The translations under genes and the position numbers were made by a program. This document shows, piece after piece, positions 1 through 64,000 of a stretch of DNA of 64,000 bases (position 1 is its first letter; the number at the start of each line of letters is the position of its first letter). Source of the DNA: Macrostomum lignano (taxonomy: Eukaryota); assembly GCA_002269645.1 (NCBI GenBank), contig NIVC01000319.1, forward strand, positions 558,001 to 622,000. The letters run 5' to 3'. Below the pieces are notes generated by a model. The model saw nothing but the letters and a program-made list of their open reading frames with translations, did no database searches and was not told the origin of the DNA.

Positions 1-966
1 GGTTAGCAACCCGCAGCCGGTTGCTAAGGAAGCGAGGATCCGTTGCTAGGTGGGGAGCGCCGAGCCGGCGGCAGAGGACGCCGAATTGGCGGTCGTTGCC
101 GGCGCCCAGGATGAGTTGGCGGCGGTCGCTGGTGTCGAAGGCCTGGTAGGGCGCGAGGTTGGCGTGCCCTGTGCCCCAGCGGCTCGGCTCCTGGCCTTCG
201 AGGGTCGGTGGGTTCTGTGACGGACAGACAGACAGACTGACTGACAGACAGACAGACAGACTCTGAGCCCCTCACCGGTGTGCAGGAAGCTGGCAGCCAC
301 ATGCGACATGGTGGCCACCTGGGTGTCCAGCAGGTTGGCGTCGATCCAGCAGCCCCGGCCGACCTCCCCCAGACTCTCGGCCGTCCGCCGCCGGTACAGG
401 GCGGCCAGGATGGCGGACAGGGCATACAGGCCGGTGGACAGGTCCGTGACGGCCACCCCGGCCCGGACGGGCGGACCGTCGGGCTCCCCGGTGATGCCGA
501 GGAAGCCGCCGATGGCAGCCGCGGCGACGTCGTAGCCGGCCCGCCGGCGCCACGGCCCGGACTGGCCGAAGCCGGAGATGCTGCAGTAGATGAGGCCGGG
601 ATTCTGGGCGCTCAGCGAGGCAAAGTCCAGCCCGCGCTTCGCCAGCTTGCCGGGCACGAAGTTCTCCAGCAGGACGTCGCAGCGCCGGGACAGCCGGCGG
701 ACCAGGTCGGCCCCGGCCGGCTGGCCGAAGTCCAGGCAGACACTGCGCTTGTTGCGGTTGACACTCAGGAAGTACACGGAGTCCTCGGCCGCGAACGGCG
801 GCCCCCACTGCCGGGTCTCGTCCCCGCCGCCCGGCCGCTCCACCTTGATAACATCTGCGCCCATATCGCCCAGGATCATTGAGCAGTAGGGCCCGGCAAG
901 CACCCGGGTGAGGTCCAGGACTCGAATCCCGGCTAGGGGCCGGTGGGCACTGATGGGGACTGGCGG
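1..966 (-). CDS. SUGCT: CaiB/BaiF family III CoA-transferase (succinate-hydroxymethylglutarate CoA-transferase-like); partial, first exon not resolved, 3' end runs out of the window
   Basis: Exon 966-276 reads PLAGIRVLDLTRVLAGPYCSMILGDMGADVIKVERPGGGDETRQWGPPF...NRNKRS...DVLLENF...GYD, the family III CoA-transferase signature. An 80-nt GT-AG intron (275-196) joins it in frame to exon 195-1 (GQEPSRWGTGHANLAPYQAFDTSD...GAGNDRQF). Acceptor cccacag precedes 966. Confidence 0.9.
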
Positions 967-1004
967 CTGTGGGAATCAGAATCGTGACGAATAGAAGCAA
1001 GGCT

Positions 1005-1195
1005 GTCTGTCTGTCTTTCTGTCTTTCTGTCTGTCTGCCTGTCCATCTCTCTGTCCTGTCTGTGTCTTTCCGTCTTTCTGTCTGTCTGTCTGTGTTAGTG
1101 TCTTTCTGTCTGTCTTAGTGCGTCTGTCTGTCTGTCTATCTATCTATCTGTCTGTCTGTCTGTCTGTCTGACAGTCTGTCTGTCTGTCTGTCTGC
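1005..1195. repeat. (TGTC)n/(TATC)n microsatellite upstream of the first resolved SUGCT exon
   Basis: Runs of tgtc and tatc are directly visible. Confidence 0.9.
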
Positions 1196-1779
1196 CAGTC
1201 TGGCTCCCCATTCGCGGCTGACCGCAGCGAGCGAGGGCTGGTTCAGCAAGCACTCGTACGGGTATTTGCCCTCTCGCTAAATTCGACAATTAGCTCATCT
1301 AATTGCAGGAAGCGAGCGAGAGGCGCACAGGATGGGGATGGGAAGCGGGGGCAGCCAGCACGCGCAACAGGAAATCTTTAATGATGACGAAAAGCAGGTG
1401 GGGTCGCAGCTCGAATCCCGACCCGGAAGTGCTGCTCTTTTCCACCCCAAGAGCGTGCCTTCCCGCTGCCAACTGAAGGATAAAAAAACCGCCCCTAAGA
1501 TCATTACCTCCGGTAAAAAAGGTGGAATTTTCCAGAATGATCCAACGACTCCAGCAGCAGCGTGGCTTCAGCTCATAATAACCCCCCGCCAGCAGGCTTT
1601 GAGAACAGGCAGTTTTCAAGTGAAACACGAAAAGCACGGCTTGAAGCCTTTTTTGTTTCTTCAATCATCGGCTGATCTGTAGCAGTGGCAATGATTACAA
1701 ACGGCATGCGGTGTATTTTGGTCAGATTGGAACATTTGCATAGCAACTACAAGAGTTTGGATTTTCTAATCCCAGCTGT

Positions 1780-2322
1780 TCAGCTTCTTGACGACCGGGA
1801 CGCCTTCGACTTGGCGCCCTCGGCCAGCCGGTCCAGGCGCTCCCTGCCGGAGTCCTTGGCGGCGATGTTGCCTGGCGGAGCCACAAAGTAGTGCTCCTCG
1901 GTCTCGGCCGCGTTGCTCAGCACGGCCGTTCTGGGCTGCTCCGCCGGGGTGTCCGCGCGCAAAGGGCATCGCCAGCCCCAGGCCTCCGGCAGAGAGGTCA
2001 TCGGTTCGACCTCAGGACCAGCGTGCACCAGGCGAAGCTCGTCAGCGAACCGGACAGCCTCAGCCACCACTCGGACAGTGTCCGCGGTGTCAAACTGGAC
2101 GAGGGACAGCCGCTCGAGCAGGGCGATCGTGTCCGAGTCGATGGCGGTGGGCGGGGGAAGCTCGGAGTCCGCAACGTTGCGCCACGTAGGAGCGTCGGGC
2201 ACCAGACGGTGGCGGCAGCGGCGGCCGGCGGGCGGGGAGTCAGCGGCGCCGCATGAGCTGCTCGAGCTGCTGCAGAGATGCCGGGGAAGCCGTTGCCAGG
2301 GCCGCTGCGGCCCTAGCAACAA
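1780..2322 (-). CDS. GATC: Mitochondrial Glu-tRNA(Gln) amidotransferase subunit C; true start codon not located
   Basis: Reads VPDAPTW...IDSDTIALLERLSLVQF...AVRFADELRLV...VEPM...LRAD...VLSNAAETEEHYFVAPPGNI, the eukaryotic GatC pattern. The ORF opens on TTG and there is an in-frame stop at 2371-2373, so an upstream exon is needed. Confidence 0.85.
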   Translation of the reverse strand: MLLGPQRPWQRLPRHLCSSSSSSCGAADSPPAGRRCRHRLVPDAPTWRNVADSELPPPTAIDSDTIALLERLSLVQFDTADTVRVVAEAVRFADELRLVHAGPEVEPMTSLPEAWGWRCPLRADTPAEQPRTAVLSNAAETEEHYFVAPPGNIAAKDSGRERLDRLAEGAKSKASRSSRS

Positions 2323-2354
2323 CAGTGCACGTGGCAGTGCACGCAGCAGAAGGA

Positions 2355-2717
2355 GATAAACCAGAGACTCTTAAGACTGCAGCTCACTGATAAACCAGAG
2401 ACTCTTAAGACTGCAGCTCACTGATAAACCAGACTCTTAAGACTGCAGCTCACTGATAAACCAGATACACCCTGACTGCAGCTCAGTGATAAACCAGAGA
2501 CTCTTAAGACTGCAGCTCACTGATAAACCAGAGACACCCTGACTGCAGCTCACTGATAAACCAGAGACACCCTGACTGCAGCTCACTGATAAACCAGAGA
2601 CACCCTGACTGCAGCTCACTGATAAACCAGAGACACCCTGACTGCAGCTCACTGATAAACCAGATACACTCACACTGCAGCTCACTGATAAACCAGAGAC
2701 ACCCTGACTGCAGCTCA
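2355..2717. repeat. 33-34 bp minisatellite (cagctcactgataaaccagagacaccctgactg)
   Basis: About 11 head-to-tail copies immediately 5' of the GATC exon. Confidence 0.9.
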
Positions 2718-4753
2718 CAGTTGCGAGAAAAGTTAGTGAACCCTGACTGAACTTTTAGAACAATCGCAAGTCAATTTTTACCGGCGTTTATTCAAAGAAA
2801 CAAAAGTTTTAGCAACTAGTTCTGCTCATGTTCAGCAAAAACTATTGCGTAGTTTGAGCGCAAACTAACCGAAACGAAAAACCAATTTCGAAAAAGATAG
2901 TGAACCGCAAAGTTTGGATTGGTCAAACCACAATGCATGATGCTTTTTCGAAACCTTTCACGCGAAAACTGTTGCACCAACTGCAATTTAAATGCATTTG
3001 CCCAAAGCTGTAAGCCTCAGAGGCTTGCTGCACTTGTTGTATCATCTCACAACACTGGCCTCGGATACAAGAAGAATTGCCAACCAACTTCGGCTCAGTG
3101 CTTCCACTGCTAGAGCTGTCATTCACAAATGGCAGAAGCGCAACACTGTGACTCCACTGCCTCGGAAGTGGACGGACGACCTGCCAAAGTTTCTGAGCGC
3201 ACAGCAAGGAGAGCTCAGCCTGTCGACAGTGATCCAACCGTGACTGCAAGTCAATTGCAGCATCAGCTGATCAATGCGGAATAGAGGTGCACAAGTCAAC
3301 GGTGCAGGAGTCTTTGAACCGTCAAGGACTTCACAGACGAGTTGCTCGCAAGAGACAAAAATTCAAGAGTTGTTTGGGTGGGTACATTTCGCAGAGACGG
3401 CTGGCATTAAAACAAAATAATGCATTGCCTACTACAAAGTATAGAGGTAGCAGAATCATGCTGTAGGGCTGTAAGTGCTGCAAGTGGAACTGGAAATAAT
3501 GTCCCACTTCATGAAATTATGAACTCGGTCATGTGTTAGAATTGAATGAGTTGGAGAGGTTCTGGGTGAGTTGGAGAGGTTCTGAATGAGTTGGAGAGGT
3601 TCTGGGTGAGTTGGAGAGGTTCTGAATGAGTTGGAGAGGTTCTGGGTGAGTTGGAGAGGTTCTGAATGAGTTGGAGAGGTTCTGAATGAGTTGGAGAGAT
3701 TCTGAATGAGTTGGAGAGGTTCTGAATGAGTTGGAGAGATTCTGGGTGAGTTGGAGAGATTCTGGGTGAGTTGGAGAGGTTCTGGGTGAGTTGGAGAGGT
3801 TCTGGGTGAGTTGGAGAGGTTCTGGGTGAGTTGGAGAGGTTCTGGGTGAGTTGGAGAGATTCTGAATGAGTTGGAGAGGTTCTGAATGAGTTGGAGATGT
3901 TCTGGGTGATTTGGAGAGGTCATAGATGAGTTGGAGAGGTTCTGAATGAGTTGGAGAGGTTCTGGGTGATTTGGAGAGGTCATAGATGAGTTGGAGAGGT
4001 TCTGAATGAGTTGGAGAGGTTCTGAATAAGTTGGAGAGGTCATGGATGAGTTGGAGAGGTTCTGGGTGAGTTGGAGAGGTTCTGAATGAGTTGGAGAGGT
4101 TCTGGGTGAGTTGGAGAGGTTCTGAATGAGTTGGAGATGTTCTGGGTGAGTTGGAGAGGTCATGGATGAGTTGGAGAGGTTCTGGGTGAGTTGGAGAGGT
4201 TCTGAATGAGTTGGAGAGGTTCTGGGTGAGTTGGAGAGGTCATGGATGAGTTGGAGAGGTTCTGGGTGAGTTGGAGAGGTCATGGATGAGTTGGAGAGGT
4301 TCTGAATGAGTTGGAGAGGTTCTGGGTGAGTTGGAGAGGTCATGGATGAGTTGGAGAGGTTCTGAATGAGTTGGAGAGGTTCTGGGTGAGTTGGAGAGGT
4401 CATGGATGAGTTGGAGAGGTTCTGAATGAGTTGGAGAGGTTCTGCACTGTAGAATGGGAAAGATTCCTGGAGAGCAGTGCTGTAAATTGATTAACAGTCA
4501 CAAAAATGTATTGCAGGCTGTTATTGCTGCTATGGATGGAGTTACGAGTACAAAGCATTAGTTGCTGGAATTTCAAATAAGTTCACTAACTTTTTCAACA
4601 GCTGTTTTGTTTTGTGGCCAATTGTGTCCAAACTATGCAATATTTTTTACAGAAAAGTTACGTAATCACTCACCTCACTAATCACTCCTTAAGAATAATT
4701 CACTGGTGCTGATAGAAATTCATTTAGGGTTCACTAAATTGTTCTAATCACTG
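2718..4753 (+). mobile_element. Degenerate Tc1-family DNA transposon with IR/DR-type ends, interrupted by a 20-bp minisatellite
   Basis: Transposase remnants: RIANQLRLSASTARAVIHKWQKRNTVTPLPR (HTH, about 3080-3165), PTTKYRGSRIM.GC.AASGTG (about 3430-3495) and EWEKIPGEQCCKLINSHKNVLQAVIAA..G (4450-4545). The motif aaaagttagtgaac(cct) occurs at 2718-2744 and 2890-2906, and inverted at 4581-4604 and 4726-4753. No clean TA target duplication. Confidence 0.8.
3545..4443. repeat. 20-bp minisatellite (gagttggagaggttctg-ggt/aat), about 45 copies, inside the Tc1 transposase
   Basis: Directly visible; it generates the spurious ORF 3456-4403. Confidence 0.95.
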
Positions 4754-5187
4754 ATAAACCAGAGCCACTCCTATTGCAGTTAAGTACTGACTACAGTGCC
4801 TGCCTACTAAAAGTAGCTGTTAAATAAATTGTACATAAGTCAACGAAACGCAAAACATATTTTAAAGAAGTTGAGAAAATGAACGCGAAAGTAATTTAAC
4901 TTGAGAAGATGATCCGAGTGGCAGAGCTCAATGTAATTATGAATTTTTATCGGTCTTAGTATCTATATACAGTCACAGAAAGATGGAAACACGATGCATT
5001 AAACTAAAAAAGAGAGAAAACAACAAAATATGAATAAATATGATTATAATGACGTGGGAAAGGGTTAAATAAAAAATGAAAAGATTTTCAATTGGATTAT
5101 GAAAATGAAATCAAAACAATGAAAAAAGATCATGAACGCCCTAAACTACTTAATGGATTTTTTGCGAGAGGGCAAATTTTTGCTTTG

Positions 5188-5500
5188 TTGTTAGGGCGAT
5201 TCTCACCTGGGCTGTTAGGGCGATTCTCACCTGGGCTGTTAGGGCGATTCTCACCTGGGCTGTTAGGGCGATTCTCACCTGGGCTGTTAGGGCGATTCTC
5301 ACCTGGGCTGTTAGGGCGATTCTCACCTGGGCTGTTAGGGCGATTCTCACCTGGGCTGTTAGGGCGATTCTCACCTGGGCTGTTAGGGCAACTCTCACCT
5401 GGGTTGTTAGGGCGATTCTCACCTGGGCTGTTAGGGCGATTCTCACCTGGGCTGTTAGGGCGATTCTCACCTGGGCTGTTAGAGCGATTATCACCTGGTT
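5188..5500. repeat. 24-bp minisatellite (gttagggcgattctcacctgggct), about 13 copies
   Basis: Directly visible. Confidence 0.95.
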
Positions 5501-5653
5501 TTGAGTCTATAACAACTAGAATTCTCTAGCGTGAGGGGTCAATTCACACGAATGGGTGCACGAGCTGGCCACGCAGCTGAAGGCGCAGCATCAGTGAGTG
5601 CTAGAACTAATCAATGAATCCCAGAAGCCGATGACACAGAATCCTCCGCACCA

Positions 5654-8600
5654 TCAGATGCCGGCCAGCAGGTCAGCCAGCTCGGCAGGCTCGGTCACGG
5701 GCAGCTGGCAGGTGAAATCCCGGCACAGGTAGGCGGCTGCCCGGCCATCAATCGGGCCGTAGCCGCTGCACCATCCAGCATCCTGCGGCCTCATCAGCAT
5801 CAGGTCTGGCCGGCGCACGGGACCGTCCGAGGACCAGGCGGCCTGCAGCAGCGGCTCCAGCTGGTCCTCGGCCGGGGCGGCCAGCACCAGGGTGGCCGGT
5901 GGCCCGGTCGCGGTCAGCAGGCAGGCGGAGGCCATCTCGGTCAGGGCCATGGGCTGCCGGCCCAGGGTCTGGCTGAACCTGTTCAACAGCTCGCCGCCGC
6001 GGCTGCTGTAGCTGCCGCTGTTGTCGTCGAAGGCGCGCAGACTGGCCAGGTTGACGGCCGACACGGAGTTGCCGCACGGCTCGGCGCCGTCGTGATCGTC
6101 GAGGAGGCGCAGCGGCAGCTCGGGGGCAGCGGCGTTGGCGGCGTCGCCCGCATCAGCTGACTGGCGCCTGCGGGGGCGGTTCGAGTCTTGACTCTTGGTT
6201 CTTGGGGAGGCTGATGACTCTTGGTTCTTGGGGAGGCTGCTTAGTCTTGGTTCTTGGGGAGGCTGCTGAGTCTTGGTTCTTGGGGAGGCTGCTGAGTCTT
6301 GGTTCTTGGGGAGGCTGCTGAGTCTTGGTTCTTGGGGAGGCTGATGACTCTTGGTTCTTGGGGAGGCTGATGACTCTTGGTTCTTGGGGAGGCTGCTTAG
6401 TCTTGGTTCTTGGGGAGGCTGCTGAGTCTTGGTTCTTGGGGAGGCTGTTTGAGTCTTATTTGGAACGTGAAGCTGACATCTCTAAGGTGTCACCTGGTGA
6501 CTGGTGTCAAAGTAGGCCTTGGCCTCCGAGCACCAGAAAGCCGCATCCTGTTCAGCCTGCAGCTGGCGCGCCCAAGCCAGGTAGGGCTGGTGCAGGGTCG
6601 CCCGGTACAGCTGCAGCAGGGCGCCGATGAGCTGGGCGTGGTCGTCAAGGAATGCCTTCACGGGCGTCGGGCCCAGGGTGACACCGTCCTGGCCGTCCGG
6701 ATAGGCTACCCGGTACAGGGTGCGCGTGTCCTCGCGCCACAGATGGCACCGAATGAACTCTGCTCCGCGACGGGCGCGCTCGAGCCAGTCGGGACGGTTC
6801 AACAGACGGCCGGCCTGGGCCAGCGCCGAGATCATCATGGAGTTCCAGCAGGTGAGCAGCTGGAGCAGGTGGGATTATCTTCGGTAAAACGAGCTAGTCC
6901 GTTGCTATGTCGTTGCTAGGGGATATCGACTCGTTACTAAGGGACGCATGCACGTTGTTAAGGGACGCCTGTACGTTGCTAAGGGACGCCTGTACGTTGC
7001 TAGGGACACCTATACGTTGCTAGGGATATCTATACGTTGCTAAAGGACACGTATACGTTGCTAAGGGACGCTATACGTAGCTAAAGGACAACTATACGTT
7101 GCTAAGGGACGCTATACGTTGCTAAGGGACACCTATACGTTGCTAAGGCACACCTATACGTTGCTAATGAACACCTAAGCGTTGCTAACACTATACGCTG
7201 CTGTCGACAATATGATGTGAAGAGGCTCCCCTGTTGACCAACAGCTCTAAAACCCCCACCTTGTCGTCCAGATGCGGCGGCGGTCGCTTCGCTCGAACCT
7301 CGCGCAGCCGGAGCAGGCAGTCGGTGATGCCTGCCCGCAGCTGCTGCTCTGACAGGCCGAGCTGCTGGGCCAGCTCCCGCCAGGCCTTGCGCCGGATCAG
7401 CACGTTCTGGCCGCGCAGCTCGTCGTGCGGGTCCTGGTATGGGTCCACGTTGCCCGCCTCGGCGCAAGAGTACACCGCGGCAAATGCCTGCGGGCCGGAG
7501 TGACGGGCAGAAGCTGGGAATGAAGGGGATTTGGGAGCTGGGTGGCGGTCTAGCAACTGAGGATCTGGGAGGCTGGCCCAGCAACTGAGGATCTGGGAGG
7601 CTGGCCCAGCAACTGAGGATTTGGAAGGCTGGCCCAGCAACTGAGGATCTGGGAGGCTGGCCCAGCAACTGAGGATCTGGGAGGCTGGCCCAGCAACTGA
7701 GGATCTGGGAGGCTGGCCCAGCAACTGAGGATCTGGGAGGCTGGCCCAGCAACTGATGATCTGGAAGGCTGGCTCAGCAACTGAGGATCTGGGAGGCTGG
7801 CCTACTAGCAACTGTGGATCTGAAAGACTGGTCCAGCAACTGAGGGTCTGGGAGGCTGGCTTAGCAACTGAGGATCTGGGAGGCTGGCTTAGCAACTGAG
7901 GATCTGGATCTTCCCGCTCACCTTCAAATAGGGCACGTCGCCAATTGAGCCGCCCTCCAGCGCGGCGGCCAGCTGTCCCCAGGTCCACACGCAGAAGGCG
8001 CCCTCCTTCTTGCCGTGCCCGTGGCCGCCAGCGGCATCCTCAGCCGAGCCCTCCGGCAGCGAGTCAGCGTCCTGGGCGCTGTAGAAGCCGCCGGCCGGGT
8101 GTGACAGCTCCCGACAGACGTACTCCACAATGCCCACGGCCGTGTCTGCGAGCTCCTTGGCCGTCCCGGCGTCCTCCTTGGCGCAGAGACGCGAGGTGAC
8201 AGCGAAGGTGGAGCACAGCTGGGCCTGGTCGTACAGCATCTTCTCAAAGTGCGGCACGTGCCACTTGGCGTCCGTGGAGTAGCGGTGGAAGCCGCCGTTG
8301 ACGTGGTCGTGGATGCCGCCGCGGGCCATGCAGTCCAGCGTGAGGCGGCACATCGCCAGGGCCTCGGCGGACTCGGCCGGGTCGGCGGCGGACCGCAGGC
8401 CGGCCAGGCGCAGCAGGAAGGCCAGCAGCGACGGCTGCGGGAATTTGGGGGCCCGGCCGAAGCCGCCCAGCTCCGAGTCGAACCGGTCGCGCAGCTGGCG
8501 GAGGCAGAGGGCGGCCGGCCGGCTCGGGTCGAAGGCGGCCGCGGACGGCGGCGCTGGCGGCACCGCGTGTTTGCGGAGGGCGGCCAGAATCTCCGTGCCC

Positions 8601-10783
8601 TGCGTCTCCACCTGGGGTGGGTTAGAGGAGACAGCGGTTTGAACACTTTGAAAGCGACTGAGCACACTGATCTCTTCCAATAAGCACTGAGCACACTGAT
8701 CTCTTCCAATAAGCACTGAGCACACTGATCTCTTCCAATAAGCACTGAGCACACTGATCTCTTCCAATAAGCACTGAGCACACTGATCTCTTCCAATAAG
8801 CACTGAGCACACTGATCTCTTCCAATAAGCACTGAGCACACTGATCTCTTCCAATAAGCACTGAGCACACTGATCTCTTCCAATAAGCGCCTGAGCACAC
8901 TGATCTCTTCCAATAAGCACTGAGCACACTGATCTCTTCCAATAAGCGTCAGAGCACACTGATCTCTTCCAATAAGCGCCTGAGCACACTGATCTCTTCC
9001 AATAAGGGTCTGAGCACACTGATCTCTTCCAATAAGCGTCTGAGCACACTGATCTCTTTCAATAAGGGTCTGAGCACACTGATCTCTTCCAATAAGCGTC
9101 TGAGCACACTGATCTCTTCCAATAAGCGTCTGAGCACACTGATCTCTTCCAATAAGCGTCTGAGCACACTGATCTCTTCCAATAAGCGCCTGAGCACACT
9201 GATCTCTTCCAATAAGCGTATGAGCACACTGATCACTACCGATCACTCTCGATAAGCACTGAGCACACTGAACACTCCCGATAAGCACTGAGCACACGCA
9301 TCGCACCTGGTCCCTTTTGTTCCTCCAGCTGTCGGACAGAGACTGCAGGACAGACGCGAACCCGGGCCGGCCGAAGTACCTGTTCTCAGGCGGAAAGTAG
9401 GTGCCGCCAAAGATAGGCCGCTTGTCCGGGGTCAGCCAGACGGACAGGGGCCAGCCACCGCCGACTCCCAGGGCCAGCACGAAGTTCATGTACACCCGGT
9501 CCACGTCCGGCCGCTCCTCGCGGTCCAACTGCGGGAATGGAGGCGCAGATTTTAGTTGGGCATAAGCATTATTGATGGCGTATTTCAGACGTGACGGGAT
9601 TTAGAGGCTGGAGAATTTAGATAAGGAATTCAGGGGATTAGGGAGTTCGGGGAAGGGACAGGGAGGATTTATCTGAAGCTTTTATGGGATGGGGAATTTA
9701 GAGGCTAGTGGTTATCCAAAGGATGGGGAATTTAGAAGCTAGGGGTATGCAAGGGATGGGGAATTTAGAGGCTGGTGGTTATGCAAAGGATGGGGAATTT
9801 AGAGGCTGGTAGTTATGCAAGGGGTGGAGAATTTAGAAGCTAGGGGTATGCAAGGGATGGGGAGTTTAGAAGCTAGGGGTATGCAAGGGATGGGGAATTT
9901 AGAGGCTGGTGGTTATGCAAGGGATGGGGAATTTAGAAGCTAGGGGTATGCAAGGGATGGGGAATTTAGAAGATAGGGGTATGCAAGAGATGGGGAATTT
10001 AGAAGCTAGGGGTATGCAAGGGATGGGGAATTTAGAAGCTAGGGGTATGCAAGGGATGGAGAATTTAGAAGCTAGGGGTATGCAAGGGATGGGGAATTTA
10101 GAAGCTAGGGGTATGCAAGGGATGGGGAATTTAGAAGCTAGGGGTATGCAAAGGATGGGGAGTTTAGAAGCTAGGGGTATGCAAGGGATGGGGAATTTAG
10201 AAGCTAGGGGTATGCAAAGGATGGGGAATTTAGAAGCTAGGGGTATGCAAGGGATGGGGAATTTAGAGGCTGTTGGTTATGCAAAGGATGGGGAATTTAG
10301 AGGCTGGTAGTTATGCAAGGGGTGGAGAATTTAGAAGCTAGGGGTATGCAAGGGATGGGGAATTTAGAAGCTAGGGGTATGCAAGGGATGGGGAATTTAG
10401 AAGCTAGGGGTATGCAAAGGATGGGGAATTTAGAAGCTAGGGGTATGCAAGGGATGGGGAATTTAGATATATGTAGATCAGCATACTCCAACCCAGCAGC
10501 TCACCTTGATGCTGACAAAATTGTCATTGAGTAGCTTGGCAATGTCGGCATTCTGAAAGGACTCCCTGTGCATGACGTGGCACCAGTGGCAGGTGGAGTA
10601 GCCAATGCTCAGGAACACCAGCTGGTCCCTGGCCTTGGCCAGCGCGAACGCTTCGTCCCCCCAGGGCTGCCAGTGGACCGGATCGTTGGCGTGCTGGGCC
10701 AGGTAAGGCGACCGGGACAGGTGCAGGCGGTTGCTGGCCTGACTGCTGCTGCTTCTAGAGGACTGGGCCGCTGCCTGAGCCAT
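5654..10783 (-). CDS. SPATA20: SPATA20/YyaL-like protein (thioredoxin-like domain plus six-hairpin glycosidase-like domain), 6 exons
   Basis: Exons 10783-10505, 9528-9307, 8611-7922, 7487-7260, 6859-6494 and about 6160-5654 (last acceptor uncertain, 6167 or 6160), with GT-AG boundaries. Motifs: NRL...[127 protein letters not shown]. Confidence 0.93.
6185..6455. repeat. 26-bp minisatellite in SPATA20 intron 5
   Basis: cttggttcttggggaggctgctgagt, about 10 copies. Confidence 0.9.
6890..7200. repeat. About 21-bp degenerate minisatellite in SPATA20 intron 4
   Basis: tatacgttgctaagggacacc-like units. Confidence 0.85.
7550..7910. repeat. 28-bp minisatellite in SPATA20 intron 3
   Basis: agcaactgaggatctgggaggctggccc, about 13 copies. 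Confidence 0.9.
8655..9295. repeat. 29-bp minisatellite in SPATA20 intron 2
   Basis: gcactgagcacactgatctcttccaataa, about 20 copies. Confidence 0.95.
9680..10465. repeat. 33-bp minisatellite in SPATA20 intron 1
   Basis: ggggaatttagaagctaggggtatgcaagggat, more than 20 copies. Confidence 0.95.
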
Positions 10784-10899
10784 CCTGCGAGCTGCTGTTG
10801 TGGCTGCTGCTGCTCTGAAGAGCTTGAAACTCAACTGGAATGCGGGATTGGAGCTTTGATGAAGAAGGCGTAATACGGTATCCACCAGCACAAGCCTTA

Positions 10900-11640
10900 T
10901 GTTGCTATGGAGCTCTGAGACACTGTTCAAGTCAAATTACCCCGTTGCTATGGAGCTTTAAGATAGTGTTCAAGTCAAATTACCCCGTTGCTATGGAGCT
11001 TTAAGATAGTGTTCAAGTCAAATTACCCCGTTGCTATGGAGCTTTAAGATAGTGTCAAATTACCCCGTTGCTATGGAGCTTTAAGATAGTGTTCAAGTCA
11101 AATTACCCCGTTGCTATGGAGCTTTAAGATAGTGTTCAAGTCAAATTACCCCGTTGCTATGGAGCTTTAAGATAGTGTTCAAGTCAAATTACCCCGTTGC
11201 TATGGAGCTTTAAGATAGTGTTCAAGTCAAATTACCCCGTTGCTATGGAGCTTTAAGATAGTGTTCAAGTCAAATTACCCCGTTGCTATGGAGCTTTAAG
11301 ATAGTGTTCAAGTCAAATTACCCCGTTGCTATGGAGCTTTAAGATAGTGTTCAAGTCAAATTACCCCGTTGCTATGGAGCTTTAAGATAGTGTTCAAGTC
11401 AAATTACCCCGTTGCTATGGAGCTTTAAGATAGTGTTCAAGTCAAATTACCCCGTTGCTATGGAGCTTTAAGATAGTGTTCAAGTCAAATTACCCCGTTG
11501 CTATGGAGCTTTAAGATAGTGTTTAAATCAAATTACCCCGTTGCTATGGAGCTTTAAGATAGTGTTTAAATCAAATTACCCCGTTGCTATGGAGCTTTAA
11601 GATAGTGTTCAAGTCAAATTACCCCGTTGCTATGGAGCTA
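10900..11640. repeat. 43-bp near-perfect minisatellite directly upstream of SPATA20
   Basis: gttcaagtcaaattaccccgttgctatggagctttaagatagt, about 16-17 copies, no spacers. Confidence 0.95.
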
Positions 11641-12279
11641 TGACGCTTTGCACAATATATTAGCGGTATCCAGGGTAAACAAGAACCTGATTTGAATTTC
11701 GCACCCATTTTCTGGGTGAGGAACATTTTTCTTAGAGATTCTTAGAAAATTTTGCGGAAAAAGTTATAAACTCTACATATCGGGAGAATAAGCAGCCTAA
11801 AGCCTTCAGTCTTAAGCTAGGCGATTATAAAAAATAAAAAACATTAAAGAAAGTACGTCGTTCAAATAATCGTACAAGCGCACGCGATAAGATTAAAGAT
11901 AAGTGAAAGCTCGGGAGTACAAATCATTTATTGTGCACACATAATAGAAGTTCATTTTAGTTGCTAAATAAGCATGCAAGAAGACTCAGGATTCATGCAG
12001 TTGTGCCTTGACCGAGTTCCGCTCAAAAACATGTACAATTAATGGTTGAAGCATCGCAAAAGATTATGACTACAGAGAGCAGATTCTTGATTGCAAGATA
12101 TTATTAACGGGTTAACATGAAAATTAAACGCATGCGCACTACTGATAGTAGAAAATTTGACTAAAAACTATTGCTATCCCAGCTGCACAGAAAATAAGAC
12201 AAATGGACGAGGATCACAAAACTTGCGTTATTTAGCCTGTCTTCTGGCCTCTTGCTGCCCAATTAATCAGAGAACGCAA

Positions 12280-12790
12280 GTCTATTCAACCAATCAGAGG
12301 ACAACAGCCTTTAATCCTCAACCAATCAGAGAACAGCAATTATTCTCTCCTCAACTAATTAGAAAACAGCAAGTATTTTCTTCTCAACCAATCAGAGAAC
12401 AGAAAGTCTTTTCTCCTCAACCAATCAGAGAACAGAAAGTCTTTTCTCCCCAACCAATTAGACAACAACAAGTCTTTTCTCCTCAACCAATCAGAGGACA
12501 GCAAGCCTTTCATCCTCAACCAATAAAAGAACAGCAGGTCTTTTCTCCTCAACCAATCAGAGGACAGCAAGCCTTTCATCCTCAACCAATAAAAGAACAG
12601 CAGGTCTTTTCTCCTCAACCAATCAGAGGACAGCAAGCCTTTCATCCTCAACCAATAAAAGAACAGCAGGTCTTTTCTCCTCAACCAATCAGTGAACAGC
12701 AAGTCTTTTCTCCTCAAGCAATCAGTGAACAGAAAGTCTTTTCGCCCCAACCAATCAGAACAGCAACTATTCTCTTCTTAACCAATCAGA
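12280..12790. repeat. 33-bp minisatellite starting at the CNPY stop codon
   Basis: caaccaatcagagaacagcaagtcttttctcct-like units, about 15 copies. Confidence 0.9.
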
Positions 12791-13469
12791 GTTCGTCCTT
12801 CTCGTCGGGGTACTTCTCGCCCAGACAGGCCTCCTCCCTTCCTCTCAGCACCCGCTGGCGGCACAGGAAGTCGGCCAGGCGAACCCCAGCGGACCGGCCA
12901 GTGAAGAACCAGTCCCGGATGTCGTCCTCCCAGGTCTCAATGAGAGCTTCGCATTCCTTCTTTAACGAGTGCACCTCGGTTGGGGCGGAGTCCCACAGCT
13001 CCTTGGGAATGCCGAGGTCCACCTTTACGCCTCTGCAGGTGTGATAATTAAAGATTCAAAGTATTTGCTGCATAATGGGATCAAAGGAGCCAGTTACTCA
13101 AACTCACTTGGCAACCAGGCTATCCAGTGTCTTGAAGGTGACAGACTTTCCCGGCTTGAACCGCAGGCTGTTTTTGTGCTCCTTGTGCAGCTGGTAGGCC
13201 AGCAGGCGGTCGCACAGCGGCGGATTCTCCAGAACTTCAATGAGGCGCAGCTCGCTGTCCTTGTAGGGCACTGCGGCCTTGGTCATGACCACCGAGTGCG
13301 ACTCAGTCTCAGCCAGGCGCTTCTCCAGCTCAATCACTGAGTACTTGCAAACCTCACACAGTGTGGGCTGCCGAACTCCGTGCTCGTCTTCCTTGGTTAC
13401 CAGATCTGCGGCCCTAGCAACGAGCAGGCAACAGGCAGCAAGATAGAGAAACCTCATTGTTGTTGCCAT
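12786..13469 (-). CDS. CNPY4: Canopy family ER co-chaperone (CNPY3/CNPY4-like) with signal peptide and KDEL; 2 exons
   Basis: Exons 13469-13108 and 13032-12786, joined by a 75-nt GT-AG phase-2 intron. Reads MATTMRFLYLAACCLLVARA...CEVCKY...SELRLIEVLE...C...GVKVDLGIPKELWD...LKKECE...IRDWF...FLC...ACLGE...KDEL*. The choice between CNPY3 and CNPY4 is not resolved. Confidence 0.88.
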
Positions 13470-13577
13470 GCCAAAATTTGTAGAAAGTTGGCTGCAAGGA
13501 CAGAATTTAAACTGAAAATTAGTCAAGACTGTTTTAGACCACCTAGGTCTGCCTCACCCTGATTAATTATGGTAACA

Positions 13578-13990
13578 ATCGACTAGGCCTGCCCACTCTG
13601 GCCAATTAGAGATCGACTAGGCCTGCCCACTCTGGCCAATTAGAGATCGACTAGGCCTGCCCACTCTGGCCAATTAGAGATCGACTAGGCCTGCCTCACT
13701 CTGGCCAATTAGAGATCGACTAGGCCTGTCTCACTCTGGCCAATTAGAGATCGACTAGGCCTGCCCACTCTGGCCAATTAGAGATCGACTAGGCCTGCCC
13801 ACTCTGGCCAATTAGAGATCGACTAGGCCTGCCTCACTCTGGCCAATTAGAGATCGACTAGGCCTGCCCCACTCTGGCCAATTAGAGATCGACTAGGCCT
13901 GCCCCACTCTGGCCAATTAGAGATCGACTAGGCCTGCCTCACTCTGCATGGCCAATTAGAGATCGACTAGGCCTGCCCCACTCTGGCCAA
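13578..13990. repeat. 34-35 bp minisatellite upstream of CNPY
   Basis: gagatcgactaggcctgcccactctggccaatta, about 12 copies. Confidence 0.95.
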
Positions 13991-14948
13991 TCAGCGACCG
14001 CCTAGGTCTGCTTTACCCTAACCAGTTAGAAACTCTGCTTTGACTATCTTGTGTGAAATGAAAGAACAAGCAACAGTAAGAGCATATATCAGCAGTTATC
14101 GAAACAACTTCTGTTCCAGTTAAACATTTTTATTTCAAGCCTCAAACAGGCGGCACACAAAATACGCGGACTCGTCTAATGTCGCACTATTAATAAGCAA
14201 AGGAGGGAAAAACAGAGAATGAAAAGACCAGTCGAAAAAAGCAAAAAGCCCAGAAAAGTTCTGTCGTTGGATTCGGTGGTATTTGATCAGTTGGCGCCAT
14301 CCGGCACTCTTAGCAGAGACAGAGCTGAGCATAAAAAAGCAGTTAAAATAATGACAATAAAAAGGACAGTCCAAAATTAAATAAAAAGCAAAGATTCACA
14401 GACGGGAAAACTAAAGAGATAAAAGTTTTGATTCGATTATAATTTAGCTTTTCTTATGCATTTCCAATTGCCAGTTCCCACTCCCCTATAAAACAGCAAT
14501 TGAAGATTATAAGCACAGGCGGGATTAATGATTCAATTATTAGCACACAGATAAACAACAGGGATAAACGGAGAAGAGGATTACGAATGAGTTCGAGCAG
14601 ACAAAACAGTTTAGCATTCTGTCAAATTTAATGCGAGAGAAAATAAAACGCAGAGGATGAATAATTAATTAGCTCATCAGGGCAGCAGCCACGCCAAGTA
14701 ATTCGGTAATTTTCTAAAAACATTCTCAGAGCAAATTTCAATTGGGCAATTCCGCATCTAGTTTGATCATAGAGATGGAGATTCAGCTGCTGACCCAGAT
14801 TCAGCTTGCAGTCTCTGCAGCCTTTTCCAATCCCGTACGTTGATCATAATTAACTAGTCTAGAATTGATTATTACTGACTAAATTGGAACATTAAAACAC
14901 AACAGTTCTTATATCTAACATAACTTAGAACTCACAGCATGCCTGGCA

Positions 14949-17776
14949 CTAAGACTTGCCCGCCTTCCACACCCGGTGCAGGCGGGACTTGTCGTCAAAC
15001 AGGGAGCGGATCATCATCACCTGGATGCCGGACACGAACAGCATCACCACCAGCTGGAAGATGGACCAGGTGCTCACCCGGGCATTGTTCGCGTCCATCA
15101 TCATGCGATCGCGGGCCTCGTTGTTGCGGCTCTTGCTCAGCAAGTAGATGGTGCGCAGCAGGTGGTCCTCCACTTTGTCCGTGGATTTCTGCGGCGGGGG
15201 GGGGGTTATAGCTATTCGAAACAGCTGATGGAGTACTCACATCCAGCTACTGTAATTACATGTACAGCAATTTACAAACAAACACACCAATGTACATACA
15301 CCAATGCACACACACACCAATGTACAGACACCAGTGTACATACACCAATGTACGCAAATCAATGTACATACACCAATGCACACACACCAATGTACAGACA
15401 CCAGTGTACATACACCAATGTACATACACCAATGTACATACACCAATGTACGCAAATAAATGTACATACACCAATGTTGTAAATCAATGTACATACACTA
15501 AGTACACACAACAATGTACATACACCAATGTACACACAACAATGTACACGCACTAATGTACACACACCAATGTACACACAACAATGTACACACAACAATG
15601 TACACGCACTAATGTACACACACCAATGTACACACAACAATGTACACACAGCAATGTACACACATACCAGTGTAAGTACACCAATGTACACACAGCAATG
15701 TACACACATACCAGTGTAAGTACACCAATTTACACACACCCATGTACACACATACCAGTGTAAGTACACCAATATACACACACCAATATACATACACAAA
15801 TGTACACACACCAATGTACATACAACAATTTACACACACAAATGTACATACACCAATATGCATACACCAATGTACACCAATTTGGCAGCCACTCACGTAA
15901 AACTCCTCCCAGGAAAGCTCCATCTCGCGGAGGCTGGTCCGCAGTCCCTCGGACAGCTGATCGGCGCCAGGCCGGAGGCCTTCGCGTCCCTGTTCGACAT
16001 CTATGTTAAAGTACACGAGCTTGTCGTGCCAGGAAGAGTACCGGTTGTCCAGGCAGATCATGTAGGCCGGCAGGCGCATGTCGGCAGTCGATTTGGCCGG
16101 GTCGAATGCAAAACTCGCCTCGCCGTAGGCTTTGCCGCGCCGATCGAACGCCAGTTTGCCGCCTGGCGAATTGATGAAGACGTCAATGTCCAGACTGCCG
16201 CCGCTTGTCACCTGGGCGAGTGTTGGAATGTACAGGGCAGGGTCGGCTTGGTTATCGCAGCTTACAACGGTTCTAATGCATTAAAACGCCCACGCAAAAC
16301 TACACGGCCTTAAAGTGCGCACGTCTACACAACATCTACGAGAAATATATAAAGCACACACCCGTGCAAACCTAAATAATATTAGAGTACACATGACAGA
16401 CAGGCCTGCAGGGACTTAAAGTACACACGACTAGGCAATTATGCATGGCCTTACAGTTACACATGTCCAGGAAGTTTAAGTAGCACTGAAATACACACAC
16501 CCACGCAACCAACACAGCCTTAGAGTACACACGCCCACGCAAACCTGCACGGCCTTAGAGTACACACACCCACGCAAACCTGCACGGCCTTAGAGTACAC
16601 ACGCCCACGCAAACCTGCACGGCCTTAGAGTACACACGCCCAAGCAAACCTGCACGGCCTTAGAGTACACACACCCACGCAAACCTGCACGGCCTTAGAG
16701 TACACACGCCCACGCAAACCTGCACGGCCTTAGAGTACACACACCCACGCAAACCTGCACGGCCTTAGAGTACACACGCCCACGCAAACCTGCACGGCCT
16801 TAGAGTACACACGCCCAAGCAAACCTGCACGGCCTTAGAGTACACACGCCCAAACAAACCTGCACGGCCTTAGAGTACACACGCCCACGCAAACCTGCAA
16901 GCCCTTCGAGCTAGTACACAAGCCTACCCAAAACTTAGCTGCAAAATACACAAACACAAACAATTTAGGCCACAAATACATGTAATCCAATCTTCTCACC
17001 TGATACTCAAAGGTGAAGTTGCTAGATGCCTTATGATAAAAGCACTGCTTCCCCCGGCTGGGCAGGCGGTACACAAACGAGATGGACCGCATGTCGAATT
17101 CGTTAGGCTCCGATGGCAGCAGCACAGAGGGCACCCGCTTGCCTCCTTGATGGCCATCGTCCGGCCTGTCGCGGGAATCCCGCGGCGGCGGTGGCTGCCG
17201 ATGATGGGTAGAAACGGATTCTTGTGTCTCCGGGTGAGGTGGCTGATGATGCTCGGGTGGAGGCTGGTACTGCTGCTGCTGCTGCTGCTCTGGAGGCTGT
17301 TGGTGGACAGGCGGTGGCTGTTGCTGGACAGGCGGCTGCTGTTGGTGGACAGGCGGCTGCTGCTGGTGGGCAGGCGGTGGCTGCTGGTGGACAGGTGGCT
17401 GCTGGTGGGCAGGCGGTGGTTGCTGCTGGACAGGCGGCTGCTGCTGGTGGACAGGTGGTGGCTGCTGGTGGACAGGCGGCTGCTGCTGGTGGACAGGCGG
17501 CTGCTGGTGGACAGGCGGTGGCTGTTGGTGGACAGGCGGCTGCTGCTGGTGGACAGGCAGTGGCTGTTGGTAGTCAGGCGGGGGCTGTTGATGGGCAGGT
17601 GGAGGCTGATTATGCTCGGGCGGAGGCTGGTGATGCTGAGTTGGTGGGGGCTGTTGCGCTGCAGCCTGCTCACTAGATGGAGGCACAGCCTGAGGAGGCT
17701 GCTGAGCGATGCAGCAAGCAGTCAGCAGCAGCAGCAGCGCCGCAGCCTCAAGCAGCAGGAACTTCAGTCGAGCCAT
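14949..17776 (-). CDS. p24/TMED (emp24/gp25L) cargo receptor, paralog A, gamma-like, with Q/P/H-rich N-terminal insert; 3 exons
   Basis: Exons 17776-17000, 16211-15897 and 15188-14949, all phase 0 GT-AG. Signal peptide, then QQPPPVH repeats, GOLD domain (LPSRGKQCFY...FEYQV..GG.LDIDVFI.SP.G...YMICLDNRYSSWHDKLVYF), coiled coil (EARDR), TM (WSIFQLVVMLFVSGIQVMMIRSLF) and a short tail. Confidence 0.9.
15270..15880. repeat. Degenerate tgtacac/accaa repeat in TMED-A intron 2
   Basis: caccaatgtacata/cacac units. Confidence 0.85.
16500..16900. repeat. 35-bp minisatellite in TMED-A intron 1
   Basis: acacgcccacgcaaacctgcacggccttagagtac, about 11 copies. Confidence 0.92.
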
Positions 17777-17864
17777 TAAAATGACAGCATAAAAGATAAC
17801 AGATAATAAGCTTATTAATCCACTATAGCAAAACTAGTTGTCTGTCGGTGTGTGATTAAGCTGT

Positions 17865-18145
17865 TGCTAAGGTGCACGCTAAGGTGCATAAGACTGTTGC
17901 TAAGATGCACAAGGCTGGTGTTAAGTCGCACAAGGCTGTAGTCAAGGTACACAAGGCTGTTGCTAAGGTACACAAGGCTGTGGCTACGCTACACAAGGCT
18001 GTTGCTAAGGTGCACGCTAAGGTGCAAAAACCTGTTGCTAAGGTGCACAAGGTTGTACATGTATCTAAGGTACACACAAGGCTGTTGCTAAGGTGCACAA
18101 GGTTGTACATGTATCTAAGGTACACACAAGGCTGTTACTAAGGTG
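17865..18145. repeat. 21-bp minisatellite upstream of TMED-A
   Basis: aaggtgcacaaggctgttgct-like units. Confidence 0.85.
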
Positions 18146-18660
18146 CTTCTGATTTCTGATTCTTTTGATATATTAAAGGGGGTAGAATCTCTAGTCGTAC
18201 TACTATTCTTAAAGTCAGTAGTGCATCCAGCCAATTTCTACAGCAACTACATAATTTAGTAAAAAACGAGAACAAGACAGTGTTTGTCCAAAACTGTAAT
18301 TCAAAAATTTTTATTACTTCTTTCCGGAGCCTAACCAAAAGATGTTAAATAAAAAATACCATTTGACAGGAGAAATTCTTGGCTTTAGAAACTTATCAAA
18401 ATATATTGCTAACTATTGAATCTAGAACTGGAAAACTCTAAGAAAAAAGAAAACTTGAAAAACTCTTGAAAAATGCAATTAGATTGTAGAATGTAAATTT
18501 CTAGTGGTAATTCCTAATTCAATAAAATGCACACAGAACTGGAAATTGATAGCATTGAGGATACAAAACAAAAATATCTTAGTGTAATGAAAGAATGGGA
18601 TTCGAACTCCGGACCTAAGTAGAGAAACTGTCAACAGCCGGCAATGAAAGGCTGATTCAG

Positions 18661-20878
18661 TCATCCAATAAGGAACGAGCCGCGGACTCGCCAGACCCGA
18701 TGCAGCACGGACTTCTCATCGAACAGGGAGCGGATCATCAGCACCTGCAGGCCGGACACGCCCAGCATGACCGCCAGCTGCAGGGCGGACCAGCGGCTCA
18801 CCCGGGCCGCGCTGTCCTCCATAGCCAGCCGGTCGCGGGTCTCGTCGACACGGAACTCCCGCTGGATGCTGGCGCTGCGATGCAGATTGTCCTCCACGGC
18901 CCACGTCAGCGTCTGGGGATGGAGGGGCGGTGGTGATCGGGGACCTCAGATCTTCATGTACTATTCTCAGTCTATGGAAATCTCAACTCTAGAAATCTAA
19001 ACCCTGGAAATCTCAACCCTGGAAATCTCAACTCTAGAAATCTCAACCCTGGAAATCTCAACCCTTGAAATCTCAACCCTTGAAATCTCAACCCTTGAAA
19101 TCTCAACCCTTGAAATCTCAACCTTGGAAATCTCAACCCAGGAAATCTCAACTCTAGAAATTTCAACCCTGGACTTCTTAACCCTGGACTTCTTAACCCT
19201 GGAAATCTCAACCCTGGAAATCTCAACCCTGGAAATCTCAATTTAGGAAATCTCAACTCTAGAAATCTCAACCCTGGAATTCTTAACCCTGGAAATTTCA
19301 ACCCTGGAAATCTCAACCCTGAAAATCTCAACCCTGGAAATCTCAACTCTAGAAATCTCAACCCTGGAAATCTCAACCGTGAAAATCTCCACCTTGGAAA
19401 TCTCAATGTTAGAAATCTTAGCCCTGAATTCTCAACCTTAGAAATCTCAACACGAGTCAACATTGTAAATCATTCAAATAATTCAATTCTGGAAATCTTA
19501 ACTATCGAAATTTTAACCTCGGAATTCTCACCTTAATCCTGCCATGAGATATTCATAGCAGGATTAGTGTTGGAAGTGTCAGCCTTCAAACTTTTTTGTC
19601 AGTCTATGGAACCCCCCCAACCTTGAGAATCTCAGTATTGAACGAATTTTCATCTGATTTTCAGCTGCGGACGTCTCAAACTTGGAAATCTATGCTCTAT
19701 GGAGATATTGACATTGAACTTCTCATTTGAGCACTAGTTACGGAAATCTTAGTCTTGGGATATTTATCTGTTCCAGCTATGGAAACTTCAGGTTTTCAAG
19801 TCCAATCTGATGACCAGTCTGAGGCACTGAGCTGTCAAGGATCAGGGAAACCAACCAGAAAGTGCGACCAGCTGATGTCCAAGCGCTTCAGCTCAGCAGT
19901 CATGGCCTCGGGCAGAGGCTCCAGCATCTCGCCGCTCCCTCCGCTGACGTTGATGCGCTTGCGCTGCAGCTCGATCCTGAAGTCCACAACTTTATCGTAC
20001 CAGCTGGAGTGCCGGTTGTCCAGGCACACCGTGTGCACCGGCGACTCGCCGCCCGGGACCGCCGACTCCGGAGCGGCCGGCGCCAAGAAGCCGCCCTGGC
20101 GCCGTTCCCGACTCTCGTAGGCCACGCGGCCGCCCGGGCCGACAATGTACACATCGATGTCCAGCCGGCCGCCGTACAGAACTCGAAACTCGAACTGGAA
20201 CGACTTCGCTGTTCGATGATGAAAGCACTGACGGCCACGGCTGGGGAGAACAAAGACAAAGGAGGAGTCCACGCCGTCGAAGGAGTCGCTGGACTCGGCT
20301 GACGGCAGTAGGAAGCTGGGAATCCGGCGTGGCGGTGGCGGCCCACGAGGCGGCGGCGGCGGCCCCCGCGGAGGTGGCGGCCGCATTCGCTGGCCATCGG
20401 GACCCGGCTGCGGCGAACGACCGTGCGTTGCCTGAATCTGAGCGCTGGGCACTGGCGGAGACTGGACGCTTTTTGATGGCGGGGCCTGACCACTTGATGG
20501 CGGGTCCTGACCGCTTGATGGCGGGGCCTGACCGCTTGATGGCGCAGTCTGACCGCTTGATTGCGCAGTCTGACCGCTTGATGGCGGGGCCTGACTGTTC
20601 GATGGCGGGACCTGACCGTTTGATGGTGGGGCCTGACCGCTTGATGGCGGGGCCTGACCGCTTGATGGCGGGGCCTGACCGCTTGATGGCGGGGCCTGAC
20701 CGCTTGATGGCGGGGCCTGACTGTTCGATGGCGGGACCTGACCGCTTGATGGCGGGGCCTGACCGCTTGATGGCGGGGCCTGACCGCTTGATTGACCGCT
20801 GACCGCCTGACCGCAGACAACTAAGCAGACGCAAAGGCAGGCAAGCCACGCACGAAGTTGGGCGGCACCTCGGACCAT
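18661..20878 (-). CDS. p24/TMED cargo receptor, paralog B, with GQAPPSS heptad repeats; 2 exons
   Basis: Exons 20878-19856 and 18912-18661, phase 0 GT-AG. Signal peptide, about 16 GQAPPSS-type units, GOLD domain (LPSRGRQCFH...FEFRVLYGGRLDIDVYIVGPGG...VCLDNRHSSWYDKVVDF), ETRDR coil and TM (WSALQLAVMLGVSGLQVLMIRSLF). Confidence 0.9.
18975..19450. repeat. 15-bp minisatellite in the TMED-B intron
   Basis: ggaaatctcaaccct, about 30 copies. Confidence 0.92.
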
Positions 20879-21257
20879 AATTGAACTGGCAGCTGACAGT
20901 AGTTTAGCAGTAGTATGATTCGCAAGTGAAACGCATGCATTAATTTTAGTTTCAAATATGAATTTTTTACCAATTTGCATTGTACTGTATTTGGATAGTG
21001 CTTTAATATCAAGGCAAAGTAACAAGAGGAAATTTTATATAAAAAAATAATTCAAATTGTGCTTTATTTATTAAGGTTTTGATAGAAAAGTTAGCAAGCA
21101 ATTTAAATGTTGCTATTTTAAATGCTGGAACAATACAAACGTTCGAATCGGAAATGCGACTTAATTTCAAGCCGGCACTAAATAGCTGAAATGCCCTAAA
21201 AGATAAAAAAACTATAGGCAGATGAGCCATTCACTAATTCTTAAAACGCGTACTTAC

Positions 21258-21445
21258 CCCACAGATACCCAATCATGTACCTGAGAGTACCGCACAGATA
21301 CCCAATCATGTACCTGAGAGTACCGCACAGATACCCAATCATGTACCTGAGAGTACCGCACAGATACCCAATCATGTACCTGAGAGTACCGCACAGATAC
21401 CCAATCATGTACCTGAGAGTACCGCACAGATACCCAATCATGTGT
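21258..21445. repeat. 33-bp minisatellite between GEN1 and TMED-B
   Basis: cacagatacccaatcatgtacctgagagtaccg, about 5.5 copies. Confidence 0.92.
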
Positions 21446-21572
21446 CTGAGTGAAGCCCGAAAATACCCATTCCATGACAGAGTACCTACAGACACTTCAT
21501 CAGAGAATTACAGTGCTCAAACTATCTACAAATTTATACAATAAAAATTGTTAAAAGTTTATATTAAAAAGG

Positions 21573-24500
21573 TCACTGAGACTGGAACGCCTCCTCCAGC
21601 GCTTGGCCAACGGCTTGGTTACAGTTGTACAGCAGCTGCAGTCTGGCAGTTAATCGGGGCGGCGTTTCGAACTTATCGAAGCTGTCGTTCAGTTGCGGTA
21701 GCGGCGGAATTCTACCGCGAATTGGTGGCACGGCTGGAGCCGATGCGTGGGCGGATGCTGGAGTCGATGCGTGGGAGGATGCTGGAGCCGATACGTGGGC
21801 GGATGCCGGAACCGATGCGTGGGAGGATGCTGGAGCCGATGCGTGGGCGGATGCTGGAGCCGATACGTGGGCGGATGCCGGAACCGATGCGTGGGAGGAT
21901 GCTGGAGCCGATACGTGGGCGGATACTGGAACCGATGCGTGGGAGGATGCTGGAGCCGATACGTGGGCGGATGCTGGAACCGATGCGTGGGAGGATGCTG
22001 GAGCAGATGCGTGGGCGGATGCTGGATCCGATGCGTGGGCGGATGCTAGAACCGATACATGGATGGACGCTGGAGCTGATGCCGGAACTGATGCGTGGGC
22101 GGATACAAGCGAGTCATTCAACAGCGAAGATTCCAGACGGAACTGGCAGATGGGAGGCTGTAGAGCCGCCTCATCGTGTCGAAAATCAACGAACAGGTGA
22201 CCGAACGGCCGCCGGGAATTATCACTGTCCGACTCTGTCGGAACCGGAAGTTCAGCGGCAGACGTCGACAGGGAGATGTCGGCGAACAGGTCCGAAAGAG
22301 AATCGACCAAGACGCTGCGGCGCCGGGGACGGACGGGCGGCTCTGGCGGCAGCGGCTGAGAAACGAAAAATTTGTCAATCTTCACAGCAGCTTCGCCCGG
22401 CTTCGGTGCCGGCTTCCGGTTCTCTGCTGGCTTCTTTTTCTTCTTTTTCTGCTTCTGCTGCTCCTGCTTTGCTTTCAGCTTGTCCTCCTTCTCCTGCAGC
22501 CTCAGCTGCTCGAAGCCGGCCAGCATGTCCCGGTACAGCTGGCCGAAAGGGTGCCGGGGCACGCACAGAGTGTAGAACTCCGATTCCGTCCAAATGTCGA
22601 ACTCGAGCTTGTGGAGTTCCACCTGGGTGCGGGGGGGGGGCAATAAAACTTTTTAGACTTAATACCTTGAAGAAGAGGTATAAAAATATTATCCAAAAAA
22701 CTAAATCCCCATTGATACAACTCTATAAGACAGAATTCAATAAGATAGAGTTCAATCAGATAGAAACAAATCCGTTAACATGGATACCATATAATACTGC
22801 ATAGAATATAAGAGTCGCATAGTTGCCCAGTGCTGAAATCTGATCAAAATTTAATACACTCGTAGGATAGAACCCGATAGGATAGAACACCACAGGATAG
22901 AACCCGATAGGATAGAACACCACAGGATAGAACCCGATAGGATAGAACACCATAGGATAGAACCCGATAGGATAGAACACCATAGGATAGACCAGAGGAT
23001 AGAACCCATTTATAAGATAGAACACCAAAGGATAGAACACCATAGGATAGAACACCATAGGATAGAACACCATAGGATAGAACGCCATAGGATAGACCAA
23101 AGGATAGAACCCATAGGATAGAACACCATAGGATAGACCAAAGGATAGAACCCATAGGATAGAACCCTAAAAAATAGAACCATATTTCCTATAGGATAGA
23201 ATCCTATAGTAGGGAGTTCCATAGCATCAAATCCTGTGGGATCAAGCACCTCAGGGGAAATCTCAGGGTGCATCTCACCTCGTAGCAGGGCACGCCGGCC
23301 CGGATTCGCTCAGCCAGGATTCTCCGGGGCCTCGGGCCCACCGAGCAGCCGGCACTCGCACCTTCGGGCAGCTGCTCATCCCAGATGCACAGCAGCGGCA
23401 GCAGCTTGGCAACGGTGTACTCCTCGGCCCATTCCAGCCTGTCCAGGCAGAAGCGGACCAGCTCCAGCGGCCTGGGCCGGCGCCACACCACCCGATCCTC
23501 GGTAAGCAGCGGCCAGCTCCGGTTGGCCTCCAGGAATTCGCTGACGATGGCCGGTGCGGCAGCCGACGTGGCCGACGCGGCGATGAACCGGCGAAGCACG
23601 CCGCAACCGTCGGCATTGCCTCCTCCGCCGCCGGCCTCCAGCAGTTTGGCAGTGGCGTCGGCACCGGGCGGCAGGCAGCGGAAGAACTTCAGCGCCAGGG
23701 CTGGCCCGACGCCCGGAGTGCCGCCTGGCGCGTAGTCGCAGCCGAGCAGCAGCGCCAGAGCCACCAGGCGGTCCCGGCCGAGGCCCAGCTGAGTGGCCAG
23801 GCGGCAGCTCTCGAACCAGTCCACGTGGGCGTCACGGCTGTCCATGCTGCTCGAGGGGGCGAGTGAGCAAGCGATGGCACAGTTAAAAAATTGATTTGAA
23901 TGGGGTCTGGCAAGAAGTCAAATCTTAAGGACAAATTTAGGATAGGGTGAGATTTCCAGAGGGAAAATCACTGGGTGAGATTCTCAGATGTCAAATCACT
24001 GGGTGAGATTCTCAGAGGTCAAATCTCTGGGTGAGATTCTCAGATGTCAAATCTCTGGGTGAGATTCTCAGATGTCAAATCTCTTGGTAAGATTCTCAGA
24101 GGTCAAATCTCTGGGTGAGATTCTCAGATGTCAATCTTCGTGAGATTCTCAGAGGTCAAATCTTTGGATGATATTCTTAGATGTCAAATCTCTTGGTGAG
24201 ATTCTCAGATGTCAAATCTCTTGGTGAGATTTTCAGATGTCAAATCTCTTGGTGAGATTTTCAGATGTCAAATCTCTTGGTGAGATTCTCAGATGTCAAT
24301 CTTGGTGAGATTCTCAGAGGTCAAATCTCTGGGTGAGATTCCCAAAGGCCAAGTCTCTGGGTGAGATTCCCAGGGAGAAAATCACTGGGTGAGATTCTCA
24401 GATGTCAAATCTTTTGGTGAGATTCTCAGAGGTCAAATCTCTGGGTGAGATTCTCAGATGTCAATCTTCGTGAGATTCTCAGAGGTCAAATCTTTGGATG

Positions 24501-26143
24501 ATATTCTCAGATGTCAAATCTCTTGGTGAGATTCTCAGATGTCAAATCTCTTGGTGAGATTTTCAGATGTCAAATCTCTTGGTGAGATTCTCAGATGTCA
24601 ATCTTGGTGAGATTCTCAGAGGTCAAATCTCTGGGTGAGATTTCTAGAGGTCAAATCTCTGGGTGATATTCCCAAAGGCCAAGTCTCTGGGTGAGATTCC
24701 CAGAGAGAAAATCACTGGGTGAGATTCTCAGGTGTCAAATCTCTTGGTGAGATTCTCAGATGTCAAATCTTTTGGTGAGATTCCTAGAGCTCAAATCTCC
24801 GAGTCAGATTCCCAGACGTCAAATCTCTGGGAATCTGGGAATTTCAGGGTCATTGCTCAGTGCTCAGTCCCACCCGACTCTCAAGCTGGGTTCACAGCAG
24901 CTTAAACTCCAACTCGAACCTGAAGTTGCGCAGCACCCGCTTGGCCCCGTAGAGAAACGCGTCGCCATCGTTGGTGATGACGGCGTCCACAACTCCGCGG
25001 TTGTTGAGCAGCGCGGCCAGACTCTCCGCCTCGCCAGGGCTCTCCACATGAGGTACGCCGAGCAGGTCGAGCAGGCGGCAGCAGTCGCCGCGCAACAGGC
25101 GGCGAAATCTGGCCCGCTTGCGGATCCGCTCCGGGTCCACCGGCCGCTCTGCGACTGTGGGATGAGCGATTTAAACTGTCAGTAACTGCCTGTCACTCTC
25201 CCCTACACAGCCTGTCACTCCTGCCGCTCTCCCTACACAGCCTGCCACTGCCTGTCGCTCTCCCCTACACCGCCTGCCACTCTCTCCTACACAGCCTGCC
25301 ACTCTCCCCTACACCGCCTGCCACTCTCTCCTACACAGCCTGCCACTCTCCCCTACACAGCCTGCCACTCTCCCCTACACAGCCTGCCACTCTTCCCTAC
25401 ACAGCCTGCCACTCTCCCCTACACAGCCTGCCACTCTCCCCTACACAGCCTGCCACTCTCCCCTACACAGCCTGCCACTCTCCCCTACACAGCCTGCCAC
25501 TCTCCCCTACACAGCCTGCCACTCTACCCTACACAGCCTGCCACTACCCTACACAGCCTGCCACTCTCCCCTACACAGCCTGCCACTGCCTGCCGCTCTC
25601 CCCTACACAGCCTGTCACTCTCCCCTACACAGCCTGCCACTCTCCCCTACACAGCCTGCCATTCTACCCTACACAGCCTGCCACTCTCCTACACAGCCTG
25701 CCACTGCCTGTCGCTCTACCCTACACAGCCTGCCACTCTCCCCTACACAGCCTGCCACTCTCCCCTACACAGCCTGTCACTCTCCCCTACACAGCCTGTC
25801 ACTGCCTGTCGCTCTCCCACATCCCAATCAGCTCACCTGGCTTAGCCCCTTTGCCAGCCATCTGCTGGGATCTGGCAGTCATAGTCGCCACCTTCAATAC
25901 GGGCGCTTCGCCGTCCAAAACAAAGAGCGGCCTGACGCCCAGCTTGAGCAGGTGCAGGGTTCTGAACAGCAGGTTGCGCAGATGCAACCGACCAGGAATG
26001 GCGCAGGCGGCCTCCCGCTGGGTCTGCATGTCGTCAACAACCCAGATGGCCAGGTCGATGGCGATTCGGAGGCCGCGCAGCTCCTCAAGCGGGGTGTGCT
26101 GCGCCGTTGGCTGAATGATGGACCAGAGGCCGTGGACGCCCAT
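21573..26143 (-). CDS. GEN1: GEN1 Holliday-junction resolvase (Rad2/XPG family); 4 exons
   Basis: Exons 26143-25837, 25154-24920, 23846-23279 and 22622-21573, with consistent phases (1, 2, 0). Motifs: MGVHGLW, IAIDLAIW, HLRNLLFR, FVLDGEAP, GEAESLAA, TNDGDAFLYGA, LLLGCDY, and a chromodomain-like ILAERIRAGVPCYEV. The acidic catalytic residues are intact. Confidence 0.93.
22860..23215. repeat. 15-bp minisatellite in GEN1 intron 3
   Basis: cataggatagaacac units. Confidence 0.9.
23970..24800. repeat. About 28-bp minisatellite in GEN1 intron 2
   Basis: ggtgagattctcagatgtcaaatctctt units with higher-order variation. Confidence 0.9.
25185..25815. repeat. 22-bp minisatellite in GEN1 intron 1
   Basis: cctacacagcctgccactctcc units. 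Confidence 0.92.
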
Positions 26144-26682
26144 TTTTCTAATTAGTCAAGGAATAACCTGTAACACGTTGAGCTTATGTAAGTTACCAGT
26201 TAGTATATTAGTATTTGTTTGCTATAAATTTTTTAGCAGACTTTAGGCAAGACAATATTCAAGTCCAGTAAATATGATGTTCAGAGCATCAGAGGAGTTG
26301 GCTGCATTTTTAAAGACTCATGAATGGAAATTTTAACAGAATGTCTTTCAGGAGCAGAGCATCTTAGCAATAAATGCATTTTTATTCTTGTGCCACGACC
26401 CCAGCTTCAATTCTGTACCTATGGGAGCAAATGGGAATCTGTGCATATGGCATCTTGAATAGATGAAGAAATCAATCAAACTTTTTTGTTTATGGCCCTC
26501 CCCATATGCCTTTGCTTTATTTTATATATGCAAGAATTGAATCTTAAGAAAAAAAGCAGAACAAAGTGGACATAACTTGATCCACAATAACTACACTGCC
26601 TCTTTCCTTATGCTCAAGTCAGCTAAAATTTGAGATACAAATATATAAAATGTTCAAACAATTTTTCAAATTGATAAAAAGT

Positions 26683-27498
26683 TATAGGCTCATTCCATAT
26701 AAGCATGGTCGTAACATGACAGGTTATTTTTACTTATAAAATCCTATATACTAAAAATGAAATGAAATCTAATAATAGAATATACTAAACCAATATTTTA
26801 AATGAAAGATTATTTTGTCTAGAATATATTTATAGAGTTTCATATAGATATCATCATTAGTATAGATGCTATTAAACCTTAAATGACACTTATGGTCGTA
26901 ACGACAGGATTTTTGACATATAGAAACTAAAAGGTAAAAGTCTTATAACATTTTTCATTTTTTGATATTTTGCAATACATTTTTAAAATTTGACTAAGAA
27001 CATCTTTAGAAATCATACTCTTTTATTAGAATATATAAACTCAAAAGGCAACAAAGATACAAAAGAAAAGGCAGCCTTATGGTCGTAACATTATGGTCGT
27101 AACATATTTTTTTCTGTCAATTCAGTAACTTTGAGGTACTAATACATTAAAAATATAATAGATTATTTGGTCACCAATGCTTTTATCTGATGATGCAAGT
27201 ACTATACTTTTATCTATAGTTTGTTTCAACCTTCAAAAGCTTTCTATTTGTTTTTAAAAGGTACAAAATCTTAATGATGTCTTTTGCTTCGAAAAATGTC
27301 CAAATTTTTACAAAAATGACTTTTTGCCAATTGATAACATACTAATCCAACATTTTACCATTCCTTTATTCTTAGATTGTATATATTGCACAATATAAAC
27401 ATTTGGTAAAAAAATAGGCTAATTAGGCAATGGCAAGCAAAAATATTGACTTTTTTCTATTTTCCAAATATGTCCATCTTATATGGAATGAGCCTATA
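26683..27498. mobile_element. MITE-like non-autonomous DNA transposon, about 810 bp
   Basis: Perfect 21-bp inverted repeat: tataggctcattccatataag (26683-26703) and cttatatggaatgagcctata (27478-27498). AT-rich non-coding interior with four copies of atggtcgtaac. The target duplication could be TA or AT. Confidence 0.8.
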
Positions 27499-28009
27499 CG
27501 TAATTGCTTAAATAAATAAAAATTCATGCAATCTCATGCATGCCAAATTTAAATATTTTTAATACAATTTCTATAGAATCTATGGCCTATGGGCTATTGT
27601 TTGGTTTCTATAATATATGGATCATATCTTGATCTAATCAAACCAAAGGTCATAGATACTATAAAATCATTTAAAATATTTAAAAAGGCTTATAGAGCTA
27701 CTTCAATACTACTAGTTTTATGCTAATCATTTGGATCTAGCAAATAACCAATGACAATCAATATTGCTAAGACACCAGCTTTTGGAAAACTTTTCTATCA
27801 TTTGCACCATGTCTATAGGCCTAGTCTAGATCATGTTCAATGCATGCTAAAATAGGCCCCTATCCTAAACCAAATTTATAAATGCACACTGATGCCAATT
27901 AATAATTATAATCATTGAATAATAATAATTTTGTAAAATAATAATGTAGATCTAAAAAATTGTAAGCAATCATATAGATGTATACTATGTTGCATATATT
28001 TGCACTAGG

Positions 28010-29598
28010 CCTAGCATCACATGCCTAACACCCGTCTGACTTGTCCAAACTAGACAGGTGAAATGACTGCCAGCCAAGGTAAGTTGCAAAATCAAAACTG
28101 CAAAAAAAACAAAAAATTGGGGGAATAAAGAAAGGAGAGGAAGAGAAAATGAAAAGAAAAGAGGGAGAAGAGAGAGGGGAGGGAGGAGAGAGAAAAAGAA
28201 ATAAAATAGAAAAAAGCAAGAAAAGTGATATACAAAGTGAAAATTAAGTTGCAATTAGGGGAACTAAGTCACAATTGAGAGGAACTAAGTTGCAATCGGG
28301 AGGAACTAAGTTGCAATTGGGAGGAACTAAGTTGCAATCGGGAGGAACTAAGTTGCAATTGGGAGGAACTAAGTTGCAATCGGGAGGAACTAAGTTGCAA
28401 ATCTAGACAAAACTAAGTTGCACTGGATGGGTGAAATTTTGAGGTTGGGCATATATGCCTAGCATACTATGATATGCACACGATATAGCAATTTTGCATG
28501 CTGATAACTACACAATTTTTAGTTTGCACATTATGCATGCTGAGGTTTTAGAATACACATTAGAAAATTTGGCATGCACTAGATTTTCTAGAGTATAGCA
28601 TTTACAATGCAAAAATTGTTATATAATATATATTATAAAGTATTATAATGCATCGTGCCACACAGAACAAAGTATTAGACCTAGTATATATTGGAATGAG
28701 ATTCAGACTCTTGCAATATATTTAATAATCAGTTGGAATTAGGAGTCAGAATGAGATTCAGACTCTTGCAATGTATTTAATAATCAGTCAGAATTAAGAA
28801 TTGGAATGAGATTCAGACTCTTTCAATGTATTTAATAATCAGTTGGAATTAAGAGTCAGAATTAATGATATTTAGACTCTTGCAACATATTAAATTATCA
28901 GTTGAAATTAGAGTCCAAATGGGAGGGCCTATTTAGACTCTTGCAATTGTATTTAATAGGCCTAATAAGAGTCATACATGCGCAACAGTCGGCCGAGTCG
29001 GCCGATCCGGCCGACCGATTTGGCGGCCAACCAAGGAAGTCGCAAAAATGCCCACCCGAAAAAACACCCAAGTAGTAGTACTAAGTAGCTGACGAGGCAT
29101 TTTGGCTTAATAAGACAGTCATAGTTACTCCTGCCGTTTACCCAAAATTGCGTTTATTTTGCTTTAGGGTTTTTTTTACATGTAAGTCGCAATTTTGGCC
29201 AAAAACTACGTCGCATTTTTGTTAAAACTAAGTCGCACGGCCGACCGAATTTTGGAGGTTTCGCATGTATGATAAGAGTCAGAATATATTCTGACTATTA
29301 CTTTGACTTGTAATTTAACTACATTAGCATTACAAGTCGGAATAACGGTCGGAATATTCCAAGTTGGAAAAAGTTTAAAAGGTACTTTGTACATAACTTT
29401 TTTTGCCTTTTTCTCTTTTTTCTTCTTGTCTTTCTCTCTTCTCTTTCTTTTATCTCTTTTATCTTCTTTCTTTTCTCTCTTTTCTCTCCTTTCTTTCTTT
29501 TCCTATTTTTTTGTTTTTTGCAACTTACCTTGGCTGGCAGCCATTTCACCCATCAAGTTTGAATGGGTTAGATGGGTGTTAGGCATGTATGAAAGGCA
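28010..29598. mobile_element. Foldback-like element with long inverted arms and internal tandem repeats
   Basis: 28020-28089 is an inverted match of 29518-29587 (catgcctaacaccc...gtgaaatg.ctgccagccaaggtaagttgcaa). A purine tract (28090-28240) mirrors a pyrimidine tract (29395-29517). The interior has 21-bp (28255-28415) and about 57-bp (28690-28950) arrays. Confidence 0.65.
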
Positions 29599-30924
29599 TA
29601 GACAAAAAAATCAAAGGGAGGACCAAGCAAATTTTAGCCAAAAACAAAGCCATCCTGCCACCTGGACTGCCCATTCCCATGTATTTACCTTGCAGAATCC
29701 ACCCCCTCAACAAATTTCTGGTTGCACTAATGCATTATTGGCATAGGCTTAGCCATAGCTATAGGACCTGGGACCATGAGAATAAGCACTGCTATAATAA
29801 TATTGGAGCTATATAAATATGGTTAGAACTTAGAAACCCATTGTCTGACTCTTAGCCTTAGACTTATGTATACTCTTTACAAAAAGTATAAAAACTAAAC
29901 AAAGTTCAGCAAATTAATTTATATTTATAATAGAATAACATTAAATTAAAAAATAATGAAATCTAGACTAAATTAAAAATGCAGTTTATATTACATAACA
30001 CTAACAAGTTAACAACAAAAGTTAAGTAAATTAAGCCTCATTCTATACGGCTTATGCCTAGAATATGAGCCTTATTAGTTAGGCTTATTCCCTTCTAGTA
30101 GCCACTGACTAAGACGTGTGTACTGTAATCGTGTAATGTACATAAGGCCCTCCACCAATCCTGATTCCTGATACGGTAGCAAACTCAGCCCAACGATGCT
30201 TAACTTAGATCTTAGCGTCCCGACCTCAGAATTTTCTGTTTGAACCACGATACCGACTGACTTTCCAGGCTTGATTTCGAGCCTAACCATTTTAGCCACG
30301 CTGTCAATTACGGTCTACATCACATCAGTCAGGAGGCTGCGAATTAAAAATTGATGACGACTAGGCCGCTGAATTCGAAAATGTTTACACGATAAACTTG
30401 TGTATTATAACCAACTTTATTTGGAAGATTCTCGGGTTTTGTGAAAAAATCATTAGAAAGTATACCGTAAGTTCAATCATACGTTATTGTAAGCACTAAT
30501 TGAGCTTTTTTGTTTTTATCTCTGAATATAAAAATTTTTCATATTTTCATCAAAAGTACATACATCATGCAGAGCCTGCATTGCCAGCATGCTGTCAGAA
30601 GCATTTTGCTGCGTTGTTTTGTGCTTGGAGGTAGCAAAATATTGTGACACGGCTGACTCCAGACTAGCTCGCATTTATCAATCAATTTATCAGACAATCG
30701 TGCATTTAAAGATTGATTGGGGCGTAATAAAAACTACATGTAAACTGATCCTCTTTGCTTCTATGTTTTACCATAGACAGATGTTTTTTTCATTGCAAAC
30801 CTGAGTTCCCTAAAGAGGCTGATATGTCAAATTATTCCAGCTTTCTATAATTTTCAGAACGGTATATTGTAACAGTATTTTCTCAAGTTCTTTAAGATTT
30901 GACTTTGATACTGCAGGGACTAAA

Positions 30925-31225
30925 ATGAATTTCTACGTATACGCCATGATTATCGTTTTCATCGTTATGTTTTTTGGTAAGTAGCAGCTCAGCTTTCGAG
31001 TCTGTTAAGAGCCTTAATTAGGCTTTTTTCAGCTGCTTATCACCAAAGCTTTCTAGCTGCCTCCCCACCCCATCACTCACTCACTCATTCACTCACTCAC
31101 CTGTGCCCACCGCAGACTCTGGATCTGCCTGCAGCAGCTCCGAAAAATGCACAAAAACCGGGGGCTACTGCAGGAACTATGCAGACTGCTGCTCACAGCG
31201 GTGCAACGTGGGCAAATGCTGGTGA
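30925..31225 (+). CDS. Secreted 53-aa inhibitor-cystine-knot (conotoxin-like) peptide; 2 exons
   Basis: Exon 1 (30925-30976) encodes MNFYVYAMIIVFIVMFF plus one base, followed by the donor gtaagt. Acceptor cgcag, then exon 2 (31116-31225) gives DSGSACSSSEKCTKTGGYCRNYADCCSQRCNVGKCW*. Cys spacing is C-X6-C-X5-CC-X3-C-X4-C. An acceptor-like ctgcag lies 8 nt before the ATG. Confidence 0.85.
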
Positions 31226-34200
31226 AGTCAATTAATGAGGAGCTAGCAGCCCGTCTGAAGTTTTAATGCCCCTTTGTTTTCCCATCTCGTCGTTTGTTGC
31301 GGTTTGTTTTTTGCGATAATACAAAAAAATTTAGAGAATTACATCCGTGTGCAATGCAGTGGCTTCACGCTATAGATCTGATTCAAAAAAGCAAATGTGA
31401 TTAAGCTGTCCACACTTTATATACTTCCATGACAAACGCGAAATCAAGGACTTTCAAATAATTCAACACCAGATGCTAGCAGATTAAACTTTCTTTTATT
31501 CAACTTAGCATACAGCTGGCGCCTATATAGCTATTTGCATTTGAGCTGTTCTGCTCAACTACACTTCTAGTTGGTGTAGGCAAATGTTCTGTAATTATTT
31601 TCATGTGCTACACGTGTATATTGGGGTTCAACTCAAAATATGAGCGCTTTTGCAGCTTGAGGTTATGTACGTGTAGCTCGAGTTTTATGTGTGTAGCTTG
31701 ATCGGTACTGTGGAATTCCAAGGTCCTGTAACTTGAGGTTCTGTACGTGTACATGTGAACTGAGGTACGGATATGGAATATTAAGGAATAGTTGAATCCA
31801 TCAAAAATATCCATAATTTAGATAAAAAAATCAAGCAGATTTTGCAGTTGGCAGATTTGCAATTACATTTTCCACATCAAATGAAGAAATACATGCTGTC
31901 TGATGCGTCCTGCTCAAGACACAACAGACTTTTTGCTTATCAGTGTTGCAGCAACTCTGCGAGGATCGGGTCCGACTGTTGCTTCCAATCTCGCTCGAGC
32001 AGCCAGATCCAATGCTTCTAACGAGCTCAGGATTAGCTTCAGCTTCTTAGAGAAGCACGTCTTACAGAGACAGAGTCAGCTGTTTATCCAGCTCAAGTTG
32101 GTCATCAAAAAGATACTACCCAAGAAGCTGAGCACATTTGTGATGAAGATTTATCTAGCCAAGGCAATTGTTCAGTATGCTGCAGCGCCACATTAGGAAG
32201 CTGTGAGCAGCATCTGGGCGCTAGAGCCGTTGGTTGCAGTTCTAAAGGAATCTTGTAGCGCCCTTCATTGATCGATCGATCAAACCTTCTAGAAATCACA
32301 AATCCAAATGTTGCGATATTTCAATAAACTTCTCATTAAAATTCTAATTTCAAGCATTTATTATTGAATACTAATTGATTTATTATCTTAAACAGCATAG
32401 TCAATATAGCAGTAAAATTATCCGTAATTTATTTGCACTTTAAATTTGTTATACTGTAAGAAATATTTCTAGAAATTTCCGGAAAACCAAAATCATTTCT
32501 ACTCGTATAAATATACGGCAGGCGATCGAAAAACGGATCACTCTTTCCCATTTTCTTACTTCCTCCCGAATATGCCAATAAAACCAAAAGAGCCATCGCA
32601 TTTGCTCTGCATTTTCCTCAAAACTCTACAACTCTCGACCTGCTGCACAGCTTCCTAGGCGACAGTTCCGCCCACATTGTTTGTCTGCAAGCCGCACTTC
32701 TTCCTGCCTGGCGCTCCGCTGTTTCTCAAGAACGCTGGCACCGGAGCGGAGCCGGGGCTGACAAAGCAACGGCTACACAGAGAGATACTCGCAAGGACCA
32801 CTAGGAACACTTCGTTAATTACAGTCTAGTAGAGTGTACGAGCGCTCTTAGCAACCGTAGCACGGAGGCCGAGTACAAGCAGCTACTAGTAAACAGAGCG
32901 GGGTGCAGTTGTGTCTCCATGTCATGACTTTGCTCCAGCTGGAAAGGAGAGATAAAGCAAAACAGCTGCTCGAGGCTCAAAGCCGATTCCCGATAAAATC
33001 CGAAAATTCGTCGCTTACACGTGGTGTTTTTCTTTTAAACAAAGGAAACTAGTTTAAGTAGTCCCTGGTTGGACTTTGGATTTTCAGCTTTCGACGTCCC
33101 GAACTTGCTGCTGAAGCGTAAAAAGACAATTCCAGTCATCTACGCGAAGCTTCCGCAGCCTGCTGTGGAGCATGAGAGCCGAGCTGCTGGAAGCAACCTC
33201 TCATTAAAGTGAAAACTATTGGCCCACATAACAACAACAACAACAATAATGAAAATAATAGATTACACCTGCCACAATGGACAGAGATGCAACCGACAGC
33301 TCAGCCGCAGCAATTGTGCAGCGCATCTGAAGGCTGCGTACGCGGCTACCCAGTCCAAGGACTGGGAGGTCGCTTCACACCCTCAATTAACCCAGCTAAT
33401 GCAGGAATAACCCCCCCCCCACCAACAAAACTGACAAAAGAAGATTGCAGACAACTCGGATGTTGATGAGCACTTTGTGCAGTCATCGCACTGCTACTCA
33501 CTAATGCAGTTGCTGAGCTGCAAGAAGGCAAAGGAAGAGCTGATGGTCGGAGCTGGCGAGACAAAGCTGGACCGCGTATCTGCAGAAGTCAACTGGATTT
33601 GAGGTTTCTCTCGATGCAGCTCTTGATGCTGTGTAGCATTCTGTGAGGCCTGCACTGCTCAGTAGCTCCGACTTTCTGCTTACTATTCAATCAGTGTTCT
33701 CATCCTAATATTTTTCCAGGCGCGATGCCCAGGAACAAGATGACTTGGGTAACCTCACACCTGCAGGCACTTGGAGGCTCCTGCATCGGAGCATATTTAG
33801 TTTCATTTACATGTTGCTACTGCAGTAATTTAGCAAATTGAACATAATAGTCCCAGAATTTGTTTGCACGATGAGAGTTGAGCTGCGTCGCTTTTCGGAT
33901 GGACAGCCAGGAAATCGAACATTGCGAGGTGAGCAAACAAGACCACGCTAACAACCTTGTCACGGGTCCACTTTCACAAGCTCGCGACTTCACATCGTCG
34001 AAAAGTCTTGTAGGTCGCATTCATCGGCTTGAAAACGAAAAAATTCATAAACTCAAAAGCGATCAGCCGAATGATAATTTGCACTATTGTTTCACATTGG
34101 CTTTGCAAAACTGATTTGAATCTGAATTTTTTCGGAGGGATCATTCCAGCAGAAATAACTCGCACTCAAAGAGAGTACTACTCCCAGAAATTGTGCAGTT

Positions 34201-34312
34201 TCGAGCTCAATGAATTTTGATGTTGAGTCTCATTCCGTCTTTCGATGACATGGAATTTCGAGCGTATGAAACGCGCCAAATAAGTGGATCAGACGGAAAA
34301 AGTATGGGGGCA

Positions 34313-34697
34313 AGGATTAAACAGAGGGGTTAAACACAGGGGTTAAACACAGGGGTTAAACACAGGGGTTAAACACAGGGGTTAAAAACAGGGGTAAAAC
34401 ACAGGGGTTAAACACAGGGGTTAAAAACAGGGGTAAAACACAGGGTAAAACACAGGGGTTAAACACAGGGGTAAAACACAGGGGTTAAACACAGGGGTTA
34501 AACAGAGGGATTAAACAGAAGGGTTAAACACAGGGGTTAAAAACAGGGGTTAAACACAGGGGTTAAACACAGGGGTTAAACAGAAGGGTTAAACACAGGG
34601 ATTAAACAGAAGGGTTAAACACAGGGGTTAAAAACAGGGGTTAAACACAGGGGTTAAACACAGGGGTTAACACACAGGGGTTAAAAACCGGGGTTAA
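34313..34697. repeat. 13-bp minisatellite (acacaggggttaa) ending at the piggyBac TTAA
   Basis: About 29 copies, directly visible. Confidence 0.92.
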
Positions 34698-35522
34698 CCA
34701 TTTGGAAGCCAAAGGCCTGCACTGCAGGCCATACCGAAACGGCCCAGAAACCCAGAGATTGAAAAATGTCTATGGCATCAAAAACCATCTCCCAATCACT
34801 AAAGCAAGTGCCCAGTATGGCCTGCTGTGCAGGCCATGACTGATTTAAAGACGTCCATTATGCATTTCCATTGTGTTTTCACTCAAATGGGAAATGTTAA
34901 AGGGGAATTAAAGCGTGGATGAATTAGCATGGATCTGGACAGAGACCAGGATTTCCGGGACATTGGCTGCAGCAAAATACTGTCTTCTTAGCTGGAACGT
35001 CAGGTTTCAAATTCGGAATCGTTTGCTTGGGCGAGTCTGGGCTTCCGTTGCTGGGAGTCGTCCGTGTATATGTGGTATCCTTCGCCCAGCACTTCGCGAC
35101 TAAGCTCAGCAACAACTCTCGCTCTCTTCCTCGCCATTTTCCGCACTCTCCTGCTGGAACTCCCTGACTGCCAACCACATTCGCTCATTAGTCCATGTGA
35201 CAAGACTGTGGTGAGAAACTCTTCAGTCAGGATCAATTTCTGGATCCATGCCTTCCGACTCCGTTTCTGACTCAAAAACCGTCGAGTCATTGCTTGATAA
35301 AGCGTCTTCCGAATCGGAATCGAGTCCCAGTCTACGCAAGGCGTCACTTTTAGCTGTCCTATTCGGCCGCGTAGAAGCCATTTGTGGGTAGGAAGGTTTG
35401 AACAGGAGCTAGCTGAAAAACTATGTGGTATACTTTACTTCTGGGCTTCTAGGGTGTGCACTCGATTCAGCAAAAAAGACAAATTTGTCTATGGACTGCT
35501 CTGCAGGCCTTTGGGCTTTTAA
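34694..35522 (-). mobile_element. Internally deleted piggyBac-like element
   Basis: TTAA at 34694-34697 is followed by ccatttggaagccaaaggcctgcactgcaggccat. An imperfect inverted copy lies at 35491-35518, followed by TTAA at 35519-35522. The minus strand has an acidic N-terminus from ATG 35381 (MASTRPNRTAKSDALRRLGLDSDSEDALSSNDS...) and a VVAELSREVLGEGYHIYTD motif typical of piggyBac transposases. Confidence 0.7.
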
Positions 35523-35766
35523 GCCATCTTACAGAACCAAGCTTGAAAACTCGTGGGCATGCTGACTCAGCTTCTCAGGCTTCAATTTAAAAATAGTTTA
35601 TACAACACGTAGGACGCAAATGAGAACAACAACTCACAGCTACAATTTTATCAGAAATCTCAGCGTCTTTCTACCAACAGAGGCTTAAGATGTCAGGGAG
35701 GGCTATAGTGATAGTTACTCGTATCAGTTCATTGTTAGACTGCATTGACATTGAAGCGTTTCTGAT

Positions 35767-37063
35767 TCATCTCAATAAGTGGAAGAAGCTGCGGATCTCA
35801 GCCTCGCTCATCGTATCGTTTATGACGGCCACCGCCTGCACCGTGCCGTTCAACACTCGTGAGTCGTCATGTTTAAATCCGAGTCTCAGGCAGGTGCAGC
35901 TGGGAATGCTTGATTCAGAATATGAGGCCGCCACAGTCACCTGCCCTGGCGGCACGAAGCCTCCATTAGAGAAAAATTTTCGGCTCGAGAGAGACGCCGA
36001 CGTCAGGCCGACTTCCACGAACGAATTCGGGTCAAACGAGTTCGTTTCCGGTGCGGTTTGGTAGCCAGAATAGTTCAAAGCAACCCTGACGCTAAACAGG
36101 CCTCTTAAATGTAGCTTGCCGTCCCAGAAGGCGGCTCCAGGCACCTTGGTGGTGCAGTCGTAGCTCTCAAGAATTGCTGCTTCCTTCATCTCCCTCTTAA
36201 GCCTGACGAGCCACGTGAGTTCCTGCTGCAGGTTCGCGAACTCCACGTTCTCCAGCCACATCTTGGACGACACTCCGTCGAGCTTGGCTCTCTCGCTGCT
36301 CCACTCCACATTCTCCGACATCCACTGCTGCGTCTGGCCGCACACCAAGTTGCTCCTGCTGGCGTCCGCATCGTCGCTCATCACCCAGGCGGCCCTCAGC
36401 TTCGAGCCCACATCCAGCATGAGCTTCCTGCTCAAGGTGAGGAACTTGGCGGCTCTGGCATTGGCGAATGCGGCACAGCGGCGGGGCTGCGAGCTCTCTG
36501 CAGCAGCGAGTCCATCGATGAGGTGGCACACTGCGGTGTACTAGAAGAGCGAGCACTGGCGAGTGTCCGAGTCGAACTGGGCCACCTGCAGACCGCTTGA
36601 GCCAGCCTCGTAAAGGCACTCGATGATGCCTCTCGGATTCTGAGTCGCCCCCACTGCCAGATTCTCAGCCAGGCACTGCCGTAACTCAATTTTACTCCAG
36701 CTGCCGGAGCACTGCTCAATCTGAACCCAACAGACAAGAGCAAGCAGAGAGAGTTCTGAAATTTTGCAACGGGTTTGATTTTATTTTTATTTTGCTTTGA
36801 ATTGGCTTTGTCTTTTCAGCTGTATAAATCTTCGGCGGGTAACAAATATGGAGCCGCTGATGTTGCTGAAACTGTATTGACAGCAGATAGCCTACTTCAT
36901 GCACTTAGATCACAGTTACTGATTTGTACATAGAATATGCACATCCATATCCACATTCATATGGCTGTCACTCACATTCACCAGACAGATTGGCTCACTC
37001 ATCAGTCTCACTTAACCAGCAAAGTCTAAACAGATAAAACTTACTTAACAGTTTGCTGAGCAT
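35767..37063 (-). pseudogene. Secreted protein gene (PAN/apple-like N-terminus, LamG/ConA-like C-terminal motif) with one in-frame TAG
   Basis: Exon 1 37063-37045 (MLSKLL plus one base, donor gtaagt); acceptor tttcag; exon 2 36755-35767. Gives the signal peptide MLSKLLKLSLLALVCWVQIEQCSG, then ECLYEAG...AQFDSDTRQCSLF*YTAVC, ending GTVQAVAVINDTMSEAEIRSFFHLLR*. The stop at 36543-36541 is codon 78. Domain names are inferred by eye. Confidence 0.6.
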
Positions 37064-37334
37064 CCCGGTGAGTTGCCTGAGTCAGCGCAGTTTCAGTGAG
37101 AAATTTGCAAGTATTTTATAGACCTGCAGGCAAATGCTGACTGGCAGCTGTTATCCGGACTCTCAGCCCCCATTGATTGGCGCAAAATGCTATTCACAAG
37201 TGCTTGAAGACTTGCAATTTCACGTGAATTTTCGTATCGTCAGGCTGACACAAAAAACACTCCAGCTGCAGTGACGGCTGGAGGGCCTCTCTAAACAGGC
37301 AGCTTCTCTCGGACCTGCTGCTGCAGGAGTTAGT

Positions 37335-37560
37335 TACGGCTCCTTACGGCAGCGAGTCCATCGATGAGGTGGCACTCTGAAGCTGCTCTGCAGTCCTGAG
37401 CACCATCTCAACAGCTCAGCTGAGACCGGCTCGAACTGACAGGAAGCACCGCTTTTCAACAGCTCAGCTGAGACCGGCTCGAACTGACAGGCAGCACCGC
37501 TTTTCAACAGCTCAGCTGAGACCGGCTCAAACTGACAGGAAGCACCGCTTTTCAACAGCT
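37335..37560 (-). pseudogene. Degenerate paralogous fragment of the PAN-like gene carrying a 45-bp triplication
   Basis: gcagcgagtccatcgatgaggtggcac (37349-37375) is identical to 36503-36529 (CHLIDGLAA). Three copies of a 45-bp unit at about 37415-37560. Confidence 0.55.
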
Positions 37561-37882
37561 CTTATGCTTATTTACTTTTATCATATAGTATTTTTGGTTG
37601 CGATGCACAGGTCTCGCCAGGCATCGCTAAAGCAAAAGCAGCAGATCTATCAAATACAAAAGGAAGAAGAACTACCAAAAGACCAGAGCAAAACGGTAAC
37701 ACAACAGTGGCGTCGCAATCATTCCAAGGATGCCAAGGACACGCAACCACCGAAGTCGCCGGCTACTGGAGGGGAGTCAGTGGCAGCACACTTGTGCTAG
37801 AAAAGTGGCCTTGAACCGCAACGATAAAAGGGCTGATGCAAGCAATGGAGCTGCCAGACCAATCGGCAGGACTGCAACGAGC

Positions 37883-39480
37883 ATGGCTGACATCGAGAAA
37901 CTGGAGAATGAAAAAGACTTTCAATGCTGGTTTGTTCGATTTGCTGTTGTCGTGCGCTTCTACAGGTGGTCGGGCGACGAGAAAGCGGAACTACTGCTGA
38001 TGAGACTGAGACTGTCTCCGACACTGCTCGATACTCTGGCAGACCAAATGGCGCCGAGTCTGACGAGCGCCAAGACGTTTGATGCATTGGCGGAAGCCCT
38101 GGAAGAGATTCTGCTACCAATGAGCTGCGTTCTGGCAGAGAGCTTCGATTTTTGGTGCGGATTTTCGCTTAACGACTGCGTAAGCCTTAAACTAATCAAC
38201 AGAAATGAACGACTAAGGGACCAGTACACTTGCGGCTGTAACGAAAAGAACTTCATAGCTTAAACTGTTGGTAATGAGCAGCACAGATCGAGCGATGTTC
38301 TCGTTGTGGGGGTCGCCAGCACGATAAGACAGTTTGCACTGAAAATGTAAAGAGCTGCAGAAAGTGTGAAAAATCCAATCATATATACTAAAAATGAGTT
38401 GTCTTCATTTCTAAAAGCAGTGTCGAGCATCTGCAAGATGTGCTTCATGCCGCTTTTGCTTTTCCGTAATGTCGATCAAGCAATGGTCTGCTCATGGAAA
38501 GCCGAAGCTGCAGAGAACTAATCCGGCTACACGGATGGAAACAGATTCAAGATGATGGGTGGACTCCAGACAACTGTAGTTTGGCAAGGGCAAGTTTTGG
38601 CAAGTTTTTCAACCACATTTCAAGTGGCTCAGTCCAATCACCATTTTGCGCTACTTGGCAGAGACATCGTAAACGTCAACATCAAAAGCGTGACCATCGG
38701 ACACTCGGCAGATGAGTGTAAAAACAACTCTCCCAGAGAGCACTAGAGGCAGTTCAAAGCGACTTCACAGCTTTTGAAGGGTGCCCAATAGAAGTACGTC
38801 AAGGCTCGCCCAGCACCATTCGCTTTGAAAGATAAGCTAAAAAAGAAATTTACGACCTGCTGGAAGAAGGCACAGTAGAGTCAGTCAGCTGCTCTGAGTT
38901 GGCATCACCAATCGTGTTAGTGCAAAAGCCGAACGACGCGATTCGCCTGTGTGGACTACAAACAGACTGTCAATCCCCAATTGAAAAATGATAGCTACCC
39001 GTCGCCAACACCAGAGGAGGCGTTTTCCGCTGTGGCCGGTTGCAGGTTTTGCTCCATTCTGGACCTTTACAACCAAGTCGAGCTTCGAACTTTAAGAGAG
39101 ACGGAGAACCCTGAGCGGTTGGCTAGACATAATTCAAAGGTCAATGAGGACAAGTTCCAGATCATGAAGAGCAGGGTGGGCTGCATCCTAGACTCAGGAA
39201 CCATAAACGACCCGACAGTGAGTAAGTTCGAGCGCTACGCAACATGACAGCTCCGAGAACATTGTCCGAATTGGAATCACTGATTGGTTTGATCAACTTT
39301 AGTGGAAGATTCATCCGGAATCTGGCTGACATGATTGAGCCTCTGACGTGTCTTAAGCCAAAGGACGTGGAGTTTGTCTGGTCAGATGAACAGGAAGTTA
39401 AGACTCGCACTCTCTTCCGAGGCAGTTCTGGCGTCTTATGATCCTAAGAAACCTGTATGGAACTTGAGTGTGATGCATAG
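37883..39480 (+). mobile_element. Decayed Ty3/Gypsy LTR retrotransposon internal region (gag, RT, start of RNase H)
   Basis: Gag-like MADIEKLENEKDFQCWFVRF...DEKAELLL...KTFDALAEALEE...VLAESFDF. RT: KARPAPFALKDKL, ASPIVLVQKPNDAIRLC/DYKQTVNPQLKNDSYPSPTPEE, then ELESLIGLINFSGRFIRNLADMIEPL...FVWSDEQE and YDPKKPV. Frameshifted, with the YxDD segment missing. No LTRs found. Confidence 0.85.
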
Positions 39481-39544
39481 CAACCGAAAATACTCTATGG
39501 TATAATGAGCATAGATAAAATTCTGCTTGGGTTTAATGATCTTC

Positions 39545-40160
39545 AGCAGATGTCAATCAGATCCTGTCAGATTCCAATCAGATCTTGTCAGATTCCAATC
39601 AGATCCTGTCAGATTCCAATCAGATCCTGTCAGATTCCAATCAGATCCTGTCAGATTCCAATCAGATCTTGTCAGATTCCAATCAGATCTTGTCAGATTC
39701 CAATCAGATCTTGTCAGATTCCAATCAGATCTTGTCAGATTCCAATCAGATCTTGTCAGATTCCAATCAGATCCTGTCAGATTCCAATCAGATCTTGTCA
39801 GCTTCCAATCAGATCTTGTCAGATTCCAATCAGATTCCAATCAGCTCCTGTCAGATTCCAATCAGATCTTGTCAGATTCCAATCAGATTCCAATCAGATC
39901 TTGTCAGCTTCCAATCAGATCTTGTCAGCTTCCAATCAGATCTTGTCAAATTCCAATCAGATCTTGTCAGATTCCAATCAGATCTTGTCAGATTCCAATC
40001 AAATCTTGTCAGCTTCCAATCAGATCTTGTCAAATTCCAATCAGATCTTGTCAAATTCCAATCAGATCTTGTCAGATTCTAATCAGATCTTGTCAGATTC
40101 TAATCAGATCTTGTCAGATTCCAATCAGATCTTGTCAGCTTCCAACCAGATCTTGTCAGA
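39545..40160. repeat. 21-bp minisatellite (cagattccaatcagatcttgt)
   Basis: About 29 copies. Confidence 0.95.
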
Positions 40161-40178
40161 TACCAAGCAGGTCCAACA

Positions 40179-40404
40179 TCAGTTCGGCCAGTCGCCGCGA
40201 GTCGCATCGGCGCCATCAACGGGCAGCTTGTTGGCGCGGAACTCGGCCTGAGTGTGGCTGGAGTAGCACAGTTTGCAGGACATGACGCTGATGGACATGC
40301 GGCAAGCGTAGCAGATGACGCGGTCCCGGGAGCAGGGCAGGCGGTACCAGGCGTGCCGGTTTGGGTTTGCCAGTATGGGTTTATGCAACTCTGCCGCACT
40401 TGCA
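40179..40404 (-). CDS. Possible orphan terminal exon with a Cys/His zinc-binding-like motif
   Basis: After the acceptor tctccgcag: ASAAELHKPILANPNRHAWYRLPCSRDRVICYACRMSISVMSCKLCYSSHTQAEF...WPN*, in GC3-rich codons. No phase-compatible upstream exon found. Confidence 0.35.
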
Positions 40405-41069
40405 CTGCGGAGATACTCGGTAATTTAAAAGAATGGAAGGGCGTAAAAAGGGCCAGCGGAAATCGCCAATGGATGGCCTGGGGTAGGTGTGCTTGGCTGG
40501 CTGGCGGGTGGTGAAACGCTTACGCAACTCAGCGTTTGTTTGGCGGAGACTGCAGTTGTTTCAATGCACTCCCCAAGCAACAGGTACGCGCGTATTACGC
40601 GCATTTTTTGGTACGATCTCCGCCGCGGCAATTCAACTAGTTTGTCTTCCGTGAACTCAAGGGTCTGGCGAGTTTAGAGTTCTCATTTCTGGTTAAGCTA
40701 TCGGCTAAATCGGATATTGTTTTAAACCCTGCTGCATGATGCTTCAACTGATCGAAAACTATGCTAATAACCTGAGATTGAAATAAGCAGGATTTTTTAA
40801 TTTTCAGCTTTGCATTGGAAATTCCAAATAGAAAAATTTTAATTTGCTCTCTAAGTAGGGTTGGGCTTGTCCTAAAAAATAGGTGTCATGAAAATGAAGC
40901 AAATCAGTTTATTTGGCTTACGCTGAATATTTCGCTTTCTGTAAAATATTGTACAGGCGCTTTTAGGGAGGGTTGACACTCTTCGTATATTTTACCGAAT
41001 ATTTAAACAAAACGCTTGTTCGCGCCCACGAGATGCTGTTCAGTCGATTAATAAAAACTGCTAAGCCTG

Positions 41070-43438
41070 CTACATGAAGCCGAAGTTCCTTCCCTGCTGC
41101 TGAAAGCTGCCCATCTCCGAGCACCAGTTGCCACCGAACCCTGCGCCGCCGAAATCCGCGCCGGACTTCTGCCTCGCCGGACACAGGCCGTCCAGTTCAA
41201 AGTCCATTGAGTCGCTGCAGGGGCCGCCTCTGTTGCTGCCGCCGCCACGGCCAGGGCCTCGGCTACCGAAACCATTGCCCAGCCCTCCGCCCAGTCTGCT
41301 TCTACCGAGGCCGTTACTGAGAAGGTCCATGCCGAGGCCGTTGTTGAATCCTTTGCCAAGGCCTTTGCCGAAACCGTTGCTAAGGCCGTTGCCAAATCCG
41401 TTGTCAAGGCCGTTGTCAGGGCCGTTGCCAAAGCCGTTGCCAAGACCGTTGCCAAGGCCGTTGCGAAGGCCGTTGCCAAGGCCGTTGCCAAGGCCGTTGC
41501 CAAGGCCGTTGCCAAGGCCGTTGCCAAAGCCGTTACCAAGGCCGTTGCCAAGGCCACTACCGAGGCCGTTGCCAAGGCCGTTGCCAAGGCCGTTGCCAAG
41601 GCCGTTGCCAAGGCCGTTGCCAAGGCCGTTTCCAAGGCCGTTGCCAAGGCCGTTGCCAAGGCCGTTGCCAAGGCCGTTGCCAAGGCCGTTGCCAAGGCCG
41701 TTGCCAAGGCCCCTACCGAGGCCGTTACTGAGACCGTTGCCAAGGCTGTTGCCAAGGCCGTTGCCAAGGCCACTACCGATTCCGTTACTGAGACCATTGT
41801 CTAGATCATCATCAAGGCCGCTAGCAAAGCCGCTGCCGAGGCCGCCTTCGCCACCGCCCCCACCGCCGCCCCTCCACCGCCGCCGCCCCCGCCGACACCA
41901 CCGCCTCGACCCATGAAGGCTGAATTGAAGTTGTTGAAGGAACCGAAGCCGCCATTGCCTTCAAAGCCGGGGTCCAGCATCATGTTCTGTGGATAAGTTG
42001 GTGGGACGTCCAGATCGCCCCAGTTCTCAGGCAGCTCCCACTCGTCCTTGTCATTCACGGGGTCCTGCTGGACAATCTTGGCAAAGTTGGCCACGGGGTC
42101 CACCCAGCCGCTGTCCATGTTGGCCGGCCAGTTCTCCAGTCCGCCGGACATGTTCGGCCAGGCGGAGTCCAAGTTGCTAAAGTTTGGCGGCGGCGGCCCG
42201 AACTCGTCGTCCTGACCTTCGCCGACCGGGTCGTCGAACATGGAAGCGCCGAACCGGCTGTGCTGGCCTTGAGGCGGGTAGCCCGATGCAGCAAGGGCTG
42301 GAGCATTCCGCTGAGGGTCTTGAGCCGGCAGCTGCTGCATCTGCGGCATCTGGGGCATCATCATCGGATTGCCCTGAACACCGGGCGGAATGTGCGGCTG
42401 CGGCTGCGGTTGCTGTGGCTGCGGCTGCGGCGGCGGCGGCGGCGGCGGCGGCTGCGGCTGTTGTGGGGGCGGCGGCTGCGGAGGTGGCGGAGGCTGCGTC
42501 GCGGGCTGCACTGGAGTCGACCTCACCGGTGCCTGCTGGACAGCAACGGCTGGCGGACGGCAATTCATGGGTGGCGCTGCTGTCGGATACTGGCTGACCG
42601 GTGCCCGGTCCCCACCTGGGTACCTGTCTGCGCACCTTTGCTCCTCTTCCTGTCGGTAAGGAGCTCGCGAGTCCTGGAAGCGGCTGGGCCGACTGTCCGG
42701 GTACCCGCTGCGCTGGTTGTCTGCGCACCTTGGCTCCTGTTCCGGCGGGTAGGGAGGCCGCGAGTCCTGGAAGCGGCTCTGCCAGCTGTCTGGATACCTG
42801 CCACGCTGGTTGTCTGCGCATTTTGGCTCCTGCTCATGTTGATAGGGGGCTCGCGAGTGCTGCTGACTGTCCGGGTACCCGCTGCGCTGGTTGTCTGCAT
42901 ATCTTGGCGCCTCTTCCTGTGAGTAGGCAGCTCGCGAGTCCTGGTAGCGGCTCTGCGGCGGATGCCTGCCGTCTTCTGCCCACCTGGCGCCTCCACCGGA
43001 GCTCAAATTGCGCTGATCGTCCAGCTCCGGATTTCTGGTGCGCCGATCTTCGGGCGCCTGCGAGCAGTTCGAGTTGGTGTCCAGGCGCCGGCTGCCACCT
43101 CCGCACGAGGCCGTGCTGGCGTTGTCGCTCACCGCGTTGCCCACCGTCCAGGTGGGGAAGACGAAGGCCGACTGGTGGCTGCTGATTGACGCAGCCCGGT
43201 GGGAATAGACCGAAGTTGACTGCGTCCAGCTGTCGGGCTCAGCCTCCCAGGCGCGTCTGAAGGACTTTCGCTGCTGCTGCATCTGAGGCGGAGGCTGCGC
43301 CGCGGCCAAGGTGTCCCGACTGCCGCTGGACGACCTGCTGGACGGCGTGCCGCGCAGCCAGGAGGGCCCGCCCATCCGGCGCAGCGTAGAGTTGCCGTTG
43401 GAGGTGTTGCTGTTGAAGCTGCGCATCGAGTGCGACAT
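41070..43438 (-). CDS. Intronless low-complexity protein of about 790 aa (Ser/Gln/Pro-rich, Tyr repeats, Trp motifs, GLGN repeats); one apparent 1-nt deletion
   Basis: ORF 43459-41801 (first ATG 43438) runs into a Gly tract. Adding one G at the 4-base run 41869-41872 opens the frame [21 protein letters not shown](LGNG)n, which continues into ORF 41330-41070 (MDLLSNGLG...RGPGRGGG...GFM*). Confidence 0.65.
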
Positions 43439-44444
43439 GGCCCCACCCTGGCTATTCAATTTTTTCGTCTGTTAAAAATGGAACTCAAAGGTGTCGGTTA
43501 ATTTCAGTTTAGCTTAATAGCTTATAGAAACATCAGAAGGCCTGTAGCTGCAAATATCTATGGCTAGAAGAGGTGGCTAAGATCTTGCTTCAAAAATACG
43601 CGCGCATCTCTATCTAGAAACAGAGCATCTCCCTAGAACGACCTGCCGTTTTCAAATGCTACGGGAAGCATGAAACAGCCGCATTCATGGAGGAGTTGCG
43701 TCAAAGCGACCAAGATGCAGACATCGACTTCCTGCGCAAGTTCAGCGATTCGATCGAATAGAGATTGACAATGAGAGGAAAGACAAAACGCAAATCGTGT
43801 TCAGCCGCTATGCATGGAATCACGGAGCTGAGCGGACTGCAGAGTGATTTACGGGAAGCTGATTTAGATCTGTTTAGATCAGAACAGTGGCTTCATTTTA
43901 GTTGTCTAAACGAGGAACAAACGAATACCCGGCCATTCTCTTGGCCGGACGCAATGGTACAACAGGCGAGAGGGATCGACATGCAATTAATGATCGACAT
44001 GGAATTTTCCAACAATGACCGGTCAGTGTCGGAATGTAGTTGCCATGATGATTTGAACCGCTGGGTGTCTGTCCATGGTCATATCTGCACCAGAGTGTGG
44101 AAAGTGAGTTGTTAAGACTGAAACGGGGAGGAGAAATTGAAAAATCTTCGAGGCGAAAGCTTAAAAATTTACCCCCCCCCCCCGTGTGTTGCTGCCAAAT
44201 GTCTAAGCTAGTCAAGTTCGTAAATTTTTCTGCTACAATATCTACCCTAGCTACATGTATATACTGAGCTCCTTCCCTATGTTACTTAACCCTTACGATA
44301 TTGGATACATGTACATGTAACCTCTTTACATGCAGCCTGCAGAGCTCTGCTGCGTTTCTTGCTCAAAATTCGCTACCCATGCACCGCTGTCGCTCTGATG
44401 GTGAAACCCGGCATCCAACCGCTGAGCGACATTCCTCAGACAGC

Positions 44445-44705
44445 AGAGACGGACTCCTCAGACAGCAAAGACGGACTCCTCAGACAGCAAAGACGGACTC
44501 CTCGGACAGCAAAGACGGACTCCTCGGACAGCAAAGACGGACTCCTCGGACAGCAAAGACGGACTCCTCAGACAGCAAAGACGGACTCCTCAGACAGCAA
44601 AGACGGACTCCTCGGACAGCAAAGACGGACTCCTCAGACAGCAAAGACGGACTCCTCAGACAGCAAAGACGGACTCCTCGGACAGCAAAGACGGGGACTC
44701 CTCGG
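44445..44705. repeat. 22-bp minisatellite (gacagcaaagacggactcctc-a/g)
   Basis: About 11 copies. Confidence 0.92.
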
Positions 44706-46898
44706 ACACGCCCGCTGGTAGCCGTTGTTGCCAACCTCAAGAGGGACGAGCCGGCAACATGACGGCCCCTCATTGACACTTTTATTGACGATCTGCACGT
44801 CCTGCACCTTGCTAGCGAGGCCCATTTGCCTCTCTTTGGTTTTCTGCAAGCGCTTGTGCTCTAGGGCTCTAATTTGATTCCTCTGCGTTCAATTACTACT
44901 ACTGCTACTACATGTAGCTACTAATAGTAGTACTAAAATACAAATTAAAATGATTCGAAAAAATCTGCAGTCTGACTTTAACAGACAGACTTTCTCTCAA
45001 CCAATTTCGATAGGGTTCGCGACTGTCCGGATTAACGCCTAAGAAGGGATGTCGAACACGTAATCTGGAAGGGGAGGATCAAGTTGCCTCATAAATACGT
45101 CTAGGCACGAATGGCCAATAGATCTTACAACAGACGGGCATTCCTAGTCAGGATCTCTTCAGTATATAAGCATCAAACTATTGTGGACCAAGCTCGATCG
45201 TTGCGCATTCGACCGTCCACAGAGCATGCAAAATCTTGCAAAGCAGCAGCCCAACCGGCCTTTCCCACAGAGCCTTCTTTGCAGACACGGCGAGGGGCAA
45301 GGCGAGGGCGATTCCATCATCAAAGGCTGCCGCTTTAGGCGGACATGCAGCGCAGGAATGCCCAAGCAAGCGATGGCATGGCATGCAGCAGCAAGGAAAC
45401 CCATTGAGGGCTACGGAGATAGGCAGGGGATTATCCGCAGACGAAAGGCAGGATGAAGAATCCAGCAGCTAACCGCCCGCCCGGCCGCTCTGGAAGTGCC
45501 TACAGCCTGACCGCCTGTGCTTATTGCATAGGAATGGAGAAGGCGCGCTGCTTGCTTGGGTCAAAGCCTTGCCAGCTACGTGCAGAAGCACTGATGCACT
45601 GCTAATTACAACTGCAGTCACATGGCGTCAGGGGGTCTTGCAAATTGGCAAGTGTGCCTGAGCGGAGCGTACATGACGAGCCCCATGCAGAAGAACGTCA
45701 GTGCTGGATGCATTTATTGATTATATTCAAGCTGAAACTCGTCAGCTACACGCAAAGTACCGATCGACAATAAGCGTCGCGCGCTATGATTACAGATTCG
45801 CACCTGACACGCGTTTGTTTATCTTTGCGAAAACTGAAACCACTGGGTGCGTGCATTTGCAGGCTGCAGTGCACGCCGATTCGGACATGTGCAACAATTT
45901 ATGCCTGCCTGTGGTTTTGGAAAGTTCCAATAATGAAATTCAATGATTTTCAAGCTGAAGTTCAGTCTGGTCTGGAATTGGAGCTTGGAGAAGAGATGAG
46001 TAGATAGAAACAATTGTACCGAATCTCTTATGATGTGTGATAGTGTGTGCCCCCTGCGTGCGTAATCCGGTACATGTGGGTTCAGACTAACCCCTGAAGC
46101 TTATTAGCAAGGCTTGAAGATAATCAGCAAGCCCAGCAGCATCAGACGGCGAAAAGAAACGCAGGCATAAAAATGCGAATGCCGAAGGCTGCCACTTGTG
46201 AATTGCATAGAAAAGTTCGCAGATGCATAAATAGGCAGTATTATTAATTTAGGACACAAAAACTCGCAAGTTCAAAAAAAAGATCCAATTGCGCATGCAA
46301 AAAATTGACATTCAGACTGGGGAAAACTATTCCATGATGAAGAATTGTCGGGGAAGATTAACAGTCTGAGCTTGGAAGGATAAATTTGATAATAATTACA
46401 GGTAATAATTAGCTAAAAGTACAAGTTACCATAGACATGTGAGCGTATTTTACAAGCATCGGCTTATGCGCAAAATACTCAATATTGATGGAGAGCCGCA
46501 GTACAAGGTAAGATGAACTGTTTTGTAAGCAGGTAAAAATTTTGCATTTTCAAAAATGTTGCTAAATGTTGAGACAAAAATTTGTTAACAGTAGGACAAA
46601 ACAGAACAGAATAAAAACACGAATGAAAACTCAAAACTAGCTGCACCAGAACTACTCTCAATACGGGAGCTTGTTTCAAAATCATGAAATAAAAATTGTT
46701 ATACAAAACTTTGGTTAAAACTTGATAGAAATTTCAATACATTGTCGATGTGCATTAATATTTAATAAATATACCTATCGATCTTGGTTAGAAATAACTC
46801 TCAGCGTGATAATTATGGTCGCATCTTCCAAAACTGTTTACTGGTGAACCTCAGGCGGAACTGGACTGGGTTAAGCTGACTAGAACATGGATATCTGA

Positions 46899-47270
46899 GC
46901 ATAACTATCTGGAAGCAAGGCCACTCCATTGCAAACCCGATGGCTAACTCAAGGACATCCAAGCATAACTATCTGGAAGCAAAGTCACTCCATTGCAAAC
47001 CCGATGGCTAACTCAAGGACATCTAAGCATAACTATCTGGAAGCAAGGCCACTCCATTGCAAACCCGATGGCTAACTCAAGGACATCTAAGCATAATTAT
47101 CTGGAAGCAAGGCCACTCCATTGCAAACCCGATGGCTAACTCAAGGACATCCAAGCATAACTATCTGGAAGCAAAGTCACTCCATTGCAAACCCGATGGC
47201 TAACTCAAGGACATCCAAGCATAACTATCTGGAAACAAAGCCACTCCATCACAGACCCGATGGCTAACTC
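46899..47270. repeat. 64-bp tandem repeat, about 6 copies
   Basis: gcataactatctggaagcaaggccactccattgcaaacccgatggctaactcaaggacatccaa starting at 46899, 46963, 47027, 47091, 47155 and 47219. Confidence 0.92.
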
Positions 47271-47723
47271 ACTTTTCAGATAGTGATCATTCCAGAATCC
47301 AGCTAGCTACAGTCCAGATTTCCATGAGCCCCAGTGAGTCACAAGCCCGGCCTAAAGCATTGTAAGAGCAGAAGAGTGTAAAACCGCCCCCGCAAACTGC
47401 AGAGCGGACAAAGAGGATGTCCTTCAAGCAGGCTGTGAGTGCCTGTGAGTCATCCGGTGGACAGGCCAGACTGCTGGGACTTTCAGGGCAGAGGAACACA
47501 TGATCCTATAATTATAGTTTAGTGCAATTTTATAACACCCAAATGTTCTTTGTCGCTCAGCTTTCAAGTCTTCAAACAGTGTTGGCTCTGTCTTCTTTAG
47601 CAAAGCTTTAAACTTATGGAAAATCGCTAGCAAAATTATCGGTTTTGAAGCTAATTATTTGAAGATTATTCAATTATTTGAAGCTAATAATTATATAGTT
47701 GACGGACTGAGAAAAAATATACA

Positions 47724-48118
47724 AAATGGCACGCCCAGGATCCGAAATGGCACATCTAGGATCCGAAATGGCACGCCCAGGATCCGAAATGGCACATCTA
47801 GGATCAGAAATGACACATCTAGGATCAGAAATGACACATCTAGGATCCGAAATGGCACATCAAGGATCCGAAATGGCACATCTAGGATCCGAAATGGCAC
47901 GCCCAGGATCCGAAATGGCACATCTAGGATCCAAAATGGCACATCTAGGATCCGAAATGGCACATCTAGGATCCGAAATGGCACGCCCAGAATCCGAAAT
48001 GGCACATCTAGGATCAGAAATGACACATCTAGGATCCGAAATGGCACATCTAGGATCCGAAATGGCACATCTAGGATCCGAAATGGCACATCAAGAATCC
48101 GAAATGGCACATCAAGGA
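47724..48118. repeat. 21-bp minisatellite (aatggcacatctaggatccga)
   Basis: About 18 copies. Confidence 0.93.
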
Positions 48119-48701
48119 ATTAAAACGCCTTTTTAAGATCTAGAAGGTTACCCATAGTCCTAACTTCGCACTAATCAGGTCCTTAGCTGCCCCTAGCAAG
48201 CCTGAGTCCCCAGCTCAATTAGAAAATAAACTTCAAGCCACAGCGGCGCAGGTTTGCCAAACACAACTTGCTAATGAATAATTTATATGGATATGAAACG
48301 CAAGCTTTAATATAATAGGTATTGCATAATACGCAGATAGCGGGCTACTCGTTCAGTGACTTCGGCCGCGCACTTTTTCGATAGGTAGAATAAAAAATAA
48401 ATTTTAATGCTTACATAAAAAGAATTACCAAGTGCACTTTAGCGGTGTAGCTGCTGTACAACACACGCAACAGATAAGCTGAGCTCTCAATCGCAATTTA
48501 AAAAAACCGACAATCAAAGACAGAATTTCTTCAAGTCGGATTATCAGATAAAACAAGATGGGGGACATCAGAGTCGGGGCGGAGACACTGGGCAGCTGGG
48601 GGACAGTCCACCCGGCACACAATGGAATCCCGGCTCCCCAGCAGTCCGCCAGTCGCCCGCGGTATCCCCAAAACTGCAGTTCGAGGTGTCAGCCAAGCCA
48701 G

Positions 48702-51700
48702 TCAGACAGCGGAGAAGCTCGCCAAGCCCCAGGCCAACGCCGTCGTGGCTGCCGCAGCTGTCAGCGTCAGCAGTGCAGCGGGTGAGCAGCGGCGAGCATC
48801 GGCTGCGGGGAGCCGCTTGGAGCTCCGCATCCGCATGGGCTCGTGCACCGAGCCTTCGCCGCGGCGGCCCTCGGCTCCGCCCTGCTCGTCCGGCTCCTTC
48901 GGCAGCCACAGGTCCGGCAGCTGCGGCTGCTGCGGCGGCGGCTGCGTCGGCAGTTGCGGCCGGCGTGTTGGCCACTGAGGCGGCCGCTGAGTCAAAGGCG
49001 GGAACTCCGGCACCTGCGGGGGCCACTCCGGCTGCTGCGGCGGCTGGACAGGCGGCAGCGGAGGCTCCACGCCACCGCTGGGCAGGCCGCCAATGTCCGG
49101 CGTCGGGCGCGGCGGCCACACCGGCGGCCACTCCGGCGGCGTCGGCCGCTGCGGTCGAACTGGCGGCCACTCCGGCGGCGTCGGGCGGGCAGGCAGCGGC
49201 GACTCTTCGTCGCCGGAGCCGACGGGTCCAGGCGGCTGCCGCGTTGACTCCGGCTGTTGCGGCGGCAGCGGCGGGAGCGGCGGCCTCTTCGTACTGCCCA
49301 GCCGATCGTCGGGCTCCTCGTCAGGCTGGCCGACGCCGGAGCCGCCAGTGTCGATGGGGCCGAGCTGCTGGTCGTGGTTGACTTGGTGGTGGTTGTCGGC
49401 GTTGTCGTTGTCGTCGTTGTGGTCGGAGCTGTGGTAGTTTTGGTTGTTGTGGTGGTGGTTGTCGTTGTCGTGCTGCTGCTGGTGGTGGTGGTGGGCGGCT
49501 CGGTGGGCAGCCAGAGCCGCTCGGTGGTTCGCTCGGTGTCGGGCAGCGCGGGAACCGCGGGTGGCTCGGCATCGCCGGAGCTGATGGGGCGGCTGGAGCG
49601 GCTGGGGCTGACCGAGGGCGGATGGTCGCCGCTGCCGATTCCGCCAGTCGGTCGCGACGATGACGGCGCAGGCGGCTGCGGCCACGGGGTCCAGCGCTCC
49701 AGCGGTGGGGGCGGCGGCCGAGTTGGGGCGAGCGTAGACAGCGCCAGCACCGTCGTATCGGCAGCCGCCGGCCTCCATCCAGCTGCGCCAGGACTGGATG
49801 ACGAGGCCGGAGGAGGAGCCGCGCCGCTGCCCGAGGCACCGCCGAGGACACGCACTGTCGAAGCGCCGGCGGCAGACATCGAGTTCGAGGGCGGCGGGCC
49901 CGGCAAGCCTGAGGACGCCGCGAAGTCGCCACGCTGCATCGGCAGGAGCCTAGCGAGCGTCCGCTCCCGATCGGTGGCCTCCCGGTACTCCCGGTAGCCC
50001 ACGCCTCCCCTGGGCAGGCTGGTCGCGAGTTCGATTGCCGTGCGCAGCTCAGCCTGACGAGTTGCGACCGGCTCGGCTGGGCGGGACAGCGCCGACTCCG
50101 GCACAGACACCTCCGGGTTGGCCACCAGGTCGGGGCCGCTGGTGCCGCGCCTGGACCGCTGGTAGCTGTTGGGATTTCAGTGACGGGGCATTGAGTACTC
50201 GTGAATGCTAATGAAAAAGCTAATAACTTAACATCAGTACACCAGCACTTGAGTACACAAGCACCCGATGTACACCAGCACCCATGAGTACACAAGCACC
50301 CATGAGTACACCAACACCCATGAGTACACCAGCACCAATGTGTACACCAGCACCCAATGTACACCAGCACCCAATGTACACAAGCACCCATGAGTACACC
50401 AACACCCATGAGTACACCAGCACCAATGTGTACACCAGCACCCAATGTACACCAGCACCCAATGTACACTAGCACCCAATGTACACCAGCACCCAATTTA
50501 CACCAGCACCAATGTACACCAGCACCCAATGTACACCAGCACCCAATTTACACCAGCACCAATGTACACCAGCACCCAATGTACACCAGCACCCAATGTA
50601 CACCAGCACCCAATGTACACCAGCACCCAATGTACACCAGCACCCAATGTACACCAGCACCCAATGTACACCAGCACCCAATGTACACCAGCACCCGATG
50701 TACAACAACACCCAATGTACACCAGCACCCGATGTACACCAGCACCCATCCCTCGCACAGCGGGCGCACCTGGCTACAGCGGTGCCATTCCAGCAGGCAT
50801 CAGGCCGGGGCTCCGCCTGGCAGTCCTTCTGCACCAGCTGCTCCCAGTTGAAGAAGCCGCGCAGCGCTCGAAGCTCCGCCCTGACCTGGCCGACCAGTTC
50901 GGTGAGGCGGGCCTGCCTGCTGCTGTCATCCGCTGGCGATTCCACAGTCCTCGCATCCGTAGGCCCGCCTGCGCCAGTCGCCGATGAGGCACCAATCATG
51001 GCGCCGGTTTTCAGACGCGGAGTCCCGCAGGCGCCGGTGATCCGTGCCTGCAGCTGGTCCTTGCGCTCCTGCATCTCCATGATTCCGACGCTTATGCGTA
51101 AGCCGAGCTGCCGCAACGCCTGCAGAACAGATGCGGGTTTGAGGGAAAATAAATCTCAGCAATAAATGAAAGCATTGTTCTCATGCAGTTTGGAATTTCC
51201 CCATAGCCACAGTATATCCAACAGTAAGCGGACATGCAGTACTAATTAATGGTTTTGTATGACTGAGTAGGTGAGTGAGTGAGTGAATGAGTGAATGAAT
51301 GAATCGGTGATTGAATTGGTGAAGGAGTGAAAAAGTGAAGGAGTGAATCGGTAAGTGAATAAGTGGAGGAGTGAAGGAGTGAATCGGTGAGTAAATGAGT
51401 GAATCGGTGAGTAAATGAGTGAATCGGTGAGTGAATGAGTGAATCAGTGAGTGAATCGATGACGGTGAGTGAATGAGTGAATCGGTGACGGTGAGTGAAT
51501 GAGGAATTGGTAAGTAAATCAGTGAAGGAGTAAATCAGTGTGAATGAGTGAATCGATGTGAATGAGTGAATCAGTGTGAATGAGTGAATCAGTGTGAATG
51601 AGTGAATCAGTGTGAATGAGTGAATCAGTGGGAATGAGTGAATCAGCGTGAATGAGTGATTTAGCGTGAATGAGATTTAGCGTGAATAAGTGAAACGGTG

Positions 51701-52727
51701 AGTGAATGAGTGAATCAGTGGGAACGAGTGAATCAGCGTGAATGAGTGATTTAGCGTGAATAGGTGAAACGGTGAGTGAATGAGTGAGTGGCTGCAGCGC
51801 TCACCATGCGCATGCTGCTAGCGCCGTCAACCAGTCCGGCCATTCTCTCCAGCTTGGCCAGCAGCTGGTCGAAGGGCGCCGCCAGCGGTGACAGGCCGGC
51901 CAGGCAGCCGGCGGCCACATTGGCGCACAGATTGTAGCAGGGATTCGCCGTGGCGACGCCGTCACACCAGGCGCAGTAGTGGGCGCGCATTCTGGCGCGC
52001 AGGCAGTCGGCGCTCAGCTGCACCCCGTGGCCGGAGGTGACGCCGCGCAGAGTCTCGGCCAGACTGGCCAGGCCCAGCAGGAATCGGCGCCCGGCAACAA
52101 AAGCTTTGAGCAGCTCGGCGCCAACCTGGTCTGGCGTTGAGCCGAGCGGTCTGAGGGCGGCAAATTGGCGCTTAGCGCAGTCCAGATAGCGCCGGTCCAG
52201 CTCGTAGTTGTTCATGGTGAGGGCGAACACCCGCACCGCGATGGCGTCGAACAGGTCGCTGGCCACGCCCGCCACCGGCCCGGAGGCGGGATCGCCGCGG
52301 ACGTAGGCGGCCAGCTGGTCGAAGAAGGCGGTGAAGGGCGCCTTGTTGGCCAGGTAGGAGTAGCCGTAGATGCTCTTGAGGCTGCTGTCCAGCTCGCGCC
52401 TGGAGGCCTCGATCAGCTGCAGCTGCAGGCGCTGCAACTCGAACATAAGCGAGTCCAGCCTGGCGGCCCTCGGCGACGTCAGCTCGCGCACTCGGCGGCG
52501 CAGCTCGTCGCGCGATGTTGCCAGCAGGGTGTCCTCCATGGCCCGGGAGCAGCAGGTGGCCCGCTGCTGGCAGACGGACAGGTGAGCCCCAGAGAACAGC
52601 CGGTTTACCTGCATCACGTCGAGGCCTTTGCTGGCGTAGGCGGCCGTCACGGTGCCGCAGTCGGGGCAGCCGAGGAGGCGGCCAGCAGCGGCAGCAGCAG
52701 AAGCAGAAGCAGATTCTGCAACATCAT
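48702..52727 (-). CDS. Glypican (GPI-anchored heparan sulfate proteoglycan) with long Thr/Pro stalk; 3 exons, two apparent 1-nt deletions
   Basis: Exons 52727-51805, 51119-50770 and 50165-48702. Signal peptide, then C..V..AY..KG, HLSVC...TCCS..ME, LDRRYLDC, RRFLLGL, C.RA.MR..YCAWCDG...NPCYNLCANVAAGCLA, ISVGIMEMQE, CWNGT, NPEV, several Ser-Gly sites and a hydrophobic GPI-type tail. The frame is restored by adding one base at the gggg runs 52663-52666 and 49356-49359. Confidence 0.88.
50225..50745. repeat. 17-bp minisatellite in glypican intron 2
   Basis: tgtacaccagcacccaa units. Confidence 0.9.
51260..51790. repeat. (GAGT/GAAT)-based repeat in glypican intron 1
   Basis: gagtgaatcggtgagtgaat-like units. 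Confidence 0.88.
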
Positions 52728-53589
52728 TTCACTGCCGGAGTGCGGAGCTGCTGACAGTCAGACTTTATAGAGGCCGGCTTCAAGTCGATGCCGGCTGAAA
52801 GACGACAATTTTTGCTGGGGCTGAGAATTTCTGCTTCAAGTTAAAGAAGAGAGAAAAGTTTTCAAGCTTGTGTTTGGCACTATAGACTCCTATTGCTTAG
52901 TTGACCAAATTCAATTGGGCAGGAAGGGTATTGGAAAGTGTGCTTCTGGCCAACAGCTCTCCTAACCTCAGGCAGATACACAATCAAGCTCCTAGAAGGA
53001 AGGAAGCTATGTGCTAATGTTAAGGAATAAAATTCACCGGCAATGCAGATTCCGGAAACGACAGTCCAGTCAGCGAGTCTGCAAGTCGGGATCAAGTTGA
53101 GGAAAAATTTCCCAACAGCACAGCTGTGTCCAGTTAGCGAGCGGCTTCGCTAACAGTTGTGCGTTAAAGCTTTAAGAGGCAGGGGAGGGGGGCAGTGGCA
53201 GCACAGAGAGCACCCAACCAGCCGAGGGCAGAGATAGGGGGGGGCGGTCATATATGGCTGGTTGTCTGGGCCGCAGCTTATGACTAAGACGCCGGGTGGG
53301 GGGGAGGGAGAAAGCCTGAGGGTCGATGCCGGAGACTCCGCAGATTGGGTGATGGAGAGCAGGGAGGGAGGCTGTGCAGAGGGAAAGGAAAACGAAGGTT
53401 AAAGCCGTGCAAGCCCAGTCAACCAAGGAGATCTTCAGGTAGAATTCGGAGTGGCAACTCGTCCCTAAGCACGGGTCAGAATGAAGAAGCATCGGTCGCT
53501 TGTTTCGCTGGCTGGTCCCTGATAGCCAATGCCAATCGCCAAAATGGACTCGACCACAAAAGTAATCGCAAAATCCCGATCTGATCCCA

Positions 53590-54265
53590 AGATTTTGGGG
53601 ATATTGAACCCATCCCCAAATTTCAAAGCCCCAATTTCTCCCTGATATTGACCCGATCCCCTGGATTAGGGGATGTTGACCCGATCCCCTGGATTAGGGG
53701 ATATTGACCCGATCCCCTGGATTAGGGGAAATTGACCCGATCCTGGTATTTGAGAATGTTGACCTGATCCCGGGATTCGGGGATATTGACCCGATCCTGA
53801 TATTTGGGAATGTTGACCTGCTGATCCCACGATTTGGGGATATTGACCCGATTCCTGGATTAGGGAATATTGACCCAATCCCCTGGATTAGGGGATATTG
53901 ACCCAATCCCCTGGATTAGGGGATATTGACCCAATCCCCTGGATTAGGGGATATTGACCCAATCCCCTGGATTAGGGGATATTGACCCAATCCCCTGGAT
54001 TAGGGGATATTGACTCAATCCCCTGGATTAGGGGATATTGACCCAATCCCCTGGATTAGGGGATATTGACCCGATCCCCTGGATTAGGGGATATTGACCC
54101 AATCCCCTGGATTAGGGGAAATAGATCCCATCCTGGTATTTGGGAATGTTGACCTGATCCCGGGATTCGGGGATATTGACCCGATCGCCAGATTTGAGGA
54201 TGTTGGCCCGATTTTGGGATTTGGGGATGTTGATCCGATCCCAGGATTTGGGGATATTGACCGAG
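53590..54265. repeat. 28-bp minisatellite (ggggatattgacccaatcccctggatta)
   Basis: Homogeneous centre with degenerate flanks. Confidence 0.9.
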
Positions 54266-54827
54266 CCCTATCTGAGGAAAGGAGCTGCTAGTCCAGAATC
54301 TATTCCTAGATCTCCTTGGACCCACCGACTGTCTCCCCCACCCCAAAGAACGGAGACTGCAGCTGTGCAGTGCAAACAGGGTGGGAAGCTGCTGGAGACG
54401 GGATTTTTACTGCAGCCGCTAATAACGCAAGCTTAGTGCGATGCCCAAACCCCAACCCCGCACCCAATTTCAAGAATTCCAAAAGGCGCATCATCGAACG
54501 AAGCCATCAAGGCAGCGGCGAGGATGCCCGTGGACAGCCAGGGCCTCCTTCCTACTGGCTGAATTTACGTTTCTATGCGGATAAAGGAAGGGGGGTTCCC
54601 TGCAAAGGCAAATCTGATTGCGGAGTTCGAGTCCGGCCTGCCTGAGGGGTTGTCTGCCTCCGGGGAAGGCGGCCAAATGAAATCAGAGGGCAGCCGGGCG
54701 AATTGGGAAAACGTTTTCACTTCGCGCTTTGTGGCCAGCCAGGCAGGCAATAAAAAAGTTTTCCTTAGACTGTGAGAGATTCAATTCAGACTACTGTCAA
54801 AAGTAGACGAAAAAATTCGTAAAATCG

Positions 54828-55740
54828 TGAGGATGGGTGGAGGGCGATTCCTGAGGATGGGGTGGAGGGCGATTCCTGAGGATGGGGTGGAGGGCGACTC
54901 CTGAAGATGGGGTGGAGGGCGATTCCTGAGGATGGGGTGGAGGGCGATTCCTGAGGATGGGGTGGAGGGCGATTCCTGATGATGGTGGAGGGCGATTCCT
55001 GAGGATGGGGTGGAGGGCGATTCCTGAGGATGGGGTGGAGGGCGACTCCTGAAGATGGGGTGGAGGGCGATTCCTGAGGATGGGGTGGAGGGCGATTCCT
55101 GAGGATGGGGTGGAGGGCGATTCCTGATGATGGTGGAGGGCGATTCCTGAGGATGGGGTGGAGGGCGACTCCTGAAGATGGGGTGGAGGGCGATTCCTGA
55201 GGATGGGGTGGAGGGCGATTCCTGAGGATGGGGTGGAGGGCGATTCCTGATGATGGTGGAGGGCGATTCCTGAGGATGGGGTGGAGGGCGACTCCTGAAG
55301 ATGGGGTGGAGGGCGATTCCTGAGGATGGGGTGGAGGGCGATTCCTGAGGATGGGGTGGAGGGCGACTCCTGAAGATGGGGTGGAGGGCGATTCCTGAGG
55401 ATGGGGTGGAGGGCGATTCCTGAGGATGGGGTGGAGGGCGATTCCTGAGGATGGGGTGGAGGGCGATTCCTGAGGATGGGGTGGAGGGCGATTCCTGATG
55501 ATGGTGGAGGGCGATTCCTGAGGATGGGGTGGAGGGCGACTCCTGAAGATGGGGTGGAGGGCGACTCCTGAAGATGGGGTGGAGGGCGATTCCTGAGGAT
55601 GGGGTGGAGGGCGATTCCTGAAGATGGGGTGGAGGGCGACTCCTGAAGATGGGGTGGAGGGCGATTCCTGAGGATGGGGTGGAGGGCGATTCCTGAGGAT
55701 GGGGTGGAGGGCGATTCCTGAGGATGGGAAGGAGGGAGAC
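54828..55740. repeat. 25-bp minisatellite (gagggcgattcctgaggatggggtg)
   Basis: About 36 copies with three recurring variants. Confidence 0.95.
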
Positions 55741-57238
55741 TATTGAGGATCAAATTATCTTTTTAATTGTGTATTTCTTTAATTTATTGACTTTTTGGTT
55801 TAGTTGCTAAGACAAAATAAAATTACAATTCTTTTTTTATGGCAATATGTTTGGCATATAGTAGGGGTACACAAATAATTTACTAATATATTCTAGTATA
55901 CACTTGCTAGACCTATCGCTATCTTGTTGACTATGTTCTATACTTTTGCTTCTATACTTTTGCTAGTTTTGACTAAAAGTAAAAGTTAGTTTTACAAATT
56001 GTCAAGAATTGTCAAATAATTAATCATTGAGCTTGCTATTTGCTATTGATCTGCAATAATTTATTATAGCTAGATTTGCCAGGTTGGCTAGTAGTTGTGC
56101 ATATATTAGTACTATACTATACTCTAGGGTGTCCATACATTTTTTATTTCCAAATTCTAAGTTCTTTCCAAGTTCACAATGACCCTTTTCTAGGTGGTTT
56201 CAGGTTACAAAGTGCCATTAACCAATTTAAAAATAGAAGTTGCAAACCTATTTTATAAGCAATTTTAGAATACTATCATTTTGGAAAAGAAGCTCTATTT
56301 CATGATAAAAAATTCATGCTACTATGTTGATTACTAAAAAAATCATACTTGACCATATTTTTTCCTTCAAAAACATTTTACCAATATTTATACCTATCTT
56401 ATGGATAGCAGTAGATATGACTGATTTAAATTATATATGTTTATACAAAATGTACAAAGTGAAAAAGGCATATAATTCTAAAAAAAAATAAGTTTAGATA
56501 AGCTATATACTAAATACTAATGTAAAAAGTTCAAGAGAAGCATTTAGAAATCAATGCAAAATTCATGAGGAGGATTCTCTATGTTTATATGTCTGAATAT
56601 TCTAGGACAAATTCTAAATGATTTACATAAAAATAAAATAGTTTAATAGGCCTATGACAGTTTGAATTTTTTCTTAAATATACTTATGTATTAATCTTTT
56701 GATCGAATTTCTGAAATAAATTCTATCAAAGCATAAATCTTAAACAAAATAACTATAGTTTAATCTGATATTATAAAGTATCTCCTATCAGTAAAATGAC
56801 CAACCCACCAAATTTTCCATTTTTTACTAAAGCCAAAGATGAAGCATATTTATTATAGAACTAACTTGTCCCCAAAACACATCACCAATATGACTTGTCA
56901 CTGAAAAAACATTTATCCCTTCTTTTTTAGTTTTTTTTATAGGCTTTTTCTAAACTAAGATGTTTTTAGCCAGTTTTTCCTATCTCTAGGTCTTCCAAGT
57001 GCCCTTCTAAATTCTAAGTTTTTAAGTGTTTTATTCCAAGTAGATACCTAGAATCTTTTTGAAATTTATTAGGCCTAGCCCTTTAATTTAGTTTTATAAC
57101 TTATTTAAAAGCATAATAAAATTCTTTAATTTATTACCAAACTTTTTTTTAAAAGTCAAAATTGTCAAATGACAAATATTATAAGTCTTAAATTTTATAA
57201 ATTACCCTTGGTTTAGACTTTAAGCCTATCATATTTGG

Positions 57239-57932
57239 AGACGTCGTCAAAATGGCCACACACAAAATAGCCACACTATCAAAATGGTCACATAAAACAA
57301 AAAGTATTGCAGGTCAACTTGTTCTACTCTTAATATTCTTTGATAAGCATAGCCTTTACTACAAATATTCTAAACCATTGTTATTCTTAAAGTAATACAT
57401 CAGTGCTATTGAGTGCACTTTGTGTTGTTAATAATTTTAGCTTGGGTACTTGTACCATTTGCATCAAAATGCAAAAGAAGTTAATGCATTGAGATATTGT
57501 GAAATTAATATGGACAACATGCATCCAAAAAGGGAGCACCAGAGAAGTGAAGACAAATTTGTATTTTGTGGAATGACTAGCAATTAGTTAAATGTTGTTG
57601 AAATGAAATGTTAAATGCATCACTTTGTAGACACTTTGGACAACTGTTATCCATTGTTTAAAAACAACAATTGTTCATTAATTTACTGTCAAATACACAA
57701 TTTGAAAAATGAAAAAACAAGTAAAACATTTTATATCAGAGATAACTATTACTAACTCCCATAAAGACATTTTGCACTTCTATTACAAATTATTACATCT
57801 CTTGTCTGTCTATAAATTATTACATCTATATAACTTTTTGTTTTATGTGGCCATTTTGTTGTCTGGCCATTTTGAAAATGTGGCCATTTTGTCATGTGGC
57901 CATTCCGCATATGGCCATTTTGACAGGCATCT
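57239..57932. mobile_element. MITE-like element with inverted arms built from caaaatggcca motifs
   Basis: cataaaacaaaaagt (57291-57305) is perfectly inverted at 57833-57847. About three aaaatggcca-like motifs sit on the left and five inverted copies on the right. No clear target duplication. Confidence 0.6.
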
Positions 57933-59258
57933 ATAATTTGTTAGCTATATTGGCCAGGTTACATAGCAATTATAATTTATTATATATTATATTTATATAG
58001 ATTCACCAATTGGCAAACCTAGCTAGTCTGTATAGTTGACTTCTAATTTTATAGATGTTAGGTTTTGCATATTTAATTATTTTTCAAAATTTTAACAAAG
58101 TTTTAACAATAGAAAATAATAGAAAGTTTTAGATATTGTACTAATGCACCACCCAAAAAATAGCCTACGATGTTGACTAAAAGTATTATATAGATAGCAA
58201 CAGTGCTAAAGAAACTTGTTAAGGTAGATATTGAATAAAGCCTTAGAGGTGCTAGGCATGTACATAGCCCTTAAGTAGGCCTTAGTGCGGGCCCATGTAC
58301 CTTCTATGGTGTTTGTATAGATATCTAGGTTATCAAGGTCTAGGGGTAGGCCTAGGGGCCTACAAAGTTTAAATGATTAGGCAGATAGTTGTAGGCTTGC
58401 CATTGGTCTAATATAATACATGATTTAGCAATTGGGCATGTTTAAATTGTTCAAATGTTAAAATTTGTTAAAATTTTAAAAAATAATTAAATAGGCCTAT
58501 GCAAAACCAAAGGATTGCTAGAAATTCTTTCTTAAATTCTAGGAAAACCCTAAAGCCCAACATTTTGATGGCAATTGTGAGATAGCTAATTATATCCCTA
58601 GAACTTCCTTCTATAACATAATTATACTTATAGGCCTATCATGAAATGTAACTTAAATTTTTCAATTTTTCATTTTAAATTTAATAAGGCTAGGCACTAT
58701 TATTTAAAAACTAAGTACAGTAGAAAGGCCATTAGCTAAAATGAAATATAGTATAGTCTAGATTTCAAATAAATAAATAGTGGAAAGGATGAAAAAGAAT
58801 CAAGAAAAGGAAACAGGTAAAAAAGAAAAGCAAAAAAAATTAAACTTTACAGATGACCAAATTTTGTCTTAATTTTGATTTCAAAGTTTCAAAATTCAAC
58901 ATTTAAACTAGGCCCTAATGGCTAAAGGCAAAGCTAAAGACAAAGCTAGAATCGCTAGACTTCTAGAAATTAAATAATGCTAGGCAGGCTCTGTTAAGTA
59001 AGTTATAATTTAATTTTGAAATCTGAGGTTGAATTTGGCTGAGTTGTATATGGTGAATTTATACTATTTAATACTAACAGATAGACCAATAGATAGACGA
59101 TAGAAGTAGCAAAGCAAGTCAAAGGCATGCTTTTGGCACTGGAATACGTTTCAAACGGCTATGCTATGCTAAATATGTTAGTGCCAGAACACAAGCTGAT
59201 GATTGGTTTTTTGTTTGGCTGTCATAGCAGTATTGTGGATGTAGGATGTGGACTAGAG

Positions 59259-59876
59259 CCATAGTCAGGAAGGTGTCCAGTGTACGCCGGAATGAAAATT
59301 AAGAAAAAATGTTGTGTACGCCAAAATTGAAAAGCCCTAAAAAAGCGCTTTTTGACGTACGCCAAAATTTGAATAGCCCAAAAAAGCGTACGCCAAAATT
59401 TGCAACTTAAATCTTAACTTACCTGTATGTCATCTGTTGTAACGTGAAGAAATCTAAAATACTAAAGTAATTATTGTACAGAATTAGTTAATAAGTTAAA
59501 ATAAATAACTGACTTACACAAAACTTTAGTAAAGTTTTGTTAACAATAAATCAGATTTAAAATTTACGTAATTTCAGCGTTTTAAAGATGAAAATAGATT
59601 TACCAATTCACTAAAATTGAACGATATACAATACTTTGTCGAAGTAATTGGGTTGTTTGCAGGTTTTTTAAACGTTTGTTCGTACGCCAATCACATGCAA
59701 ATATTGTAGGCCGATTTTTGGACAGATTTTTGCATGCGAAAACTGTGTTGTGTACGCCAAGAACTCTGTACGCCATTTTTCGGACCGCGTGTACGCGAAA
59801 CTGTACGCCATTTTTTGGGGGGGGGGGCTGATGTACGCCGGAAAATTCCGGCGTACGGACACCTTCCTGACTATGG
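59259..59876. mobile_element. 618-bp MITE with perfect 20-bp TIRs and an 8-bp target site duplication
   Basis: TIRs CCATAGTCAGGAAGGTGTCC (59259-59278) and GGACACCTTCCTGACTATGG (59857-59876). GACTAGAG flanks both sides (59251-59258 and 59877-59884). About 10 internal gtacgcc motifs. Confidence 0.9.
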
Positions 59877-60283
59877 GACTAGAGTACAGTGGTGGTTTCT
59901 TTGCTGCCTCAAAAAATTAGACGCTGCGGAGAAATTTGAATTTTCTGACGCTTTTTCTTCGAAACACTTGGCCGCGATTTTAAACAAATGCACTCTGTCT
60001 TCTCCTTCACATAGTCAGGCAGGCTTCTGGTAAACAGGGTGGGACAACTATTGTAGCAATGACTGAGGCTGACTGAGGCTTTTCGCGTTTATTTAAACAT
60101 AATCGAAATCTATTATAGAATACCAAATTAACCATTTTCTGGCATTAGTGCGTAGATAAAAAGCCAAATATTATCGAATCGATTTGAAAAATCTACTGTC
60201 TGAGTTTCTGTTTGCAAACTAGGCGAAACAGTATCGCAATTGCTTGTCTGTTTATTTGTCTGTCTTAGTGTCTGTCTTAGTAC

Positions 60284-60720
<437 letters not shown>

Positions 60721-60853
60721 TATTCAAAAGATTTCCAGGAACTCGAAGCCCGAGTGTAGTAAATGAGACTGCGTGGCGACCCCTTTGTATTTGGGAGAGG
60801 TTGCACAGTCAGCAGTGGTTACACATGGGAGCAGACAGGGAGCAGCAGAAGTG

Positions 60854-62776
<1,923 letters not shown>

Positions 62777-63209
62777 TCTGGGCCGAGGTGTCGCCAGCTC
62801 AGCGCTCAGCGTGAGGGGCTCAGCTTCCAGAGCTTATCAGCCAGCCGCCTTGGACTCTGGGCCAATCAGAGAGCGGCTGATGAGTAAATATTGATGAAGA
62901 ATGCCGGGTGCCAGTCGCCCTCATTGCGGGGGCAGCCTGCCGGCTCAAGTCCCACGCAGCCTCTTATCGGGAATCGTGCTGCAGAGAATTGCTCTCAAAT
63001 TATTAAGCTGACTCTGCACTTCTCATTCTGCAGTGGATGAAGGAGGCGCTGGGCCAAGAAGCTTCTTGCGCCTTGAGAATTTTACTATCGATTTGTTAGC
63101 CCTCTGGGGCTGGATTGGCCATCGAAAAATGGCTCTTCAGAAATAGGCAATTATCAACTCTGCTCTGCTATTTTCTTACAAAGCATAAAAGCTATAGCAA
63201 CGCTTTTTA

Positions 63210-63540
63210 TCGCCAATAACCATATCTGCATAGCCAATAACCATATCTGCATAGCCAATAACCATATCTGCATAGCCAATAACCATATCTGCATAGCCAA
63301 TAACCATATCTGCATAGCCAATAACCATATCTGCATAGCCAATAACCATATCTGCATAGCCATAAACATATCTGCATAGCCAATAACCATATCTGCATAG
63401 CCAATAACCATATCTGCATAGCCAATAACCATATCTGCATAGCCATAAACATATCTGCATAGCCATAACCATATCTGCATAGCCATAACCATATCTGCAT
63501 AGCCAATAACCATATCTGCATAGCCAATAATATCTGCATG
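63210..63540. repeat. 21-bp minisatellite (gccaataaccatatctgcata) upstream of TRAF
   Basis: About 15 copies. Confidence 0.93.
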
Positions 63541-63633
63541 GGTAATGTCGGTAATTTAAATAAAAAAATTCTTAGAAACAGAAAATTTGGAGCCATAAAA
63601 ATGCATTGTGGGTGCCAAAATTTGCCACGGCCC

Positions 63634-63648
63634 GTCTCCAATGGCAAC
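63634..63648. promoter_or_regulatory. Candidate RFX X-box
   Basis: gtctccaatggcaac fits GTNNCC-N3-GGCAAC; the target gene is unknown. Confidence 0.25.
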
Positions 63649-64000
63649 GCAGCCAGGCCCACCCCAAGCCTACCGCGCAGACCCGAGACAATGCGTGCTG
63701 GAATTGCTGTCGGCGCTTTTGCTGCAGCCTCTCCCGGCGCTTCTGGAAGAAGCTAGAAAATGAACTCCGTCACGCACTTGAGACGCGGGCAGAGAAGAAC
63801 TTAACTTTGCAGTTTTGAGTCGGGCAACTGGGAGTCTTGGCTAGCGGAGCTTCTGAGTGAGCGCTGCCTGCATTTTCATTGGGAGTCAGTGGAGCTGGAG
63901 TGTTTGGGCATAAACTGCCCAAGATTTTGTAGGTGCAGGACAGGAACAGGACAGGAACAGGACAGGAACAGGACAGGAACAGGATAGGAACAGGACAGGA

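Follow-up and report, generated by a model that had tools for sequence, protein, structure and literature searches.

Does a short plus-strand locus (30925-31225) in flatworm DNA encode a secreted cystine-knot peptide, or does it carry only a cysteine pattern of the sort that chance can supply? We addressed this question within a window of 64 kb, meaning the whole stretch of DNA that was analysed. A sequence-only reading had proposed here a cryptic two-exon gene for an inhibitor cystine knot (ICK, or knottin) peptide, and the leader, acceptor, codon score, profile match and predicted fold described below all support that proposal. We put at about three in four the probability that the locus is a genuine, previously uncalled and functional two-exon gene for the 53-residue precursor of a predicted secreted knottin.

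The proposed splice and its translation were reproduced exactly. Joining the donor at 30977 (G/GTAAGT, the slash marking the exon end) to the acceptor CCGCAG, whose last base is 31115, gives a two-exon ORF at 30925-31225 (+) with the spliced 53-aa product MNFYVYAMIIVFIVMFFDSGSACSSSEKCTKTGGYCRNYADCCSQRCNVGKCW, followed by a stop codon. The parts of the gene model and its candidate flanking signals are as follows.

30846-30851, plus strand: TATAAT, a possible TATA-like promoter element about 75 nt 5' of the ATG; a weak match, no commoner than chance.
30925-30976, plus strand: coding part of exon 1; ATG at 30925-30927 with A at -3; 17 codons and one nucleotide (the first base of codon 18), phase 1.
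30977-31115, plus strand: intron of 139 nt, phase 1; GTAAGT...CTCAC...CCGCAG.
31116-31225, plus strand: coding part of exon 2; c-region DSGSA(C), SSSEK spacer, knottin domain, CW and the stop codon TGA at 31223-31225.
31148-31219, plus strand: knottin core from Cys29 to Cys52, C-TKTGGY-C-RNYAD-CC-SQR-C-NVGK-C, located by motif scan.
31318-31323, plus strand: AATACA, a possible variant poly(A) signal 93 nt 3' of the stop; a weak match from a pattern search.
31483-31488, plus strand: ATTAAA, an alternative poly(A) signal; likewise a weak pattern match.

A second TATAT lies near 30863, and TATAAT is also the hexamer returned by a consensus scan for promoters and terminators, which is of bacterial type and uninformative for a eukaryote. 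Exon 2 has a GC content of 0.55, against 0.37-0.42 in its flanks. The spacing C-X6-C-X5-CC-X3-C-X4-C that had been assigned to exon 2 holds for the core, but the count of six cysteines had overlooked a seventh: Cys23, upstream of the core, brings the product to seven, an unusual, odd count. Absence from the ORF track, also claimed, is true at ordinary length cut-offs only; at a threshold of 20 aa, exon 2 is listed as a 40-aa ORF with a GTG start (31103-31225).

Codons 1-17 of exon 1 encode MNFYVYAMIIVFIVMFF, the hydrophobic core of a putative signal peptide. The leader has a 15-residue hydrophobic run, with a mean Kyte-Doolittle hydropathy of 2.69 over residues 3-17, and no basic n-region; small residues occupy positions -3 and -1 for candidate cleavage after either Ala22 or Cys23, as read from the sequence. 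We searched both strands for further leaders of this kind, defined as an ATG and 12 or more codons after it that include a hydrophobic stretch 11 or more residues long, with GTRAGT at the end. The real window (128 kb of strand) holds one, at 30925, compared with 0.03 per shuffled window.

The cysteine pattern by itself is weak evidence. Dinucleotide shuffles made in 1-kb blocks contain on average 0.25 loose ICK cysteine motifs per window, with at least one in 22% of shuffled windows; of the five such motifs in the real window, four are artefacts of simple repeats. The combination is much rarer: a leader with GTRAGT lying within 140 nt 5' of such a motif, on the same strand and in compatible phase, has a joint expectation of about 1e-5 per window.

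The residues between the cysteines carry further information. A knottin HMM was trained on 22 domains of dipteran origin, leaving the query out, and run against all 1,733 fragments of 20 aa or more in the six-frame translation of the whole window. It matched this ORF alone (26.4 bits, E 4.7e-7), the next fragment scoring E 0.19; together with the motif scan, it revealed no second knottin-like ORF within the 64-kb window. The isolated peptide scored 30.6 bits against the same HMM, while 2,000 permutations in which the non-Cys residues were shuffled and the cysteines held fixed scored 5.2 +/- 4.9, with a maximum of 28.9. None equalled the real score, so the fit to the family extends beyond the cysteines to the loop residues. 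The fitting loop positions include the Gly before the second Cys, the adjacent Tyr, the Asp before the CC pair and the Ser after it.

The choice of splice acceptor was evaluated in terms of both reading frame and codon usage. Ten AG acceptors lie between 31000 and 31138, and 31115 alone restores the knottin frame. Five others lead to products truncated at 19-28 aa, and the remaining four (31011, 31032, 31056 and, counted with them, 31134 and 31137 inside exon 2) lead to run-through in a frame free of cysteines. The knottin frame opens no earlier than 31022 and lacks an ATG of its own ahead of the domain; its translation therefore needs the 30976/31116 junction or another upstream phase-1 exon. 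As a codon reference we took 987 codons from exons of the window confirmed by Pfam or by homologues, in which GC3 is 0.84 and 23 of 24 Cys codons are TGC (TGC:TGT 23:1). By this measure the knottin frame of exon 2 is the best of six, with a codon log-likelihood of +13.8 bits, a GC3 of 0.69 and TGC at all seven of its cysteines; exon 1 alone is slightly negative (-4.7 bits). Junctions of neighbouring genes, derived from homology boundaries and not from transcripts, provide a second comparison. The inferred donors are CAG/GTGAGA, CAG/GTGCGA and ATG/GTGAGC, and at the TMED and SUGCT genes the inferred acceptors are rich in C and not in T (CGCCCAG, CCCACAG), resembling CCACCGCAG at the knottin acceptor. 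A microsatellite-like element, CACTCACTCATTCACTCAC, lies within the knottin intron at 31073-31100 (+) and again at 51275-51302 (-), just past the inferred glypican donor; it looks like a simple repeat that recurs in introns of this genome.

Homology searches placed the peptide near one group of secreted proteins. When 1.84 billion representatives were searched exhaustively with phmmer, 12 proteins came up at E ≤ 1e-3; seven of them are secreted multi-knottin proteins with three to six tandem C-X6-C-X5-CC-X3-C-X(4 or 6)-C units each. Four of these are named dipteran proteins (Uranotaenia, Anopheles, Simulium), some labelled 'phenoloxidase inhibitor-like' by their depositors, and three are unnamed Logan and MetaClust records of the same architecture. 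The best matches are the dipteran phenoloxidase inhibitor-like (POI-like) secreted proteins, at E 2e-6 to 6e-4. Four of the other five matches were scanned; these non-insect proteins carry MopE metal-binding repeats, sushi or RTX sequences, and we set them aside as a compositional, cysteine-rich resemblance. In five of the dipteran POI-like precursors (P0002, P0004, P0005, P0008 and P0012), NRFG or SRFG recurs in the linkers between the knottin domains, with acidic residues or glycine after it. This has the look of a conserved processing or amidation-type site, and the precursors may be cut into single knottins.

The search against knottin and conotoxin families that had been suggested as a check gave a divided outcome: the dipteran knottin HMM recognized the peptide at the E-value given above, but the Pfam thresholds for Conotoxin, Conotoxin_I2 and UPF0506 were missed. 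Conotoxin_I2 (PF17557) scored 15.0 bits against a threshold of 27 (E 0.028) and Conotoxin (PF02950) 12.8 bits against 25.1 (E 0.24), and UPF0506 (PF11703) did not match the product at E up to 10. All four multi-knottin proteins that we scanned against Pfam reach the Conotoxin threshold, and the dipteran relatives of the product also match UPF0506.

A single-sequence search of the PDB with the product gave weak matches. When the query was combined with the 22 dipteran domains (profile A1), 6px7 ranked first at E 7e-11, followed by omega-atracotoxin-Hv1a, the beetle antifungal knottin Alo-3, scytotoxins, kappa- and omega-conotoxins and nemertide alpha-1. The sequence of 6px7 is that of U-Asilidin1-Dg12, from assassin-fly venom (Table 1, PMC6266666), and, according to the same paper, Asilidin-1 peptides are most closely related to dipteran proteins that are not venom components (PMC6266666). 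In a word-indexed search of 5.8 billion clusters, the 53-aa product had no candidate homologue; profile A2 in a search of this type retrieved a mosquito fragment (P0030) only. The 40-aa exon-2 ORF has no exact match on record, and neither an orthologue nor a paralogue was found in the protein searches, in a related M. lignano locus (L001) or in the window.

Two high-GC and apparently bacterial metagenome contigs, L002 at 6-1454 (+) and L003 at 46-290 (+), were the sole finds of a metagenome scan; they contain tandem C-x6-C-x5-CC-x3-C-x4-C units. They encode a secreted-looking repeat protein (...CTPVGASCGGNGDCCSQRCNAGTCGC...) with 58% identity to residues 29-52 of the flatworm peptide, a match biased by the seeding of the search on DCCSQRCN. 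We set these contigs aside as evidence on the flatworm gene, the resemblance being one of knottin-like framework only.

Structure prediction, another suggested check, yielded a knottin-like model. AlphaFold2 run on alignment A1 gave a mean pLDDT of 79, rising to 89-92 over the knottin core (residues 11-36 of the model), with the first ten residues, including Cys23, poorly defined. Foldseek matched the model to nine PDB entries, eight of them ICK toxins and the ninth a sea-anemone peptide; the best superpose at an rmsd of 0.5-1.2 Å over 24-26 residues, with TM scores of 0.6-0.8. In BFVD, the top five matches are models of baculovirus conotoxin-like (Ctl) proteins (rmsd 0.8-0.9 Å, 32%-41% identity, probability 0.92-1.0), the best of them at 0.8 Å over 27-28 residues with 37%-41% identity and a probability of 0.95-1.0. 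The small size of the domain keeps the Foldseek E-values weak (0.05-0.16 at best). The peptide has six core cysteines in C-C-CC-C-C order, with loops in the ICK range, and a predicted fold like that of solved knottins.

The surroundings of the gene bear on how it should be interpreted. The window consists of GC-rich exons (GC3 about 0.84) set in AT-rich spacers (28%-40% GC), and the knottin gene lies alone on the plus strand in an AT-rich, gene-poor gap of 9.6 kb between two minus-strand genes. It is head-to-head with a GEN1-type gene at a distance of 4.8 kb and tail-to-tail, at about 4.5 kb, with a gene at 35770-36540. The neighbouring features are as follows.

49-975, minus strand: CoA-transferase III (SUGCT-type) exon.
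About 5.6-9.6 kb, minus strand: DUF255/SPATA20-type gene.
About 15.6-17.8 kb and 19.8-21.0 kb, minus strand: two emp24/GOLD genes.
25802-26155, minus strand: first exon of an XPG/GEN1-type gene.
35770-36540, minus strand: single-exon gene with a weak concanavalin-A-like/Laminin_G_3 match.
51754-52728, minus strand: glypican exon.

The sole database relative of the gene at 35770-36540 (-) is the Macrostomum lignano hypothetical protein BOX15_Mlig033890g1, with 77% amino acid and 85.6% nucleotide identity. This match identifies the source as a flatworm of Macrostomum type, and the stretch as distinct from the annotated M. lignano copy. At locus L001, where this relative occupies 10001-10648, we found no knottin and no flanking synteny; its neighbours there are Metallophos and SHIP-type genes. 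The tandem emp24/GOLD paralogues at 16838-17833 (-) and 19838-21034 (-) have long low-complexity N-terminal extensions ahead of the GOLD domain, made up of (Q/H)QPPP repeats in one paralogue and of SSGQAPP repeats in its partner; only one of the pair has its GOLD domain interrupted by an intron.

Long tandem arrays occur at 34317-34697, 3459-4490, 25008-26152, 39481-40282 and 54784-55762, with 29 copies of the 13-mer TTAAACACAGGGG as one example. They create long spurious ORFs in several frames, and much of the ORF track of the window is repeat artefact. The sequence-only reading had placed the gene among transposon debris, a setting that the data do not bear out: none of ten ORFs at 25.8-35.4 kb has a transposon protein domain, and the knottin locus is single-copy in the window except for the 28-nt microsatellite, within AT-rich intergenic DNA with tandem repeats.

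Explanations other than an intact, functional gene can be weighed against these observations. One is that the ORF is a product of chance, with a fortuitous cysteine pattern and no gene behind it. Loose patterns do arise readily in shuffled DNA, the other four instances in the window are simple repeats, and short cysteine-rich queries are prone to compositional matches such as those to MopE, sushi and RTX proteins. The leader and donor standing in phase 5' of the motif, the score of an insect-only HMM that no Cys-fixed permutation reached and a codon bias that agrees with a gene all argue against this, making chance very improbable. A gene that has recently decayed or fallen silent, intact-looking yet a lineage-specific pseudogene in the making, would account for a singleton without paralogue or orthologue in the searches run, for its position in an AT-rich, gene-poor gap and for promoter and poly(A) signals that are weak matches. 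However, the ATG, donor, acceptor, six core cysteines, consensus Gly and Asp positions and stop are all intact and the TGC preference is kept at every cysteine, and we regard such a relic as improbable.

A different possibility is that the knottin exon is real and the gene model is not, the leader splicing to another acceptor, or exon 2 being joined to another upstream exon or to a trans-spliced leader. The T-rich acceptor TTTTTTCAG at 31032 has the stronger T-run and opens an uninterrupted 84-aa frame, albeit free of cysteines; the 56-nt intron that it implies is plausible for a flatworm, and spliced-leader trans-splicing occurs in Macrostomum. Codon usage speaks against that frame, which scores -19.8 bits (-11.0 for the extra segment) with a GC3 of 0.31, far from the 0.84 of reference exons, and its product crosses the microsatellite and has no family match. 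The inferred acceptors of neighbouring genes are C-rich as well, and the knottin frame, having no internal ATG, finds the only leader-type exon of the window 139 nt upstream in the right phase. A differently built gene is accordingly unlikely, and the two-exon model with acceptor 31115 remains our preferred reading.

Under the two-exon model, maturation might proceed as follows. The initiation codon and the hydrophobic part of an ER signal peptide would come from exon 1, and once the 139-nt phase-1 intron (GTAAGT...CAG) had been spliced out, this leader would continue in frame into exon 2. Genes for secreted peptides commonly carry a phase-1 intron where the signal-peptide core ends. Signal peptidase would then cut after Ala22 or Cys23, both of which fit the -3/-1 small-residue rule; cleavage after Cys23 would remove the odd seventh cysteine and leave exactly six. 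The resulting product of about 30 residues and net charge +3, SSSEK-C-X6-C-X5-CC-X3-C-X4-C-W, would fold oxidatively into a knot with presumed I-IV, II-V and III-VI pairing and be released as a protease-resistant ligand that binds an extracellular protein target.

What that target might be can be approached only by analogy. Our best guess, a tentative one, is that the peptide is a defence or antimicrobial-type effector. Reproductive (seminal-fluid) or endocrine roles would rank second, and inhibition of phenoloxidase/tyrosinase is a further alternative. A prey toxin seems the least likely role, as laboratory Macrostomum feed on diatoms. The models for this ranking are endogenous knottins of other invertebrates, among them the insect antimicrobial peptide Alo-3, the phenoloxidase inhibitor of the housefly and mussel CRP-I (PMC10138031).

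We also considered whether the peptide may be an orthologue-level relative of insect POI and Asilidin-1 knottins, a survivor of an ancient protostome family of endogenous knottins; we regard this reading as unlikely. Were it correct, venom knottins would have been recruited repeatedly from that ancient family, and the flatworm peptide might inhibit phenoloxidase/tyrosinase, the enzyme class that tans flatworm eggshells, or serve as a transferred reproductive effector.

Among known knottins, those of dipteran POI-like proteins and Asilidin-1 (U-Asilidin1-Dg12, 6px7) are the closest in sequence detail. They share with the flatworm peptide the framework C-X6-C-X5-CC-X3-C-X(4 or 6)-C and the loop residues C-x-K-x-G-x-Y-C-x4-D-CC-S-x2-C, with 29%-46% identity per domain, and several dipteran domains also have its short X4 last loop. 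Domain membership is indicated by the match to a profile built without the query, but the precursor architecture differs. The dipteran proteins are precursors of 185-425 aa with three to six tandem domains and linkers, many of them with NRFG, whereas the flatworm protein has a single domain behind its putative signal peptide, as well as an extra upstream Cys, and the phyla are very distant. The housefly POI has a DOPA-modified Tyr in its last loop, for which the flatworm NVGK has no counterpart.

Platyhelminth knottins (UPF0506/PF11703, the 'Trematoda' family of the KNOTTIN database and Schistocephalus solidus A0A183TDP7) come from the same phylum and are secreted, as is predicted for the product described here. 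The S. solidus protein is described as a platyhelminth-specific knottin assigned to UPF0506, and its second half has the spacing found here, C-x6-C-x5-CC-x3-C-x4-C (PMC8400842). The published platyhelminth motif is, however, a double knot with 12 Cys, while this peptide is a single knot, and the UPF0506-type proteins derive from parasitic Neodermata as opposed to a free-living macrostomid. Omega-conotoxins of the O-superfamily (PF02950), I2 conotoxins (PF17557) and omega-atracotoxin-Hv1a share the C-C-CC-C-C order and a superposable predicted fold; unlike conotoxins, the flatworm precursor has no long propeptide of the conotoxin type, its Pfam scores are sub-threshold and the organism is not venomous. 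Since the UPF0506 and Conotoxin thresholds were both missed, we file the peptide in neither family. Baculovirus Ctl-1 and Ctl-2, the top viral structural matches, are small secreted single-knot proteins, as the flatworm product would be, but they are encoded by viral genes, in contrast to the flatworm gene, and baculovirus Ctl genes are intronless.

The peptide adds to a very widespread class and involves no new mechanism or fold. Knottins are recorded from cone snails, spiders, scorpions, insects, horseshoe crabs, sponges, plants, fungi and viruses, with a 'Trematoda' family in the KNOTTIN database (PMC2238874), and they are known across many phyla, parasitic flatworms included (PMC2238874, PMC8400842). 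Our literature search found no link between Macrostomum and knottins or ICK peptides; if expressed, this would be the first knottin that we have found described for a free-living macrostomid flatworm, and a candidate effector that lends itself to study in a genus used as a transgenic model. It also illustrates how short, intron-split genes for secreted peptides escape both ORF-based and standard annotation. The likeness of its loops to those of dipteran POI and Asilidin-1 domains has a modest bearing on the debate over homology versus convergence among animal knottins.
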